In this document: positions 1 through 64,000 of the stretch, piece by piece
Layout: each line of letters begins with the position of its first letter
How positions within the stretch are numbered: position 1 is the first letter of the stretch
From: a virus
Strand: one strand, 5' to 3'
Length of the DNA: 64,000 bases
IMG/VR virus record: IMGVR_UViG_3300033388_005265
Location: 55,164 to 119,163 of that record
Notes under the pieces: model-generated
What the model was told of the DNA's origin: nothing
Databases searched by the model: none
What the model saw: only the letters and a program-made list of their open reading frames with translations
Position numbers and translations under genes: made by a program

Positions 1-38
1 TAAAATCCCCACGTATTAACCATTGATACGACACCCCG
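1..38 (-). tRNA. 5' half of a tRNA-like gene cut by the window edge, or the D-arm part of a permuted element
   Basis: Minus strand reads CGGGGTG-TC-GTAT-CAATGGTTA-ATAC-G-TGGGG-ATTTTA; D-stem GTAT/ATAC with GG in the loop; anticodon and 3' end not visible. Confidence 0.55.
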
Positions 39-57
39 TCATTCTCTATCTTTTATT

Positions 58-340
58 TGGTAGGGGTGACCAGACTCGAACTGGCATTTCAAGTTTAGTT
101 TAGGGTACAGTGCCAATTACTCATACTAATTCCGATCTTAAGCTATAGGGCAATACATCAACGATGATTTTTATCACTACCAATTTGCCATTCATGGCTG
201 CTTAGGTAGATCTGACAACAACGATAAGTTTATCCCATATCTTTAACTTATAAAACTATTAACTTAACATCAAGCCTACAGACTGACATATGCTTTATCC
301 AGGCAAGAAAGCGCATCTCGTCAGTCCCTCCACCATCCTC
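58..340 (-). ncRNA. Candidate structured ncRNA ending in a T-arm, acceptor 3' strand and ACCA
   Basis: GCCAG-TTCGAGT-CTGGT-CACCCCT-A-CCA at 58-85; no matching tRNA 5' half upstream; long hairpin GACTGAC...GTCAGTC at ~281-326; no ORF. Confidence 0.5.
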
Positions 341-357
341 AGCTAAACGTTAAGGTC

Positions 358-1002
358 TTAACCTAACAGGTAATCTACTATTGACTTACCAACTTTCTTA
401 TCAACAATCTCGATGTCGTTTGCTCTTTGACGAGCTTTTTTAACACCACCGATAAGCTTATCTACTCTTCCGAGCATTGTGCTTTTCTCATGAACAGAGA
501 TCATACTACACCATTCTTCACGTGTATACTTTCCAACTTTCTTGGTGTCATTCCAGGTATGGATCTGTGCAGGCAATGACTGTCCACCTTCACCTTCCTT
601 AGGGAATGTAGGAGGTACGAGTACAGTATTCTGTATCTCTTTCTCATCCTTGAAAGTTTCTTCAGGATGCACTCTCCTTAGTACTCCGTCTCTTTGACCT
701 TTATCTTCTTCCCAAGCAACTCCAGGTGCAAGAGTAGGAATCGAGTCTACAAGCTCTCTAACAATCTTAAGCTTTGACTCAAGGCCAAGGAGGAATGTAG
801 CCGGCAGTCCTTCTGCAAGTACTTCTCCGTCAACAACCAGATCTGCAACAGCATTCTGATTTGTAGCCTCTTTCTGAAGAACTACATCGTAGTACTTTGA
901 GACCGGACCAAGGGCATAAGCAAGCTTACTAAGCACAGTATCGACAACATCACTCCTGTCTATTTCTCCGCCTTCATTTGCCTGTCTTACGTCATTAAAC
1001 AT
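358..1002 (-). CDS. Conserved phage protein (tentatively DUF7873-like); frame is open to 1116
   Basis: ORF track; C-terminal pattern K(K)ARQRAN...KVGKSIVDYLLG; upstream open frame reads LLAVEGD... Confidence 0.7.
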   Translation of the reverse strand: MFNDVRQANEGGEIDRSDVVDTVLSKLAYALGPVSKYYDVVLQKEATNQNAVADLVVDGEVLAEGLPATFLLGLESKLKIVRELVDSIPTLAPGVAWEEDKGQRDGVLRRVHPEETFKDEKEIQNTVLVPPTFPKEGEGGQSLPAQIHTWNDTKKVGKYTREEWCSMISVHEKSTMLGRVDKLIGGVKKARQRANDIEIVDKKVGKSIVDYLLG

Positions 1003-1226
1003 AGCCAGGGTCTTAATGTGACCTTTGAAGTGATCTGCTCTCTTTGTAAATGTAGAGATTGCCTCCTCAGTAGTCTTCTTTGCAAGACCTGCACGATCTC
1101 CTTCTACTGCAAGTAGTTAATGGTATTATATATTGTGCTGCATCTTCAATCGTATCAAAAGACCTCATGGTAGAGACATTTAATCTGCCTCTCCAGTATT
1201 CTGCTGCTAAATATGTCTCTTGTATG

Positions 1227-1631
1227 TTATTCATTTATTACCATATTAGTTTTTCTTCTAAACTCTATCTCATTACGAAATACTTGTCTTATTTCTTCAG
1301 ATAACTGTAATTGAGTTTCAAGGATAGCATTTATATGATTATTTGTCAAGTCTTTTAACAATTTAAGTTTAAAATTCTCAGTACCACTCTTACCATATGT
1401 TCCCCAAGTAACTACTTCTCTAATCTGTTCATGAGGATCATCAACATACAAAGATAACTCTTCATAGGGAGCTTCTTCGTTTAGATTACGTCTTAAGTAG
1501 CTCATGCCTCCGTCTACCATATACTCATGTTTATTTTTATCTATATAAGTAACATAGTCATGTACACTTCTGCTTACTAGAACTGTACCATCTGGAGTCT
1601 GTATGCTATTATGAATTATTCGTCTTGTCAT
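1227..1631 (-). CDS. Conserved hypothetical phage protein
   Basis: ORF track; SRSVHDY...MVDGG..YLRR pattern familiar from phage proteins. Confidence 0.7.
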   Translation of the reverse strand: MTRRIIHNSIQTPDGTVLVSRSVHDYVTYIDKNKHEYMVDGGMSYLRRNLNEEAPYEELSLYVDDPHEQIREVVTWGTYGKSGTENFKLKLLKDLTNNHINAILETQLQLSEEIRQVFRNEIEFRRKTNMVINE

Positions 1632-1854
1632 ACTTCTTGTTTATCTTTTGTAGTATTCCTATTATTCTATCCGGATCTTTACATAATTTTTCAAGTGGAG
1701 TTTCACTTTCAATCACTCTAGTATTTGCTCCACACCAGTCACACTTCTGATCTTCGTCACCTTCTAGTTCATGATGACATTTTGTGCACTTTAAATAAGG
1801 CATCAATATCACCTCACTACAAAATATGGCATTCCGCCTGGCATTACTTGCCAC
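1609..1854 (-). CDS. Small zinc-ribbon protein
   Basis: CTKC...CDWC; start may be the internal Met (MPYLKC). Confidence 0.6.
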   Translation of the reverse strand: MASNARRNAIFCSEVILMPYLKCTKCHHELEGDEDQKCDWCGANTRVIESETPLEKLCKDPDRIIGILQKINKKYDKTNNS

Positions 1855-2198
1855 ATATCACGTGGCATTAAAAAAGCAGCTAAGTCAGCAGCAATACCAA
1901 GAGAAAGTAACTGTTCTATGTTCATGTGCTCTCCCCACTGTATGCCATCTTTATCTACGCATGCATTTAAAAAACTCCAACCGCCACCTGATAACTCCTG
2001 AAACTTTTCAGGAAGCTGCTTTAATAGATTATGTATTTCAGGCTTATGAAGTTCAATTTTTACTGGATCAAATCCAAACTTACATGTTACAGAGTCTACT
2101 ATCGTAGCATCATCAGTTAAAGACTCTTGACTTGTTCCATATGGAAATAAGCAATCCTTAAAAATCTCATTTACCTTATCTGCTGTTAATGTAGTCAT
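1809..2198 (-). CDS. Conserved hypothetical phage protein
   Basis: ORF track; GGGWSFLNAC...WG pattern. Confidence 0.7.
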   Translation of the reverse strand: MTTLTADKVNEIFKDCLFPYGTSQESLTDDATIVDSVTCKFGFDPVKIELHKPEIHNLLKQLPEKFQELSGGGWSFLNACVDKDGIQWGEHMNIEQLLSLGIAADLAAFLMPRDMWQVMPGGMPYFVVR

Positions 2199-2527
2199 CT
2201 TCCAAGCTTCCTCAGGCCTTTAAGACCTTTCATATTTGCCATTCCTTTGGCGCCGACTCTTTCTCTTAAGTCAACTTCTTTTCTACCAAGATCTGAATCA
2301 GGAACAAGTCTTATTCCTGTAGGCAGTATATCATGTTCCTTAACTCTTTTAATAATCTTAATATGCTTACAGCCGTCTGCTGGACGATAATTTATCCATC
2401 CAGGACAGCTACATAGCCATTCATCTTTATCTGTATCATGAGTAACTTTATACTCTTTTCCCTTCTTGCTTGATGCTGATTTAGCATACCACTGAGGAAA
2501 CTTACTAAACTTCGTTTTTCTAGCCAT
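2195..2527 (-). CDS. SWIM zinc-finger protein
   Basis: W-x-CSC-P-G-W...C-K-H (CxC...CxH). Confidence 0.7.
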   Translation of the reverse strand: MARKTKFSKFPQWYAKSASSKKGKEYKVTHDTDKDEWLCSCPGWINYRPADGCKHIKIIKRVKEHDILPTGIRLVPDSDLGRKEVDLRERVGAKGMANMKGLKGLRKLGR

Positions 2528-3224
2528 GAGTACTCTTGCTCCTAGGCATAATTTTATTTACACTAATTACTTCTCTTGTAGGCAATATTATTGCACTAAG
2601 TTTATTATTGAAGCATCCAGCAGTATCTATGTTTGCACCTACTATATCTTGTTTTTCAGCAATAGGATTCCATTTCTGTAAGAACTCTACTTCTTGCTGA
2701 GGGGTATGCCCAAATACTTGGAATTTACCTAGATTTTTAGCCTTGCTACTACGATCCCATACTAACATCTCTTGAGATCTTTCACTACAATCTCTAAAAG
2801 TCTTTTCAACATGTATCGGTACACCGGCATGAGACAGTATAAAATCATCAGTCTCTATGTAGTAAGGCATATTAATCATGTATTCTAAATGGCTATCTGG
2901 AATATCTACTATTTTATCTCCATTATCATAAGACTTAAGAGTAGTTAGTCCACCATTCATTTCAAAGATACCAGGATTATACTTTCCTCTTTCTCCAATA
3001 TAGTCGATGAACATATCTTCATGGTTGCCTTTAACACTGATTATCCCTCTGTCTATACATTCCTGTATAACAGCCTTACTGTCTGGCCCACGATCTATTA
3101 GATCGCCGGTAGTGTATACCTGTTCAATATCTGCGGGCAGTTTTTCAAGCAATTCAAGAAGCTCTGCATGCAAACCATGTATGTCACCTATTATAGCTAC
3201 TTTACTCATTGTCAATATCCTCAA
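2520..3224 (-). CDS. Metallophosphoesterase / Ser-Thr protein phosphatase (PPP-like)
   Basis: GDIHG, GDLIDRG, GNHE, HAG and FGHT motifs. Confidence 0.92.
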   Translation of the reverse strand: MRILTMSKVAIIGDIHGLHAELLELLEKLPADIEQVYTTGDLIDRGPDSKAVIQECIDRGIISVKGNHEDMFIDYIGERGKYNPGIFEMNGGLTTLKSYDNGDKIVDIPDSHLEYMINMPYYIETDDFILSHAGVPIHVEKTFRDCSERSQEMLVWDRSSKAKNLGKFQVFGHTPQQEVEFLQKWNPIAEKQDIVGANIDTAGCFNNKLSAIILPTREVISVNKIMPRSKSTHG

Positions 3225-3498
3225 CTATGGCTTCTTTTACTCTACCATCAGTAACCCGAATGCTCATTTGTACTAAATCTGCATCTTGTGTGGTATCTAC
3301 TCCAAGAAGATTATTAGTCATACCTACCATAGCAAGCAGAGCATCATAAGTTTCAATATCCTTTTCAGTGATTAGATCTATTGCTCCACACTTTGGACAT
3401 GATTTATTAAGCCATACTTGCATGTTGTTAATTTCCATTTGAAAATCACAATCATCACATACTATTGTGACTCTGTCATTTTGTATAGGCTTACTCAT
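3202..3498 (-). CDS. Zinc-ribbon hypothetical protein
   Basis: CDDC...CPKC. Confidence 0.65.
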   Translation of the reverse strand: MSKPIQNDRVTIVCDDCDFQMEINNMQVWLNKSCPKCGAIDLITEKDIETYDALLAMVGMTNNLLGVDTTQDADLVQMSIRVTDGRVKEAIVEDIDNE

Positions 3499-4001
3499 TG
3501 TATAAATACCTCATATATTGCATATAGAATACAAATTACTAAGGTTACTTGTGCTACAACCTTCATTCCATCTGCTACTGTGCTAACTGGACTTTCAATG
3601 CCTGGGAGATCATCATCATTATATGAGTGGTCTCCATCATACATATGATATGGCTCTTTAAAGAAATCATCATCATCAGCTTCTAAGAGTAACTCATTAG
3701 CTTTTTCAAGTTCTTCTTCAGACCTTTCTTTTGCTGCTCTTAAATTACACTTGACTTCGTTAAATACAGCTTCATGAGATATTACCCATTCAAAAAGCTC
3801 ATCATCTTCTTTATTATCAAGCGTCATTCTTATTTTCATTTCTAACATTTCTTCATGACGTGATTCTAGCCACTCTTCAAATGTTTTTAGATCTTTTACA
3901 TGCGTATCAACCGAGAATTTACCTAAGGGATTCTTATTAAGCAACTCAGATAAAGGAGTCATTCCGGCTTCTTTCATTCTTTTGTCAAGATCTTCTTTCA
4001 T
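3495..4001 (-). CDS. Hypothetical protein with C-terminal hydrophobic helix
   Basis: ORF track; stop/start overlaps with neighbours. Confidence 0.65.
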   Translation of the reverse strand: MKEDLDKRMKEAGMTPLSELLNKNPLGKFSVDTHVKDLKTFEEWLESRHEEMLEMKIRMTLDNKEDDELFEWVISHEAVFNEVKCNLRAAKERSEEELEKANELLLEADDDDFFKEPYHMYDGDHSYNDDDLPGIESPVSTVADGMKVVAQVTLVICILYAIYEVFIQ

Positions 4002-4321
4002 TAGTTAGCCTTTTCTATATGTGTTATATCAAGACACAATTTATCTTTTAAGTTTTTAAAGACACGTCCTTTTACAGTAACTCTAATGTCTTCCTTCATA
4101 GAGTTAAACTCTATATGGCTGCTCTTACTTATACTTTCATGCTTAATGTAAACTAATATAGACTCTACTCCATCATGGAGCTCTATAATAGAGGTAGTTC
4201 CTTTAGTCCCTTTATTTTTCATTATTCCAGTAACTGAATAAAGATCCGCGATCTTTTTAAGCTTCAATTCTGAAGAACCATCATACTTTAACTTAAGCGT
4301 CTCTATACATGTATCTTTCAA
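4001..4321 (-). CDS. Hypothetical protein
   Basis: ORF track; upstream RBS. Confidence 0.65.
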   Translation of the reverse strand: MKDTCIETLKLKYDGSSELKLKKIADLYSVTGIMKNKGTKGTTSIIELHDGVESILVYIKHESISKSSHIEFNSMKEDIRVTVKGRVFKNLKDKLCLDITHIEKAN

Positions 4322-4353
4322 TTACTACTCCTACCTGTTTTATTTTTCTTTTA

Positions 4354-4566
4354 TTAATAGTTTTTGTATAGCTTGTATTGTCGAATAAGTTCTTTATCAT
4401 TGTCCTCTTTGTTCTTAATTGCAAGACATATAGCTAATGGGCAAAATAAAGTGTTCAAAATAAAACATTTTACTTTTTTATCTTGTCTATTTAAAATTGT
4501 ATGCATTTTTGTAGCAAATATTCCCCACATTATTGCAGTAAATACATATAATATTATAGATATCAT
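4354..4566 (-). CDS. Small membrane protein
   Basis: Two hydrophobic segments. Confidence 0.6.
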   Translation of the reverse strand: MISIILYVFTAIMWGIFATKMHTILNRQDKKVKCFILNTLFCPLAICLAIKNKEDNDKELIRQYKLYKNY

Positions 4567-4662
4567 TTTATCTTCCCCTTTTCTGTTTTCTTTTTATTAT
4601 GCAATTTAATTATTTTTTGTTTTATACTATAATAAGAACATTAACCTACAGGAGACTTAAAT

Positions 4663-5415
4663 ATGTCTAATCCAATTGAAAAACAATGTGCCGGTCCATG
4701 TGGACTAATAAAATCTTTATCCGATTTTCATATCCATAAGAATGGTTTATATGGACATCGCTCTAGATGTAAGATTTGCAAATCTCAAGAAAGTGCTGAA
4801 TATCGTAAAAACAATCCTAATCAAGCTATACAGTATCGTAAAAACAATGCTACTAAAGCAAAAGTCTATGGAGCTAAATACCGTAAAGACAATGCTAACA
4901 TTCTTAAAGATTATTTTACTCAACATCGCCTAAATAATCAAGATACTATTATTAAATGGCGTAAAGACAATCCAGATTATGCCAAATTATACCGACAAGA
5001 CCATAAGGATACAATTTTAGCAAAAGCAGCTATTTATCGTCAAAATAATAAGCAGGCAATTGCTGAACATGCTACTATTTATCGTAAAAACAACAAACAA
5101 AAGCTAGCTGAGTACGGCGTTAAGTATCGTCAAGACAATCCAGGCAAAGTAAATGAAATAACTGCTAAGCGTAGAGCAGCTAAACTTCAGAGGACAGTAG
5201 CTTGGGCAGACTTAAAAGCAATTAAACAAGTTTACGCTGATTGCGAAGAAATAAACTTAGCTGCTAAAACAGCAGGATGCACCGATATATTTACTGTAGA
5301 CCATGTTATTCCTCTTCAAGGAGAGTTTGTTTCTGGCTTACATGTGGAATATAATTTAGATATAATTACTCTTTCAGCAAACTCTTCTAAAGGTAATAGG
5401 TTTACTCCTGGCTAA
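4663..5415 (+). CDS. Putative HNH homing endonuclease, family A, with N-terminal YRxxN repeats
   Basis: VDHVIPL...GLHVEYNL...N..K.N HNH core; N-terminal CxxxC/CxxC; antisense to the operon. Confidence 0.88.
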   Translation: MSNPIEKQCAGPCGLIKSLSDFHIHKNGLYGHRSRCKICKSQESAEYRKNNPNQAIQYRKNNATKAKVYGAKYRKDNANILKDYFTQHRLNNQDTIIKWRKDNPDYAKLYRQDHKDTILAKAAIYRQNNKQAIAEHATIYRKNNKQKLAEYGVKYRQDNPGKVNEITAKRRAAKLQRTVAWADLKAIKQVYADCEEINLAAKTAGCTDIFTVDHVIPLQGEFVSGLHVEYNLDIITLSANSSKGNRFTPG

Positions 5416-5416
5416 T

Positions 5417-6238
5417 TCAGCGTTTCTTTTTTAGTTTACCAGCTTTAAGCTTTCTTTTTCTGTTGTCAGGCATCTTACGAAAAGAACATTCGTTAAACCC
5501 CTTCTTTTTTATCATACTTTTATCACTTACTTCAACCAATTCTGGTGTATTTCTAGGAATTACTCCTCCCATATACATAGAGATCTCCTGGTATGCTGTA
5601 AATGCATCTATCTTTTCAAAGAAGTGGAGATCTTTTAGATTGTTATTAATTATTAATCCTCCATTAACTAGATCAGGATGTTTCATTGTGCTATGATCCG
5701 AAGGAGTAAGTCCAATTTGTAGCTTCATATGTTGTACTACTGTAAAAACGGGAGCCTTATTACCTATAAAGAACTTTTCAAACTCTTTACTACGTTTACC
5801 AAGCTTAAAAAACTCCATAGTAGACTTTTTATTAGTGCCCCAAAGTGAAGTCTTATCTCGTACTTCTTTTAATTTTGACTCTAATTTATACTTTCCTAAT
5901 ATTTCTATTAGTTTTTTGTAACTATATACATATATCATCTTATATTTAGCATCCCCAAATATATCTTTTCCAATACGTATTTTTAGCTCCATACCAGGAA
6001 ACACCCTTCCACAGAAGCCTATTATAAACGGTTCAGCAGTAAGTTTTATTTCACTCTTATCATAGCGCCATCTATTACTGCTCCACCTAGGAGCACAGCT
6101 AAACAGATCCTTAATGAACTTACATTCAAACTCATCCAGTTTAATCTTACGAGGATGCCTCACATATACTAAGGTTTCATCTATTCCCAATCCTTGGGCT
6201 GAATCATAATAATCTCGTTCTTTAGATATAATTCGCAT
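5417..6238 (-). CDS. Conserved hypothetical phage protein
   Basis: 273-aa ORF; MRIIS...DYYD start and DAFTAYQEI..Y.GG end pattern. Confidence 0.75.
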   Translation of the reverse strand: MRIISKERDYYDSAQGLGIDETLVYVRHPRKIKLDEFECKFIKDLFSCAPRWSSNRWRYDKSEIKLTAEPFIIGFCGRVFPGMELKIRIGKDIFGDAKYKMIYVYSYKKLIEILGKYKLESKLKEVRDKTSLWGTNKKSTMEFFKLGKRSKEFEKFFIGNKAPVFTVVQHMKLQIGLTPSDHSTMKHPDLVNGGLIINNNLKDLHFFEKIDAFTAYQEISMYMGGVIPRNTPELVEVSDKSMIKKKGFNECSFRKMPDNRKRKLKAGKLKKKR

Positions 6239-6267
6239 ATTCTTACCTGTTTTGTTTTATATTATAT

Positions 6268-6939
6268 ATGTCCAATATAGTAGAAAAAACTTGCTCAGGT
6301 CCATGTAGACTGACTAAACTTGTTTCTGATTTCTATGTCGATCAGATCAACAAGGATCAGTCTATTCGTTATCGCAATAAATGTAAATCTTGTATTTCTA
6401 AAGATAAAGCTAAGCATTATCGAAAACATAAAGAAGAAATCTGCAAGAGATCTTCTGATTATCGTAAAGCTAATCCTGACTACGCTGTGTCTTGGCGAAA
6501 AAATAATCCTAATTATAATTCAAAATATAATGCGAATAACATTGAAGTCACACAAGCATATAAAAAAACAAATAAAGCTAAAATTAAAGTTCAGAGAGCA
6601 GAGCACTATAAAAGAAATAGAAAAACAATCATTGAGCGTTCTATCAAGTATAGTCTTGACAATCCAGGTAAGACTAGAGCAACTAAAGCTAAGCGTCATG
6701 CAGCAAAACTTCAGCGTACGGTAGCTTGGGCCAATCTAGAAGCAATCAAAGATATCTATAAGGATTGTGAAGAAATTAATTTAGCCGCTAAGACAGCAGG
6801 CTGTACAGAAATATTTACTGTAGACCATATAATTCCTCTTCAAGGAAAGCTAGTATCTGGCCTTCATGTAGAATATAATCTGGATATTATTACTCTTTCT
6901 AATAATTGTTCCAAAAGCAATAGTTTTATTCCAAGTTAA
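6268..6939 (+). CDS. Putative HNH homing endonuclease, family A
   Basis: VDHIIPLQG..VSGLHVEYNL; C-terminus nearly identical to 4663..5415. Confidence 0.88.
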   Translation: MSNIVEKTCSGPCRLTKLVSDFYVDQINKDQSIRYRNKCKSCISKDKAKHYRKHKEEICKRSSDYRKANPDYAVSWRKNNPNYNSKYNANNIEVTQAYKKTNKAKIKVQRAEHYKRNRKTIIERSIKYSLDNPGKTRATKAKRHAAKLQRTVAWANLEAIKDIYKDCEEINLAAKTAGCTEIFTVDHIIPLQGKLVSGLHVEYNLDIITLSNNCSKSNSFIPS

Positions 6940-6981
6940 ACTTTCCTCTCAATGCTGGACGAGTCATAATAGTCTTTTTTC

Positions 6982-7173
6982 TTAGATACGATCTTCATAA
7001 GCTATATCCTTACAATGTTGAAGCTCACCTTCATAATCAAAGCATATCTTTTCACATGCTTCTTCTAGCTTTGTTAAAGATTGACTAATATGGTTATCAC
7101 CAGATTTTATGTCATCTATAACTTCGTGTTTAGCATGCTGGAGTTCTAGGTATTGATCATCAAGTGTACTCAT
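6982..7173 (-). CDS. Hypothetical protein
   Basis: ORF track; co-oriented, overlaps neighbour. Confidence 0.55.
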   Translation of the reverse strand: MSTLDDQYLELQHAKHEVIDDIKSGDNHISQSLTKLEEACEKICFDYEGELQHCKDIAYEDRI

Positions 7174-7402
7174 AATCTGTACCTATACTAACAACCTCTA
7201 TTCTAGAGTGATCGGTAACATGTATCATCTCTTCATTAGGGTTATTTGTAGGTTGATATGCATTAGCATTATCACATATTTGTTTTGCATTACCATGAGT
7301 ATATTTGCCAGCCTGTCTTAAGCTACTTGTATAGCCACAGTTATTCCGTCTCCACCAGCCATTATGTTCAAAACTCCATATATAGTAATTAAGATCAATC
7401 AT
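7160..7402 (-). CDS. Conserved hypothetical protein
   Basis: YIWSFEH.GWWR.N.CGYT....AGKY pattern. Confidence 0.65.
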   Translation of the reverse strand: MIDLNYYIWSFEHNGWWRRNNCGYTSSLRQAGKYTHGNAKQICDNANAYQPTNNPNEEMIHVTDHSRIEVVSIGTDYEYT

Positions 7403-7625
7403 AATCTTTTATTGCCTCTATTGCTGCGAAGATATTCTCTGCATCATTAATAGCTTTTACACATTCATGCTCAGATCTAAACTGAGACTGCTTCCATCTA
7501 TTACCAGCAACTCTATACCATACTCTGCTGCTACCTCTAAGTCCTCCAGAACCAGGACCATCGAACTCATCTGTAGATTTTATTATTATTTCACTATTGT
7601 TTTTACAGTTTATTATTCTACTCAT
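7395..7625 (-). CDS. Hypothetical protein
   Basis: ORF track; overlaps neighbours. Confidence 0.55.
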   Translation of the reverse strand: MSRIINCKNNSEIIIKSTDEFDGPGSGGLRGSSRVWYRVAGNRWKQSQFRSEHECVKAINDAENIFAAIEAIKDYD

Positions 7626-7873
7626 ACTTTAACCAGATCTTTCAATCTGATTTTACTCCCTTTTGCTGTAACTTTTTTTATTTCTATAATTTTATTTATT
7701 ACAAATTTTTCATAGAGACGTTTGCTTCCATATCCTTTAAGTCTTAATGCTTTGGGAATCAAGCCATGTTTTTGGTAACTTTCAAAGCAGCCAATGCTCA
7801 TAGGAATTCCGAGCGAACCTTTCTTAATCACTTCTTTAACTATTTCGGCTCTAGTATAAAACTTATCACTCAT
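7622..7873 (-). CDS. MerR-like helix-turn-helix protein
   Basis: YTRAEI...ESYQKHGLIP...GYGSKRLY resembles the MerR winged HTH. Confidence 0.55.
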   Translation of the reverse strand: MSDKFYTRAEIVKEVIKKGSLGIPMSIGCFESYQKHGLIPKALRLKGYGSKRLYEKFVINKIIEIKKVTAKGSKIRLKDLVKV

Positions 7874-7967
7874 TAACTTATTTCTCCCTTATCGAACTAT
7901 TTTTAGCATATCTTCGTACACTTTGTTTTATATTATACTATAGCACGTAGCTAATGGAGACATCAAT

Positions 7968-8570
7968 ATGAATAAGATAACTGAGAAAAAATGTACTGGT
8001 CCATGTAGCTTAGTAAAGACTATTAATGAATTCTATATTGATAGGAATCCTAAGTCTAAGTCTGGTTATCGTTCTCAATGTAAGACTTGTATAATTGAAA
8101 GTCGTACCGAATACTATTATAATAACAAAAAATTAAGAACAAAATATCTTATAGACAATGCAGAAACAACTGCTATCACACGAGCTGCTTATCGTAAAAA
8201 CAACAAAGAGAAAATTGCTATTCAAGTGGCGCGAGCTCGAAAAAAGAATCCTGAGTTATTTCGCAAAAGAAACTCAGATTACAAATCAAATAATAAAGAT
8301 AAGATTAATGCTGCTACAGCTAAACGTAGAGCAGCAAAGCTTCAGCGTACAGTAGCTTGGGCAGATCTAGGTAAAATCAGAGACATATATGATCAATGTA
8401 TTGAAATCAATTTAACAGCTAAAACTGCAGGTTGTACTGAAATCTTTGTAGTTGACCATGTCATTCCTCTAGTTGGGAAACTTGTATCTGGTTTGCATGT
8501 GGAAAACAATCTACAGATAATGACACTTAAAGATAATTGTCGCAAACATAATAAATTTATTCCAGGCTAA
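7968..8570 (+). CDS. Putative HNH homing endonuclease, family A
   Basis: VVDHVIPL.G..VSGLHVENNL...N..K.N. Confidence 0.88.
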   Translation: MNKITEKKCTGPCSLVKTINEFYIDRNPKSKSGYRSQCKTCIIESRTEYYYNNKKLRTKYLIDNAETTAITRAAYRKNNKEKIAIQVARARKKNPELFRKRNSDYKSNNKDKINAATAKRRAAKLQRTVAWADLGKIRDIYDQCIEINLTAKTAGCTEIFVVDHVIPLVGKLVSGLHVENNLQIMTLKDNCRKHNKFIPG

Positions 8571-8572
8571 TT

Positions 8573-9718
8573 CTAAAGATCAGGTTCAAATACTCCATCT
8601 TTATTTATTGCACCTGAACGGAAACTAACTCCAACCGGAAAACGAGGCAGCCCATCATCCGTAAGGCCGAAATATCGTACTGTAATAAATGATTTTGCTG
8701 CAACTATTCTATCTAGATTGTTCCATAGAGCAGCTCGGTACTCGTGATTCCCACGAGGAACACAGCCAAACTCTTTATTGTCCGTGGTCTTACATATAAA
8801 TGTGACGTGTCCTTCTGCAGAGCCAGAACCCTCATAACCCCCAACCACTTGGTACTCGGCATCATCAAAAGACTTAAGTTTTAAAAGTCTATTTGAACGC
8901 TTTTTATATTCATAACCTCCGGTCATTGATCTAATAATGGCTCCTTCGTAACCCATTTTTACAATCTCATCATGACACTTGTAAACTTCTTCTTCGTTAT
9001 ATGCTACATATGATTCAACAGTTACTAGTCCTGGAAAATCTTTTTTTGAATAGTATTGTCTATATCTATACTTAAAATCTTTTTCTGGATCTACGACATC
9101 GTATATCCAGAATTCAATCTTAAGACTGTCTTCTCGCTCTTTTTTAACAGCTGCTGTTATCTGTTGAAAAGTAAGATCATGTGAATACAACTCTCCATCA
9201 AGGGTCTCATCAATCTGCATTTTTTCTAATAGCGATGGCGTCAAATGACTTACTGTTGTTATAGGTTTGCCCTTTCTAGTTTTATAGGTGATTGTATCGC
9301 CATTGATCTTAGTGGCTAGACAACGAATTCCGTCAAGCTTCATTTGTACCATTACTGGATAATTCACTTTGTTTTTATGGTCCTTATAGTTCTTAGCAAG
9401 CATAGGGAGTCGAGGAATAGATAGACTAGTCTGATCCTCCGAGTACCCTTCTTGCTCTTTCTTCTTCAAATGTTTGCTTGTTATCTCGGCTATAGCCTGT
9501 TCATATGAAGAGGTCTGATTTTTCTTGCCAAGATTCTTTCCTTCTCTTATAATCTTGCCCTGTTCTTGCAGTTTACCGTCTTTAAGCCCATGGAGAGTCT
9601 TAAATCCAGCTGTGCCATCTATATCTTCATATGCCCAAGCGCGCCATACTTTTATTTTACCTTTTGAATCAAGCCCATATAATACTGGTAAGCTGTGTGT
9701 TGGTAATTCCATTATCAT
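8573..9718 (-). CDS. lig: ATP-dependent DNA ligase
   Basis: Motif I KLDGIR, DGELY, EGAIIR, LLKLK and a C-terminal OB-fold ending RFPV. Confidence 0.95.
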   Translation of the reverse strand: MIMELPTHSLPVLYGLDSKGKIKVWRAWAYEDIDGTAGFKTLHGLKDGKLQEQGKIIREGKNLGKKNQTSSYEQAIAEITSKHLKKKEQEGYSEDQTSLSIPRLPMLAKNYKDHKNKVNYPVMVQMKLDGIRCLATKINGDTITYKTRKGKPITTVSHLTPSLLEKMQIDETLDGELYSHDLTFQQITAAVKKEREDSLKIEFWIYDVVDPEKDFKYRYRQYYSKKDFPGLVTVESYVAYNEEEVYKCHDEIVKMGYEGAIIRSMTGGYEYKKRSNRLLKLKSFDDAEYQVVGGYEGSGSAEGHVTFICKTTDNKEFGCVPRGNHEYRAALWNNLDRIVAAKSFITVRYFGLTDDGLPRFPVGVSFRSGAINKDGVFEPDL

Positions 9719-9762
9719 TTTCTCTCTCCCTATCTTATTCTTTACTCTCTTTTATTTAACGT

Positions 9763-9951
9763 TTATTCTTCACTATCCTTAGCTTCTTTTAGCGCTTCCA
9801 TAATGTAGCCTACCATTACTTTAGCTCCACTATCATTCCATTGCTCTTCACCTTCCTTCAATATAGGTGGGTCAAATTCTACATTTATATTTGCTTCATC
9901 CTCACCTTCCTTGCCTGTAATTGTTACAATACATTTGAGATCTTTTTTCAT
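9763..9951 (-). CDS. Hypothetical protein
   Basis: ORF track; RBS. Confidence 0.55.
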   Translation of the reverse strand: MKKDLKCIVTITGKEGEDEANINVEFDPPILKEGEEQWNDSGAKVMVGYIMEALKEAKDSEE

Positions 9952-9973
9952 CTTCTCTCCTCATCTCTCTATT

Positions 9974-10492
9974 TTAAAAAGGTACTTCATCATCATCACT
10001 ACCGTCATCATCACCACAATATTCATCATCACAATCTGGATCATCACAATGAATACATACTGTTTCTACTTCTCTGCTAGTAGGTCCAGTTACATCCCAA
10101 GCTTCAGTTTTTTTTGCGCCATTCTTCATGATTTGAACTAATTTTTTACCGTGGGAATTCTTTTCCTCTATTTCCTGTATCTTTATTATCTCCTGTATAG
10201 AAGCGTCTTGATGCATTAGTTCAGCTATACGATCTATCTCTCTATCTATTTCAGCATACACTCTATATATTGTTCTCTGATCTTTATTAGCAGGAAAAGA
10301 ATGTTTAACAGATGAAAATTCACCATTATTAAATATTATTGTAATCATGTATTGCTTTTTTGTTGTTGTTCTTCTAGGTCTAAGCCCGCTGCTTGAAGTC
10401 ACTACAACTGATGGAAAATCTTCTTCATTTATATGATACACGAACTCGTCTTTTCTAGTGTGTCTTTGATTCTTTAATAAGTTTTTCTTCAT
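9974..10492 (-). CDS. Hypothetical protein with Cys/acidic C-terminus
   Basis: ORF track. Confidence 0.6.
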   Translation of the reverse strand: MKKNLLKNQRHTRKDEFVYHINEEDFPSVVVTSSSGLRPRRTTTKKQYMITIIFNNGEFSSVKHSFPANKDQRTIYRVYAEIDREIDRIAELMHQDASIQEIIKIQEIEEKNSHGKKLVQIMKNGAKKTEAWDVTGPTSREVETVCIHCDDPDCDDEYCGDDDGSDDDEVPF

Positions 10493-10889
10493 CTCTCACT
10501 CTCTTAAATAGGCTATTTTTTATAACTTTAGCTACACTTGACATCTCCTTTCCTTTATCACCAAGCATATTCTTATACATATTAGCTTCTATATTAGATT
10601 GTATAGCTTCATCTGTAGCAATTCTTGCAATATCCTGTAATCTTACAACTTCATCAAGTATAGCATCCATAGCATCTTCAACTTCGTTTCCTAGACGCTC
10701 TACATTACGCTTATGCCAATACTTATCATCTCTTGAATATTTTTTATACCTTGGACTTTCCTTTATTCTTAATGTAGCATGAATAGTTAAACTATGTAAC
10801 GTATCCTTAACATCTTGCATTTCATATTCAGGATACTTTTTTGCATGTCTAGCAGCTTTTCTTCTTAATGTTTTTTTCTTGCTAGCCAT
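10455..10889 (-). CDS. Hypothetical coiled-coil protein
   Basis: ORF track. Confidence 0.6.
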   Translation of the reverse strand: MASKKKTLRRKAARHAKKYPEYEMQDVKDTLHSLTIHATLRIKESPRYKKYSRDDKYWHKRNVERLGNEVEDAMDAILDEVVRLQDIARIATDEAIQSNIEANMYKNMLGDKGKEMSSVAKVIKNSLFKRVRDEEKLIKESKTH

Positions 10890-10903
10890 AATATTCCTTA
10901 GAT

Positions 10904-10980
10904 TGGCACCGGAACTAGGACTTGAACCCAGACATCTTTGGTTTTGGAAACCACTGTTTTACCAATTAAACTATTCCGGC
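10904..10980 (-). tRNA. trnW: tRNA-Trp(CCA)
   Basis: Full cloverleaf, loop TT-CCA-AA, encoded CCA end. Confidence 0.93.
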
Positions 10981-11279
10981 TCCCTAACTATGTATTCGTA
11001 TGTACCATCATCTTGTAATGGAATATTAGAATTCTCTCTACCTACTTCTGTAAGAATACATGTAACAACTTCAGTTTTTACTAATCTTTTAACAGGATGA
11101 TTATTATACTCGTTACGGTATTCCATGCTTTTTTCTTCATAGTTTCTATGAGCGCATGCTTGTCCTCTTGCACCACTAATACTATAAAGTTTTCCTCTTT
11201 TCAAATAGTAATGAGATCCATCTGAATATACAAGTCTAACTCTATAAACATATTCTCGTTCCATATTAGTTATTATCAC
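10971..11279 (-). CDS. Hypothetical protein, paralog of 15101..15415
   Basis: EYVYRV.L...DG..YY.K.GK.Y shared; stop lies at tRNA-Trp nt 8-10. Confidence 0.65.
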   Translation of the reverse strand: MIITNMEREYVYRVRLVYSDGSHYYLKRGKLYSISGARGQACAHRNYEEKSMEYRNEYNNHPVKRLVKTEVVTCILTEVGRENSNIPLQDDGTYEYIVREPE

Positions 11280-11565
11280 CTACCATACTATCTCTGAGGT
11301 CTAACAGAGCATAAGTATTCTCATTTCTAGGTAAATCATCAATTATCAATACTCTCCTATTATCTGAGCAGCCGCCTCTTCTAGGCTTACTTGGTGTTCT
11401 TTGAAATGAATATCGTGCATTTGTATAGAATACAGACACTCTACCAGCATCTACATGATCTACAACACCAAGATCAAGAGCTCCATCGTTACCTTGTCTC
11501 TTTCCTATTGCTACTATTTGTCCTCTACTGATTGTTCTTCCTATTTTATCGTTCATTAAACGCAC
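11266..11565 (-). CDS. Hypothetical protein
   Basis: ORF track. Confidence 0.6.
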   Translation of the reverse strand: MRLMNDKIGRTISRGQIVAIGKRQGNDGALDLGVVDHVDAGRVSVFYTNARYSFQRTPSKPRRGGCSDNRRVLIIDDLPRNENTYALLDLRDSMVGDNN

Positions 11566-11607
11566 CTATACACTAGTATTAGTCTCTTATTAAAATTTAC
11601 TTGGAAA

Positions 11608-11682
11608 TGGCTCCGCATCCTAGGTTCGAACTAGGGACCTTCTCCTTAACAGGGAGTTGCTCTACCACTGAGCTAATACGGA
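11608..11682 (-). tRNA. trnN: tRNA-Asn(GTT)
   Basis: Full cloverleaf, CT-GTT-AA, G73, CCA. Confidence 0.95.
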
Positions 11683-11695
11683 ACATTAATTTAAA

Positions 11696-11718
11696 CGGTG
11701 GGTTCACTAAGATTCGAA
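11696..11718 (-). pseudogene. Relic tRNA 3' end (T-loop, T-stem 3' strand, acceptor strand)
   Basis: Minus strand TTCGAAT-CTTAG-TGAACCC-A-CCG with no 5' part; lies next to the nuclease promoter. Confidence 0.65.
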
Positions 11719-11753
11719 GCCACTTTGTCTAATGAATTGTTTTATACTATACC

Positions 11754-12371
11754 ATGGGAACATACATAAAGTTAAAATGTCCAACATGTGACATGTCTTT
11801 TAATAAACCATTCAAAGAGTACAATAGAGCTAATAAGCGTGGACATGCACATGTGTGCTCTAGAGCATGTCGTGACAAAAAACGATCATTTGACAACACT
11901 ACCAAAACACATTGTACTAATTGCGATAAATCACTTATTATGGCTAATTCAGCTATAAAAAAGTCTAAATCTGGCAATCATTTTTGTTCTAGATCATGTG
12001 CTGCTACTTATAACAACAAAAATAAAACCTATGGTACTCGTCGTAGTAAACTTGAAGTATTCATAGAGGACAAACTTCAATCTGAATTACCTGATCTTAT
12101 TTTTATTGCAAATAGCAAGAAAGTTATAGGTTCAGAATTAGATTTTTATTTCCCAGACTTAAAACTAGCCATTGAAGTTAATGGACCACTTCATTATAAA
12201 CCAATTTATGGAGAAAAAAAATTCTTACAAATTCAAGCTAATGATCAAATTAAAATATCTGCCTGTCAAAAAGCTAATATTACTCTTGCTATTGTTGATA
12301 ATTTAAAAGATTATACAAAATCATATGTAAATGATCGTTGGACTATTATCAAACAGATACTAATTAAATAA
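11754..12371 (+). CDS. Putative DUF559/Vsr-like (EDxHD-type) homing endonuclease with N-terminal zinc fingers
   Basis: CPTC...CSRAC, CTNC...FCSRSC; ELDFYFPDLKLAIEVNGPLHY...ND..K. Confidence 0.8.
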   Translation: MGTYIKLKCPTCDMSFNKPFKEYNRANKRGHAHVCSRACRDKKRSFDNTTKTHCTNCDKSLIMANSAIKKSKSGNHFCSRSCAATYNNKNKTYGTRRSKLEVFIEDKLQSELPDLIFIANSKKVIGSELDFYFPDLKLAIEVNGPLHYKPIYGEKKFLQIQANDQIKISACQKANITLAIVDNLKDYTKSYVNDRWTIIKQILIK

Positions 12372-12373
12372 AA

Positions 12374-12450
12374 TGGTGGGCCTTCCAGGGATTGAACCTG
12401 GGATATTCCGCTTATGAGGCGGATGCCTTAACCAACTAGACGAAAGGCCC
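12374..12450 (-). tRNA. tRNA with CAT anticodon, probably Ile2 (lysidine type); Met not excluded
   Basis: GGGCCTT acceptor, CT-CAT-AA, A73, CCA; lacks initiator hallmarks. Confidence 0.9.
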
Positions 12451-12452
12451 AT

Positions 12453-12528
12453 TGGTACTCCGTGCAAGAATTGAACTTGCGACATTCCGATTAAAAGTCG
12501 GATGCTCTACCGGTTGAGCTAACGGAGC
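12453..12528 (-). tRNA. trnK: tRNA-Lys(TTT)
   Basis: Full cloverleaf, CT-TTT-AA, CCA. Confidence 0.95.
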
Positions 12529-12747
12529 CTATTGCTTGAGATACTCAGGTTTGACCATCTCTGTAATTGTTTGTTGTACCATGTCTTCATAAAATATAGC
12601 GTAGCTTACATTTTTAGCTACCCAATAAGTACCATATAGGAATACACAAAATATTAATGTACCTATTATTGAAACTCCTACTTGCATCTTTGATTCTTTA
12701 CTCACTATCTTTCTCCCTAAGATTTCTTCTATAAACTTTTGCTCCAA
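12529..12747 (-). CDS. Small membrane protein
   Basis: One TM segment; stop abuts tRNA-Lys +1. Confidence 0.65.
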   Translation of the reverse strand: MEQKFIEEILGRKIVSKESKMQVGVSIIGTLIFCVFLYGTYWVAKNVSYAIFYEDMVQQTITEMVKPEYLKQ

Positions 12748-13048
12748 GTACAGTTACGACTAAAATATATAACGGCCAAGCTATACTTAAAACCATGTGC
12801 AGAATAAAAGTTACTGCTATTATTATCAACTCACCAAAGAATGATACTTCATCTTCTATGAACTTCATAGTCTTCTTATCTAATCTGAAAACTTCACCCA
12901 TATCATAAAGTGCAAGTTTATTTCCAGTGTATTCAAACCCTTTATCATTTATAAAATACCATAGAAATTTACCTATGGCATATATAGCTACCATAAGTAG
13001 CAGACAAGCTCCTGGTTTTGCAATTAAATTTACTACTGTATCGTACAT
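12698..13048 (-). CDS. Membrane protein
   Basis: Multiple hydrophobic segments; RBS. Confidence 0.6.
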   Translation of the reverse strand: MYDTVVNLIAKPGACLLLMVAIYAIGKFLWYFINDKGFEYTGNKLALYDMGEVFRLDKKTMKFIEDEVSFFGELIIIAVTFILHMVLSIAWPLYILVVTVLGAKVYRRNLREKDSE

Positions 13049-13143
13049 AACTACTCCTTTGTGTACTCGAACTTAACTTTATTTTTAAAAAATTAGGTAT
13101 ACTTTCGTATACATTGTTTTATATTAACATAACAGCTAATCTA

Positions 13144-13228
13144 TGGTCTCCTGGGCAGGACTTGAACCTGCAATGCACAAGGCGACAGCTTAGAAGGCTG
13201 TTGGTCTATCCAATTAACCAACCAGGAG
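13144..13228 (-). tRNA. trnR: tRNA-Arg(TCT) with enlarged variable region
   Basis: CTCCTGG/CCAGGAG acceptor, CT-TCT-AA, A20, 13-nt variable region, CCA. Confidence 0.85.
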
Positions 13229-13233
13229 AAATT

Positions 13234-13773
13234 ATGCTAGTTATGTGCAAAAATTGTAATATCGAATTCAATAAACGTCCAGCTAATGTTAAAAGAACTA
13301 AAAATCACTTTTGCTCTAGATCGTGCGCTGCAACATTTAATAACAAGGGACAACAAAAAAATCCTCCAATTGTCCGAATCTGTAAGCATTGCAAATCTGA
13401 TTTCATAAGAAACAAAGCTAATAAGCGTTCTGCTACATTGTGTGCAGATTGCAGAACTAAATTTGACACTAGATCTGATTTTTTAAAAACATTAACCTTA
13501 GGCGAATATCAAGCTAAAGAATCTGTTGCCGGTAAACATCCATCATGGATAAACTCTCATGTTAGGGTTCTTAACCGTTCATGGAACAAAGATATGACTA
13601 AGCTTCCATGTGCTAACTGTAACTATAGCAAGCATGTAGAGCTATGTCATAAAAAAGCAATTACCAGTTTCCCTCTTACTACAACTCTTGGAGAGATAAA
13701 TGCCAGAGAGAACAATATTCAACTATGCAGAAATTGCCATTGGGAATATGATCATGGTCTGCTAAAAATTTAA
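13234..13773 (+). CDS. Putative HNH endonuclease with zinc fingers; start corrected from 13114
   Basis: CKNC...FCSRSC; CANC...VELCH...N...LCRNCHWEYDH; AGGAG SD 5 nt before ATG 13234. Confidence 0.8.
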   Translation: MLVMCKNCNIEFNKRPANVKRTKNHFCSRSCAATFNNKGQQKNPPIVRICKHCKSDFIRNKANKRSATLCADCRTKFDTRSDFLKTLTLGEYQAKESVAGKHPSWINSHVRVLNRSWNKDMTKLPCANCNYSKHVELCHKKAITSFPLTTTLGEINARENNIQLCRNCHWEYDHGLLKI

Positions 13774-13849
13774 TGGTGGAGCTAGAGGGAATCAAACCCA
13801 CGACCTCTTGATTGCAAGTCAAGCGCTCTCTCAACTGAGCTATAGCCCC
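13774..13849 (-). tRNA. trnA: tRNA-Ala(TGC)
   Basis: GGGGCTA/TAGCTCC with G3:U70, CT-TGC-AA, CCA; A19/U56. Confidence 0.93.
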
Positions 13850-13873
13850 AAATATATTCTTTTTTATGACAAT

Positions 13874-13947
13874 TGGGGTGAAGCCGGGAATCGAACCCTG
13901 GTCTCCTGATCCACAGTCAAGCGTTCTACCACTGAACTAGCGACACC
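13874..13947 (-). tRNA. trnH: tRNA-His(GTG), imperfect acceptor stem
   Basis: CT-GTG-GA, G-1/C73 pattern; two acceptor mismatches and one nt short in the T-stem region. Confidence 0.75.
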
Positions 13948-14105
13948 ATATTATATTGTTTGCCAGTGTCCAACAATTATACACGCTAACTGGCTGCCAT
14001 GATTTTTGGAGCACAATAGGCATTAAAATATTACGGACTCTACCTATTGAAAGACAATGCGCATTGTTGACAACTACGTCCAATTACATGTGAGTCCTAA
14101 ATTAT

Positions 14106-14186
14106 TGGTACCAGCGGGGAGACTCGAACTCCCACCCGAAGACTAGATCCTAAGTCTAGCGTGTCTACCAATTCCACCACGCTGGC
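14106..14186 (-). tRNA. trnL: tRNA-Leu(TAG)
   Basis: Cloverleaf with variable arm, CT-TAG-GA, A73, CCA. Confidence 0.93.
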
Positions 14187-14195
14187 ACATATTAT

Positions 14196-14405
14196 TTAAG
14201 CATTTTGCAGCTTACAATGTGCTAAGAAGCCATCATTATATTCTATTGCTTTACTGTCTCTAAAGCATGTTGCACCTGCAAGTATATTAGTCTTATCTTT
14301 AAGACGAAAGAATGGACATTCATTTCCACAATGACCGTCTCTATCTACAATAGACTTTGCTTTCCTATCTGAAATCTTTCCTGAACTTATCACTTGACAC
14401 CTCAT
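14196..14405 (-). CDS. Small Cys-rich hypothetical protein
   Basis: ORF track. Confidence 0.5.
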   Translation of the reverse strand: MRCQVISSGKISDRKAKSIVDRDGHCGNECPFFRLKDKTNILAGATCFRDSKAIEYNDGFLAHCKLQNA

Positions 14406-14836
14406 TTGTAATTTCGTGCTATAGCACTTGCAATTTTGCCGTCATATTTTCCTGGGTATTTAGCAGCCAGATCTTTCATGACTTTACCCATGTCTTTTGG
14501 CATAGTATATTTGTTTTCAGTCACCATAACAGATATTATAGTCTTTAATTCATCTTCTGTCAACTGTTTTGGCAAGTATCTTTCAATAAGTTTTTTTTCT
14601 GCTTGCAAAGGCTCTGTTTGTACTTCCGGAGGACATACTTTTAAAGTCTCATCAATATGCTTTATAAAGCTTTTAGCTATCTTGATTACTTCTTCATCAG
14701 TAGACTCTCTATTGCCTTTGGTTTTACCAACCATGGCAGCTTCACTATATAGGACTGTTAATGTTGCAGCTTTACGCTTATCTCCAGCCTTTCTGCATGC
14801 AACTTGATCATCCTTTATTTCTTGTATTAGACTCAT
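14402..14836 (-). CDS. GatB/YqeY domain protein
   Basis: MSLIQEIKDD...A.K..D......E..LIERYLPKQLTEDE...KDMGKVM..L......DGK. Confidence 0.9.
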   Translation of the reverse strand: MSLIQEIKDDQVACRKAGDKRKAATLTVLYSEAAMVGKTKGNRESTDEEVIKIAKSFIKHIDETLKVCPPEVQTEPLQAEKKLIERYLPKQLTEDELKTIISVMVTENKYTMPKDMGKVMKDLAAKYPGKYDGKIASAIARNYK

Positions 14837-15119
14837 CTTCTTCTCCTGGTTTAACCAGTCTTATTTTTTCTCGTCTTTCTTCTGGTGTCTTTGTTCTAGT
14901 TAAATTTGCAGGATGTTGTTGTCCTTCAAAATCTACATGCATTACATTGCAATCATGTCTTATACACCATACTTGCAATCCATCAGGAGTCCATCCTACT
15001 TCATAACGAGCGTATTCCTTCATAGATGTATTGCCGGGTTTTTCTTTAAAACATCTAGTACAATGTAAATATTGTAAAATCTCGTTATTATGCCCAACCA
15101 TTATTCTTGCTCCGCACAC
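14808..15119 (-). CDS. Conserved hypothetical protein, likely metal-binding
   Basis: HCTRC...EVGWT..GLQVWC.RH..NV.H.DFEG. Confidence 0.7.
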   Translation of the reverse strand: MCGARIMVGHNNEILQYLHCTRCFKEKPGNTSMKEYARYEVGWTPDGLQVWCIRHDCNVMHVDFEGQQHPANLTRTKTPEERREKIRLVKPGEEDESNTRNKG

Positions 15120-15415
15120 TCATAAAGAAATTTTCCCTTAGGTAGAGATTGAATAGTATTATCATTAGTTTCTTGTAATGCATATGGAATCACTTTTGCT
15201 GACTTTAACTTAATCCTATCTCGGACAATATAGTCAGGATTTCTTTCCAGTCTTCTTAATGTAATTCTAGCTTCTCTTTCTTCTATCCCTATTCTGTATG
15301 AAGCCGTTCTTCTTGCCGGACCTATGTTTTGATAGATTTTACCGTCCTTCATATAATAGCTGGTTCCATCTTCAAATGTCAACAGTACTCTGTAAACGTA
15401 TTCTTTCTCTTTCAT
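15101..15415 (-). CDS. Hypothetical protein, paralog of 10971..11279
   Basis: Shared N-terminal pattern. Confidence 0.65.
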   Translation of the reverse strand: MKEKEYVYRVLLTFEDGTSYYMKDGKIYQNIGPARRTASYRIGIEEREARITLRRLERNPDYIVRDRIKLKSAKVIPYALQETNDNTIQSLPKGKFLYECAEQE

Positions 15416-15428
15416 ACAGCCTCTAAAA

Positions 15429-15503
15429 TGGAGCGGGAGAAGGGACTCGAACCCTCAGCAGTCTGCTTGGAAGGCAGAAACTCTACCATTGAGTTACTCC
15501 CGC
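15429..15503 (-). tRNA. trnG: tRNA-Gly(TCC)
   Basis: GCGGGAG acceptor, CT-TCC-AA, U73, CCA. Confidence 0.95.
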
Positions 15504-15982
15504 TCATGTTCTTTAAAATGTAACACAGTATGACATCTAGTACAATATAACGTACATTGTTGTATTTCTTTTAATATCCTTTCCCATGACCATCCTTTCA
15601 TTCTAGCAAAATTTGGATCTTTTGCAGTAGGATCAAGATGGTGAATAGCTAATGCACATTCGTACTCGTCATATCCACATTCTATGCATTTTCCGCCTAA
15701 ATAGGCTATTGCTTTACTTCTGTTTTTTTTAAAGCGTTTTATAGATAGCTGATTATGACAGTTCTTACATGTTGTTTTTCCTTTTCCGTAAAATTTATCT
15801 GGACTAGTTTCTCCACACTTACATCTATATTCATGCTTATCTTTTATGTGTACCTTGCTTGTATTATGCTCACCCCATGGTGAACAAGTTAAACAATACT
15901 TTCTGTTACATAGGTTTTTTGTCTTTCCGTCTATCTTAATTCTATTTGGAAATTTATTATTGCACTTCTTGCATACTGGCAT
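15494..15982 (-). CDS. Putative HNH homing endonuclease, family B
   Basis: CKKC...RKYCLTCSP; LGGKCIECGY....ALAIHHLDP...CTLYCTRCHTVLH; stop at tRNA-Gly nt 8-10. Confidence 0.85.
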   Translation of the reverse strand: MPVCKKCNNKFPNRIKIDGKTKNLCNRKYCLTCSPWGEHNTSKVHIKDKHEYRCKCGETSPDKFYGKGKTTCKNCHNQLSIKRFKKNRSKAIAYLGGKCIECGYDEYECALAIHHLDPTAKDPNFARMKGWSWERILKEIQQCTLYCTRCHTVLHFKEHERE

Positions 15983-16021
15983 CTATGGAATCCTCCTAAG
16001 GGTTTCCATAGTATTAAACAA
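15983..16021 (-). promoter_or_regulatory. SD-enclosing hairpin with overlapping TGTTTAATACTAT motif
   Basis: CTATGGAA-ACCCTTAGGAGGA-TTCCATAG directly before ATG; near-identical element at 18686-18727. Confidence 0.65.
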
Positions 16022-16127
16022 GAGCGCAACTTAAATGCTAATTTATTTTACTTTTCATCTAAGCTACGCTCTTAATCTATAATCCTGTGCTGACTTCTTT
16101 AGCTATTTTAGTCAGCAATTTTGCCAT

Positions 16128-17048
16128 TCAATCGGGCATATCATCGCCACATTCCTCACATATTGCTTTAAATGGAGGAAGAAAAGCCGAAGGATTTCCA
16201 TAATTATAATCCTTTGCTACTTCAGAAAAACTCTTTGCGATATCTACCGCTTGCTCAAGAGTTTTCTTGTAAACAAGCATGTAAGTCATAACTGCTTTTA
16301 CATGGTCTATTGATAGTCCTGCAGTTTGTTCTGCAAGTTCAACCATATCAATCTTTTCCTGAGCTTCTATAGGTAGCTTAGCTTTCAAGATCTGAGCTCT
16401 ATGATCAGCAGACGGAAGTGGAATCTCCTTTACAAAGTTAAACCTTGACGGGCGATTCTTTATTCTATCTGAAACCTTATGCATATAATTGGTTGCAGCA
16501 AGATAAATAACTCCAGGCTCAGACAGATGTCCATCAAGGAAGTTCAAGATATCCATCTCAGCATTACCTCTTGAATGCTTTTCAAACTCATCTGCAACGA
16601 TCATGATCAGTCTATCTGGATCACCATCTCTTATAGTCTCCACAATAGTAGAGTACATATTTGTAGCTGGACCATATATGACTATTGCATCATGCTTAGC
16701 TATAAACCATTCGATCAGCTGATGCATAAACGATGTCTTACCGGTTCCTGGCTTACCATACAACAGTATACCAGTTTTCCATAGTGTGCCTAGTGTCCTG
16801 TGAGCTTCCTTTCCTTCATCTGAAGCAAAGTTATCCACATATGTTCTAAGCTCATCATATATACCACCTTCAAGCTTGATTAGCTCGTCAAAGTTCATTT
16901 CCATCTCTGTGAATAGCGGAGGACTGAACATTGGAATACTAAAATGATATGTTCCAGCTGGTAATCTTTTTGCAACTTTGCCTTCTTTTGGGGTAGGCTG
17001 ATAACTAAACTGCTTTTCTTTGAACTCATTGTTTATTCTATATGACAT
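16128..17048 (-). CDS. AAA+ ATPase
   Basis: Walker A GILLYGKPGTGKT, Walker B IVADEFE, ATN sensor and RPSRF arginine finger. Confidence 0.93.
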   Translation of the reverse strand: MSYRINNEFKEKQFSYQPTPKEGKVAKRLPAGTYHFSIPMFSPPLFTEMEMNFDELIKLEGGIYDELRTYVDNFASDEGKEAHRTLGTLWKTGILLYGKPGTGKTSFMHQLIEWFIAKHDAIVIYGPATNMYSTIVETIRDGDPDRLIMIVADEFEKHSRGNAEMDILNFLDGHLSEPGVIYLAATNYMHKVSDRIKNRPSRFNFVKEIPLPSADHRAQILKAKLPIEAQEKIDMVELAEQTAGLSIDHVKAVMTYMLVYKKTLEQAVDIAKSFSEVAKDYNYGNPSAFLPPFKAICEECGDDMPD

Positions 17049-17085
17049 TTTTTCTCCTATTTTGATTTTTATTAAATTATATTTT

Positions 17086-17176
17086 TGGCGGAGGGAGAGA
17101 GGATCGAACTCTCAAGGCTGTTACACTCGGCGGTTTTCAAGACCGCTGCCGTCGCCAACCGTCGGCTTGCCCCTCC
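17086..17176 (-). tRNA. trnS: tRNA-Ser(TGA)
   Basis: Long variable arm, CT-TGA-AA, G73, CCA. Confidence 0.93.
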
Positions 17177-17329
17177 ATTCTTAAAACTTAAACACAAACA
17201 TGTCTTCACAAGTTGTAGTATAGCTATCAGTTGTATCCATTTTTAACGTGCTCTCTGGATCACATCCATTAAATGAAGCACATCCTGTTGATGTTAACAG
17301 TATAATTAGTAATAATATTTTTTTCATAA

Positions 17330-17749
17330 CTACCAACTGTTCTGCCTATGATTTGTTGCCCACTTTATACGGCCAGTATTATTTATGCCACCAGTATTAT
17401 CAAAAGCAGCTCTTTTTTTGTCAATACTTTTATCTATTGTAGCTTTTTCTTGTTCTGCTAAAGCTATTAATTTAGCTTCTTTAGCTTTTCTTTCTCTTTC
17501 TGCATCTTCTTCTGCTACTACGTTAGCACCAAGTCTTTTTATTCTTAACTTTTTGATCAGTTCTTTCTTAGCACTTATAGTCATACTACATAAAGACTTA
17601 CCTTCATCTGATCTCCACCATTCATTAAAATCAGAAGTGACTTTTTCTGATAGCCTGAGTTCAGAAAACAACGCTTTATTCCAACTCATATCAACAGTAG
17701 CACAACCAAATGACATTAAAATTATAATTAACAATATTACTTTTTTCAT
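17330..17749 (-). CDS. Putative lipoprotein
   Basis: MKK + hydrophobic core + SFGC lipobox-like. Confidence 0.65.
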   Translation of the reverse strand: MKKVILLIIILMSFGCATVDMSWNKALFSELRLSEKVTSDFNEWWRSDEGKSLCSMTISAKKELIKKLRIKRLGANVVAEEDAERERKAKEAKLIALAEQEKATIDKSIDKKRAAFDNTGGINNTGRIKWATNHRQNSW

Positions 17750-17759
17750 TAATTCTCCT

Positions 17760-17837
17760 TGGAGGGCCCTACAGGACTCGAACCTGTGACCTCTTGGTTC
17801 GTAGCCAAGCGCTCTAATCCAACTGAGCTAAGGACCC
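17760..17837 (-). tRNA. trnR: tRNA-Arg(ACG)
   Basis: Cloverleaf, CT-ACG-AA, CCA. Confidence 0.93.
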
Positions 17838-18094
17838 AGATCTTTTTTAACATCAGTAAGAATCTGTTTAAATGTTTTCTTTAAGTCTGGCCAAATACTC
17901 TTCCATTCTTTAATCAATACTTTTATTTCATCTGAATTAAATATCCAGAAGTATGGAATTGATCCTCCAGATACAGCCGGTATAAAGATTTGTGTTATGA
18001 ATAAAAATATTATTAAAAATACAATAAATGCTACAGCTATCATCTTTTCTCCTTTCTTAAATGGTAGACGAAGCAGGGTTCGAACCTGCGACAT
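17828..18094 (-). CDS. Small membrane protein
   Basis: N-terminal TM; likely start MIAVAF; stop at tRNA-Arg nt 8-10. Confidence 0.55.
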   Translation of the reverse strand: MSQVRTLLRLPFKKGEKMIAVAFIVFLIIFLFITQIFIPAVSGGSIPYFWIFNSDEIKVLIKEWKSIWPDLKKTFKQILTDVKKDLGP

Positions 18095-18137
18095 CAGCCT
18101 TGTAAAAGCTGCGCTCTCCCAGCTGAGCTATTCGTCC
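18062..18137 (-). tRNA. trnV: tRNA-Val(TAC)
   Basis: Cloverleaf, TT-TAC-AA, A73, CCA. Confidence 0.93.
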
Positions 18138-18685
18138 ATTTTTAATTTATTACGTGTTCTTCTGCCTTTTCCTTTATTAAGAGCTCCAAATGTTGGTGTT
18201 AACGAATGACAACTAGGGCAAATTAACTCCATATTTTTTGGAATTGTATTTTGAAAGTCTCCATCCTTGTGTTCTGCTTGCACTGGAACTTTACCTGTAG
18301 CCGGATTAACTTCCTTCCAACCACATCTTTCGCATTTATCTCCTCTTGTTTCTCTAAGCCAACGTTTTACATTATTAGAGATCTGATCTTGTGCTTTTCC
18401 TATATTTCCAGTCTCAAGTCCTTTTAACCATCTTTCTATATATAATTTGTATTGAAAATCACTTTTACATGTAGAGCTACAATATTTAGCTTCATATCTT
18501 CCTACTATATTTTCACAGTTAAGACATTTTCCTTTTTTTCTATCTTTTTCATGTATTTGCTTTGTATTGTGTTCACCCCATGGCGAACAATCTAAACAGT
18601 ACTTTCTATTGCCTAAATTTTTCTGTACTCCTTCTATTCTTATTTTAAACGGAAACTTCTCATTACACTTCTTACATATCGGCAT
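18128..18685 (-). CDS. Putative HNH homing endonuclease, family B
   Basis: CERCGW......VQAEHKDGDFQN....NMELICPSCHSLTPTF; N-terminus shared with 15494..15982; stop at tRNA-Val nt 8-10. Confidence 0.88.
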   Translation of the reverse strand: MPICKKCNEKFPFKIRIEGVQKNLGNRKYCLDCSPWGEHNTKQIHEKDRKKGKCLNCENIVGRYEAKYCSSTCKSDFQYKLYIERWLKGLETGNIGKAQDQISNNVKRWLRETRGDKCERCGWKEVNPATGKVPVQAEHKDGDFQNTIPKNMELICPSCHSLTPTFGALNKGKGRRTRNKLKMDE

Positions 18686-18727
18686 CCTATGGATCCTCCT
18701 TTAAAGGGTTTCCATAGTATTAAACCA
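18686..18727 (-). promoter_or_regulatory. SD-enclosing hairpin with overlapping GGTTTAATACTAT motif
   Basis: CTATGGA-AACCCTTTAAAGGAGGA-TCCATAG before ATG. Confidence 0.65.
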
Positions 18728-18782
18728 AAGCGTAACTTAAATGACTAGTTTATTTATTTTTATTGCAAGATTGCAGACTAAG

Positions 18783-19019
18783 TTACTCGTCCACATCTTT
18801 TTTAGTATTCCTAAATTTCATTGAACTTGCACTATAAGCAGCTTGGTAGAAATCAACCATCTTCTCTGCTATCTCATCAGCCATCTTTTTTAATTCAGGC
18901 TGTTCATCAAGCATTTCATGTTGAGATATATTAGTATCCCAAGAATCCTGCAAGACACTTGCTCTATCCATTACTTCATGATATCCAAACTCATCATTCG
19001 CAGGCATTATCTTTTTCAT
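18783..19019 (-). CDS. Hypothetical protein
   Basis: ORF track; DEFGYHEVMDR pattern. Confidence 0.6.
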   Translation of the reverse strand: MKKIMPANDEFGYHEVMDRASVLQDSWDTNISQHEMLDEQPELKKMADEIAEKMVDFYQAAYSASSMKFRNTKKDVDE

Positions 19020-19176
19020 CCTTGATTATCTTATCGCTTTCCCTTCTTCTTGCTTTGTTTATCATTTTTTTGAAATATTTAGTAATACCATTTTTACTTG
19101 CATTTTTAGACCAATCGTATCTAAACATTTTAAAGTGAGCTTCACTCTTAGTCCCCGGTTTCATCTTTTCCTTATT

Positions 19177-19251
19177 TGGAGGGCAAAGAGGGAATCGAAC
19201 CCCCGTAAACTGGGTTGCAATCAGTCACCTAAGCCACTCGGACACTTGCCC
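19177..19251 (-). tRNA. trnC: tRNA-Cys(GCA)
   Basis: TT-GCA-AC, U73, CCA; one anticodon-stem mismatch. Confidence 0.88.
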
Positions 19252-19255
19252 TTAT

Positions 19256-19333
19256 TGGTGGAGAGAGGAGGAGTCGAACCTCAGGCCTCCTGTGCTTCAA
19301 ACAGGCGCTCTACCACAGCTGAGCTACCTCTCC
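19256..19333 (-). tRNA. trnF: tRNA-Phe(GAA)
   Basis: Cloverleaf, TT-GAA-GC, CCA. Confidence 0.9.
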
Positions 19334-19347
19334 ATATTTTAAATAAT

Positions 19348-19422
19348 GTAGGCGGGCAAGATTTGAACTTGCGTCCTCCAGCTAAACCGCTGGCGCTCTA
19401 CCGGACTGAGCTACCAACCTAC
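19348..19422 (-). pseudogene. Degenerate tRNA-like gene, 6-nt anticodon loop
   Basis: Intact D-arm (GCTC/GAGC) and T-arm (GCAAG-TTCAAAT-CTTGC); CCAGC-GGTTTA-GCTGG; bulged acceptor; no CCA. Confidence 0.7.
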
Positions 19423-19434
19423 CTTCACATAAAT

Positions 19435-19511
19435 AGAGTAAATACGCAAGAGTCGAACTTGCCATCTCCCGGCTTGTGCCAGGTGCCCTGCCCGCTTAGG
19501 CCACTATCTAC
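19435..19511 (-). pseudogene. Degenerate tRNA-like gene, 6-nt anticodon loop
   Basis: D-stem GCCT/GGGC, CCTGG-CACAAG-CCGGG, T-arm GCAAG-TTCGACT-CTTGC; no CCA. Confidence 0.65.
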
Positions 19512-20004
19512 ATCTATGTAAATTCTGTTTTTTCTTCTTTATGTTTCTGCCTGTGAATGTGTCCAATTGACTATCACAATGCGGACATACCATTCTTAGA
19601 TTCTCTATCCTATTGTCATTATTTGTGCCATTAATATGATCTAATCTTAGTACTAATGGTTTTCCTTGCCACTCTGGTCTTATGCCACATATTTGGCATT
19701 TATTTTTTAACAATCCTTTTTCAAATAGTCTTTTTTTTAAATTAGTATTATTGTTATATGTACTATTTTCGACTAATATCTTTTCTAATGGAATTTTTTT
19801 AGCCCAATCGTGTTTTCTATCTTTTAAATAGCCTTGTCCTGTGAAATGAGATACATCTAAATTAAGTCTTTTAATAGCGTTGTTTAAAGTATTATAATTT
19901 CCTCCAGCTGGAATTAATCCTAATTTCTTTATTGCTGCCGCCTTTGAAAAACATGCCTTAACTGCTTTTGATACATCGTCATCTGTATATGATTTTTCTC
20001 TCAT
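19504..20004 (-). CDS. Putative HNH homing endonuclease
   Basis: KCQICG....WQGKPLVLRLDHINGTNNDNRIENLRMVCPHCDSQ. Confidence 0.92.
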   Translation of the reverse strand: MREKSYTDDDVSKAVKACFSKAAAIKKLGLIPAGGNYNTLNNAIKRLNLDVSHFTGQGYLKDRKHDWAKKIPLEKILVENSTYNNNTNLKKRLFEKGLLKNKCQICGIRPEWQGKPLVLRLDHINGTNNDNRIENLRMVCPHCDSQLDTFTGRNIKKKKQNLHRCR

Positions 20005-20027
20005 CTTATTGACCTCATTATATTATT

Positions 20028-20104
20028 TGGTAGGAGTGATGGGATTCCAACCCACACTTAATAGGGCTTAAACCTATTGCCTCTGGCAATTGGGCTACAC
20101 TCCT
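20028..20104 (-). tRNA. trnL: tRNA-Leu(TAA), short variable loop, C19/G56
   Basis: AGGAGTG/CACTCCT, TT-TAA-GC, A73, CCA; D-loop GC instead of GG, T-loop TTGGAAT. Confidence 0.82.
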
Positions 20105-20282
20105 ATACTCTAATATAAACAAAATCAACTAAATGGAAGACTTATTTTTTTATTATTCTCTTACGTCTACCTGTTCCTTTTATCCGAATATCAAAAATAA
20201 TACTATGGAAGCTACTAATATTGCACCTGCCACCTTTGTTAGTATCATTGTAGTCCTACATGTATCTGTTTTACATTCCATC

Positions 20283-20819
20283 TTACCATCCATCACTATT
20301 CCTATTTGACCAATTAGTTCTTTTTCCGTCATCCTTTATCGCATTCTTTATCGGACTTGACATCCCTGATACTTTTAACTTTTCTTCTGGAGGTTGAAAA
20401 CTTGGTTCTACTCCATTACTCCAAGGAGACTCTGTCCAAACGTATCCTTCTGGTGTTGCCTTTATTCTTATTTTTCCTTCAATGGCATCTCTCTGTCCTT
20501 CGAAATATGCCTCTTCCATTGCTTTTCCAATGGGAGTATCTGATAATCTAGCTTTTTTTACAGCCTTGCCACTTTCAACTCTATCTTTAATATCCCTGTA
20601 CTCTTTTAAAGAGTTTGTTCCACGAGTCTTTAAAGAAGCTAACCATGCTTTCTTTGTTAATGTAGTAACATTATTTTCAACAGCATAATTATAATATGCT
20701 CTTTCTCTATAACTAGCAAACTGTGGAATAGCTATAGCTGCAAGCATACCTACAATAACCACAACAATTAACAATTCTATAAGGGTAAAGCCACATGGAT
20801 CTTCTTTACTATACATCAT
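20283..20819 (-). CDS. Type IV prepilin-like protein (N-methylation domain) with unrelated C-terminus
   Basis: G|FTLIELLIVVVIVGMLAAIAIPQFASYRERAY class III signal peptide with Glu5; RBS AAGGAG. Confidence 0.88.
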   Translation of the reverse strand: MMYSKEDPCGFTLIELLIVVVIVGMLAAIAIPQFASYRERAYYNYAVENNVTTLTKKAWLASLKTRGTNSLKEYRDIKDRVESGKAVKKARLSDTPIGKAMEEAYFEGQRDAIEGKIRIKATPEGYVWTESPWSNGVEPSFQPPEEKLKVSGMSSPIKNAIKDDGKRTNWSNRNSDGW

Positions 20820-20834
20820 AACTACTCCTTAAAT

Positions 20835-20909
20835 TGGTAGGACTACCTGGGTTCGAACCAGGGACCTTCTGCTTATCAGGCAGATGCTCTACCGCTGAGC
20901 TATAGTCCT
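20835..20909 (-). tRNA. trnI: tRNA-Ile(GAT)
   Basis: Cloverleaf, CT-GAT-AA, CCA. Confidence 0.95.
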
Positions 20910-20915
20910 AAATTA

Positions 20916-21170
20916 TTAACGATATTCTACTATTCCGCCTTCACTATTAGCGACATACATCTTATCTCCTACAGTAATAAAATATATGGCAATCCAAGGA
21001 TCACTAATGGCTCTTTTCATAGTGAATTTAATTGGCTGCTCTTTCTTAGTCGCCTCATGACATCCGTTGCATCCATAATCCCAGTCACCTGCGTGAGCAT
21101 AAGAAAATATACCAAGTACTGCTAACATTACTATAGACATTATCAGTGTGTTCTTAAGCATTCTAATCAT
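20916..21170 (-). CDS. Small secreted protein with a CxxCH (heme c-binding-like) motif; start corrected from 21221
   Basis: AAGGAG RBS before ATG 21170; signal peptide ending AHA; mature GDWDYGCNGCH. Confidence 0.65.
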   Translation of the reverse strand: MIRMLKNTLIMSIVMLAVLGIFSYAHAGDWDYGCNGCHEATKKEQPIKFTMKRAISDPWIAIYFITVGDKMYVANSEGGIVEYR

Positions 21171-21192
21171 TTCTAACTCCTTTGTTAAGGTC

Positions 21193-21225
21193 AAAAAAAA
21201 TCCCACGCTCTTATGAGACATGGGA
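21193..21225 (-). terminator. Rho-independent terminator downstream of tRNA-Thr
   Basis: TCCCA...TGGGA hairpin followed by T8. Confidence 0.75.
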
Positions 21226-21231
21226 TGGTAG

Positions 21232-21307
21232 TGGAGCCGAAGGAGGGATTCAAACCCCCGACAAGCTGATTACAAATCAGCTGCTCTATCAGCTGAGCTA
21301 CATCGGC
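21232..21307 (-). tRNA. trnT: tRNA-Thr(TGT)
   Basis: Cloverleaf, TT-TGT-AA, CCA; A19/U56. Confidence 0.9.
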
Positions 21308-21568
21308 CTAATCTACCATCTTCTTTAGTTGCCATGAAGGTAATGTTTTTACACCACCCATAATTTTTTCATCACCGGTAATCGGCAATATCTTTCCATA
21401 ACTATCATGGTCATATCTATTATCGCCATGGCACATCGAGCCAAAAGCGTATAATCCAGGTTTATCTGCATTAATATCTGTTGTGTCTATATCTTCTTGA
21501 GTTATATCTAATACAACCCAAAATCTATCGTGTCCTTCTTTTTTTACTAAAGCTCCAGAGTATAACAT
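21308..21568 (-). CDS. Hypothetical protein
   Basis: ORF track; stop abuts tRNA-Thr +1. Confidence 0.6.
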   Translation of the reverse strand: MLYSGALVKKEGHDRFWVVLDITQEDIDTTDINADKPGLYAFGSMCHGDNRYDHDSYGKILPITGDEKIMGGVKTLPSWQLKKMVD

Positions 21569-21608
21569 GTTCTTCCTTCTGTGTCAATTTATTATTGAAA
21601 AAAAATAA

Positions 21609-21686
21609 GTGTAGGCATGGTAGGATTCGAACCTACGGCCCTTGGGTTTATGAGCCCAAGTTCTACCTCTGATATACACTGCCTAC
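21609..21686 (-). pseudogene. Degenerate fMet-like tRNA (CAT), 8-nt anticodon loop
   Basis: TTGGG-CTCATAAA-CCCAA with three G-C pairs, intact T-arm, weak D-stem, bulged acceptor, no CCA. Confidence 0.65.
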
Positions 21687-21853
21687 AACTGGAATTTTGC
21701 AAGTCAAACCCTGTTATTAGGCAATTAATACTACACGATGACTTTATAACAGATAAATACTGCTCACCAGCAAGTTCTTGGATAACCAAGAACGACCCCA
21801 TAAATTACTTAATAATAAGACATATTTATTGTTATTTTGTTTTATATTATAGT

Positions 21854-22471
21854 ATGGGAGCTACAATATCATTAAAATGTCCAACATGCCTTTGTATTTT
21901 TGACAAACAAATGACAGCATATAGGCGAAGCAATAAACGTGGCTATAATCACTTTTGTTCCAGAGAATGTGGCTTTAAAAATCACACTTCTGAAGGAACA
22001 TCAAAAGTAATTTGTCGCAATTGTGATAATGTTTTCACTAAACATAACAGTGAAATTCTAAAAAGTACTAATAATTTTTGTTCTAAATCATGTGCTGCTA
22101 CATATAACAATAAGAACAAGTCTTATGGAATTCGTCGCAGTAAACTTGAAATTCATATTGAAAATAAAATTAAATCTGAATTCCCACACATATCATTCGT
22201 ATCAAACTGTAAAAAAATCATAGGATCAGAACTTGATCTATATTTTCCAAGTTTAAATCTAGCTATTGAAATCAATGGACCACTTCATTATGAGCCTATA
22301 TACGGTGAAGAAAAACTTCTTCAAATTCAAGCCAACGACAAACTTAAAATAAATGCATGTAGTGATGCTAACATTAAATTAGTTACCGTAGATAATTTAC
22401 AAACCTTTTCAAAAACGTATTCTAATAAATGTTGGAAAACAATAAAACCATATTTAATTGGTGACCTATAA
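21854..22471 (+). CDS. Putative DUF559/Vsr-like homing endonuclease, paralog of 11754..12371; start corrected from 21617
   Basis: Same 205-aa length and motifs (LKCPTC, FCS..C, ELDLYFP.L.LAIEINGPLHY). Confidence 0.8.
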   Translation: MGATISLKCPTCLCIFDKQMTAYRRSNKRGYNHFCSRECGFKNHTSEGTSKVICRNCDNVFTKHNSEILKSTNNFCSKSCAATYNNKNKSYGIRRSKLEIHIENKIKSEFPHISFVSNCKKIIGSELDLYFPSLNLAIEINGPLHYEPIYGEEKLLQIQANDKLKINACSDANIKLVTVDNLQTFSKTYSNKCWKTIKPYLIGDL

Positions 22472-22533
22472 GGGGATCGAACCCTTGCTGCCTGATAGAA
22501 AGTCAGGTGTCCTAGCCACTAGACGAATAGGTC
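22459..22533 (-). tRNA. trnE: tRNA-Glu(TTC)
   Basis: Cloverleaf, CT-TTC-TA, CCA. Confidence 0.9.
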
Positions 22534-22541
22534 ATTAAATT

Positions 22542-22619
22542 TGGTCTGGATGGCAAGATTTGAACTTGCGACATCTCGCGTCCAAGGCGAGAACTCTGAC
22601 CAAACTGAGCTACATCCCG
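22542..22619 (-). tRNA. trnP: tRNA-Pro(TGG)
   Basis: C1:G72, CT-TGG-AC, A73, CCA; one acceptor mismatch. Confidence 0.9.
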
Positions 22620-22933
22620 TTATCATTATCTCCAGCAGAGTATTCTCTTAGAACCTTCTCTACCTTATTTAGTTCACTTCTTTTTTTATTTATTAAAGCA
22701 ATCATATCATAAAATGGTACGACTGTCAAGTCAATTTTCTTTACAGGATCAACTGCCTTATGTATTCTTTTAGTGAGCCTACCTGAAATTATCTTTCTTA
22801 TTAGAACCATATCGAAATCATTTCCAGGTTCATAATACTTAGGGTCTTCAACCACATAATATCCTGGCTCAAAAGGCCATGATGCTGTTACTATGTCTCC
22901 TTTATGGAGTGGCTCAGTCTTTTTCATTCCCAT
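22610..22933 (-). CDS. Hypothetical protein
   Basis: ORF track; stop at tRNA-Pro nt 8-10. Confidence 0.6.
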   Translation of the reverse strand: MGMKKTEPLHKGDIVTASWPFEPGYYVVEDPKYYEPGNDFDMVLIRKIISGRLTKRIHKAVDPVKKIDLTVVPFYDMIALINKKRSELNKVEKVLREYSAGDNDNGM

Positions 22934-23213
22934 TCCATCCCCAAGTCTGCTCTATTCGTGGTCCATTATCTTCTTCAGCATATTCAATTTCTTTTGTCTC
23001 AGTAATATTGATCTTCGGAACTTCAGATGTCTCAATAACTTGTTCCTGTACTTGAGGAGTAACTCCTGTCTCAGTTTCTTGTTCGTCGTCTCCAAAATCA
23101 AAAGCTCCAAATATTAGTAATACGAATCCTATCCACATAGCATTATCTAGGTCTATTATATCTAGTGCAATAAAGAACCCCATAATCACAATGAATATTA
23201 ATAACATTTCCAT
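22914..23213 (-). CDS. Membrane protein with acidic tail
   Basis: Two N-terminal TM segments. Confidence 0.6.
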   Translation of the reverse strand: MEMLLIFIVIMGFFIALDIIDLDNAMWIGFVLLIFGAFDFGDDEQETETGVTPQVQEQVIETSEVPKINITETKEIEYAEEDNGPRIEQTWGWNGNEKD

Positions 23214-23214
23214 A

Positions 23215-23568
23215 TTATTTCCAATCTATTCTCTTATTACCAGAATTATCTGATGCTGCATCCTTTTTACTGCCAAGTAATATATAAGTTCCACTAAAGA
23301 AAACTTTTTTCTTATCTTTAGTTCTTCCTTCCCATTCTGTTGGCGTTCCTGCATGACCGCAGATTGTACCATACATCAATATGGTATATCCAGGAATTGT
23401 CAATGTCCATGGTTTATCACTAGCATCAGATCCTGGTACACAATCTTCTTCTGCCGCCTTTGCAGCAGTGCTTACAAACAATGTCAGGATCATTAGAACC
23501 ATAAACATTACAAAACCTTTCTTAGCATTATCACTCATTTGTATGTCCCCATTATAAATTCTTTCCAA
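23215..23568 (-). CDS. Putative secreted protein
   Basis: Signal-peptide-like segment ending AKA; likely start MSDNAKK. Confidence 0.55.
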   Translation of the reverse strand: MERIYNGDIQMSDNAKKGFVMFMVLMILTLFVSTAAKAAEEDCVPGSDASDKPWTLTIPGYTILMYGTICGHAGTPTEWEGRTKDKKKVFFSGTYILLGSKKDAASDNSGNKRIDWK

Positions 23569-24512
23569 AATTCAAAGTTAGGCTCTTCTGAAAAGCCACT
23601 ATTTTCTGATAGCACTTCTATTTGATCCATTTTCTCTTCTATTAGCGGCGCCACTTCAGTCGTATAGTCTAGTTCACCTAGTTTTACTTGTCTTAAAAAG
23701 TCTGCCGATTTTAATGGAAACACTATGGTTCCAGTAGTAAATAGCTCTTCAAGCTGAAATGCAGCTCTTAATGCATGACTTAAGGCTTTCCAGTCTATAT
23801 TCTCGTTGTTCTTAGCTGCCATAGCTCTAGCGCCATATTTTTCATACACTAATTGAAGTGCATCTCTAGTGTATTTTACCTTAGCTGTTTCCTGGAACTT
23901 CCTATTACAGACCTCATACATTCTGTATCTATCTGGCTTAACACTATCATCTGTAGCTGGATGCTGAGCTATATGCTCTCCTAAAGGAAGGCAATCCCAT
24001 ATATCAGCAAGCTTTTCATCATCAGGACGAGTGTTCAAATATTCAATTGCCCTAGTTACTGCATCCAGTCTGGAACCTTTTATTCCATATTTAGCAGCCT
24101 GCTTTCTTGCATAGTCAACGAATGCACTTAGATTCTTATGATAAAATTGTTCTTTGTTTATAGTAATATAGGACCAATGTAAGCTAGACTCTATTATCAT
24201 TTCACAAGGAGCATGTATCATATCTATTTGTGCTGTTTGTCCTTCACATGCAAGCTTTATAAACTGATGTAAAGAGAACAATTCAACATCTATGTCATCC
24301 TTAGTATTTTTCCCTTTTTCATCACCGCTACTATGATTTATAGTTGGCTGTGCTTTTTGCAATATTAAGTCTTCTTTAGATGGAAGAAATACTCCTTTAT
24401 AATCTACGTCACTATGCTCAGTATCAGTACCATATAAATGGCTACCAAATTTCATAAGAACTACTAGTTCTCGTCCATCAAGCAATTCACGTACAACTTC
24501 CATGTCAGTCAT
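23535..24512 (-). CDS. DNA polymerase beta-superfamily nucleotidyltransferase
   Basis: FGSHLYGT....SDVDYKGVF (GS + DxD); C-terminal WKALSHALR. Confidence 0.88.
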   Translation of the reverse strand: MTDMEVVRELLDGRELVVLMKFGSHLYGTDTEHSDVDYKGVFLPSKEDLILQKAQPTINHSSGDEKGKNTKDDIDVELFSLHQFIKLACEGQTAQIDMIHAPCEMIIESSLHWSYITINKEQFYHKNLSAFVDYARKQAAKYGIKGSRLDAVTRAIEYLNTRPDDEKLADIWDCLPLGEHIAQHPATDDSVKPDRYRMYEVCNRKFQETAKVKYTRDALQLVYEKYGARAMAAKNNENIDWKALSHALRAAFQLEELFTTGTIVFPLKSADFLRQVKLGELDYTTEVAPLIEEKMDQIEVLSENSGFSEEPNFEFWKEFIMGTYK

Positions 24513-24760
24513 CTTTTAATTCCTTTCAGCATTGAACTGTTAAAGATCCCGGCGGGCTTCTTTTCCTCTATGACTTCTTCTTCTACTATTACTTCCTCTA
24601 TCTTCTTATTAAGAAATCTTTCTGGAGGATTGCTAAGCTTTATCTTAGTCTTACTATTAACAATTGCAAAAGAGTTTATTTCCAATATATGTCTAAATGC
24701 TGCCTCTGCTCTTTCAGCATCAGCTGCGGTATCATATTCAATTGAATAAGACGGACTCAC
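24509..24760 (-). CDS. Hypothetical protein
   Basis: ORF track. Confidence 0.55.
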   Translation of the reverse strand: MSPSYSIEYDTAADAERAEAAFRHILEINSFAIVNSKTKIKLSNPPERFLNKKIEEVIVEEEVIEEKKPAGIFNSSMLKGIKR

Positions 24761-24771
24761 CTTATCTATAT

Positions 24772-25107
24772 CTAGTAATGATCTATATCTAGTAATGTCG
24801 TCAATATTATAGATGTTTTAGAAGGAGCATTATCTATATTGTTATAGAGGGTATTTCCTCTTCCATAATAATATGTAGATGGAGAGCCATAATTACTACC
24901 TCTTTTAGATAGAACTTCAATCGTATACTGAACATCTCCTATTGTTCCAGCAGCATAAGGAGTATGATGATCATAAAATCTATCCTTAAGATCTTCAGCT
25001 AATATCTTGGTTGCTACTTTTAACTTTTTACCACTAACTGTAAGCTTTACAGCTCCAAAATACTCTTCTTTTGTGAAATATAAAGTGTTAGTATCTTTAT
25101 CTAGCAT
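24772..25107 (-). CDS. Hypothetical protein
   Basis: ORF track. Confidence 0.6.
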   Translation of the reverse strand: MLDKDTNTLYFTKEEYFGAVKLTVSGKKLKVATKILAEDLKDRFYDHHTPYAAGTIGDVQYTIEVLSKRGSNYGSPSTYYYGRGNTLYNNIDNAPSKTSIILTTLLDIDHY

Positions 25108-25108
25108 T

Positions 25109-25699
25109 CTATCCCTCCTCTATTATGGTGCCAGCACCTATAACATGAGATATATTTCCTACGCTAGACTCTGACTCTTCTTGTTCAGTGTTATCGACAA
25201 GCGAAGCTAAAGACTTTTTATTAAATATCTTTAGTTTCTTTGGCTTTTTAATTCTTCGCCTCATTCTTGTCATTTTAAGTTTTTCTTCTTTATCTGGATC
25301 AGTGGTAAGTCTTTCTCCTTTGCCTAGGACTTGACCTCCAAGCTCCTCTATCATCATTTTAAACTTTTCATATGACTTTAAAGCAGCATTTCCTCCACCA
25401 TATACCATGCATCTGCTAGACTTGCCAACTCTATCGTCCATATTAGGAAATGTCAAGCAATTACTTCCAATACTAGGTCCCCAATTACTGGTCTTTATCA
25501 TAAATACTTCATTATGTCTTGGAGGTATTCTACAGGTTATGAGAAAACCTTTTCCCATTAATCTTTTCGGTATTTTAGTGGCTGTTAAGCATAATGATCT
25601 TCTTCCGTAAGCTCCAGTCATATCACTAACATACATTCGCACTACTAAATCTTTTCCTTCATCCATAACCCATTTGGTTACGGTTTTTCTCTTAGCCAT
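25109..25699 (-). CDS. Hypothetical protein
   Basis: 196-aa ORF; RBS GAGGAG. Confidence 0.65.
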   Translation of the reverse strand: MAKRKTVTKWVMDEGKDLVVRMYVSDMTGAYGRRSLCLTATKIPKRLMGKGFLITCRIPPRHNEVFMIKTSNWGPSIGSNCLTFPNMDDRVGKSSRCMVYGGGNAALKSYEKFKMMIEELGGQVLGKGERLTTDPDKEEKLKMTRMRRRIKKPKKLKIFNKKSLASLVDNTEQEESESSVGNISHVIGAGTIIEEG

Positions 25700-25729
25700 T
25701 CTCTCATTTCTCCTCTCGTCTTACTACAT

Positions 25730-26726
25730 CATCCTCTCAAAGATGTGCCCAAGTCAGGCGTTCTTGGGCTCCTATAGAATTACCACGGCTAGACCGTCAT
25801 ACAACGGGTTTTCGCTTCGTACCTACATGGATGCTGGTTCTTTATTTATTATAAATTCTTTTATGGTATTATTACTGTATCAGCTATATGTTAAGGGACA
25901 GACAAATGGACTAGACATCTCTTGCTGCTTCGACCCAATCCCACTAGAGCTCTGACTGTTTAGGTCTTTCCCTAATGTTTTGGTCCACAGCAATTAACTG
26001 AGAAGCTCCAACATCTCAGGTTGCCTCTAATCGTTAATACTCTAAGCATAAGCTATTATGGAGCCGATATAATGGAAACGTACACCGTCATTAAGGCTTT
26101 CACCGTTGAAGGTTCGTCCATCCGTCCCGAAACATTTTTCTTTCCAAGTGTGAGTTATACCATTTCACCGCTTTAATCAACTCTGATTAAATCGGGATTT
26201 TCAAAGAAAATCACAAGGTGAAACTCCGGTAATAACTAACAGTTCTAAGTCTACCCGAATATTTATCTCTCTTTGACACTTCTAATAGTACACTTTAGTG
26301 CCAATAAAGATTCTTAAAAAGTAATTTATCAAAGATATTACTAAAAGAACATATGTCAAGATAAGATAAACCGGGGGTCTGACTTTTCTTACAATGCCGA
26401 TACAGCATTGATTGCCCATAGGCCGCAGTTCTTACCGAGGCCTATAGGACTTCTATTAAGTTAATCAATTATTATACTTCTACTGTCTTAGTTTGCCTAC
26501 CGTGTCTTGCCGCCGGCGTTCACAAAACCTTATAGGACTTTGTATGTGTTGCTCTGATCATCATAGTATGAGGCATGTTTCAGCCTAGACTTTACCTACT
26601 CCTACGCTACCTCGCAGGGAGTATTATTTTTTTATAAGTAGGCACTAGGTCTAAATCTACATCGGAACCTCCATTTAGGCATAATTAAGATAATTTAGGT
26701 ACTTTAATATTAATTTTTGTTACTTT
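25730..26726 (-). ncRNA. Candidate large structured ncRNA (~1 kb)
   Basis: No minus-strand ORF; more than 10 helices, some nested; upstream sigma70-like promoter. Confidence 0.55.
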
Positions 26727-26732
26727 TACTTA

Positions 26733-26761
26733 ATAATAACATAACTGCTTTTAATAATCAA
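26733..26761 (-). promoter_or_regulatory. Sigma70-like promoter
   Basis: TTGATT-17 bp-TATTAT with TGn extension. Confidence 0.55.
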
Positions 26762-26836
26762 TACTTACATTACATAACACCTTATGGCATTCTAATGATT
26801 TAGGCGTCTTTTATTATGGAGATTTTGCCTGTATCA

Positions 26837-27319
26837 CTATGGAGATTTTATATTCTTTATGACTGTTCTTCCAAAGAGCTTTCTTTTCTTTGGCGCGACA
26901 TCTTTATTAAACATGGTAGTCTTAGCCCCTGGCTTAGGATATGTCATTACTGCTGCAACATTTGATCTGTCTATGAATACATATGACCCATCAGCCATGT
27001 TTATAATAAATCCATCTGAAGACTCAGTTACACTATACTCATTATATTCGTGTTCTTCTCCTAATGATAATGAACAGTGTTGTAACATTTTAATACTACT
27101 ATCACTAGGCATATCTTCTAGTGCAATTAAGCATTGAGACCATGATCCTTGATATAAGGCATCATATGTTACTGAGATACCTGCATCCATACATATTTCA
27201 TTACTGCAGTCTTGATTACACAGGTCCTTAATGGTTATCTGAACTGAATTTCCTCTTTTAATCTCTGCATTAATAAGATCTCTATTAGTCATCTTAGCTA
27301 TGTAATCCACTAAGTTCAC
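26837..27319 (-). CDS. Hypothetical protein
   Basis: ORF track. Confidence 0.6.
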   Translation of the reverse strand: MNLVDYIAKMTNRDLINAEIKRGNSVQITIKDLCNQDCSNEICMDAGISVTYDALYQGSWSQCLIALEDMPSDSSIKMLQHCSLSLGEEHEYNEYSVTESSDGFIINMADGSYVFIDRSNVAAVMTYPKPGAKTTMFNKDVAPKKRKLFGRTVIKNIKSP

Positions 27320-27614
27320 TAAGGAATTCCTTTTTCTTCATTCTTTTTGTCACAGGCTCAACAGCTGCTACTTTTTCTATCTTTCTTATAGCGCAGATCT
27401 TACTATTTATATTGGCGCCTACTTCACTAAGAGCATTTGTAACACGCCCATCTTCAACATGCTTAAAGACACCATCATATGTCATAAGCATATCGCCTTC
27501 ATGAACTAAACCGTCACCTTCTTCTGCGAAAACAATTCTCCAATCATCATGAATAATAGTTACTTTCCCTGAATAGTCAACTGATCTACCGTCATGTGTC
27601 GCATACTTTGACAT
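27294..27614 (-). CDS. Hypothetical protein
   Basis: ORF track. Confidence 0.6.
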   Translation of the reverse strand: MSKYATHDGRSVDYSGKVTIIHDDWRIVFAEEGDGLVHEGDMLMTYDGVFKHVEDGRVTNALSEVGANINSKICAIRKIEKVAAVEPVTKRMKKKEFLSELSGLHS

Positions 27615-28065
27615 CTTTCTTTGCTCTCCTCATTTTATTAATCATATCAGTGGAACCTGTACTCATATCAACTCTGAATACAACAGCTGCATCTGAATAG
27701 TCACGCATATCTCCGTTCCTATCAATACCTGCTTTGGCATTATACTTCTTGCCATACTTGTTAGTCTTTATAATTGCACCTGGAGCATCTAAGTTATCCC
27801 AGTCTGCTGCAAATCTTTTCCAGCTATAACCTTTTTCTAAAGCATATCTGTGCCCCATGTCATCAGCACCACGAGCCTTACCATCAACGATCTGTATATC
27901 GTCTTTGATATCCTTTAAAAACTTGTCCAATTCTGCCGATAAAAGTTTGTAATTCCTGAACCCTCTGCTCCCCGCCACTATTACTTTGTACATGATCTTC
28001 TCCCTCTTTAATAGTTTTGCAATTAGAGAAAGAATATTTAGTTTTAAGGGATTGCACGAACTCAT
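27592..28065 (-). CDS. SLOG-superfamily (YspA/DUF2493-like) protein
   Basis: KVIVAGSRGF...IVDGKARGAD..G..YA...AG..RN..M; likely start MYKVIV. Confidence 0.85.
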   Translation of the reverse strand: MSSCNPLKLNILSLIAKLLKREKIMYKVIVAGSRGFRNYKLLSAELDKFLKDIKDDIQIVDGKARGADDMGHRYALEKGYSWKRFAADWDNLDAPGAIIKTNKYGKKYNAKAGIDRNGDMRDYSDAAVVFRVDMSTGSTDMINKMRRAKKDVKVCDT

Positions 28066-28183
28066 CTACATAGCCATCTATTACACTGATTACTACGTAT
28101 CTCTTTATTTTAGAAGACCCTTTAAGTTTCTGATTTAAAAAAGCTTTTAGCTCTTCTTTTATTTTATTTTCATCTATATACAT
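27884..28183 (-). CDS. Hypothetical protein
   Basis: ORF track; 3' end overlaps the next gene. Confidence 0.45.
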   Translation of the reverse strand: MYIDENKIKEELKAFLNQKLKGSSKIKRYVVISVIDGYVDEFVQSLKTKYSFSNCKTIKEGEDHVQSNSGGEQRVQELQTFIGRIGQVFKGYQRRYTDR

Positions 28184-28210
28184 GGTTATCTCCTTTATAG
28201 TGGAGAAAGA

Positions 28211-28408
28211 TTAAGATTCTCTTGTTTCATCACATATATATTTAGGACATTCAGTAATGATTTTTGTAAGAACTGGAGAGTCCTCTGGTTTTGGACCAAA
28301 GAATTCCATGTTCTTTAACAGAGAATACCTGGAGGCTTCATCTGTATCTGGTGGTACAGGACACTTATCTGCAAAATTGCAGCTGTAACACAGGTCTTTA
28401 TATCTCAT
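28211..28408 (-). CDS. Small Cys-rich protein
   Basis: CYSC...CP...CP. Confidence 0.55.
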   Translation of the reverse strand: MRYKDLCYSCNFADKCPVPPDTDEASRYSLLKNMEFFGPKPEDSPVLTKIITECPKYICDETRES

Positions 28409-29094
28409 GCTTGATTCCTCACAGCCTTAACTAATCTGCTTCTTATTTTACTTACTTCTCCATCTTCTTCGAAGCATGCAAGTTTACGTTTTAACTCAGC
28501 ATTTTCTATTTGTAGTCTTGCTGTTTCATTTTTATACAGACCATTACTTTTACTAAGCTTATTTTTTTCTGCTCTTTCTTTTCTTATTGTTCCATCTCGT
28601 GTCTTTATTCCAGTATCAAGCACTGTTACTTCTCTTAATGCCTGCTTAACAAAGGTGACATGATCTCCTACTTCTCTTCTAAATTTACTATATATAGTAT
28701 TAGCCTTTTTTCTATTCGGCTTCTCTCTATCTAATTGATTTTTTAGCTGATTTAACAGCTCATACAGATAGTCAGGATCAATCTTGTCATTATCTCTATT
28801 AGTCCTGGCTTGAAGACCCATTAACTTAAGAGTCTTGGCAGCTTCAGCACCCATCATTGATTTGCCGCCAGCACCAATCGTGACACCAGCACCAATCATA
28901 GAACCAACATGCATATCACTTATTAGTATTGGAGTACAGTTATAATCAGCTACGATATAGCCTTCGTTATCGTCTACAGCTTCACTTCTAAGCTGAATCA
29001 TTTGCTCAGACATTGTCATGTCTTCAAACTTCTTTTTAGGAGTATAATATTCTCTATACTTCTGTCCTTTAGGCCAACATCCTTCCATTGTCAT
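28405..29094 (-). CDS. Hypothetical coiled-coil protein
   Basis: ORF track; C-terminal heptads then RSRLVK. Confidence 0.65.
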   Translation of the reverse strand: MTMEGCWPKGQKYREYYTPKKKFEDMTMSEQMIQLRSEAVDDNEGYIVADYNCTPILISDMHVGSMIGAGVTIGAGGKSMMGAEAAKTLKLMGLQARTNRDNDKIDPDYLYELLNQLKNQLDREKPNRKKANTIYSKFRREVGDHVTFVKQALREVTVLDTGIKTRDGTIRKERAEKNKLSKSNGLYKNETARLQIENAELKRKLACFEEDGEVSKIRSRLVKAVRNQA

Positions 29095-29121
29095 AGCATG
29101 CTCGCAATCTTTAATTTATAT

Positions 29122-29150
29122 TTGACTTATTTATTTATTTGTGATATAAT
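29122..29150 (+). promoter_or_regulatory. Sigma70-like promoter, antisense to the operon
   Basis: TTGACT-17 bp-TATAAT with TGn. Confidence 0.75.
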
Positions 29151-29238
29151 CCGTCTTTAGTATTAAGACATACAGTTATGCTTGCACTTCGTGCTTAACT
29201 GAGACATATAGAGACTACTAGCTTCTAGAGATAAAACC
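29151..29238 (+). ncRNA. Candidate small structured RNA/leader, copy A
   Basis: Three hairpins; homologous to 48645-48726; shared AGAGACTACTAGCTTCT. Confidence 0.55.
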
Positions 29239-29282
29239 ATAGGAAGGATCCATTATAATATCCCCTAATTGGAAATCTTTTA

Positions 29283-29783
29283 TTACTCTTCTATTACTTT
29301 ATACGGGTGTAATACTCTTGTACAGTCTATTGCGGATTCAATATACGATGCTAAATCGTTTACTGCATCATCCAGATCACTCCAAACATCAGTGTATTCT
29401 TGTTCTTCTTTAGCTTCTCTGATGTTAGCTTCACTTGGCACCTGGACAAACTTGATGTCTTCTAGATCTGATAGTCCATCTTGAAGTGTTGAAATTCTAT
29501 CATCCATATCCTCATATCTACTGGTATCGCTATACTTCACTCCCATAGTTATGATCCAGCTATGAAGCTCCTCATGCACTCTTCTCATTGATACGTATAC
29601 ATAAGATCCTACTTCTACGGACTTCTTTATATTCTCAATTATTCTAGCTACATCTGCTTTATCAAATGTACCATCATCTTGAAGTAGTTTAGCAACCTCT
29701 TCCTTTAAGCTTTCAGCAGTTGTATATATTTGTTCAAGAACAGCTAATGATTTGTCTAGTTCTTGGCCGGCAGTTGATTTCAT
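29283..29783 (-). CDS. Hypothetical helical protein
   Basis: ORF track. Confidence 0.65.
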   Translation of the reverse strand: MKSTAGQELDKSLAVLEQIYTTAESLKEEVAKLLQDDGTFDKADVARIIENIKKSVEVGSYVYVSMRRVHEELHSWIITMGVKYSDTSRYEDMDDRISTLQDGLSDLEDIKFVQVPSEANIREAKEEQEYTDVWSDLDDAVNDLASYIESAIDCTRVLHPYKVIEE

Positions 29784-30293
29784 TTATTTCTCCATTAAGT
29801 TACTTAAATTATTAAGAAATTCTTTCTGAGATACTCGTTTAACTTCTGGTTTTCCTGGTAGCTCTGGTGTAGTACCAATAGGTCTAAACACATGACCATC
29901 TATTAAATCATATTTCAACACATTAAGATCACTGATTAATTCAAACTTAGAGAACGGAACTACATGAGGCATTCCTCCATGTTCTATTTCCAGCCATCTT
30001 CTTTCAAGCTCATAGCTATTCCCTATTGTAGAAGCATATACTCCCATGAAATTATCATGAGCAACACATCTAGTTTCTTCTGGCATGCTACTTACGACAT
30101 GATCGTAATCACCTTTATAGATATGTAGAGTTCCTCTGAATGTTTTGCCTGGTGTTTTCAATGGACATTCGTCATCAAATTCACATTCATTACTACAATA
30201 GGTAAGATCTCTAGCTTGGACTAAAACAGTAGGAGCCTCTATTTCTGTATCAGCAGTAAATTGTTTTAATGGTATCTGATCGTTAGTTCCCAT
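29784..30293 (-). CDS. Hypothetical protein
   Basis: ORF track. Confidence 0.65.
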   Translation of the reverse strand: MGTNDQIPLKQFTADTEIEAPTVLVQARDLTYCSNECEFDDECPLKTPGKTFRGTLHIYKGDYDHVVSSMPEETRCVAHDNFMGVYASTIGNSYELERRWLEIEHGGMPHVVPFSKFELISDLNVLKYDLIDGHVFRPIGTTPELPGKPEVKRVSQKEFLNNLSNLMEK

Positions 30294-30696
30294 TTCTATT
30301 CCCTTTCACTAATCTAGTTAGCTTACTTGTAGATCTAGCTACATCTTTTACCTTTTCTGCCTTCTCTGCATATTGTGCAAGCGTATTGCCAAGGCCTTGA
30401 TTACTAGCAAGAAGCACGCTTACTTTAGACTCTAAGATTTCTATCTGTTCTCTCTTTCTTTTGACGCTTCTTTGTAGGTTTCTCATGTGCTCTATGTTCA
30501 CATCAGTATTAGGTTTTTCATATCGACTTATAGTCCCACATATGATATCAGTATGGAATGATATGACAGAAATCTTTTCTTTAGCGAACTCTACATGCCC
30601 ATCCTCTACATGTGCGCTAAGTTCATTAATAGCATTCATTATTAAACCTGCTGATTCTTGCCAATCAGGTGCATCGCTACGTCCCATTATGAGCAA
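30283..30696 (-). CDS. Hypothetical coiled-coil protein
   Basis: C-terminal heptads then KLTRLVK. Confidence 0.6.
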   Translation of the reverse strand: MLIMGRSDAPDWQESAGLIMNAINELSAHVEDGHVEFAKEKISVISFHTDIICGTISRYEKPNTDVNIEHMRNLQRSVKRKREQIEILESKVSVLLASNQGLGNTLAQYAEKAEKVKDVARSTSKLTRLVKGNRNGN

Positions 30697-30953
30697 CCAG
30701 CTCCAAGTGACTTCAGAATGTCACCGAAGTTCCATATAAGTGTTATGATCCATGCTATTAACATTATAGCTGCAATAACAATCTGTCCTCCAGCTATGTA
30801 CCAGCCATATTCTGCTACCTTCTCTACAGTCTCTTGTTTAGCTTTAGCTACTTCTTCAAGAAACTTTAGATCAGTAAGAATATGAGTAATACCACCTGAA
30901 ATAACTGCAGTTACAATTAAAGTTAATACTCCTTTAAATAGCAATGTCATCAT
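30687..30953 (-). CDS. Two-TM membrane protein
   Basis: Hydrophobic segments. Confidence 0.6.
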   Translation of the reverse strand: MMTLLFKGVLTLIVTAVISGGITHILTDLKFLEEVAKAKQETVEKVAEYGWYIAGGQIVIAAIMLIAWIITLIWNFGDILKSLGAGCS

Positions 30954-30958
30954 GATGT

Positions 30959-31453
30959 TTACTTCTCCTTTAAGTCTTCTGGGTTTATTATACAGCCTCT
31001 GTCTTCATCAATCAAGGACACATGACCACCTACAATGTTAATTCTAACAGTCATATTGACCATTGGATCCTTTTCATACACAAGCTCTCCGCTCTGCACT
31101 CTTGCAACTGCTTCGCTAAGCTCGTTCATATCTTTCCACTTGCTTTTAGCTATTTCAAGAGCTATTAGCTCTTCTTTCTTGGTGCTGTATACAGGAACCT
31201 TCTTAACATTCTTTAGTTCTTCTTCGAATACTTTTCCACCAAATACCATGGCATCTAAGCTTATACCAGTATGTATAGATATATTTTTAAGAGCTCCCAG
31301 GCATACTCTGGAATCTTCATAATTTCTATATGTGCCATAAGACACATCAACCGCATTAGCAAATGTCCTTTGGGCGCCTCTCACATCACCACAAACCGCA
31401 TTTCTAATAGCCTTAACTCTACTGCATATCTCTTCTCTCTCACTCTTCGTCAA
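30959..31453 (-). CDS. XRE/Cro-like HTH protein
   Basis: RVKAIR....QRTFANAVDVSYGTYRNYE...L..I....G..LD. Confidence 0.75.
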   Translation of the reverse strand: MTKSEREEICSRVKAIRNAVCGDVRGAQRTFANAVDVSYGTYRNYEDSRVCLGALKNISIHTGISLDAMVFGGKVFEEELKNVKKVPVYSTKKEELIALEIAKSKWKDMNELSEAVARVQSGELVYEKDPMVNMTVRINIVGGHVSLIDEDRGCIINPEDLKEK

Positions 31454-31659
31454 TGGCTAACTCCTTTTTTATCATTCTTTCTACGTCTCATTTGTGTTGT
31501 AACTCGTCTTGCTTCAGACATAGAAACAGCACTTTTTACATTTTTATTTTGACATATAGGACATTCATCTTTATTGTCCTCTCCCACTCTATGCCATCTT
31601 GCGAAACAATTCCTGCATATTGAGATCATTTCTCTCTCCTCAGTTTTATTTAATCGCAC
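31450..31659 (-). CDS. Zinc-ribbon protein
   Basis: CRNC...CPIC. Confidence 0.6.
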   Translation of the reverse strand: MRLNKTEEREMISICRNCFARWHRVGEDNKDECPICQNKNVKSAVSMSEARRVTTQMRRRKNDKKGVSH

Positions 31660-31832
31660 TCCTCCATTATGTATATATCGCCTACCTTTTGCTTAAGCTT
31701 CAGGGTTCTTCCTTTATCATCCTTAAAAAGGTTGCTCCCATTCTTCAATAGGACCATCTCCTGGCCATCCTCCAAGTTCTGAGTTAAAAGTGATCTTGGG
31801 TCCTCGCTCTTCGACACTCTCAACTTTATCAT
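31650..31832 (-). CDS. Hypothetical protein
   Basis: ORF track; overlaps neighbour. Confidence 0.4.
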   Translation of the reverse strand: MIKLRVSKSEDPRSLLTQNLEDGQEMVLLKNGSNLFKDDKGRTLKLKQKVGDIYIMEECD

Positions 31833-32304
31833 TATTGCTCCCTTGTTTAACTATATTAACTAATCTTCGCATACTTCTGATATCGCTATTTTTAACGATA
31901 TTTAATTTTTCTTCAAGCCCTCTTTTCTGTGTGCTTAAAGTATTCTCTCTATCTATAGACGCATAGAGATCCTGTCTTAATTTTCTTCCTTCTTTTTCTA
32001 TCCATCTTGCATCTTCTATTAGCGTTCTCATATCTTGAAGCATATACATTATATCTTTTGCTGTATCAAGCTGAACATTTATTTTATCAATATTCCCTAT
32101 TGAACAAGTTAAACTATCCATAGCTAACATAGCTGCATCAAGCAATGGATCAGCAGAATATCTAGGTTTTTGTATCTGGTTATAATGATCTGCATAGTCG
32201 TCATAGCTATCAACAACATTTCCATATTGATCCATTTGTAGATTTTGCCAATCCATGTCTGGAGCAGCAGCACTGGTTGACTTAAGCTTCATCTTTGACC
32301 TCAT
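31723..32304 (-). CDS. Hypothetical coiled-coil protein
   Basis: Heptads then MRRLVNIVK. Confidence 0.65.
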   Translation of the reverse strand: MRSKMKLKSTSAAAPDMDWQNLQMDQYGNVVDSYDDYADHYNQIQKPRYSADPLLDAAMLAMDSLTCSIGNIDKINVQLDTAKDIMYMLQDMRTLIEDARWIEKEGRKLRQDLYASIDRENTLSTQKRGLEEKLNIVKNSDIRSMRRLVNIVKQGSNNDKVESVEERGPKITFNSELGGWPGDGPIEEWEQPF

Positions 32305-32663
32305 GATAAACCCTTTCTAAACAATTTAGCAGTCTTATTAGCAGCAGAGAACTGTTCTCCAATCTTTTTGTATTGTCTTAAGTCTTTTTCTAGCTGAACT
32401 ACATGTTTTTCTATATTGATTATTTTTACTGTTAAGTCTTCATTTTCTCTTGTTAAATCAGACAAGTTTTCACATTCTTCTTTCCAGTATGCCACTTCGC
32501 TATGAGCATCGCTTAGCTCTTCTTCTAGACGTTCTGTAATATCTGTATCAATAAGATTTACAGTATCATGTATTCTAGTTAGTTCATCTGTAACTTTTTG
32601 CGGCATCTTTTCATAACATAGTAGATACCATAATCTGTTTGAAATACTATTCAGATAGTCCAT
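32301..32663 (-). CDS. Hypothetical coiled-coil protein
   Basis: ORF track. Confidence 0.6.
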   Translation of the reverse strand: MDYLNSISNRLWYLLCYEKMPQKVTDELTRIHDTVNLIDTDITERLEEELSDAHSEVAYWKEECENLSDLTRENEDLTVKIINIEKHVVQLEKDLRQYKKIGEQFSAANKTAKLFRKGLS

Positions 32664-33222
32664 TTTTAGCTACCTTTCTCAGGTTCTTTATATTTGTAGT
32701 TCTTCTAATACCACCAAATACATCTTTTAAAGTCTCTATTTCCTTTGCTAGTATCTTAAGTTCTTTATCCTTATCCTTAGCATGCTTATGTAATGCAGAG
32801 TTCTCTTTTCTTAAGCGATCTATTGTAGTAAGTACTGGTCCTTTGTCTCCTTTAGCACCAGCTACTCTTCTAACTCTACGTCTCACTGTATTCTCTCTTG
32901 ATTCATCCTTAACAATAGTCTCAATTTTATCTTGATCTTCAAATGTCTTAGCCATATCCATAGCCATAGTCTTTACATCAGCTATTGATAGTCCCAAGGA
33001 CAATATACTATTACTAAGGTCGTCATGTCCCATCATCCTCTCTTCATCAAGAATATTGATGACCTTGCTCCATAGTCTCTTTACTTCTTTATTAGCTTCT
33101 GTAACGTCTTGCTTAGAGTATACATCTTTTCTCTTGTCACCACTGGTAAGGGTTCCATTATCTTTGGCATCATCATACTTCTTCCTTATCTTTTTAAATT
33201 CATCACTACGTTTGGTTGCCAT
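32647..33222 (-). CDS. Hypothetical coiled-coil protein
   Basis: Heptads then KNLRKVAK. Confidence 0.65.
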   Translation of the reverse strand: MATKRSDEFKKIRKKYDDAKDNGTLTSGDKRKDVYSKQDVTEANKEVKRLWSKVINILDEERMMGHDDLSNSILSLGLSIADVKTMAMDMAKTFEDQDKIETIVKDESRENTVRRRVRRVAGAKGDKGPVLTTIDRLRKENSALHKHAKDKDKELKILAKEIETLKDVFGGIRRTTNIKNLRKVAKNGLSE

Positions 33223-33499
33223 TCTGTATCACTCTTTTCCATCCGGATATAGGCTTATCTTTTTCATATACAGGATTAGCGAGGTACTCAAGTACCTCCT
33301 CAATATCATAGCATGGGTTAACACTTAAACTGTTCTCACCCATTGTATAATCAGTACCATAGTCATGGTTCTTAAACCTATGAGCTTCAGCATTCATCCA
33401 TGCAACAGCCCTAGCAGTAGACAGGTATATCTTAAGCCAATTATCAAGTATCGTATCCCGTCTTACTATGATCTCTTGTTTAGGCTCTGGTCTTTTCAT
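33206..33499 (-). CDS. Hypothetical protein
   Basis: ORF track. Confidence 0.55.
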   Translation of the reverse strand: MKRPEPKQEIIVRRDTILDNWLKIYLSTARAVAWMNAEAHRFKNHDYGTDYTMGENSLSVNPCYDIEEVLEYLANPVYEKDKPISGWKRVIQNGNQT

Positions 33500-33662
33500 C
33501 TATTTCTTTGTTCAATTGTTTAAGTCTTTCTGTAACCTTGGCTAACTCTTCAGTAGCCTCTGCTTTAGCAGCCTTTACGTCAAACCGGTGCTTTACAAGC
33601 ACACGTATAGTTCTCCATGAAGCCCATAGGTTATCGTATATCTTCTCAAGTTTCTTTTTCAT
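33480..33662 (-). CDS. Hypothetical protein
   Basis: ORF track. Confidence 0.5.
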   Translation of the reverse strand: MKKKLEKIYDNLWASWRTIRVLVKHRFDVKAAKAEATEELAKVTERLKQLNKEIDEKTRA

Positions 33663-33849
33663 CTCTTTCTCCGTTCCACTCCCAGTGCTTACATGCAGGC
33701 ATATACATTCCTAGACCACATACATCAGTGTCCTTCTCATAGAATCTGCAGTTATTACATGTCTTTGCCGGCAAGTTTTTATTACAGTAGTAATATATGG
33801 TTAAAAATATAACAAGTATAACTATTCCTGTTACTATGTATCCAATCAT
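33646..33849 (-). CDS. Small membrane-anchored Cys-rich protein
   Basis: N-terminal TM; CNNC...C...C..W. Confidence 0.6.
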   Translation of the reverse strand: MIGYIVTGIVILVIFLTIYYYCNKNLPAKTCNNCRFYEKDTDVCGLGMYMPACKHWEWNGERDEKET

Positions 33850-34024
33850 TATGCTTCTCCTTTAATACGTTGTGGAGCTACTCCATCCTTTAGGATTACC
33901 CAAACGGTAACACAAGGAATTAAGTTAATACAGAACCTCTTAGTATTATCTGAATAATGAACACCTATCCAGAAGCTTCTAAGTCGGAATAATATTCCTA
34001 TTGATTTTAGTCTAAACATTGTAT

Positions 34025-34276
34025 TTATTCTTCTTTATATGCCTCAAAGTATTTCTTTATCTTATCATTTTCTGCTTTTGCTATGGCATCTATAACATGG
34101 CCTTGTTTTGTTACAACAAGATACACTATGTATGGTGCACATAGCAACAGAAGCATTGACGTAAAGCTAGCTTTCTTAGCCTTAGTTTCTCTAACTGCAT
34201 GAATTCCTGCAGCAATAAGTATATTTAAGATAAATATTTCTACACATGTTAACAATACTGTTATTATGACTGGCAT
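34025..34276 (-). CDS. Small membrane protein
   Basis: Two TM segments. Confidence 0.55.
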   Translation of the reverse strand: MPVIITVLLTCVEIFILNILIAAGIHAVRETKAKKASFTSMLLLLCAPYIVYLVVTKQGHVIDAIAKAENDKIKKYFEAYKEE

Positions 34277-34590
34277 TCTTCTTCTCCTGCTTTACCTGGC
34301 GGCATGCCTACTGCTATGTAGCATTCTGTACAATAGAATTCACCAGTCTCTTCGTTATATGTGCCTTCTTCTTTCTTGACATACTCGACAGGAGTTATGC
34401 CTTCTTCTCTAGAGAAGCTAACATACTCATCTATCTCGTCAGGTGTACATCCACACTTTCTGCATGTTATTGGTTCTATGAACTCACAATGCTCATTACA
34501 CTGAGGACACAAGCCTAATGTTGACCAATCAGGACCATCTTCAGATACTAGTCCATCTTCTGACCAGCAGCAGTTGCTAACCTTTTCCAT
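34264..34590 (-). CDS. Cys-rich zinc-binding protein
   Basis: SNCC...CPQC.EHC and CRKC...EEGTYN..TG.FYCTECY..GMP. Confidence 0.7.
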   Translation of the reverse strand: MEKVSNCCWSEDGLVSEDGPDWSTLGLCPQCNEHCEFIEPITCRKCGCTPDEIDEYVSFSREEGITPVEYVKKEEGTYNEETGEFYCTECYIAVGMPPGKAGEEECQS

Positions 34591-34955
34591 TACTTTCTCC
34601 TGTGTCTAGCTTTTACTCTTTTCTTAACACGCAGCCTATTGACTTTCTTTTTCCTGCCTCTATGTGAAGGTCTTGATGATCTGGCATCTGTTAAGAACAT
34701 ACTTCTTGAGAAGTCTTTTCTTAATGCCCATGGATCCATGTACCCTTTCATATCTTCAACAGATCTTAGTATCATTCTTAATGGCTCTATATATCGCATC
34801 TGTTCAGTCTCCTTAAATGTACCTAATGTGTCTATTACTATAACACCACCTTTAGATTCTTCACTAACACGCATATTTGCATAAGCTTGACGTAGAGCAG
34901 CTAACAATACTTCTCGTGATCCTGCTCCATCATGCACCATTAATATTCTGCCCAT
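34590..34955 (-). CDS. Hypothetical protein with basic tail
   Basis: ORF track. Confidence 0.55.
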   Translation of the reverse strand: MGRILMVHDGAGSREVLLAALRQAYANMRVSEESKGGVIVIDTLGTFKETEQMRYIEPLRMILRSVEDMKGYMDPWALRKDFSRSMFLTDARSSRPSHRGRKKKVNRLRVKKRVKARHRRK

Positions 34956-35012
34956 GCCTTCTCCGCGCCGCTTATTTCATAGCTCACTCCCAAGCTGTCT
35001 TGGTATAGTTCG

Positions 35013-35267
35013 CTATGTCTTTTTTCTGATTCCTGCTTTGATAACTTTTCTTAACACTGACTTAGAATCTTCTGGTTTCTTTCTTATTGCAAACCATTGG
35101 CCACCTGTTGGAAAACCAACATGCTGTAAGTTTGCATATTTGAATGTGCCACTGTTTCTATACCATAGTTTATCACCATGGTGTACAACGCCAAATTCAC
35201 CTACTTCTTCCCATCCTTTTGGGATAAACTTTCTTGCAAATCTAGCCATTTTACTTTTAGTTCCCAT
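35013..35267 (-). CDS. Hypothetical protein
   Basis: ORF track. Confidence 0.55.
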   Translation of the reverse strand: MGTKSKMARFARKFIPKGWEEVGEFGVVHHGDKLWYRNSGTFKYANLQHVGFPTGGQWFAIRKKPEDSKSVLRKVIKAGIRKKT

Positions 35268-35271
35268 AGTA

Positions 35272-35466
35272 TCACCAAGTAAACACTATCTGCTCGTCAT
35301 CAGTAATAAGTAGTATTTTATATCCTTCTTTCAGAAGTATATCATTTATAAAGATACTTGTATCTCCCAGGTCGACATACAATGCATTCTTGTTCTGATC
35401 AATAGCATCAGATATCTTTACACGGATATCCTGTAGCTTTTCTTGATCCTTCTTATCCAGCCTCAT
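35272..35466 (-). CDS. Hypothetical protein
   Basis: ORF track. Confidence 0.55.
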   Translation of the reverse strand: MRLDKKDQEKLQDIRVKISDAIDQNKNALYVDLGDTSIFINDILLKEGYKILLITDDEQIVFTW

Positions 35467-35653
35467 CTTCTTTCTTTTCCTCTTCTTTTGGTTTTAAGAG
35501 CGCTTTGATTTCTTCAAGCTCATAACTAAGCAGGAGATATGCGATGACTATTGCAAGTAGTTCCATGATTCTGGTACCTCTATCTTTTTTAGGTAAATAA
35601 GTATTTTTCATGTTTATATTATAGTAAGATATAAGTTACTATAAGGAGAAAAT

Positions 35654-36145
35654 ATGAGCGAATACTATAAAGCATGGCGAGCAGCTAATATGGATCATAT
35701 AAGAGAGTATGATAAAGAATATCATAATACTCATAAAGATCGAATTAATAAAAATCGTAGAGCATGGAAAGCGGCCAATTCAGACAAAGTAGCAGCAACT
35801 AGGAAAAAGCATCATGAACGTAATAAGGATAAAATGAACGCAAAAACTAAAGCATATAAAATAGCTAATCCAGACAAAGTAAAAGCATGGAATGCTAAAC
35901 GTCGTGCTGCTAAACTTCAACGAACAGTAGCTTGGGCTGATGATCAAGCAATCAAAGATATCTATAAAGATTGTGAAGAAATCAACTTAGCTTTTAAAGC
36001 AGCCGGTTGTACTGAAACTTTTGTAGTAGACCATGTTGTTCCTCTTGTAGGTAAACTTGTATCTGGCTTACACGTGGAATATAACCTAGATATTATTACT
36101 ACAGCCGAAAACTTATCTAAGAATAATAAATTTATCCCGCACTAA
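35654..36145 (+). CDS. Putative HNH homing endonuclease, family A
   Basis: AKRRAAKLQRTVAWAD...VVDHVVPL.G..VSGLHVEYNL; AAGGAG RBS. Confidence 0.88.
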   Translation: MSEYYKAWRAANMDHIREYDKEYHNTHKDRINKNRRAWKAANSDKVAATRKKHHERNKDKMNAKTKAYKIANPDKVKAWNAKRRAAKLQRTVAWADDQAIKDIYKDCEEINLAFKAAGCTETFVVDHVVPLVGKLVSGLHVEYNLDIITTAENLSKNNKFIPH

Positions 36146-37104
36146 ACGGGAATTTCCATCCATTCTTCAGGCACATAGCCTGAGTCGGTTAGTCTATCGT
36201 TATGAATATTTATCCAATCATCTCTATACTCAGGATTAAATATAGCCACGGTATAGAATTTCGGATAGGTGAGCATGCCACTGTCACCGCGTACCATAAT
36301 ATATCTATTTTTAGGAGCAGTGTCTATTGGTTTCCACTTTGACTCTGACTCCGGCTTAACTACCTCTTCTTTGGTAGGTATCTTGGCAACTATGTTGTTG
36401 AAATCAATACCAAGAGCACCTCTTTTCTTTACAGGCTTTAGATACTCTTCAGCACTAACAATTTTACAGCCACGATTCACACAATCTGATTTTTGATCGA
36501 AGCCTTCACCGGTATCAACATAGATACACTTCTGGTTGTAATGATTTAGTCCATCCCAGTCTGGAACGTCTTGAGTTCTTTTTCTAGCTCTTCTTCTAAC
36601 TGCATTCCATTCTTCTTTTGTTTCACAGAGCACAGCTCTTTCTTTAATTGTTCTTCTTGGTGGATGCAGATATTCTGATGCTGTTAATACTTCATAGTTA
36701 TTTCTAAGACAGTCATCTCTTCTATCGAAGCCATTATGTCTATCAAGATAGATACATATGTCACCATAGTGACTAACAGCTCCCCAGTCTGCTACACTAG
36801 GTAAATTAGCCTTAGCTTTAACTGCGTCCCACTCAGTTCCTGTTTTACATAGTACTGCTATTTTTTTATCCATTCTTCTTGAGGTTGGTCCTTTATATTG
36901 GTCTGCTGTAATGATCTCATAGCCATTGCGAATACAAGCTTCTTGTGGATCACAGCCTTTATGCTCATCATAAACATAGACACATATATCATTATAGTGT
37001 CTAGCTGTTCTCCAATTCATTATGCCGGATTTACCAGCTTTAAGCTTGGTATCTTCCCACTCTTGCTCGTTTTTACACAATACTGCTACTTTTTCATTAG
37101 CCAT
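36142..37104 (-). CDS. Protein with three internal ~65-aa repeats and a DUF551-like C-terminal module
   Basis: AVLC.T..EW...W....HY..C.Y...G.D....C...Y.....EY three times; WKPIDTAPK...W..IP. Confidence 0.75.
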   Translation of the reverse strand: MANEKVAVLCKNEQEWEDTKLKAGKSGIMNWRTARHYNDICVYVYDEHKGCDPQEACIRNGYEIITADQYKGPTSRRMDKKIAVLCKTGTEWDAVKAKANLPSVADWGAVSHYGDICIYLDRHNGFDRRDDCLRNNYEVLTASEYLHPPRRTIKERAVLCETKEEWNAVRRRARKRTQDVPDWDGLNHYNQKCIYVDTGEGFDQKSDCVNRGCKIVSAEEYLKPVKKRGALGIDFNNIVAKIPTKEEVVKPESESKWKPIDTAPKNRYIMVRGDSGMLTYPKFYTVAIFNPEYRDDWINIHNDRLTDSGYVPEEWMEIPV

Positions 37105-37111
37105 GATTGTA

Positions 37112-37525
37112 TTAACTTCTTTTAAGCTGACTTAACAGCGAGCTTATTGCCATTGCCTTAGGAGCTACAATACGTTCAATATTACATAGTGTCATTAATA
37201 TGCCACCAGCTGATATGAAGCATCCAATCAAAACAGCAATTGTTACGCTTTCTGAATAGTCGTTATACAGAGTAGTCTTGAAGTTACTGCTGCCAATAGT
37301 ATAATACTTGTCAGCCTGTGCTATTGCATCAGGATACATCAGGAATATAAATATTGGGCCTAATAGGCATAAGAATATCCCACCGCCTGTCCATACAAAG
37401 CCGCGTATCTTTTCAAGTACCGTATACTCAGGGATGATTGCAGTAGCACCCATGCCAAGCTTTTCAGCGATCTTATCAATTGTATTGGTTAGCTCAAGTG
37501 AGAACTCTATTTCTTTCTTAGCCAT
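37112..37525 (-). CDS. Membrane protein
   Basis: IDKIAEKLG...; two TM segments. Confidence 0.65.
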   Translation of the reverse strand: MAKKEIEFSLELTNTIDKIAEKLGMGATAIIPEYTVLEKIRGFVWTGGGIFLCLLGPIFIFLMYPDAIAQADKYYTIGSSNFKTTLYNDYSESVTIAVLIGCFISAGGILMTLCNIERIVAPKAMAISSLLSQLKRS

Positions 37526-37847
37526 GATATTACTCCCGGTTAATTGATTAATTACTTACGTATATACAGAAGGCTATTCCCAGGAAGAATCCTGAGAGCA
37601 GATATCCAGCGCCATTACCTAGACCAGTGAATACACCTGCTAACACCAGGCATCCTATACCGATCTTATTGTCGGTACTGATAGCTTTCATATCCTGTTA
37701 CCAGCTTTAGTCTTAAGCTCAGTAGTTATAGCACTACCACCTTTTTCAATATACCTGGCAGTATTACTTACGTTAATGATGCCATAGTATGCTAGCAGTA
37801 TTGCTACAATAAACCCAGCCGTGAATCCTATTCCAAGTCTTATCATC

Positions 37848-38276
37848 CTATTCGCCTCCGTCTCTTATTTCCATAAGCATTTTGCCTAGGTGATTTTGAC
37901 CAGTTCCTGACTTACATCTAGAGCATACACAGTTGCCCCAGTAATTATCATGCCAGTTATTGGTCTCTACTATTTCGCCTTTACTGGCGTCAAGCCTTGT
38001 TCTCCACGTAGTTCCACGAGCAAACTTTTGATTCAATGCTTTACGCATTACTATCAGCTTGCCAAGACTCCAGTCAGGCCTATATTCAAAGTCCTTTACC
38101 TTTCTCTTGGCATCATAAGGATTCATCTTAGCGATAGCTTCTCTGTCTGGCATCCTGGCGCATTTAGCAGCCTGGTACATGTTTTCAACAGTCTTATGCG
38201 ATATACCATCGTCATCAATGATAGGCTTATCACATTCCAGCATGTTACTGAACCAGTTCTTAATCCATTTAGGCAT
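37848..38276 (-). CDS. NADAR-family protein
   Basis: FSN...TVENMYQAAK...KF...IVETNNWHDNYWG...GQNHLGKMLMEIR. Confidence 0.9.
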   Translation of the reverse strand: MPKWIKNWFSNMLECDKPIIDDDGISHKTVENMYQAAKCARMPDREAIAKMNPYDAKRKVKDFEYRPDWSLGKLIVMRKALNQKFARGTTWRTRLDASKGEIVETNNWHDNYWGNCVCSRCKSGTGQNHLGKMLMEIRDGGE

Positions 38277-38278
38277 GA

Positions 38279-38539
38279 TTATTTCTCCTCATTGGCTAAT
38301 TCTGCTAATACATCTCCATGGCATGCCCTTGGTGCACACCAACAACCTAAAGTTTTTCCTTTAAGCTCATGTAATGAGCTCATAAGAACCGGTTGTTCTA
38401 CAACCCACGCTCTATACTTCTTTACGACATCCTCACGTGTACCGTCTTTACCAATCTCAAAAGGGTTGCCCCATTTGCCAGGTCTTCCTATGTACACATC
38501 GAACTTCTTTTTTTTGCAATGAACTACGTTATCTCCCAT
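38279..38539 (-). CDS. DUF4326-like protein
   Basis: VVHCK...DVYIGRPGKWGNPF...GK.LGCWCAP..CHGDVL. Confidence 0.9.
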   Translation of the reverse strand: MGDNVVHCKKKKFDVYIGRPGKWGNPFEIGKDGTREDVVKKYRAWVVEQPVLMSSLHELKGKTLGCWCAPRACHGDVLAELANEEK

Positions 38540-38572
38540 GTCTTTCTCCTCTCTTGAATTACCAAGGAGAAA

Positions 38573-38836
38573 TCATAAGAGTGGGTGTAGTACCCAGGTT
38601 GTACCAGAGTTGAATATTGGGGAGGGGACAGCAGTAAGACCACACTCATGTATGATCTTTAATGCGTCTTCTTTTTTGATAGTTACTTTTACTCCATCTA
38701 CTTCAGTGAGCCTGTATTCGTCTTTCCATTGTAACACAGCTACATTAGTATCGAACAACTCTATGATTGCATCGACATCTATGTCACATGGCCCAGTACT
38801 GGGCATATGTATGAGTTTATCTTTAACTCTGCTCAT
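38573..38836 (-). CDS. Hypothetical protein
   Basis: ORF track. Confidence 0.6.
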   Translation of the reverse strand: MSRVKDKLIHMPSTGPCDIDVDAIIELFDTNVAVLQWKDEYRLTEVDGVKVTIKKEDALKIIHECGLTAVPSPIFNSGTTWVLHPLL

Positions 38837-39070
38837 CTTCTTTTATCTTCCTTAGTTCTATAACAGCATTAACCATTGAATAGGTCTGATTCATAGCAGC
38901 CATAGCAAAGTCTGATGCGTAGTTATACACTCCACACTCACCTATTATAGCTAATAGTCCTTCTGCTATCTCTTCTTCAGACTTTCCCATAAGTTCTTTG
39001 AACTTTGGAGTTATCTTTTCATCTATTTTATATTTCTTAAGAGAAAGAATAAGAGTTTGCGGGCATCTTT

Positions 39071-39361
39071 TTAAATAATACTCTTAATCATGTTACGCTT
39101 AAACACTCTATTGTCATCTTCTTTTATAACAACAATAGGACCTTCAACAGGTTTAACTTTATCGAATGTCTCATCAGCTGTACACACTATATATTGCATT
39201 GTACGCTGAGTAAATTCGTTATACTTACATTCACTACAAGCAATAGATCCTATTCTAGTTCCTTCTATTCCTGATATATCTACAGATGGCATATGAGAAT
39301 ATGGGCATAGCTCTTGACAATGCCCCAGGTCATCTTCTGTATAATGTAACTCTCTACTCAT
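39071..39361 (-). CDS. Cys-rich hypothetical protein
   Basis: C...CP...IGSIAC..C. Confidence 0.6.
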   Translation of the reverse strand: MSRELHYTEDDLGHCQELCPYSHMPSVDISGIEGTRIGSIACSECKYNEFTQRTMQYIVCTADETFDKVKPVEGPIVVIKEDDNRVFKRNMIKSII

Positions 39362-39614
39362 TTTTATTTATCTCTAGAATACCAGAGGTAACCAGTGCAT
39401 ATCTGTCACCATAATGACACATGCCTCTGCTACATATGTTGCCTATAAAATCACAGGCACTATCAGGTAGCTTAATAGCTACTCTATCATGAAGAACAAG
39501 AGAAGCTTCTTTGTTCTGTATTTCTAACACAACCTTGTATGGTCTGAACTCACCGTCCTTAGGTACAGTAACCTTACCAGTTAAATCTTCTATTTTGTAT
39601 GGTATTAATGTCAT
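39354..39614 (-). CDS. Hypothetical protein
   Basis: ORF track. Confidence 0.55.
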   Translation of the reverse strand: MTLIPYKIEDLTGKVTVPKDGEFRPYKVVLEIQNKEASLVLHDRVAIKLPDSACDFIGNICSRGMCHYGDRYALVTSGILEINKNE

Positions 39615-39629
39615 TATTTCACCATTGCA

Positions 39630-40184
39630 TTAGTAATCATCTATACCATCATCAAACATGTCATCGTCGTCATCGAATACAGGCTTAATATCATTACTAT
39701 TATTGTGATTGTACCTTGATCTAGCACACTGAGTGATATCAAATACTCTGTCACAATTGTTCTCTTGAATATCACTAAAGTCATCACATCCACTATTAAA
39801 ACAGCGTATGTCTTCGACTTTTGATATAGTTGTTGATATTTCTATATTTTCTTTTGCTTCTATGATTGTATCATCTGTTTTACTGGCAGCATGTCTCTGT
39901 GCTACATCAACAAGCCTTCTTACTTCTTCTGGTATATATCTTCTTATGACACATGTCCTGCTACCCACTTCACCAGGATACTTATCAAGGTTATCTATTA
40001 ACACAAAGCGATTGTTTCTTTTGCTGTATGCCATATCACCAGACTTAAGATCTGATCCTGAGTAGTTACCAGTCTCAAACATCACAACGTATCCCTCTGG
40101 TACACGTATTATCTTATCATTAATAGATACGAAGTGTCCTTGTTGCTCACAGCTACATATCTCTTTGTCTAATTCAGTTTGCAT
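39630..40184 (-). CDS. Hypothetical protein
   Basis: ORF track. Confidence 0.6.
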   Translation of the reverse strand: MQTELDKEICSCEQQGHFVSINDKIIRVPEGYVVMFETGNYSGSDLKSGDMAYSKRNNRFVLIDNLDKYPGEVGSRTCVIRRYIPEEVRRLVDVAQRHAASKTDDTIIEAKENIEISTTISKVEDIRCFNSGCDDFSDIQENNCDRVFDITQCARSRYNHNNSNDIKPVFDDDDDMFDDGIDDY

Positions 40185-40387
40185 ACAGTTGCTTTGATCT
40201 TTTTCCTTCTTGGTTTTCTTTGTTTAACCGGTCTCTCATTAGGAGACACCTCTTTATTCTCATAGTAAGTTCTAACTGAGTGTCTAACAAATACTAGTTT
40301 ACAGTTTTTACAACTATAAAACCTTGTATAGTACGCATGTAGATTAGTTATCTTACAAGCTGGACATTTAATGTCAGTCTCTTTCAT
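40169..40387 (-). CDS. Zinc-ribbon protein
   Basis: CPAC...CKNC. Confidence 0.55.
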   Translation of the reverse strand: MKETDIKCPACKITNLHAYYTRFYSCKNCKLVFVRHSVRTYYENKEVSPNERPVKQRKPRRKKIKATVCKLN

Positions 40388-40583
40388 CTTTTCTCCTTAT
40401 ATCGCGGGCACCTTTTTGAAGTATGACTATCTTAGTCCTAGTCCTTCTCCATACATTACACCAACAAGACATCTTATACCTATTAGTATTAAGACTCTTA
40501 TACAGAGAGAACATATAACCATTAACCATTACATGGATAGAACTACTAGTTATACTAAAGTAACTACCGTATTTCATATTCAT
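40374..40583 (-). CDS. Hypothetical protein
   Basis: ORF track; preceded by the duplicated 32-bp element. Confidence 0.35.
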   Translation of the reverse strand: MNMKYGSYFSITSSSIHVMVNGYMFSLYKSLNTNRYKMSCWCNVWRRTRTKIVILQKGARDIRRKDERD

Positions 40584-41129
40584 TCACCTAATTAGCTATA
40601 AGCTATACACCATATAACTGTACCAATACATACTACTACATACATGACAACAAATACTGGTCTAACACTAGTTTGCTTTTTCATCTCTTTCCCCTTATAC
40701 TAGCATCAACAACCTTCTTAAGTATACTTGGAGTCTTACGTATAGTAATTGAATATTTAATTGGAGTACCTGGTGATGGACTATGTCTATGCTCCCATTT
40801 ACCATCATCTTCATATACTTCTAACCAGTTACCACCTGTACTCAGTACCTTATCACCAAGCTTAGTCTCCCTCTTTCCATTTGGGATTACTTGGGAGTAG
40901 CCTTTAGGGATATTAACCATCTCTCCCCACATATCTATATTATGGGCTTTTACTTGGTTTGACATACTATTCTCCTACTCGGCGGGCACCTTTTTAAGAT
41001 GCTTAATATGCTTATATGTAACTATACCTATTATAACCATAGACAAAGGAACACATACCATAATACTAAGCATTACACATGCTACTATATATTCCATTTC
41101 ATTCACCTAATTAGCTATAAGCTATACAC
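40579..41129. repeat. 32-bp direct repeat, two copies (40579-40610; 41098-41129)
   Basis: TTCATTCACCTAATTAGCTATAAGCTATACAC identical at both sites. Confidence 0.85.
40681..40965 (-). CDS. Hypothetical protein
   Basis: ORF track; RBS; resembles 41313..41585 (VP/IPKG...KLGDKV/IL...G.W). Confidence 0.55.
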   Translation of the reverse strand: MSNQVKAHNIDMWGEMVNIPKGYSQVIPNGKRETKLGDKVLSTGGNWLEVYEDDGKWEHRHSPSPGTPIKYSITIRKTPSILKKVVDASIRGKR

Positions 41130-41312
41130 ATGTATACTTAACAAAGTTAAAATAGCTCCTACAATAAGACCCTCTATATACCATAGAAGACATCTTCTTT
41201 TAGGTACAAGTATCTTGTTATCTGTATTCCAGAACTCTTGTATCTTTGTTATTATCTCTTTCATCTCTTTCACCTTCTTATGCTATTAGTATTACTCTGC
41301 ACATATGTATCT

Positions 41313-41585
41313 CTAACGATCTACACATGAAGACAATGATATGTCTATTAAGTTCTGTATCTTTAAGTCTACTTGGGGTCTACGTCTTATTACATATGTA
41401 CCATTCCATCTGTATCCTATATTCGTGCTTGTACCATGCATATTCTTAGGTATACGCTTCCATTCACCCCATGGTTGCAATATTTTATCACCTAATTTTA
41501 GTCTACATCTTATGATGAGATCCCAATCCTTGGGGACTACATGGGTTAGACCAGCCCAGACAATTGTCCTATTTGAAATTCTCAT
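41313..41585 (-). CDS. Hypothetical protein
   Basis: ORF track; similar to 40681..40965. Confidence 0.5.
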   Translation of the reverse strand: MRISNRTIVWAGLTHVVPKDWDLIIRCRLKLGDKILQPWGEWKRIPKNMHGTSTNIGYRWNGTYVIRRRPQVDLKIQNLIDISLSSCVDR

Positions 41586-41686
41586 GCTAAGGTAGCTCCC
41601 CTTACGAACATTTTTTACTAAATGAGTATATTAGAGCCCTCCAAGCCGTCTTTGGACTGGTATTTCTAATTGCATTCTTTTTGAAT

Positions 41687-41764
41687 ATACTTGGGAGATA
41701 TAATAAGGATACTTGGAGATGGCGTCACGAGGACTTGTCCGAGTGTCAGAGGATACTTGGAGAT
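41687..41764. repeat. Short direct repeats ATACTTGG(G)AGAT x3 in non-coding DNA
   Basis: AGGATACTTGGAGAT at 41706-41720 and 41750-41764; variant at 41687-41699. Confidence 0.7.
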
Positions 41765-41890
41765 TGGTCCATTTCCGCGATACGCCAAGTGTGTTAAATA
41801 ATAATAAGAATTACCCCGGAAAAGAAGCCTTTCCCTAGGCAACTTTGTTTTATATTAAGGTATAAGCGGATATGCTTAAGGAGAAAAGAT

Positions 41891-42337
41891 ATGATTAAAG
41901 ATGGAAAGAAACATTGTCCTAGTTGTGATACTGATAAACTAGTACTTGAGTTTGGAAAGAGGAATAGAGGTGATGGATTATATTGGCAATGTAAGGTATG
42001 TGCTAGAGATAAGGAGAAGAATAGAGAACGTAATAGGTCTATTGAGGGTCATCTATATTATAATGCTAAGCAACGTGCTAGTGTTAGTGGTCTAGATTTC
42101 AATATAACTATTGAAGATATTATTGTTCCAGATATATGTCCTGCTTTGGGTATTTCTTTATTTAGATCTAAGGGCAAGCCTACAGATAATAGTCCTAGTC
42201 TTGATCGTCTTGATTCATCTGAAGGATATATTAAAGGGAATATTAATGTGATATCTATGAAGGCTAATAGAATGAAGTCTAATGCTACGTTAGCTGAGCT
42301 CGAAGCTCTTTTGGCTTGGAGAAAAATAACCCAGTAG
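41891..42337 (+). CDS. Putative HNH-type endonuclease
   Basis: CPSC...CKVC; CPALG...SPSLDRLDSSEGYIKGNINVIS.KAN.MK. Confidence 0.82.
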   Translation: MIKDGKKHCPSCDTDKLVLEFGKRNRGDGLYWQCKVCARDKEKNRERNRSIEGHLYYNAKQRASVSGLDFNITIEDIIVPDICPALGISLFRSKGKPTDNSPSLDRLDSSEGYIKGNINVISMKANRMKSNATLAELEALLAWRKITQ

Positions 42338-42408
42338 GCTGAGAGACCTACCGGGCATGAGAGGAGGTGCCATTTAACCGATGGCTCGGTGAGAGAGTAA
42401 TCGTGGGG

Positions 42409-42494
42409 GAGCTTATTTATCCAGCGTTTGGCATAGATTGGAAAACTCCCCGAGCTTATTTATCCAGCGTTTGGCATAGATTGGAAAACTCCCC
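42409..42494. repeat. Perfect 43-bp tandem duplication
   Basis: GAGCTTATTTATCCAGCGTTTGGCATAGATTGGAAAACTCCCC x2. Confidence 0.95.
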
Positions 42495-42544
42495 GGAAAC
42501 CGGTGTGTGGTCATCAGGCTATGGTACTGTCTCAGTCGATCCCA

Positions 42545-42781
42545 TCAAGTGGTGATCGCTGGTCCCAGGGTCTGCGATGAGACCGTAGACACGACTTTGT
42601 ACTTCCTTCCTTCTGTCCACATGTTTGACACTAATGAATGCGCGTGGCTTATGGCTATCGCCTGCCTGCTAACATCTTTGTAGCCAGTCAATGGCTTGTG
42701 TCTATCTGGCCCATTCTGGCATTTGTATTCAGTGTAAATAAGTACTGCTGAAGCCACCAGGATGCTCTCTGGTGACCTCAA
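42545..42781 (-). CDS. Hypothetical protein
   Basis: ORF track only. Confidence 0.3.
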   Translation of the reverse strand: MRSPESILVASAVLIYTEYKCQNGPDRHKPLTGYKDVSRQAIAISHAHSLVSNMWTEGRKYKVVSTVSSQTLGPAITT

Positions 42782-42791
42782 TTTTACTTAT

Positions 42792-43217
42792 CTACCCGTC
42801 AGTACCAGTTCTGGGATCAATCCAGAATTGAATGTCCTGATCGGCAGGAACGCAATACAGACTACCGAATGTCGGCCTTCTGTTGTCGTCGTTCTTCTTA
42901 CCGGGAACTCTGACGTAGGCGTAGTTATACTGCTTAACATGCGCCTTAACAGCCTTTACGTCATCACCGGATACACCTTCTTCAGATGTAAGACCGAGCA
43001 ACTGGAGAGCAGCTTCCTGGTCGATGATCACACCATCGAACGAGGACATATACTCTTTGCCCATGCGGTTGTGTCTCAGGCAATGGACTGTGGGATGGAT
43101 ATCCCTATGTATCGGCACGTTGTTTGGCTCAGTGATCCTGAGATTCATCTCCTTGATGATATCACCAGTCTTAAGTGCAAGAATCACTGGAGTCTTTAGT
43201 ACATCTGGCTTCGCCAT
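42792..43217 (-). CDS. Hypothetical protein
   Basis: ORF track; GAGG RBS. Confidence 0.65.
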   Translation of the reverse strand: MAKPDVLKTPVILALKTGDIIKEMNLRITEPNNVPIHRDIHPTVHCLRHNRMGKEYMSSFDGVIIDQEAALQLLGLTSEEGVSGDDVKAVKAHVKQYNYAYVRVPGKKNDDNRRPTFGSLYCVPADQDIQFWIDPRTGTDG

Positions 43218-43355
43218 AATATGTTACCTCGTGTTATATGTTATATGAATTTAATGTCAGCCGACTGTCTATGTCGAGTTTTTTATCTGTTCACCGCATC
43301 GTACCTCCTAAGGTTTGATTTAAAAGATATTTGAAAGAGAGAAAAAATAAATGTT

Positions 43356-43568
43356 TTAAGCCTTTTCTGTGTCTCCCTCCTTCTTGTGAAGGATATGTTC
43401 GTTAACTTCACTCTTTACTTTGTGTGCACCTTCTTTAGCTGCGGCCACACCTTTTTTGAGTGCATCAACACCCTCATGAGTGAGTAGCTTCTTGCCACTG
43501 TCGTACAGGTCCATACCTGCCTTAGCACCCAAACACACGAAAAAACCTAATACGATTAGCTGAATCAT
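43356..43568 (-). CDS. Small membrane-anchored protein
   Basis: N-terminal hydrophobic helix. Confidence 0.55.
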   Translation of the reverse strand: MIQLIVLGFFVCLGAKAGMDLYDSGKKLLTHEGVDALKKGVAAAKEGAHKVKSEVNEHILHKKEGDTEKA

Positions 43569-43762
43569 GATACATCTCCCTTACTTGCCTGTGCTACACC
43601 AATTGCAGCACCTATTCCTGGTAGCAGTCCCAATGTTGCTATTGCTACTGCTGATATAATCAAAATGGAAAGAGAATATAAAACACTCTTTGTTTCGTTG
43701 GTGACCTTCACTCTACCACCTCCCGTATTTAATCTTCCGGATGATGTTATGTCTAAAAACAT
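43565..43762 (-). CDS. Small membrane protein
   Basis: Hydrophobic C-terminal half. Confidence 0.45.
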   Translation of the reverse strand: MFLDITSSGRLNTGGGRVKVTNETKSVLYSLSILIISAVAIATLGLLPGIGAAIGVAQASKGDVS

Positions 43763-43867
43763 AGCCGGCAGCTATTATGAGTATCACTATGCTTAACTTG
43801 CCTAGCATACCAAATAGAGCTGACAATAACATCCATGCAAAGAACCACATAAAGAACACTTGCCAAT

Positions 43868-44116
43868 TCATATGATCATCTCCCCTATAGTTGCGAGCTC
43901 TACTGGACTGATGTCCATATCTTTATTATTCTGGACGAAAGAATAAACGTCCTGTGCTCTCTGGCACTCTACCTCGGTGTCACTTAGAGGTATCACGTCA
44001 CCTCCAAGGTCTTCAAATAGCTCAGAGCATATCAGTGCATCAGAGCGTCTACTACTCACCGTAGCTTGTGATGGTCCTTTGTTTTGCGGTACAAAGTATA
44101 CCTGGTTACCTCTCAT
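43868..44116 (-). CDS. Hypothetical protein
   Basis: ORF track; GGAGG RBS. Confidence 0.6.
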   Translation of the reverse strand: MRGNQVYFVPQNKGPSQATVSSRRSDALICSELFEDLGGDVIPLSDTEVECQRAQDVYSFVQNNKDMDISPVELATIGEMII

Positions 44117-44311
44117 CTCAACCTCCTAATTAAATTTGAAAAGGAGAAAAGATAATACTCACGTTACTTGGGGACATCAATGCTTGTCAATTACAACAGC
44201 CTATGCCCTTGCTCTTGCCTTGGGGTATACTGTGGGGTCCAAAGAATGTAGGGGTCTATGCTAAGTAAGATAATCCCACTCACCACCGAAGTGATGAGCA
44301 GGGTAAATCAC

Positions 44312-45208
44312 TTAGACTTCGTTCATAGCTAGCATAACTGTCTCTCTAGCTAAGAGCTCATCTTCTGGTGAATCAGCATAACCATATGCCTCATCACCGT
44401 CTACGTATACAGGATCACTATCACTCACCCTCTCCATACGCTTAGCTCTGATCTTATGCATTACTTCAGACCAGTTCTTCTTAAACGCTTTGTTAGGCTT
44501 GTAATATGTATCAAGTAACCATGCTACTCCTGCAGCCTGATCCTGAGTCATTATTGGGTCAGACTTATCACGAGACTTAGCTTCCTTGATTATCCATGTC
44601 CAATACCTCTTGGCATAGCTGGCAAGCTTAACTTTGTTGCCTCTATTACCATATCTGATAATGGCTCCTGATATTGAGAAGAACAAGTCGACTCTCTCCT
44701 GCTCTCTCTTCTGGATATGATCCCAGTTGACCTTAGCACGAAATTGACCACTAGCCTTGTCAAAATACATGCTATCCTCTCTAGCACCTCTATCAATCAT
44801 GGCATTAGGACCATCGAGGAAATCTCTTTCGAGATCTTCTCCTTGTAACCTGATAGGGTGATCAATAGCCCACTGTTCAGCTTGTGATGTGACTACACCT
44901 GGTGTCTCTAGTATATTCACGAAGATTCCAGCCTCATATAAATAAGACTGTAACTCCTGACCAAGCACACCATTCTGATCAGCAAGATCTGTGAGATACT
45001 CACTGTTACTGTATGGATTAAGACTCTCAAACTTAAGATCGTCTATTGCCAGTGTCAGTACAGCACACCTATCCCAATCCTGCTCTTTCTCAGCAGTATC
45101 GTACTCAGCCCGTAATACTAAGAGCTCTGTCCAGTTAGCAATCATTTGCTTAGCTGAATCTACGTTATCGTTAATATCTTTCCACTCTCTACCTTTTACG
45201 TTGTTCAT
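44312..45208 (-). CDS. Hypothetical protein
   Basis: 298-aa ORF; GGAGG RBS. Confidence 0.75.
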   Translation of the reverse strand: MNNVKGREWKDINDNVDSAKQMIANWTELLVLRAEYDTAEKEQDWDRCAVLTLAIDDLKFESLNPYSNSEYLTDLADQNGVLGQELQSYLYEAGIFVNILETPGVVTSQAEQWAIDHPIRLQGEDLERDFLDGPNAMIDRGAREDSMYFDKASGQFRAKVNWDHIQKREQERVDLFFSISGAIIRYGNRGNKVKLASYAKRYWTWIIKEAKSRDKSDPIMTQDQAAGVAWLLDTYYKPNKAFKKNWSEVMHKIRAKRMERVSDSDPVYVDGDEAYGYADSPEDELLARETVMLAMNEV

Positions 45209-45232
45209 CTCTCTACCTCCGTTAGTTTATGT

Positions 45233-45514
45233 TTATATATCTTTGATTGTATAGCCACACACAGGACACGTCTCCACACCCTTGTGGATCTGCGTATCTA
45301 TCTCACAGGTAGGACACGTATGCCCTTGATATGTGAGATCATCCTTGTATAACTCGCGGGGATCTCTTTTCCCCATTTCAGTGAATATCTTTACGTCTCC
45401 TTCTATTTTCTCTTTCATCTCATCCTCCATGCTACGATTAAAGTTTACGACATGTTCAAGTCCGGCTTTGGACACTTTGCATTTGCGAATGTCCATTAGA
45501 TGACGTCTTCCCAT
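45233..45514 (-). CDS. Zinc-ribbon protein
   Basis: CPTC...CPVCGY. Confidence 0.6.
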   Translation of the reverse strand: MGRRHLMDIRKCKVSKAGLEHVVNFNRSMEDEMKEKIEGDVKIFTEMGKRDPRELYKDDLTYQGHTCPTCEIDTQIHKGVETCPVCGYTIKDI

Positions 45515-45678
45515 ACGTTTACCTCTTTACCAGCAGGCAAGGCGTCTATAGCCTTAAGATAGATGTCTTTATCTAAGTATCCGCCATCCACACCTAAAAG
45601 GTATGACTGAGCAGCCCTTAGCTCCTCTACGTCGTTAAAGTAGAAGAACTGTTTACCTTGTATGCTTAGTTCTACCAT
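45496..45678 (-). CDS. Hypothetical protein
   Basis: ORF track; GGAGG RBS. Confidence 0.55.
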   Translation of the reverse strand: MVELSIQGKQFFYFNDVEELRAAQSYLLGVDGGYLDKDIYLKAIDALPAGKEVNVWEDVI

Positions 45679-46000
45679 GTTAGTACCTCCGTAGCAGTTC
45701 TTTTACCTTGTTTTCTACAACCTCTATAGCAAACTCAAACAACAAGTCTGTTACTATGTAGAGTGCGCCCAATGCGCCTAACATGAACTCCATGAATCCA
45801 TTTATATACAACTTAGCGAATCTCATCTTAGTACCCCCTTATGCTAAACGTTAATATCAACAGTGCATAGAACATCAGTCCTAGCACCAGCATGCCACCT
45901 GCTGTCATAGCCATGTGTATACCATCAGCATGCCTCTCTCTCCATGTAAGCCTATAGTTCTTCATATCATGCATATCATCACCTCTCATTAGTGTTAGTG

Positions 46001-46450
46001 TTACCTAGTGTGCTTATACTCAAGCATAGCCACCTGTACATCAGCTACCTCGACAGTAGTACAGTACTCACTGTCTAGCCATGCCTGTATGTGCACAGCC
46101 TCTATGTCCTTAGCTACTAGCCTAAGGGTAGGGTCACTAGTCAGTGCCCTATATGCCATGCCTATCATGCCCGTACCTATACCACTACCACATGTAGGCG
46201 TAGGTGTATGTGTACGTACTACACGTCTACGCTGCTTGGGTACAGCAGGTGTACTCATACCACTACACTCACTGTGTATAGCAGCATCTAGCTGTGCATG
46301 TAGCTTACCTGTCCTTACCTGTATAGCCTTCATCTTACTGTCTACTACTACGTTTATATCTCTCATTGTCTTGCTCCTCTCATATATGTGCTTAACTACA
46401 CATGTGTACGTTGCCTTATGCCTTCTTCCATACCAGCTTAGCATCACCAT
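46001..46450 (-). CDS. Hypothetical protein
   Basis: ORF track; likely start MRDINV. Confidence 0.5.
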   Translation of the reverse strand: MVMLSWYGRRHKATYTCVVKHIYERSKTMRDINVVVDSKMKAIQVRTGKLHAQLDAAIHSECSGMSTPAVPKQRRRVVRTHTPTPTCGSGIGTGMIGMAYRALTSDPTLRLVAKDIEAVHIQAWLDSEYCTTVEVADVQVAMLEYKHTR

Positions 46451-46646
46451 TGATACTAGTCAGTAGTCTACTAGCCTTGCTCTTCATATCACCACAGTGT
46501 ACATCACTACATACTGTGCTGAATGTACCATCATGCTGCTTGATAGCAGACACATACTTGCCATTCCTACATGTCCAATACACAACTAACTCATTACTAT
46601 CCTTCTTTGACCATAGATCCATAAACTTCTTCATCTTATCCTCCAT
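46416..46646 (-). CDS. Hypothetical protein
   Basis: ORF track; first gene of the minus-strand block. Confidence 0.55.
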   Translation of the reverse strand: MEDKMKKFMDLWSKKDSNELVVYWTCRNGKYVSAIKQHDGTFSTVCSDVHCGDMKSKASRLLTSINGDAKLVWKKA

Positions 46647-46822
46647 CCGTTAAGGTTATATTGCTATCAGAAACAACCGGGGGTCGTTAGGAATCGTCAC
46701 GATCTCCCTATATATTCTATACCTACCCTGAACCGATATATAAAAACGGAGATTATAGAACCTCAAAAAAATATATATTCTCAAACCTGGTATATTGGAA
46801 AAAATTATGCTATAATACGTAT

Positions 46823-47629
46823 ATGAAGATTTGTAAGAAAATTAAATGTTATTCATGTGGTGAAATTAAACATAAAAGCGAATTTAATATTTTACTGAGT
46901 ACACCAAGAGGACGCCAATACTGGTGTCTAGATTGCAGGGATATAGTCAAAGAGAAAAGGAGAATTAGAGAGAGCTACAAAATAATAGTAGACCCATTAT
47001 CAAAGCCTATGGGTAAGCCATGCAGCAATAAGTGTGGTAGTTTTGCGTTAAGCACAAGCAATAAGCCAAGAATGTGTGCAACATGCTTAGCTATCAGTAT
47101 TAAAAAATGCCAAACAAGAAGCAAAGAAAGAGTAAATAATAGTAAAGACAATATCAGAGAGATTTACAATAAGTTGATATTGACAGATGGAACCAAGCTA
47201 TGCAGAAACGAAGAATGTAACACTGAGAAGCCATATTCTGAATTTTATATTAACTTTGAGTCAAAGGACCACTTAGGGTTCTGGTGTAAAGACTGTGTCA
47301 AAGATACAAGGTCTAAACACTACCAAGACAATAAAGATGCATATAGGGTTCGACACAGAAAATGGAAAAGAGATAATAGAGTCTCAATCAAACGCAGACA
47401 CAAAGAAGCCAAGGTTGCTTGGGGAGACACCACAGCAATAAGGCTTCTCTACAAAGAGATGCGTAGACTTAATAAAGAAGCCGGGTATGTCAAATATCAT
47501 GTTGATCATGTTATACCTATGCATCATCCTCTTGTATGTGGTCTTCATGTTGAGACAAACCTTCAAATTATACTTGCAACCGTTAACGAACGCAAAGGTA
47601 ATTCCTTCACGCCTGGTCCCCAGGCATAG
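46823..47629 (+). CDS. Putative HNH homing endonuclease, more divergent family A
   Basis: Three Cys clusters; VAWGD...YHVDHVIPM....VCGLHVETNL...N..K.N. Confidence 0.85.
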   Translation: MKICKKIKCYSCGEIKHKSEFNILLSTPRGRQYWCLDCRDIVKEKRRIRESYKIIVDPLSKPMGKPCSNKCGSFALSTSNKPRMCATCLAISIKKCQTRSKERVNNSKDNIREIYNKLILTDGTKLCRNEECNTEKPYSEFYINFESKDHLGFWCKDCVKDTRSKHYQDNKDAYRVRHRKWKRDNRVSIKRRHKEAKVAWGDTTAIRLLYKEMRRLNKEAGYVKYHVDHVIPMHHPLVCGLHVETNLQIILATVNERKGNSFTPGPQA

Positions 47630-47713
47630 TAGATCCCAAGTATCCCCATACCTAAAGATCCTTTAGCATCTTTTTTAAATAATCTTTTTATATTACTTAA
47701 TGCCTTAAAATAC

Positions 47714-48103
47714 TTGGGGGAAGTTATGACAGAAGACAACAAAATGCTTATCGTTGATGACGATGAGCAAATCTTAACTATGCTTGAATTTCTATTCACT
47801 ACAAAGGGATATAACGTTCTTGTTACAGATAATGCCAGAGACGCAATAAGAGTAGCACGCAAGGAACATCCAGACGTAATACTTCTTGACATTAAGATGC
47901 CTGGGATGGACGGATGCGAGTTCGTAAAGAAGACAGCATTAATGGATGAGATAAGAGATATTCCGATTGTAGTGTTAACTGCTACAGGACCTGCACATAA
48001 AACATGTCTTCTGTCACAGGGCGTATGTGACTATATAGAGAAACCGTTTCAATCAGTTAAACTAATAAAAGCCATAGAGGAAGCTATAAAGAAGAAGATA
48101 TAA
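47714..48103 (+). CDS. Single-domain response regulator (CheY-like receiver)
   Basis: LIVDDD, ILLDIKMPGMDG (phospho-Asp), VLTA and IEKPF all present. Confidence 0.95.
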   Translation: MGEVMTEDNKMLIVDDDEQILTMLEFLFTTKGYNVLVTDNARDAIRVARKEHPDVILLDIKMPGMDGCEFVKKTALMDEIRDIPIVVLTATGPAHKTCLLSQGVCDYIEKPFQSVKLIKAIEEAIKKKI

Positions 48104-48120
48104 CAATAGGAGGAGTTAAC

Positions 48121-48606
48121 ATGAGACTAGTAACGTTCGTAGCTGCGGGGATATTTTTAATCATTACCTGTACACTATCTATGTCAGATGACCTACAAAA
48201 GATAGTACAAACAGTATCTAACAACATATCTGTAGCTAATTCTTTACCAAATAGCACAATATACATATCTAAGGACCTAAAACCTAACATTGCGTACAGT
48301 ATCAGTCCTAATAGTAAAGATATCTTAGTAACATACGGAATGATCAACTTAGTTGACAATCAAGATCAATTAGCTTTCGAATTAGCAAGTATTCATGCAA
48401 TTACAACTAATAAGACTTGTTCTCTTCAAAAGACCAAGAAAGACCTATGTCTTGACATTGTAGCACTAGGATATATGGCGATGGCGGGATATGACACTGC
48501 TGAGGGAATTAAAATACTTGGAAAGCTGATAGATGTTTCTAATCATGATCCTAATATAATTAAAAGATACTTATTCCTACAAGCCTACATAAAAAAAATA
48601 AAATAA
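48121..48606 (+). CDS. Degenerate peptidase M48-like secreted protein lacking HExxH
   Basis: Signal-like N-terminus; NIAYS...ILVTYGMINLVDNQDQLAFELASIH; DIVALGYMAMAGYD. Confidence 0.65.
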   Translation: MRLVTFVAAGIFLIITCTLSMSDDLQKIVQTVSNNISVANSLPNSTIYISKDLKPNIAYSISPNSKDILVTYGMINLVDNQDQLAFELASIHAITTNKTCSLQKTKKDLCLDIVALGYMAMAGYDTAEGIKILGKLIDVSNHDPNIIKRYLFLQAYIKKIK

Positions 48607-48614
48607 AATAAAAC

Positions 48615-48644
48615 TTGACAGAATATTGTGAAACGTGATATAAT
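48615..48644 (+). promoter_or_regulatory. Sigma70-like promoter
   Basis: TTGACA-18 bp-TATAAT with TGn. Confidence 0.8.
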
Positions 48645-48726
48645 CCGCTCTTAGTAATTAAGAAGAACGTTATTGCTTTGCACGTAAGTGCTTAGCTGTA
48701 ACTAGAAGAGACTACTAGCTTCTGGA
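48645..48726 (+). ncRNA. Candidate small structured RNA/leader, copy B
   Basis: Three hairpins homologous to 29151-29238. Confidence 0.55.
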
Positions 48727-48903
48727 AACTGGTGTATTTTCTTATAGAGAATTGTAGTACATGTTCCATTAATTGCAATTTTTTAAGGTTAAGTAGTCGA
48801 CTTGGGAAATTAAACTTAACACTTCGTGGGAGAGCACAGGTCCATTCCCAGGTTAAAACCTTTATGCAAAAATTATAGTAAGATTATATAGGAGCCATTA
48901 TAT

Positions 48904-49065
48904 ATGGTAGGAGACACAATATTCAGTATACTTGGAAGCATCGCTATTATATCATTATATATAGTCGCGTATAAATTCCTCATAACACTCACCCTATTCG
49001 CGGGATATTCTTCCCCTCTTTCATTAGCTTTAGCGGTTATCTGTTTTATCCACCTCTACAAATAA
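48904..49065 (+). CDS. Small membrane protein (53 aa, not in ORF track)
   Basis: AGGAG RBS; MVGDTIFSILGSIAIISLYIVAYKFLITLTLFAGYSSPLSLALAVICFIHLYK. Confidence 0.55.
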   Translation: MVGDTIFSILGSIAIISLYIVAYKFLITLTLFAGYSSPLSLALAVICFIHLYK

Positions 49066-49069
49066 TATC

Positions 49070-49099
49070 TTGACTTTCCCTAATTGATCATGTTACAAT
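49070..49099 (+). promoter_or_regulatory. Sigma70-like promoter
   Basis: TTGACT-18 bp-TACAAT with TGn; AGGAGG RBS downstream. Confidence 0.55.
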
Positions 49100-49130
49100 G
49101 CGCCTATAATTCAAATCAATAGGAGGAACA

Positions 49131-49421
49131 ATGAGTACAAAAGCACACATAGATCTACTAGGACACAAGGTAAAAGACGCAGTAACAGGTTTCGAAGGAG
49201 TAGTGACATCAATGTCATTCGACCTATATGGTTGTATCCAGGCCATAGTAACTCCAGAGGTAGATAAGAAAGGAGAGAAAGGAGAATCACACTGGTTTGA
49301 TGTCTCTAGACTTAAAGTCCTTACCAAGCAGCCAGTAATGGCTCTACCTGATTTCGAAGCAGGATATGTCGCAGCAGGCGGTAAGGGTCCAGAAAGCAAG
49401 TCAATTCCTGACAGATTCTAA
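49131..49421 (+). CDS. Conserved hypothetical phage protein
   Basis: LLGHKVKD.VTGFEGVVT.....LYGC.Q..V.P......WFD..RL. Confidence 0.8.
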   Translation: MSTKAHIDLLGHKVKDAVTGFEGVVTSMSFDLYGCIQAIVTPEVDKKGEKGESHWFDVSRLKVLTKQPVMALPDFEAGYVAAGGKGPESKSIPDRF

Positions 49422-49456
49422 TTAAAAGAACATAATACTAGGCATAGGCACCCCTT

Positions 49457-49642
49457 ATGGACAGAATACTATACAATAACCCACTAATGAGTAGTGAGAT
49501 CTTCATGGAATGTAGTACACATAAGATTCCATATCCCAAGGGTGCCAAGTGTCCAGCATGTGAAGAGACAGAGATTATAACTAATTATTCGAAGAACACA
49601 AAACAGTTCTACAAATCCAGAAAGAAAAACTTTAAAATCTAA
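49457..49642 (+). CDS. Small hypothetical protein
   Basis: C..H...CPAC. Confidence 0.4.
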   Translation: MDRILYNNPLMSSEIFMECSTHKIPYPKGAKCPACEETEIITNYSKNTKQFYKSRKKNFKI

Positions 49643-49650
49643 GGAGTAGT

Positions 49651-49977
49651 ATGGTTAACACACCAGACAAGTTTTGTTTTAATGGATACGCTGGATGCGA
49701 TATAGAAGCCTATAGAGGTGAAACGTTCCTAGGTCATATAAGAGCCTTTGCTGTTGAAGGTAAGACTAGCACAATACTCATGTTAAGTAATACTGACTAT
49801 GTAGGCATTAAAGCTCTTGAAAAAGGATTCAATATAGTGCTTACAGCATCTGATGAACATGGGCGTCAAATGATTATGACAGTATATGGATGTAAGCTAG
49901 AAGGAGAGGCAACTATAAACGAAATGAACCCAATGACCATAGAAAGTGTAGATTGGTGGGAGGATATAATTAAATGA
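49651..49977 (+). CDS. Hypothetical protein
   Basis: ORF track; AAGGAG RBS. Confidence 0.65.
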   Translation: MVNTPDKFCFNGYAGCDIEAYRGETFLGHIRAFAVEGKTSTILMLSNTDYVGIKALEKGFNIVLTASDEHGRQMIMTVYGCKLEGEATINEMNPMTIESVDWWEDIIK

Positions 49978-50402
49978 GTGAGCTAAACAGGAGACAGCTT
50001 CTTAAAGCAGGACTAATAGCGACGGCGGGATTACTTTTACCAACATCAGTACTAGCAAAGGTTTTAGAGCCACAAAACCGTCAACAACTCAGAACTACAT
50101 ACAGACTAGACCGTAATCCAGCACCTGTATATACAATGCCAGGAGTGAAAACTCCTCCAAGAATATCTGTGACAAAAATAGACTTTATGGATTTAAAGAA
50201 AGGCGATAGGTTCCTAATGATGGAGCCAGAAGGAGTTAAAGTCCAAAACACGTTTGTAACTAATGATGATGGTATATGGAAGTTCAGAGCAACAGGTAAT
50301 CCATATATGAAGGATTTTGGAAAAGGTCTTGTAGGAACAATTGAATCTGAACCATTCACTGTAGAAGAAATGAACTTTTATACAATAGGAGAGATAGAGT
50401 GA
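49974..50402 (+). CDS. Protein with a twin-arginine (Tat)-like signal peptide
   Basis: LNRRQLLKAGLIATAGLLLPTSVLA. Confidence 0.7.
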   Translation: MSELNRRQLLKAGLIATAGLLLPTSVLAKVLEPQNRQQLRTTYRLDRNPAPVYTMPGVKTPPRISVTKIDFMDLKKGDRFLMMEPEGVKVQNTFVTNDDGIWKFRATGNPYMKDFGKGLVGTIESEPFTVEEMNFYTIGEIE

Positions 50403-50653
50403 GCGAACTAAGATATATACCAGTAGTAAAATGTTCGGTGTGTCCATATGTAAGAGCACATCATCTGCTTGACAAGCAATATGTTTGTCTTGCACAGGAT
50501 AAAGAAGCAGATAACGACGTAACCTTTCCAGTAATGAATAGTCTAGTCTCAAGAGACTGCAAATTACCTGCTGGGAAGCCTGAGGATCTCCCTGAAGAGG
50601 AGTTCTCTGAAGATGACTACTTGGATGAAGATGACGACACAAAGGAGGTTTAA
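50399..50653 (+). CDS. Cys-rich hypothetical protein
   Basis: CSVCPY...C...CKL; similar to 55666..55953. Confidence 0.55.
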   Translation: MSELRYIPVVKCSVCPYVRAHHLLDKQYVCLAQDKEADNDVTFPVMNSLVSRDCKLPAGKPEDLPEEEFSEDDYLDEDDDTKEV

Positions 50654-50926
50654 ATGAGCAATAAGAGGATTTACAAATATCAGGTTCAAGTGAAAGATAA
50701 CTTCTCTATAGATATGCCAAGGAACGCGCATATTCTTTGTGTACAGCTACAACTTGAAGTGCCTTATATTTGGGCTATGGTAGATACTGATGCAGAAACT
50801 GTGACTAGAGACTTTATGGTTATAGGAACAGGAAATCCAATTCCTGAGCTTACCAAGGGATATGCTCACATAGGTACATTCCAACTTCACGGTGGAAGTT
50901 TAGTTTTTCACCTTATGGAGGTATAA
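50654..50926 (+). CDS. Conserved phage protein (tentatively DUF7352-like)
   Basis: IYKY...MP..A.IL.VQ.Q.....IWA.V....GTG....IGTFQ..G.LVFHL.E. Confidence 0.75.
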   Translation: MSNKRIYKYQVQVKDNFSIDMPRNAHILCVQLQLEVPYIWAMVDTDAETVTRDFMVIGTGNPIPELTKGYAHIGTFQLHGGSLVFHLMEV

Positions 50927-51601
50927 ATGCATTATGAGGACACAAGAGAAAGAATGGCTATGATAGACGGAGGATATGTGCCAAGACAAGAACCAGTAGA
51001 CGAGCCACCAACGCATCGTGGAAACAATGTATCAATGGGTGATTATAGACTTCTAAGGGTTCATGGGTATTCAGCTGGTGAAATAGACCAAAGAGTAAAT
51101 GATGGAAGCATTAATCATATTCTAGATCGACTAAGGATACAAGCACAACCTGCAGAACAGAAGTGGGAGAACTTAGGTCTAAAAGGACCAAAGAAAACTA
51201 AAAGCGGATATTCCGTAATGAATACAGTAGCTTTGAAGCGTGCGTTGACAAAGGACTCTCTTCCGGATGCTATAGATCGTCTTAAAGGCGAAATGATAGA
51301 AACGATAAGAGAAGAGTTGAAAACCAAAGACAGCTTGGAGACTGCCAAAGGACTCGTAGACAGAGCAATAAATATTCAAGTCAACACAAGTCAGAACACA
51401 TATTTTGAACCAGATGAAGAGAGAAGGTATGAGGATCGTCTTGATGGGCACCCAGGTATACTAAACCAGTTCATGATGGATGTAGCAACAAACGGCGGGA
51501 ACATTGTTTCTGTAATAAGGATAGACAATGATGTAGTACTAGTTCACTATAAAATTCCAAGTGATGTAATTATTACCCTTGACAACATGCAAAGCAGATG
51601 A
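50927..51601 (+). CDS. Hypothetical protein
   Basis: ORF track. Confidence 0.65.
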   Translation: MHYEDTRERMAMIDGGYVPRQEPVDEPPTHRGNNVSMGDYRLLRVHGYSAGEIDQRVNDGSINHILDRLRIQAQPAEQKWENLGLKGPKKTKSGYSVMNTVALKRALTKDSLPDAIDRLKGEMIETIREELKTKDSLETAKGLVDRAINIQVNTSQNTYFEPDEERRYEDRLDGHPGILNQFMMDVATNGGNIVSVIRIDNDVVLVHYKIPSDVIITLDNMQSR

Positions 51602-51615
51602 TATAATAGGGTCAT

Positions 51616-51885
51616 ATGAATGAGAAAACACAATATCAACCAGTCAACAGTATCTGGTTTCATACTAAAGGAAGCTTCAACGACGTAGGAATAGTCGCAG
51701 GATTAGACACCGTCACAGGAGAGGTAAAAACATTTATTGGTACGGCAAGCGGTTACAACAAGATTACAGACGAAAAATACATACTAAAAACCGGCACAGA
51801 CCTATCATGCGTAGACATTACTAATTTCACAATCACCTCCAACATTATTGCCCAGAAAATACTAGATAATAACCCAGACGACTAA
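51616..51885 (+). CDS. Hypothetical protein
   Basis: ORF track; IGTASG.....DE..I...G. Confidence 0.6.
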   Translation: MNEKTQYQPVNSIWFHTKGSFNDVGIVAGLDTVTGEVKTFIGTASGYNKITDEKYILKTGTDLSCVDITNFTITSNIIAQKILDNNPDD

Positions 51886-52214
51886 TGGGTGACATAAAAG
51901 CATACCTAAGATGCACAAGGCTTGGTCCTTACTCAAAAGACGGAGAGACAGATCCGTTCCACGCTTACCAAGCAGGCATCATTTCTAAGGGCAAACTACT
52001 CACAATAATCGAACACGAAATCCTTGACCTCTTAAAAACGGATAGCAGAGCGATTGCAGCAACCAAAGAATTACAAGAAGTATCGCTGATAGATCCGTTA
52101 CACTCTGACGAGGCAACACTCATTATAAGCAAATACATTAACCGCGAAGAACCATGTCATATATGTGGTCTTTCAGGCGGAGAACATTTAGGCTTTTGTA
52201 GCGCAGGGAGATAA
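51885..52214 (+). CDS. Hypothetical protein with C-terminal zinc knuckle
   Basis: CHICG...H...C. Confidence 0.6.
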   Translation: MGDIKAYLRCTRLGPYSKDGETDPFHAYQAGIISKGKLLTIIEHEILDLLKTDSRAIAATKELQEVSLIDPLHSDEATLIISKYINREEPCHICGLSGGEHLGFCSAGR

Positions 52215-52215
52215 G

Positions 52216-52890
52216 ATGGCAAGATTAAGTGATTTTCATCCAGATAACTTAGGACCAGTAGACGAAGACCCATATAGAGACAGATCCCAAGAAAGAGTAG
52301 AAGGTGAAGCCTTAGACCTCAGAGAGCAAATGCAAGAAGCAATACGAGAAGCTGCTGCACAACACATAGGGATGCCTATGAACCAACGAACAAGAGATCA
52401 ACTCTCAGCAACTGTATCTACAGCAATAATGGACAATATGAACTTAACCGATCAGTCGGTAGTAGGGACAGTTCCAGGTTCAACTCCAATGACTAGTAGA
52501 ACACTTGAATCAGGACAACCTATGATGCATAGCGTCAACATGGAAATGACTGTAGTTAATACAAATGGTGTAGCCAAAGATGAACGTGGTAATCCTTTGT
52601 TCTGTTATGGGTGTGCAGGATCTGCGGCGGATGCTTCTTTTCCAAGCTTTGCAGTAGAATGGCGTTGTAGTAACTGTATTAGATGTATGAATGAAGAGAT
52701 GACTTCACTAGAGAAAAAAGGCCAAAAGACATATGACAAATACATAAATGCAGAATACACAGAAATCCTAAGTCAAGACATAAGAGACGCATATAAAGAA
52801 GAGCTAAAGAAAGAAGTAATTGAAGAGCTAAACACAGACAAGACTATTCTAACAGGTCAGAAACTAAAGAGGATAATTAAAAATGGCTGA
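52216..52890 (+). CDS. Hypothetical protein with CYGC...CxxC module
   Basis: C-terminal architecture shared with 52883..53818. Confidence 0.65.
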   Translation: MARLSDFHPDNLGPVDEDPYRDRSQERVEGEALDLREQMQEAIREAAAQHIGMPMNQRTRDQLSATVSTAIMDNMNLTDQSVVGTVPGSTPMTSRTLESGQPMMHSVNMEMTVVNTNGVAKDERGNPLFCYGCAGSAADASFPSFAVEWRCSNCIRCMNEEMTSLEKKGQKTYDKYINAEYTEILSQDIRDAYKEELKKEVIEELNTDKTILTGQKLKRIIKNG

Positions 52891-53818
52891 TAATGGATTT
52901 CTAGAAGAGATGGCTGCCATAGTACCAGGATCAAGCAGACCTACTATAAACGCAGGTGAATACGTCTATATAATGCAAGACGGAACAATCAATGCATCCA
53001 CATCCTATGACAATGCCTTAATGTATACTGCTCATACAGTAGGAACAGCAGTAAGAAACATGTATACTAATGATGTGAACGTAATAAGAGAATCACTCGA
53101 TTTCATAAAAGATCGCGGAACTGTTTTCCAAGATAGGTATGAAGCAGCATCTGACCCAACATACGTAGCTCCAGACATGGCTACCTTCAACCAATTTACA
53201 TTAGTAGATGACCCAATAGACGAACGTACAATGATGCCCCAAGTATCCTCTGTATGGCAAGAAGACCCAACACCAACACCAACACAAGCTGAACAAGAAT
53301 TTATTCAGCTTAATATGGCACCATACCAACAAGGTGTTAGACCACCAGACACAGGACCAATAGAATTTCCAGATAGACCACTAGGAACACTAATTACAAG
53401 AAGACCAACTACACATACACAAGAGAACAACGAACTTGCAGCAGCAGTAAGCCTTATTAAGGCACAAGAAGAAGGTATAGTCCAAAGAATTAAAGTTCAA
53501 TCTCGTAAAGACAAGTCTGGTCAATACCAAGTTTGTTATGGATGCATATCCAATGTAGACAGTGTATTCCCAGGAAAACCTAGCTTACATGGAGACAGAT
53601 GTGCACAGTGTGCTAGACGTACTGGAAGAACACATAACAAAGACTTCTATATGACGAAAGACACTAAAGACATTATGTATCAACTGTTTGCTGAAGAGGT
53701 TGTACCTGTCATTAAGAAACAAGCTTTATTCGAGGCAAAACAAAGAATAAGTGAAGCAGAAGAAAAAGACAATAAGGTCAAAAGAACAATGGTAAGAATA
53801 GCAAAGAAAAGAGCTTAG
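52883..53818 (+). CDS. Hypothetical protein with CYGC...CxxC module
   Basis: 311-aa ORF; Pro/Thr-rich linker. Confidence 0.7.
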   Translation: MADNGFLEEMAAIVPGSSRPTINAGEYVYIMQDGTINASTSYDNALMYTAHTVGTAVRNMYTNDVNVIRESLDFIKDRGTVFQDRYEAASDPTYVAPDMATFNQFTLVDDPIDERTMMPQVSSVWQEDPTPTPTQAEQEFIQLNMAPYQQGVRPPDTGPIEFPDRPLGTLITRRPTTHTQENNELAAAVSLIKAQEEGIVQRIKVQSRKDKSGQYQVCYGCISNVDSVFPGKPSLHGDRCAQCARRTGRTHNKDFYMTKDTKDIMYQLFAEEVVPVIKKQALFEAKQRISEAEEKDNKVKRTMVRIAKKRA

Positions 53819-53827
53819 CCTGCTCAT

Positions 53828-54067
53828 TTGCTTGAGGATGCTTGGGAGAGGACAATGCTAGAACTAAAGTGTGACTTTTGTGATGAAATCCTTTCGAAGA
53901 AAGGTGCAATTCTGCTGGCCCCGCCGTCGGAGAACATTCATAAGATAATGGATATAGACCCAGGCGCCGACGTATGTCGCAAGTTTCACATATGCACAGA
54001 TTGCTACGATAAACTAATTATAGACATGAAGATAGCTAAGGAGATGAGAGAATGGAAGCCACGGTAG
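53828..54067 (+). CDS. Zinc-binding hypothetical protein
   Basis: CDFC...GAILLAPP...KFHICTDCY. Confidence 0.6.
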   Translation: MLEDAWERTMLELKCDFCDEILSKKGAILLAPPSENIHKIMDIDPGADVCRKFHICTDCYDKLIIDMKIAKEMREWKPR

Positions 54068-54261
54068 AAGAGGTAGACACACAATGCCAGAACAAGTGTG
54101 AGCATAAGCAGGTTGAAACTATGATAAATGTATTTAAGGGTTTATCAATTGAAATGTGTATAGACTGTCTGAAAGAATTCAATGTAAGGGAACTTACAGA
54201 TGAAGAAATGGAAGACTTCTATGCTGACGATAATAACAACGATGATGAGGAGGTAAACTAA
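54052..54261 (+). CDS. Hypothetical protein
   Basis: ORF track. Confidence 0.5.
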   Translation: MEATVEEVDTQCQNKCEHKQVETMINVFKGLSIEMCIDCLKEFNVRELTDEEMEDFYADDNNNDDEEVN

Positions 54262-54262
54262 A

Positions 54263-54454
54263 ATGGAAACGATGGTTGATCAGATAGAGGTTTTTGGTGT
54301 AAATGACCAGGATGCTATTAATGTGTTCCTGCATGAACTTGCAGTTAATGTTATGAGATCAGAAATTACGGACATAAGGGTAGGAGCGAATAATATTGTT
54401 GTTCACTATATGGTTCCTATTTCTGAGCTAGAGACAGAAGGAGAGGAAGCTTAA
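54263..54454 (+). CDS. Hypothetical protein
   Basis: ORF track; GAGG RBS. Confidence 0.55.
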   Translation: METMVDQIEVFGVNDQDAINVFLHELAVNVMRSEITDIRVGANNIVVHYMVPISELETEGEEA

Positions 54455-54738
54455 TGGAAGTCAGGAGATACGGAAAGACGACAGGAATGGCACTTGAAGC
54501 TCTTGGTAAAGCTCTACAGAATCCAGGGATGAGTTTTGATGTTGGTGATGATAATCACGGAAACCCTGCCAGTATGAGCATACTAGAAAATTGCATTCTA
54601 AGTGTCATAAGGAATCTAGGGCTAAAAGATATAGCTACCGATTCTTCTGGAATAGGACTAACAGTAAGATCAGACTATTTCGGCAGCATAATCACAGAAG
54701 ATGGCACTTCATATAAAGTTAAAGTAGAGGAGGCATAA
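54454..54738 (+). CDS. Hypothetical protein
   Basis: RRYGKTT start; ORF track. Confidence 0.55.
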   Translation: MEVRRYGKTTGMALEALGKALQNPGMSFDVGDDNHGNPASMSILENCILSVIRNLGLKDIATDSSGIGLTVRSDYFGSIITEDGTSYKVKVEEA

Positions 54739-55134
54739 TTGAGTAACGGATTATTATCATTTAATGATTACCAAAAGAAGATGTATACCACTGCCATATA
54801 TCCTGATACAAATGTGGTACATCCACTCAAAGGGATTATAGGAGCTAACTACATCTATCCAGCTTTAGGCTTAGTTGACGAGGCAGGAGAAGTAGCAGGA
54901 AAGGTCAAGAAGATCCTTAGGGATAAGCTTGGACAGATTAAAGACAGCGAAGGAGCTATTGATCCAGAAGTAAAGGATATGATAACTAAAGAGCTGGGCG
55001 ATGTTCTTTGGTATATGTCTCAACTAGCAGTAGAGTTTGGCATAAACCTACAAGACGTTGCTGACAAGAACGTAGAGAAGATTCTCTCCCGTCAAGAGAG
55101 AGGAAAAATTCAAGGTTCAGGAGACGATAGATAA
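54739..55134 (+). CDS. mazG: MazG-like NTP pyrophosphohydrolase
   Basis: ALGLVDEAGEVAGKVKK..RD...ELGDVLWY...N..K...R..RG...GSGD.R. Confidence 0.92.
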   Translation: MSNGLLSFNDYQKKMYTTAIYPDTNVVHPLKGIIGANYIYPALGLVDEAGEVAGKVKKILRDKLGQIKDSEGAIDPEVKDMITKELGDVLWYMSQLAVEFGINLQDVADKNVEKILSRQERGKIQGSGDDR

Positions 55135-55322
55135 TGCAATGCAAATGCGGTTCAGAAATGAAATATGGTGAGCATACCGTAAAGTCAGAGAACGGCAAAA
55201 AGAATTGGATGGAAGATCCTCCTGCTGGAGTCATAGAGATTCAGCAGTGGGATTGTCCTGCTTGCGGAAGACATATGCACGCTATTTTTAGTGAAGATAG
55301 ACTAGTACACACGTTTGGCTAA
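55134..55322 (+). CDS. Zinc-ribbon protein
   Basis: CKCG...CPACG. Confidence 0.6.
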   Translation: MQCKCGSEMKYGEHTVKSENGKKNWMEDPPAGVIEIQQWDCPACGRHMHAIFSEDRLVHTFG

Positions 55323-55333
55323 GTGGAGGAAAA

Positions 55334-55666
55334 ATGCACCATAGAAGGGGAAAGAAGAAAAGTGCAAGAGCAGGATGTAGTATGTGTAAGCCTTGGAAGG
55401 ATAATGAGAACAAAGGATCATATGTGTCCCAGACCAACCAGGAAAAGCTATCTAGAGATGATTACGAAGATCAGCTAGAGTATATTAATGATCATCCAGA
55501 AGAAAAGGTTTCCGGCGGGAAGCCTTGTTTAGCATGTAAGAGTCCAATCGAGTATGATGAGACATTTGATGCTTTTTATTGTCCAGAATGCAAAGAGTGG
55601 ACAAGTGAGAAATGCCCAGACCCATACTGTATGTTCTGTGCAAATAGACCGGAGAAAGCGATATAA
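55334..55666 (+). CDS. Cys-rich hypothetical protein
   Basis: RAGCSMCKPWK; CLAC...DAFYCPEC.EW....C.DP.C.FC..RP. Confidence 0.65.
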   Translation: MHHRRGKKKSARAGCSMCKPWKDNENKGSYVSQTNQEKLSRDDYEDQLEYINDHPEEKVSGGKPCLACKSPIEYDETFDAFYCPECKEWTSEKCPDPYCMFCANRPEKAI

Positions 55667-55953
55667 TGAAAGTTAAACATTTAGTAGTAAGCTCATGTGA
55701 AGCGTGTCCATTCATGACAATTACAGGTGAGGATGGTGATCATCAAAGGATCGCCAGGTGTGAAGCAATAGATGACAGCAGAAGGAATAGACTCAGATAT
55801 TCAGAAGGTTCTATGATGACTCCTGTTAGTGAGTGTCCTCTTGATGATTATGAGACAGAGGCATCGCCTGAGAATGTGGTTAGAGAGCATGTTAAAGGGA
55901 AAGCTCAAAGATGGAAAGAACATAACAGCTACAGAAAAGAAGGCGAAGTATAA
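55666..55953 (+). CDS. Cys-rich hypothetical protein
   Basis: CEACPF...C...CPL. Confidence 0.6.
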   Translation: MKVKHLVVSSCEACPFMTITGEDGDHQRIARCEAIDDSRRNRLRYSEGSMMTPVSECPLDDYETEASPENVVREHVKGKAQRWKEHNSYRKEGEV

Positions 55954-56216
55954 TGAAAGACAGCTTGACAAAAGAAGAGTTAGATAGTATATTAGTAGGT
56001 AAGAAGAAAACTATTAAGGTTAACTCTATATGGGACTACAGAAAGGATCACCTGGGTCGTCCAGCCCTATATCATAGAGTAGGCGGGATGAGAATAGGAA
56101 TGCCTCACTTAACAGCTAATGAGTGTGAGCCAGAAGAGTTTAAAGCTGCGTTAAAAATAATAAAGCAAATTCAGGAGGAAATCAATGTCAGAGAAGCCGA
56201 CGACACTGTCGATTGA
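55953..56216 (+). CDS. Hypothetical protein
   Basis: ORF track. Confidence 0.55.
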   Translation: MKDSLTKEELDSILVGKKKTIKVNSIWDYRKDHLGRPALYHRVGGMRIGMPHLTANECEPEEFKAALKIIKQIQEEINVREADDTVD

Positions 56217-56367
56217 CGAAATAGAATCAATAAGGGAGAAAGCTGAGTCATTAGCAAGAACTCCGATGATGCATCCGGTCTGGAAAAGAGCATATGAAAG
56301 ACTGGCAGATTCGGCAGATAATTTAGCTTTACTAAACTTGAGAACAAGACTTGCAGAAGAAGGATAG
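56185..56367 (+). CDS. Hypothetical protein
   Basis: W.RAY..LA.SAD.L..L..R pattern. Confidence 0.55.
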   Translation: MSEKPTTLSIDEIESIREKAESLARTPMMHPVWKRAYERLADSADNLALLNLRTRLAEEG

Positions 56368-56375
56368 GAGCTCAT

Positions 56376-56924
56376 ATGGAAACTAAAGTGATGGCTGCCA
56401 TACTCAATGACAATGTTATTGATAAGGTAGTTGGCAGGAAGAAGAAGGAAAAAGTAAAACCGAAAGAGTTTGGCGTTGATGATTTCCATTCTATTTCTCC
56501 TGACAATATGAAACAAGTGCTAAGAGGACTGAATGATGTGCTTGAGATAGTTGAGACAGCTGAGATTGATTCTGTGGCTGCCATGAGGATTAAACGTAGG
56601 ATAGAAGTCGTAGAAGACATCCTGTGTCAGAAGCTTAAACAGATAGAGAATCCAGAATCACAAGAGATAAAAGACGAAGAGCTACTAAGGCAGCTTATAG
56701 AGATGCAAAGAGCTAGTCATACTAATACTCAGACTTGGATAAATACAAATCCAGGAACCATTAATCCAACAACAATAGTACCATATGTAACCACTCCATA
56801 TACAGGAGGTGGAGGTTCAGGAAGTATTATTTGGCCTACAATGGATACAACTGATGCAACACCAGTAAACATAGAAGACATATCAGGTTGGGGAGGATTA
56901 CTCCCTAAAGATGACGACGAATAA
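56376..56924 (+). CDS. Hypothetical protein
   Basis: ORF track; AGGAG RBS. Confidence 0.65.
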   Translation: METKVMAAILNDNVIDKVVGRKKKEKVKPKEFGVDDFHSISPDNMKQVLRGLNDVLEIVETAEIDSVAAMRIKRRIEVVEDILCQKLKQIENPESQEIKDEELLRQLIEMQRASHTNTQTWINTNPGTINPTTIVPYVTTPYTGGGGSGSIIWPTMDTTDATPVNIEDISGWGGLLPKDDDE

Positions 56925-56925
56925 C

Positions 56926-56953
56926 AAAGCCCCTTTTTGGGGCTTTTCTTTTT
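56926..56953 (+). terminator. Rho-independent terminator
   Basis: AAAGCCCC-TTTTT-GGGGCTTT then TCTTTTT. Confidence 0.85.
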
Positions 56954-57024
56954 CCAGCAAAACTAGTTCTATTCTGTTTAATATATAGGCATAGGTATAA
57001 TTCAAATCTGTGGTATAGTATATT

Positions 57025-57252
57025 ATGCCCGGAGGAATAATGCCAAAAGATCTTATCGAAGAATTGGAAGAACTCAGATTAATGCTTAACTCAGCTCAGA
57101 CTGAAAGGTATTCGTGGTTTGCTGAGAATAGCGAACACGGTAAAGACTGTGGATATGCCATGAAAGCAAAAGATATATTCGAGAACTTCCATTCAGAAGA
57201 AATCCAAGAAAAAATACAACATATACAGCGAGTCTTTTATAGGGAGGGTTAA
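57025..57252 (+). CDS. Hypothetical protein
   Basis: ORF track. Confidence 0.55.
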   Translation: MPGGIMPKDLIEELEELRLMLNSAQTERYSWFAENSEHGKDCGYAMKAKDIFENFHSEEIQEKIQHIQRVFYREG

Positions 57253-57256
57253 TACT

Positions 57257-57580
57257 ATGGGATCTGCCGGACCGAATGGGAAAGAATGGTTAAGTTCGAT
57301 TAGGAAGATAATGGAAGCGGACACACTTCTAAAAAGCCGATATGACGAAGACTTGGCAGATACTCTGTCAGGTGATATAGGGTTTCCATTTGATGGAAAA
57401 TCTAATCTTGACGTATACGAGTTTTGGGATGGAGTGATTGAAAAATTAAAAGACAATGGATATAAAATAGTAGATTACGTTTATACGGATGATACTGATA
57501 CAGAGATGAAGCAGAGAAGAAGGTTGCTTGATCATTTAGGAGAACCCAGGAGGACAGGTGGAAGAAAAGAAAAACGATAA
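57257..57580 (+). CDS. Hypothetical protein
   Basis: ORF track; GGGAGG RBS. Confidence 0.6.
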   Translation: MGSAGPNGKEWLSSIRKIMEADTLLKSRYDEDLADTLSGDIGFPFDGKSNLDVYEFWDGVIEKLKDNGYKIVDYVYTDDTDTEMKQRRRLLDHLGEPRRTGGRKEKR

Positions 57581-58373
57581 ACTTGAGAGCCTATCAAAGA
57601 CTCTTAAGAAGACTGTTGAAAATCAAGGCAGGATGGATGGAAAAGGATACAAGAAAAATGTAGCGTACAGCCTAAATGGAAGGGTATTAAAAGAAGATGG
57701 CGCCATACAAAAGACAGATTTCTTTGATTTCCTTGAAATGAACCTTGACGACTATAGTGATATAACTCTAACTGCTGATGAGGCAGACAGATTAAGAAAA
57801 CACGTACAAGCTGCTAGTACAGGAGTCCAAAGTTTAATCCCACTTATATGCGCTGGAGAACAGTGCAAATTCAAAGAGAGATGTCCATTGTACGAAATGG
57901 GCAAAGCACCAGTTGGAAGGCAGTGCCTGCCAGAAGTAGAGCTTCTTACATTCTTTAGAAAAAGATTCATAGAAGAGTACGACGTAAACCCACAAAACAT
58001 GACAGACCTAGTAATGGTTAATGAACTCGCTGAAATAGAGATATTTGAGATGAGATGTAATATAGCCTTATCAAAGGTAGACGGTCAAGATTTAACTCAA
58101 GAGAACATAGTTGGAGTGACCAACACAGGAGCGCCATATACTCAGAAGGTAGTTCATACTGCCTGGGATGTTAAGGAAAGACTTAAGATCAGAAAGATGA
58201 AACTTATAGAGGCTCTTGTTGGATCTAGAAAAGACAAATGGAAGAGAGCAGCAGCACTTAAGACTCGTGATGAAGCGGATCCTTCTTCTCAAATGAGTAA
58301 TCTAAGATCAAGGCTTGAGTCAATGAAGAATGAAATAGAGGACGTTCAAGTAGACATAGCCAAGGAAATATAA
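57558..58373 (+). CDS. Probable terminase small subunit / packaging-associated protein
   Basis: Cys cluster (C.GE.C.F..RCP...G.QC..E), coiled coil; first large gene of the block leading to terL; call rests on position and pattern. Confidence 0.55.
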   Translation: MEEKKNDKLESLSKTLKKTVENQGRMDGKGYKKNVAYSLNGRVLKEDGAIQKTDFFDFLEMNLDDYSDITLTADEADRLRKHVQAASTGVQSLIPLICAGEQCKFKERCPLYEMGKAPVGRQCLPEVELLTFFRKRFIEEYDVNPQNMTDLVMVNELAEIEIFEMRCNIALSKVDGQDLTQENIVGVTNTGAPYTQKVVHTAWDVKERLKIRKMKLIEALVGSRKDKWKRAAALKTRDEADPSSQMSNLRSRLESMKNEIEDVQVDIAKEI

Positions 58374-59299
58374 TGGCTGGATGGAGAAGAATTCTTACTG
58401 GCGGAATAGCTGTCCCAGCTGCTGGTGCTGCTGGATATGGAATATTCGAAGCTGCCACTGCCGTACCAAAACATCAATTACTTGGTATGAGTTATATAGC
58501 TGAGTCTGAAGAGGAGCTATATGAAAGGCTAACTAAGCCTCAAGCTGGAGGGTTTCTTAGTAGGCTATCTAGAGATTTTATAGACGAAGAAGAAGAGTTC
58601 GAGTCAGCAGCAACTGTAGGTACTGCTTTTCATGAGTACATAGAATCCTTGCAAATGGCTAGAGGAGAAGTTGCTGAGGTTGAAAAATACATCTATAGTA
58701 AGAAGCATGGCTTGGCCGGCTATGCTGACCTAGTCTATCATGACGGAACTATTTCAGATGCAAAAAGTGTTGGCGCCAAAGTATTCGAGAAGGTCAAAGG
58801 TCGAGGGGCACCTTTACAAAAGCACTTTGAACAGGTCAATGCATATGCTATTCTAAATGAATCTAGAAAAGGAAGAATAGACTACTACTTAAGAGATGAT
58901 CCGTCTCAAAAAATGTCATATGAATGGGAAGCATCACAAGAAGCTTTCGATGATACGATGGCTAAGGTAGAAAGAGTAAGAACTAGAATTAGCACTGATA
59001 TAGCATCTGGAAAAATAGACCCAGACACACTTGCTAAGAAGCGTGGAATCACAGCACAGCGTATAAGCGATATGTTCGTAGGGAACAAGTACAGCTTTGA
59101 TGCAGGTGGAGTGTCAGAAGCATTACAGAACTTCGTAATTAAAAGAGAACAATACCATAAAGACAGAAGTAATTCCACCTTACAGCAGATAGAAAGGTTT
59201 AATACTATAGACAGGATGAGCGGTAATCAGTCAGAACAAGTATTTCGTGCTGCACATCATGGTGGAAGAAGACATAATAATATGGGGTATAGTTACTAA
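58373..59299 (+). CDS. PD-(D/E)XK (Cas4/RecB-like) nuclease domain protein
   Basis: VGTAFHEYIE, E..I......LAGYADL....I.DAKS, QVNAYA; no 4Fe-4S cysteines. Confidence 0.82.
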   Translation: MAGWRRILTGGIAVPAAGAAGYGIFEAATAVPKHQLLGMSYIAESEEELYERLTKPQAGGFLSRLSRDFIDEEEEFESAATVGTAFHEYIESLQMARGEVAEVEKYIYSKKHGLAGYADLVYHDGTISDAKSVGAKVFEKVKGRGAPLQKHFEQVNAYAILNESRKGRIDYYLRDDPSQKMSYEWEASQEAFDDTMAKVERVRTRISTDIASGKIDPDTLAKKRGITAQRISDMFVGNKYSFDAGGVSEALQNFVIKREQYHKDRSNSTLQQIERFNTIDRMSGNQSEQVFRAAHHGGRRHNNMGYSY

Positions 59300-59628
59300 T
59301 GGGCATAAAAGCATGGTTAGCAGCTGCAAAAACTTCTCAAGCTGCACAGTCTGCATATAGGGGAGTCGGAATAGGCATAGGTGCAACTGTTGGAGGTATG
59401 GCTGCATATGGTGTTGGTAAATCTGCTTATGGCGTTATCAATGAAAATATGATTGAGCCGTATTCACTGGCAAACCCAAGATCAGTATCTAGAGGAGCAG
59501 GAGGACCTAATGATCCAATGGCATTTTCTCCAGCTATAAGACAAGCGTTCAGCAAAGGATTAACGCCTGGACAATTTGCAGACAATGGAGACTTAACACT
59601 ATCGCTCAGTAATCTGAGGAGAGGCTAA
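59299..59628 (+). CDS. Gly/Ala-rich putative virion protein
   Basis: Composition; ends GDLTLSLSNLRRG. Confidence 0.65.
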   Translation: MGIKAWLAAAKTSQAAQSAYRGVGIGIGATVGGMAAYGVGKSAYGVINENMIEPYSLANPRSVSRGAGGPNDPMAFSPAIRQAFSKGLTPGQFADNGDLTLSLSNLRRG

Positions 59629-60281
59629 TGGCAGAAAGCGTAAGTAGCGCTAATCCGTCACACGGGAAACAGTGGTTAGATGGGTCTCCAGGATTCAACA
59701 TAGGAAAAGGTGTAAATCCAGTTAACTTTGTTAGGTCTGCTGGTACAGCTGGAAGACTTGCTCTAACTACAAAATTAGGGCTTGTTGGTACTGGACTCCT
59801 AATGTATGGAGGCATGAGTCCTCAGCAAGCTATGTACGAGACTATGATCGGCGGAGCTGCATTTGTAGCTGGTGCACGTATAGGTAGTGGAATAGGACAA
59901 GGTTTAGCCGGAGTGGCTGGTAAACGTGGAGCAAGATTTGCTGAAGATGTTGCTCGTGGAGCTGGAAGAACATTACCAAAAGGTGGGGTTTATTCTGCAT
60001 CTAAGTATGTTGGTACTGGAGGTAAGTTTGCAGGCGCTCTTGCAGGTGGAGTGGCAGCTATGATGGGAGCTACAATGCTTTATGATACCGTAGCATCTGC
60101 ACCAAGAAAAATGATTGAACGAGGAAGAAGATTAAGAGAGATGGAGATGGGTGGTAATTTCCATGATCCATTTGGAACAGCATATACAATGAGACAAAGA
60201 TCTATGCAAGGTATACAGAAATCACATATAAACGCAAGAAATGCTTTAGGAAATGAAGCATTCTACTCACACGTAAGATAA
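59628..60281 (+). CDS. Gly/Ala-rich putative virion protein
   Basis: Composition; C-terminal AYTMRQRSMQ.IQ.S..NAR..LGNEA...H. Confidence 0.7.
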   Translation: MAESVSSANPSHGKQWLDGSPGFNIGKGVNPVNFVRSAGTAGRLALTTKLGLVGTGLLMYGGMSPQQAMYETMIGGAAFVAGARIGSGIGQGLAGVAGKRGARFAEDVARGAGRTLPKGGVYSASKYVGTGGKFAGALAGGVAAMMGATMLYDTVASAPRKMIERGRRLREMEMGGNFHDPFGTAYTMRQRSMQGIQKSHINARNALGNEAFYSHVR

Positions 60282-60291
60282 GGAGAGAGAC

Positions 60292-60921
60292 ATGCCTAGA
60301 AATCCAAATAGATATAGGGGTAGAGGAGGTCCAGGATTTGGTAGTTCAGCAGCAGCTATGGGTTCTGCTGCATGGGACAGGACCAAGGCTGGAGCAAAAG
60401 CAGGATACGGATCATTTGCAGCTTCAACCCCAGGAGCATTAACTACAGGTGGAATAGCAGCTGGCTTTAATAAGCTTGCTTCACGTACCGGTGGAGCATG
60501 GGGAGCAGGAATGGCAATTGCAGCAGGTGGAGCAGCATTAGCTGGGTCATCAAACTTGGCGCCAGACGCTACATCAGCAGCACTTATGGGTGCAGGTGGA
60601 TATGCAGGATACGCAGCTACAAGAGGATATGCTAGAGGAGTTAGAGGAGCTGCTACAAAAGCTGGCATGGCCAACTGGAAGAAAGGAAAGATGGGTGGAA
60701 TTAACCCTAGGACTTCAGGAGCAATTGTAGGGAATATAGCAAGTACTTCGAATTTCAAGTACGGCCTATCATCTAATAAGGGTGTAAATGCAGCACCAAG
60801 AGCAGTGATGGGAAAACGTATTGGAGCAGGAGTTGCAGGAGCAGCAGCTGGAATGGTACTAGGGGCAGCAAGCAAAGCTCTGTTTGGACCAACCAAAAAG
60901 TCTAACTACGGATATAGATAA
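60292..60921 (+). CDS. Gly/Ala-rich putative virion protein
   Basis: Composition with hydrophobic G/A helices. Confidence 0.7.
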   Translation: MPRNPNRYRGRGGPGFGSSAAAMGSAAWDRTKAGAKAGYGSFAASTPGALTTGGIAAGFNKLASRTGGAWGAGMAIAAGGAALAGSSNLAPDATSAALMGAGGYAGYAATRGYARGVRGAATKAGMANWKKGKMGGINPRTSGAIVGNIASTSNFKYGLSSNKGVNAAPRAVMGKRIGAGVAGAAAGMVLGAASKALFGPTKKSNYGYR

Positions 60922-60932
60922 AAGGTGATATA

Positions 60933-61280
60933 ATGGGATTTGAAATAGAGGATAAATGGATGAAGAGAATTAAGTTTGCCTGGTGGTCACTTGTCACAGT
61001 AAGCGTGATAGTTGGAACAACTTGGACATTTGTAACGTCGCCATTTGCTCTTGCAGACGACTTAAAAAAGACTGATGCAAAAGTAGAAAAGGTTGAAAAA
61101 GACATAGCTGAAAAGACAGATGACATTGACGAAGAGATAATCCTAATGAAAATAATGATATTCAATAGAGAGCTAAAAGAGGCCGTAAAGAAAGAAGATC
61201 AAGCAAAAATTAAAATTGTAGAAGGAGAGCTGGCAGTACAACGTGCCAAGCTCATAAAAGCATTTGGTGGAGGAAAATAA
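60933..61280 (+). CDS. Single-TM protein with coiled coil
   Basis: N-terminal TM segment; RBS. Confidence 0.65.
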   Translation: MGFEIEDKWMKRIKFAWWSLVTVSVIVGTTWTFVTSPFALADDLKKTDAKVEKVEKDIAEKTDDIDEEIILMKIMIFNRELKEAVKKEDQAKIKIVEGELAVQRAKLIKAFGGGK

Positions 61281-61552
61281 TGAGAGCACTTATAGTTGTT
61301 TTAGTAATCCTAATGAGTACGCCAGTTTTTGCGCAGGATGGACGTTCAGAAACAGATATAATATATGTTCCTATTATTGAGAAGAAGCTTCAGCAATGCA
61401 ATGAAAAGGTTTCAACATTTAAGGTAAAGGAAGAAGCATTATCTACTTGTAAGGTTGATCTTGCAACAAGCCAGAAAGAGTTCTTTAAAATGAATGTAAC
61501 ATGGATAAAAGGAGTCTTGTCAGGTATCATACTGGCAATAATATTAATCTAA
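61280..61552 (+). CDS. Secreted/membrane protein
   Basis: Signal peptide plus C-terminal TM. Confidence 0.6.
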   Translation: MRALIVVLVILMSTPVFAQDGRSETDIIYVPIIEKKLQQCNEKVSTFKVKEEALSTCKVDLATSQKEFFKMNVTWIKGVLSGIILAIILI

Positions 61553-61553
61553 T

Positions 61554-63434
61554 ATGCCAGATTTTAACGACCCAAACATAAGCGAAGAATGTCTTCGTTG
61601 TAGAGAGAAAGCTGTTGCCAAATCTAAAAATGAAATCTTTGACATCTCATGCTCAGGTATATTTCCAGCACACTATAAGATAGAGCAGGAAATAGGAAGG
61701 GAACTCAGTGCAGGAGAAAGGGAAGTTGCAAATACAGTATTAGATCCTGTAGGGTGGGCAGCTGAAGTTCTTGACTGGCATCCACGTGTATCCAAAGAAG
61801 GGATCCCATATCAGGGAACCATGCTTAGATGCACAGCTAAAAGAAAGATATCTCGTGTAGGTAGACGTTCAGGAAAGACTGACTCGCTATGCATCAATAT
61901 TCTTTTCAATGCTATAACAAGAGGAAGATCCGAAGAAAATGATAGTGGATTCGATATCCTTGTTGTATGCCCACAGAAGTCTCATGCACAGGTTATTTAT
62001 GACAGGCTGCTAGAGCTTATATTCTCATCGCCAGAACTTACAGCATCACTTAAAAGAAACGTAAAGACTCCTTATGCAGAGATAGAGTTTCACAATGACT
62101 CTATCATTAAGCTATTTACATCTGGATCTAGAAGCGGATCTAAGGGTGACGGTGTTCGTGGACAGAGTGCGGATGCACTATATCTTGATGAGGCAGACTA
62201 TCTTGACCCTGAAGACCTTAATGCTATTGGAGCGATTCTTTATACTAGTCCAGACGTAACGTTGTGGACAAGCTCTACTCCAACTGGTAGGCGTGAAAGA
62301 TTCTATGACCAATGCAATGACTCTAGATTCAGGGAGTTCCATTATCCTTCACATGTTCTTCCATTTTGGAATGACGAGATGGATAGGGACGCTAGACTTG
62401 ACGCTGGTACAGAAGCTGGATATCAACATGAGATCTTGGCTCAGTTCGGTGAAGAGGTAGAAGGTGTATTCCAGAACAGATATGTAGACAGGTCAATTGT
62501 CGACTACAAGTACGAAGAGTCAATTAGGCTGGAAGGCTGGACATACTGTATGGGTGTCGACTGGAACGATACTGCTATAGGTACACAAATAGTTATAATG
62601 GGGTATAATCCTATAGACAACAAGTACAGAGTTGTATCTAAGCACTGTGTCGACAGAGTAGGATGGACACAGCTACAAGCTATTGATAAAATAAAAGAAG
62701 TTAATGAGTACTGGCGATGCGCGCATATTTATTGTGACCAAGGATTTGGAACAGTACAGGTAGAATTACTACAGCAATTTGGAGAGAGGAGACTTTCTGA
62801 AGTTGGTGCAGGACATGCTGATTCTATGCTTAGATATGTAAAAGGAATAAATGCGGGCGGTATTCTTGAAACCAAAAATATAAGAACCGGTGTAACTGAG
62901 AATAAGCCGGCAAAGCCATTCATGATTGAGAATGCTGTAAGGTATTTTGAGCATGGCATAGTAGAACTGTCTAAGCATGATGAAGAGCTTGAGATGGAAC
63001 TATTAGGATACGTAGTAGAAAGAAGAACTCAGTCTGGAGCACCGGTTTATGCACAGGGAAACAAGAGAGTGGGAGATCACGTTCTTGACGCTATGGTACT
63101 TGCACTACTTGCATTCACAATGGAGTACACTGAGTTTGGTCAGATACTAACTAGAAGCTATGTTTCTTTTGGTGCGTCATTTGGAGAGGGCTCAGGTAAA
63201 AGAGCCACAGGTGCACCGGGAACTATGGAAGTCGTGATTGAAGAGAAGTACAAGAGAAAGCAAGAAGAAAAGAAGAGAGATGCTGCTAAGCCACAAGAGA
63301 GATTTGAAGTTGATAATGGTAGCATTTTAAATAAAGGTGTCCCTGGAATAGTTGCACAACGAAATAGCAGTAGAGCTGTTAGAAGGGGAATAAAAAGATT
63401 AAAGCAAGCAAAACCAGTTAGGAGTAATATATAA
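61554..63434 (+). CDS. terL: Terminase large subunit
   Basis: Walker A SRVGRRSGKT, Walker B LYLDEAD, coupling SSTP, RNase H-like GVDW and DHVLDA. Confidence 0.95.
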   Translation: MPDFNDPNISEECLRCREKAVAKSKNEIFDISCSGIFPAHYKIEQEIGRELSAGEREVANTVLDPVGWAAEVLDWHPRVSKEGIPYQGTMLRCTAKRKISRVGRRSGKTDSLCINILFNAITRGRSEENDSGFDILVVCPQKSHAQVIYDRLLELIFSSPELTASLKRNVKTPYAEIEFHNDSIIKLFTSGSRSGSKGDGVRGQSADALYLDEADYLDPEDLNAIGAILYTSPDVTLWTSSTPTGRRERFYDQCNDSRFREFHYPSHVLPFWNDEMDRDARLDAGTEAGYQHEILAQFGEEVEGVFQNRYVDRSIVDYKYEESIRLEGWTYCMGVDWNDTAIGTQIVIMGYNPIDNKYRVVSKHCVDRVGWTQLQAIDKIKEVNEYWRCAHIYCDQGFGTVQVELLQQFGERRLSEVGAGHADSMLRYVKGINAGGILETKNIRTGVTENKPAKPFMIENAVRYFEHGIVELSKHDEELEMELLGYVVERRTQSGAPVYAQGNKRVGDHVLDAMVLALLAFTMEYTEFGQILTRSYVSFGASFGEGSGKRATGAPGTMEVVIEEKYKRKQEEKKRDAAKPQERFEVDNGSILNKGVPGIVAQRNSSRAVRRGIKRLKQAKPVRSNI

Positions 63435-63862
63435 TGGGAATCTTAGTATCAGAGCTTGATGGTGGTTGGACAGACTTTTCAACAGATGGAGAGCAGACTA
63501 ATCCAATAAGCACTACGCATGATGGAAGGATAGAGCAGCCAAGAGAAAGACTATTATATGTTAGGAATGACGATTCAAATAAATCGTATGCTACCATAGT
63601 TGTAGACTTTATAGACTATACGTATCCAAACGATATAGAAGGAGCCGAATCAGGTTGGAGCATAAAACTTAAGATAGGTGCATTACAGCCTAGCGAAACA
63701 GAGTGGGCAGCAATAACTGCGGGCGATCCTCTTTCAGTTCCTGATATAGTAGGGGTTGACAGTGAGCCATTTTGGTATAGAATAGTATCACCTAGAGGAT
63801 TAAATGTTGGACTAAAACTAGACATAGCTATGCAACTAGACTATATCGAAAGCACTATATAA
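63434..63862 (+). CDS. Hypothetical virion-associated protein
   Basis: ORF track; directly after terL. Confidence 0.7.
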   Translation: MGILVSELDGGWTDFSTDGEQTNPISTTHDGRIEQPRERLLYVRNDDSNKSYATIVVDFIDYTYPNDIEGAESGWSIKLKIGALQPSETEWAAITAGDPLSVPDIVGVDSEPFWYRIVSPRGLNVGLKLDIAMQLDYIESTI

Positions 63863-63877
63863 GAGAGAAGACGATTA

Positions 63878-64000
63878 ATGGAAATCACTATTGAAGATGG
63901 CGTAGATGATGGGGTAATTGAAGATAATGTAATGACTAATAGCTTAGCAGATAGTAATTATGGTACGTTTGAGTCACTATATGTTGGGAATGGTCTTACT
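63878..64000 (+). CDS. 5' part of a CDS running off the window, possibly structural
   Basis: ATG 63878, open to the edge: MEITIEDGVDDGVIEDNVMTNSLADSNYGTFESLYVGNGLT. Confidence 0.6.
   Translation, partial: MEITIEDGVDDGVIEDNVMTNSLADSNYGTFESLYVGNGLT

What the first reader, a model, noticed from the sequence alone, without database searches (positions are those of the whole stretch)
25730..26761. About 1 kb promoter-driven, helix-dense non-coding region: candidate new large phage ncRNA
Seen: by far the largest gap in the minus-strand gene block, downstream of TTGATT-17-TATTAT. Helices include TTTCACC/GGTGAAA (26163-26223) enclosing two hairpins (TTAATCA/TGATTAA and GATTTTC/GAAAATC) as a three-way junction. 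Others are TACTCC.TGCG/CGTA.GGAGTA nested in CCTAG/CTAGG (~26583-26650), CCTATAGGCC/GGCCTATGGG (26415-26448), CAATGC/GCATTG, CTGAGA/TCTCAG, TTAGG-GAAAGA-CCTAA, ACGG/CCGT twice and GCCCAAG/CTTGGGC. AAGTCCTATA occurs twice. Known: large structured RNAs (GOLLD, ROOL) occur in phages, often near tRNA clusters. I did not recognise group I/II intron or ribozyme cores. Inference: a large ncRNA; a replication origin is the alternative.
Basis: partly seen in the sequence, partly recalled or inferred. Interest (0 to 1): 0.75.

Follow-up and report, generated by a model that had tools for sequence, protein, structure and literature searches.

The report
New large structured phage RNA
The 1.1-kb gene-free gap encodes a roughly 980-base, intricately folded non-coding RNA of an uncatalogued family; eight related marine-sediment phage genomes keep its folds through many matching mutations, it lies upstream of their tRNA gene arrays, and its job is unknown.

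Summary
The finding holds. Window 25700-26836 is the largest ORF-free stretch of the window. It has no coding signature: 26-34 stops per sense frame, and substitutions show no 3-base periodicity. A sigma70-like promoter that relatives conserve sits just upstream on the minus strand.

I recovered the same gap from seven other metagenomic phage contigs in two lineages. They show invariant blocks next to variable helices that keep pairing through compensatory changes. On 116 hand-placed pairs, 97.7% of cells pair and 18 pairs change on both sides, against 8.9±2.0 in shuffles and 2-4 with slid partners. Fifty-nine G·U cells place the structure on the minus-strand RNA.

No Rfam family matches, even at E≤10 (GOLLD, ROOL, OLE, introns and RNase P included). 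One apical loop stays an 8-base palindrome through two double changes, the signature reported for intermolecular kissing loops in OLE and GOLLD, so self-association is plausible. Transcription, RNA ends and function are untested. One reader helix (CTGAGA/TCTCAG) is not conserved. The family is rare: eight contigs from sediment and cold-seep samples. This scan has noted other, unrelated new large phage RNAs.

The parts
26804..26849 (-). Two 23-nt direct repeats (core AAAATCTCCATA on the minus strand) just upstream of the promoter, overlapping the stop of the 160-aa gene. Possible regulator binding site.
   Evidence: the repeat finder family D1. Conserved in L003 and L004. Function inferred only.
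26733..26761 (-). Sigma70-like promoter TTGATT-17-TATTAT with TG extension. Predicted start near 26726.
   Evidence: Consensus scan. Identical in L003 and L004 while flanking spacer diverges; L010's -10 identical, -35 not examined. The transcription start is inferred, not measured.
25747..26726 (-). Predicted ~980-nt structured non-coding RNA (whole unit).
   Evidence: Conserved gap in 8 phage contigs. Covariation. No coding signal. No Rfam match.
26657..26672 (-). GGAGG-5 nt-AUG-UAG: Shine-Dalgarno-like element with a start-stop mini-ORF near the 5' end.
   Evidence: Sequence. L003 and L004 have AUG-UGA. The distant L015 has GGAGG-8 nt-AUG plus 2 codons and UAG. Significance is speculative.
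26586..26653 (-). 5' domain P1: nested helices UAGAC/GUCUA, CCUACU/AGUAGG and hairpin CCUGCG/CGUAGG.
   Evidence: helices 1-3. The inner hairpin has 2 compensatory pairs in L010. L015 has UAGGCC/GGCCUA at the outer position.
26496..26536 (-). D2 arm, about 15 bp, preceded by AAAGUCC.
   Evidence: helix 4 (3 pairs changed on both sides). L006 register checked by hand.
26511..26518 (-). 8-nt palindrome in the apical loop of the D2 arm: CGCCGGCG here, UGCCGGCA in L010, CGUCGACG in L006. Candidate symmetric kissing loop.
   Evidence: 100% self-complementary in 5 sequences, 2 double changes, 29/500 shuffles as good. Analogy to OLE L9.3 and GOLLD L21a (PMC12286853).
26415..26448 (-). H3 arm CCUAUAGGCC/GGCCUAUGGG, also preceded by AAGUCC. 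Appears to be a duplicate module of D2, because the distant lineage has a single such arm.
   Evidence: helix 5 (3 covarying pairs).
26392..26410 (-). H4 hairpin CAAUGC/GCAUUG. Its loop UGUAUCG (26398-26404) is invariant in every copy that covers it, in both lineages.
   Evidence: The stem is CAACGC/GCGUUG in L005 and CUCUGC/GCAGAG in L015; the loop never varies.
25876..25882 (-). UGAUACA, invariant within the near lineage and complementary to the H4 loop about 520 nt upstream. Candidate long-range pseudoknot or intermolecular contact.
   Evidence: helix 7 (7 pairs, all invariant, so neither supported nor refuted by covariation). Only AUACA is recognisable in L015.
26247..26385 (-). D4: long AU-rich irregular arm with a hypervariable tip.
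   Evidence: UUGACAU/GUGUCAA closing helix with 2 compensatory pairs. Per-sequence folds. Replaced by a different, GC-richer 120-nt arm in L015.
26163..26223 (-). Three-way junction: outer helix UUUCACC/GGUGAAA enclosing hairpins GAUUUUC/GAAAAUC and UUUAAUCA/UGAUUAAA.
   Evidence: 22 pairs, 99.2% paired, 12 pairs changed on both sides against 5.4±1.5 in shuffles (0/500). All 7 outer pairs covary.
25888..26135 (-). Conserved core domain closed by long-range helices AUGUU/AACAU, GGGACGGAU/GUCUGUCCC and GGAC/GUCC. Inside are a GAAA-loop hairpin, CGGUGUA/UAUAUCG, GCUCC/GGAGC, UCUC/GAGA, UUGCUGU/GCAGCAA and two variable inserts.
   Evidence: The same closing architecture with different sequence appears in L013. 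Highest three-way identity, 0.82-0.83.
25747..25831 (-). 3' domain: UCC-UGUAGG/UCUAUA-GGA helix, variable hairpin CCGU/ACGG, terminal hairpin GCCCAAG/CUUGGGC with no U-tract.
   Evidence: helices 17, 18; no terminator. Absent from the distant lineage L013/L015, which has a 138-145-aa ORF there.
25109..25699 (-). 196-aa lysine/arginine-rich protein gene of unknown family. It directly follows the RNA in the near lineage and follows an intervening ORF in the distant one.
   Evidence: no Pfam, PHROG or PDB match; AlphaFold2 mean pLDDT 46.

Best explanation
Window ~26726-25747 (minus strand) is the gene for a ~980-nt multi-domain structured non-coding RNA of a family not in Rfam. It is carried by a small clade of tRNA-rich phages from marine sediments and cold seeps.

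SHOWN. The locus is non-coding and under purifying selection in blocks. At least about 20 helices are maintained by compensatory and G·U-mediated substitutions on the minus-sense strand. These include a three-way junction and long-range helices that close a ~250-nt conserved core. A central part, from the 5' leader to the core, is shared by two diverged phage lineages. One long arm and the 3' domain are lineage-specific.

INFERRED. The RNA is transcribed from the conserved sigma70-like promoter at 26761-26733. Because no terminator follows it, it is either released by processing or remains the 5' part of the transcript that runs into the 196-aa gene, the RlaP nucleotidyltransferase gene and the tRNA array.

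INFERRED WITH LESS CERTAINTY (about 0.35). The covarying 8-nt palindrome in the D2 apical loop is a symmetric kissing loop, so the RNA self-associates into a dimer or larger RNA-only assembly, as solved for OLE, GOLLD and ROOL.

SPECULATIVE (about 0.15-0.2). It acts during infection as a scaffold, container or decoy connected with the phage's tRNA, RNA-repair or translation take-over module. A conserved SD-AUG-stop element offers a possible ribosome contact.
For: - Largest ORF-free gap of the window.
- 26-34 stops per sense frame, and no 3-nt periodicity of substitutions (p=0.37, against p<3e-4 in three flanking genes).
- The gap is kept at the same place in L003, L004, L005, L006, L007 and L010, and in the distant L013 and L015.
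- Blocks at 0.82-0.92 three-way identity, against 0.39-0.62 at third codon positions of neighbouring genes.
- 116 pairs: 97.7% of cells paired; 18 pairs changed on both sides, against 8.9±2.0 in shuffles (0/500) and 2-4 with slid partners.
- Three-way junction: 12 of 22 pairs covary.
- The H4 stem changes at three positions while its loop is invariant.
- 59 G·U cells: 97.7% paired as minus-sense RNA, 88.7% if read on the plus strand.
- Promoter conserved.
- Palindromic loop keeps self-complementarity through two double changes. The same logic was used for OLE and GOLLD kissing loops (PMC12286853).
- tRNA arrays begin about 3 kb downstream on the same strand here and in L003, L004 and L013.
- No Rfam family at gathering score or at E≤10.
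Against: - No transcript evidence. No sequencing run on record as RNA holds the stretch, and contigs cannot show RNA ends.
- No intrinsic terminator after the 3' hairpin, so a free-standing RNA is not demonstrated.
- Only eight contigs, six of them 73-85% identical. Statistical power is modest, and the structure was partly derived from these same sequences.
- Several helices are invariant and therefore untested: the H4-loop pseudoknot, GGAC/GUCC and GCUCC/GGAGC.
- Folding z-score is only marginally better than some coding controls.
- Palindrome covariation rests on two substitution events (29/500 shuffles reach it). A palindromic DNA site for a dimeric protein would look the same.
- The 3' domain, and one of the two AAGUCC arms, are missing from the distant lineage.
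Confidence: 0.8

Rival explanations
1. It is a giant structured 5' leader (cis-regulatory untranslated region) of the downstream operon (196-aa gene, RlaP gene, possibly the tRNA array), not a trans-acting RNA. Its folding would control translation, stability or processing of that transcript.
For: No terminator between the last hairpin (ends 25747) and the ribosome-binding site and ATG of the 196-aa gene at 25699. The RNA-then-gene order is kept in all relatives. A promoter lies directly upstream.
Against: About 980 nt with around 20 conserved helices and a three-way junction is far beyond known bacterial or phage leaders. In the distant lineage another ORF sits between the RNA core and the 196-aa homologue, and the 3' domain next to the ribosome-binding site is not conserved. 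The 20-45 nt between the last hairpin and the ribosome-binding site is the least conserved part. I saw no conserved anti-SD pairing. This reading does not exclude the main one, because the RNA could be cut out of the same transcript.
Confidence: 0.15
2. It is a DNA-level element, either a replication origin or a packaging site. The hairpins would be DNA cruciforms or protein-binding palindromes.
For: AT-rich internal stretch (26200-26350, GC 0.32-0.35). An 8-bp palindrome that stays palindromic. Two direct repeats upstream.
Against: Cumulative GC skew runs straight through with no inflection. There are no iterons or repeated boxes inside. Fifty-nine G·U cells make the helices fit the minus-sense RNA (97.7%) better than the plus strand (88.7%). 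Compensatory changes occur across helices whose strands lie 250 nt apart, as expected for RNA folding and not for protein-bound DNA.
Confidence: 0.03
3. It is decayed or unrecognised coding sequence: a pseudogene, small ORFs, or a gene read in another genetic code.
For: Short ORFs of 37-45 aa exist on the minus strand. Another gene of the window (24509-25107) is indeed split by a frameshift.
Against: 26-34 stops per sense frame. Open stretches are not conserved between relatives. Substitutions are not 3-periodic. Reading TGA as W or TAG as Q opens nothing longer than 72 aa on the sense strand. The short ORFs lie in the least conserved parts.
Confidence: 0.02
4. It is a self-splicing intron or other mobile ribozyme (group I or group II), or a diverged housekeeping RNA such as RNase P RNA.
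For: Word-level resemblances: AAAGUCC motifs (RNase P CR-I-like), UAGUCC and AAUUGC/GCAGC (group I S, P and Q-like).
Against: No match to any intron, RNase P or ribozyme model, even at E≤10 with permissive filters on 1.5 kb, nor in relatives at E≤1. There are no flanking exons: it starts at a promoter and the flanking ORFs are complete, separate genes in all relatives. The order of the P, Q and S-like words and the R-like GGAC strand does not match group I topology (my reading). It is present in every relative at the same site, unlike a mobile intron.
Confidence: 0.03

Closest known systems
[quoted passage not shown]
   Same: Very large (GOLLD often exceeds 800 nt), many helices and pseudoknots. 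Encoded by phages and prophages, often near tRNA islands. Has a universally conserved part plus a variable part and a poorly conserved linker. Symmetric kissing loops whose palindromes covary (PMC12286853). First found in environmental, including marine, metagenomes.
   Different: No sequence or structure match to the Rfam model at E≤10. Here the conserved part is central and 5' rather than 3'. The tRNA array begins about 3 kb away, not adjacent or embedded. Oligomerisation is not shown. The family is known from only eight contigs.
ROOL RNA (rumen-originating, ornate, large; in Rfam)
   Same: Phage and prophage large RNA near tRNA islands, with multiple pseudoknots, a disordered variable linker, no known protein partner and unknown function. 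Assembles through kissing loops (PMC12286853; PMC5737381).
   Different: No model match. About 1.7 times longer, taking ROOL as ~580 nt from my own knowledge, not checked here. Different habitat. Unrelated secondary structure.
OLE RNA
   Same: Large ornate RNA whose dimer is held by a palindromic kissing loop that switches between palindromes in evolution (PMC12286853, section 8). A dedicated neighbouring protein partner (OapA) exists there; a constant basic 196-aa neighbour exists here.
   Different: OLE is a cellular RNA of anaerobic extremophilic bacteria (PMC3413148), not a phage RNA. No model match. The 196-aa neighbour has no detectable similarity to any family, and no binding is shown.
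Long structured 5' leaders and riboswitch-type cis-regulators
   Same: Promoter-proximal, with no terminator before the next gene.
   Different: Several-fold larger than known bacterial cis-regulatory leaders (my own knowledge). The 3' part next to the gene is the least conserved. The core is separated from that gene by another ORF in the distant lineage.

Membership tests
GOLLD RNA (Rfam) | Match to the family covariance model (sequence plus secondary structure) | tested here: not met
   cmscan of the window at gathering score. 25500-27000 at E≤10 with permissive filters. Relatives L003, L004 and L013 at E≤1. No hit. Kretsch et al. took GOLLD, ROOL and OLE profiles from Rfam (PMC12286853, section 19), so the models should be in the library.
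GOLLD RNA (Rfam) | Phage or prophage location near a tRNA island | tested here: met
   20 tRNAs at 10907-22619 on the same strand. tRNA arrays about 3 kb downstream in L003, L004 and L013. This is a shared context, not evidence of homology.
ROOL RNA (Rfam) | Match to the family covariance model | tested here: not met
   no hit.
OLE RNA (Rfam) | Match to the family covariance model; neighbouring oapA-type gene | tested here: not met
   no hit. Flanking proteins have no Pfam family.
RNA-only homo-oligomeric 'ornate' assemblies (functional class of GOLLD, ROOL, OLE) | Intermolecular contacts, for example a symmetric kissing loop whose palindrome covaries | tested here: inconclusive
   D2 loop palindrome CGCCGGCG / UGCCGGCA / CGUCGACG: 4 of 4 positions self-complementary in 5 of 5 sequences, with 2 double changes, but 29/500 shuffles do as well. 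The distant L015 has CGCGC in the loop of its single arm.
Group I / group II introns | Model match, flanking exons, conserved catalytic core | tested here: not met
   No hit at E≤10. The region starts at a promoter and lies between complete, separately conserved genes. It is present at the same site in all relatives.
RNase P RNA (bacterial A/B, archaeal) | Model match including the P4 pseudoknot with CR-I and CR-V | tested here: not met
   No hit at E≤10. AAAGUCC words exist, but each is the 5' flank of a local arm.
Protein-coding gene | Open frame conserved among relatives; 3-periodic substitution pattern | tested here: not met
   26-34 stops per sense frame. Variable columns by phase 123/102/114 (p=0.37), against for example 65/46/148 in the RlaP gene.
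Replication origin | GC-skew inflection, iterons or DnaA boxes, strand-symmetric structure | tested here: not met
   Monotonic cumulative skew. No internal repeat family beyond chance pairs. Structure fits one strand better. Origin activity itself is not testable with these tools.

The most novel reading that the evidence does not exclude
A new, roughly 1-kb RNA class, larger than GOLLD, that self-assembles through a covarying palindromic kissing loop, and perhaps the invariant UGUAUCG/UGAUACA contact, into an RNA-only dimer or cage in sediment phages. It would work with the phage's tRNA and RNA-repair module, possibly touching ribosomes through its conserved SD-AUG-stop element.
Probability: 0.3. 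Interest if true: 0.85.

Novelty: new variant of a known kind. Interest (0 to 1): 0.68.

Why it matters
Large structured RNAs without a protein-coding or ribosomal role are rare. Each new class has so far opened new structural biology: GOLLD and ROOL cages and OLE dimers were only solved in 2025, and their functions are still unknown.

This RNA is an independent, larger example from a different habitat with the same genomic habit, a phage genome with a tRNA array nearby. That strengthens the idea that tRNA-rich phages repeatedly evolve giant RNAs for one still unknown task.

It comes with concrete handles for experiments:
- a defined ~980-nt transcript;
- a well-supported three-way junction and core;
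- a candidate dimerisation loop that can be mutated and rescued;
- a constant basic neighbour protein.

It is a good cryo-EM and biochemical target. It is also a seed alignment for an Rfam-type family that could uncover more members.

Tried and rejected
- RNA evidence. No RNA holder is listed for the stretch. Contigs of four runs were laid on 24000-28500. They showed only fragments of relatives in marine-sediment and cold-seep metagenomes. One run labelled metatranscriptomic (library strategy recorded as ChIP-Seq) covers both the gap and flanking genes, so it gives no verdict on expression.
- blastn against the phage collection: no match.
- The search for related loci in IMG/VR with both flanking proteins: nothing. 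With the RlaP protein it returned one 42%-identical locus (L002) that has no gap and no homologue.
- Exact-pattern scans of IMG/VR, JGI metagenomes and GTDB genomes returned only chance hits inside coding regions, or, for L012, no similarity beyond the pattern itself: L008, L009, L012, L014.
- RNAalifold on the full alignment or on a re-justified alignment gave inconsistent global folds, because loop indels shift helices. I used hand-placed helices instead.
- A cognate-versus-hybrid strand test with ±2 sliding separated poorly (0.94 against 0.85), because the sliding is too permissive.
- Helix GAUUGGGUCGA/UCUAGUCCAUU was rejected: it fails in L005.
- GGAC(25982-25985)/GUCC pairing, suggested by one double change in L005, conflicts with the better supported core-closing helix and is left open.
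- RNase P-like and group I-like words have no model support.
- The 196-aa neighbour protein has no Pfam, PHROG, PDB or ESM Atlas lead, and the AlphaFold2 model is too poor (pLDDT 46) for fold search.
- A profile search of 1.84 billion representatives found only one further true relative.
Full report
WHAT IS THERE. The window is part of a 119-kb IMG/VR virus record. The record encodes a large terminase, a DNA ligase and 20 tRNAs on the minus strand at 10907-22619. Between the 160-aa gene (26837-27319) and the 196-aa gene (25109-25699), both on the minus strand, lies the largest ORF-free interval of the window. The interval is slightly GC-richer than its surroundings (0.40-0.42 against about 0.35) and shows no GC-skew inflection. 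A TTGATT-17-TATTAT promoter-like site with a TG extension lies at 26761-26733 on the minus strand. No terminator-like site is found anywhere in 24500-28000.

NOT CODING. Each sense frame carries 26-34 stops in the window copy. The longest open stretches differ between relatives. Among the window, L003 and L004, variable alignment columns fall evenly on the three phases (123/102/114, p=0.37). The flanking genes show the usual excess at third positions, with p from 3e-4 to 2e-15. Reading TGA or TAG as sense opens nothing substantial.

NOT A KNOWN RNA. Rfam 15 gives only the tRNAs at gathering score. On 25500-27000 with permissive filters it gives three chance-level hits at E=2-9, none to a large RNA, intron or RNase P. 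The relatives give the same blank. Full-text searches turned up no description of this RNA.

RELATIVES. DNA searches of phage, viral, metagenome and genome collections found nothing real. Synteny worked.
- Homologues of the 196-aa protein (59-85% identity) and of the 160-aa protein lie on six metagenomic contigs, and the same gap adjoins them in five (L003, L004, L005, L006, L007); the sixth, L011, ends 29 nt past the 160-aa gene. A further 160-aa homologue brought in L010.
- L003 and L004 are collinear with the window over more than 4 kb, at 79% and 77% nucleotide identity.
- A profile of the 196-aa family, searched against 1.84 billion representatives, gave one distant relative (E=9e-12). 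Its contig L013 and a sister contig L015 carry a diverged copy of the RNA (nhmmer E=1e-20 and 3e-23). In L015 the copy sits in an ~830-nt ORF-free gap; L013 begins inside the RNA.
- The family therefore has eight members in two lineages.
- Runs sharing a small fraction of the stretch's sampled words, and the three DNA runs among them that were laid, are labelled marine sediment, cold seep or seawater; these are fragments of relatives.

SELECTION. Three-way identity across the gap is a mosaic. Blocks at 0.82-0.92 (26740-26561 and 26140-26021) alternate with blocks at 0.38-0.52. Third codon positions of neighbouring genes stand at 0.39-0.62, and first and second positions at 0.56-0.86. The conserved blocks are thus as constrained as protein-coding first and second positions.

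STRUCTURE. Because loop indels shift helices in MAFFT alignments, I placed helices by hand on alignment A4 and checked them with the count of structure pairs.
- For 116 pairs in 18 helices, 97.7% of 621 cells form standard pairs. Slid partners give 34-42%.
- 18 pairs carry changes on both sides, against 8.9±2.0 in 500 shuffles (none reaching 18) and 2-4 for slid partners.
All seven pairs of the outer helix covary. L013 folds into the same junction with all three helices of different sequence.
- The H4 hairpin changes its stem at three positions (CAAUGC/GCAUUG, CAACGC/GCGUUG, CUCUGC/GCAGAG) while its 7-nt loop UGUAUCG is invariant in both lineages.
- A ~250-nt core is closed by three stacked long-range helices. 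Their outer part covaries within the near lineage, and their whole sequence is replaced yet still complementary in L013 (UUUUUAA/UUAAAAG, CAACAGA/UCUGUUG, UGGAC/GUCCA).
- Inside the core, UCUC/GAGA switches to UCCU/AGGA in three genomes and to UUCU/GGGA in L013.
- Variable-length hairpins sit at fixed positions (26045-26054 and 25933-25982).
- A long AU-rich arm (26385-26247) has a hypervariable tip. A different, GC-richer arm replaces it in L015.
- Fifty-nine G·U cells mean the structure fits the minus-sense RNA at 97.7%, against 88.7% on the plus strand.

Caveats on structure. The structure was derived from these same sequences. Six of the eight are close relatives. The global fold is incomplete, with competing registers in the 5' 200 nt and around GGAGC.

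THERMODYNAMICS. Local 200-nt windows are unremarkable. The full RNA gives z=-3.8 with 20 shuffles or -5.3 with 14 shuffles. Two of six coding controls reach -3.7 and -3.8. Folding energy is consistent with the structure but not decisive.

A CANDIDATE INTERMOLECULAR CONTACT. The apical loop of the D2 arm holds an 8-nt palindrome: CGCCGGCG in the window, L003 and L004; UGCCGGCA in L010; CGUCGACG in L006. Two independent double substitutions keep it self-complementary, including the inner pair that cannot form within one loop. Kretsch et al. used exactly this pattern as evidence for symmetric kissing loops in OLE (L9.3) and GOLLD (L21a) (PMC12286853, section 8). With five sequences the shuffle control is reached 29 times in 500, so this is a lead, not a result. 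The single AAAGUCC-arm of the distant lineage carries CGCGC in its loop. D2 and H3 both start with AAGUCCUAUA and look like a duplication of that arm. The invariant H4 loop is complementary to the invariant UGAUACA about 520 nt downstream (helix 7). This could be a pseudoknot or a second intermolecular bridge, and covariation cannot tell which.

CONTEXT AND LIKELY ROLE. The order is the same in the near lineage: small genes including a YAcAr/SLOG-domain protein, then the RNA, then the 196-aa basic protein, then a ~190-aa protein, then a PF10127 RlaP nucleotidyltransferase, then the tRNA array. In L013 the tRNAs also begin about 3 kb downstream of the RNA. GOLLD and ROOL are likewise phage RNAs often found near tRNA islands, with unknown function (PMC12286853). 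A GGAGG, spacer, AUG and near-immediate stop element near the 5' end is kept in both lineages. I note it as a possible ribosome contact only. My best mechanistic guess is a self-associating scaffold or decoy RNA acting with the phage's tRNA and RNA-repair module during infection. Transcription, RNA ends, oligomeric state and function are all inferred.

VERDICT. This is a new family of large structured phage RNA. It works like, but is not a member of, the GOLLD and ROOL families. This scan has already met several other, unrelated uncatalogued large phage RNAs, so the kind is not unprecedented. Its size, the quality of the covariation from so few genomes, and the candidate kissing loop nevertheless make it a worthwhile target.

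Noticed in passing
window 24509-25107 (minus strand): The gene that is a single 191-aa ORF in L003 (L003:6590-7165) is split here into 111-aa and 83-aa ORFs in different frames, with the break near 24765. This is a frameshift, either a pseudogene or an assembly error.
   Followed up: partly
window 26804-26849: Two 23-nt direct repeats with core AAAATCTCCATA, spaced 23 nt, sit immediately upstream of the RNA promoter and overlap the stop codon of the 160-aa gene. They are conserved in L003 and L004. Possible binding site for a transcription regulator.
   Followed up: partly
window 26657-26672; L015:239-263: GGAGG, 5-8 nt spacer, AUG, then a stop after 0-2 sense codons (AUG-UAG, AUG-UGA, or AUG plus 2 sense codons and UAG). 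A start-stop-like mini-ORF conserved in both RNA lineages, inside the structured RNA.
   Followed up: partly
L013:423-839 and L015:994-1431: In the distant lineage a 138-145-aa ORF occupies the place of the near lineage's 3' RNA domain. I could not tell whether it is a real gene or a mis-call over diverged RNA.
   Followed up: no
window 33500-34024, 45515-46000, 48607-49087: The next-largest ORF-free intervals outside the tRNA region, 480-525 nt each. Not examined.
   Followed up: no
window 26332-26359 (minus strand): A near-consensus TTGACA-16-TATCTT promoter-like site lies inside the AU-rich D4 arm. Its TTGACA is also the 5' strand of the covarying helix UUGACAU/GUGUCAA, and it is deleted in L004, so it is probably coincidental rather than the start of a second RNA.
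   Followed up: partly
L003:11070-11140: Weak sub-threshold YrlA (Y RNA-like) hit at 25.9 bits, E=0.14, inside the tRNA array of relative L003. It overlaps tRNA-like sequence and is probably just a tRNA.
   Followed up: no
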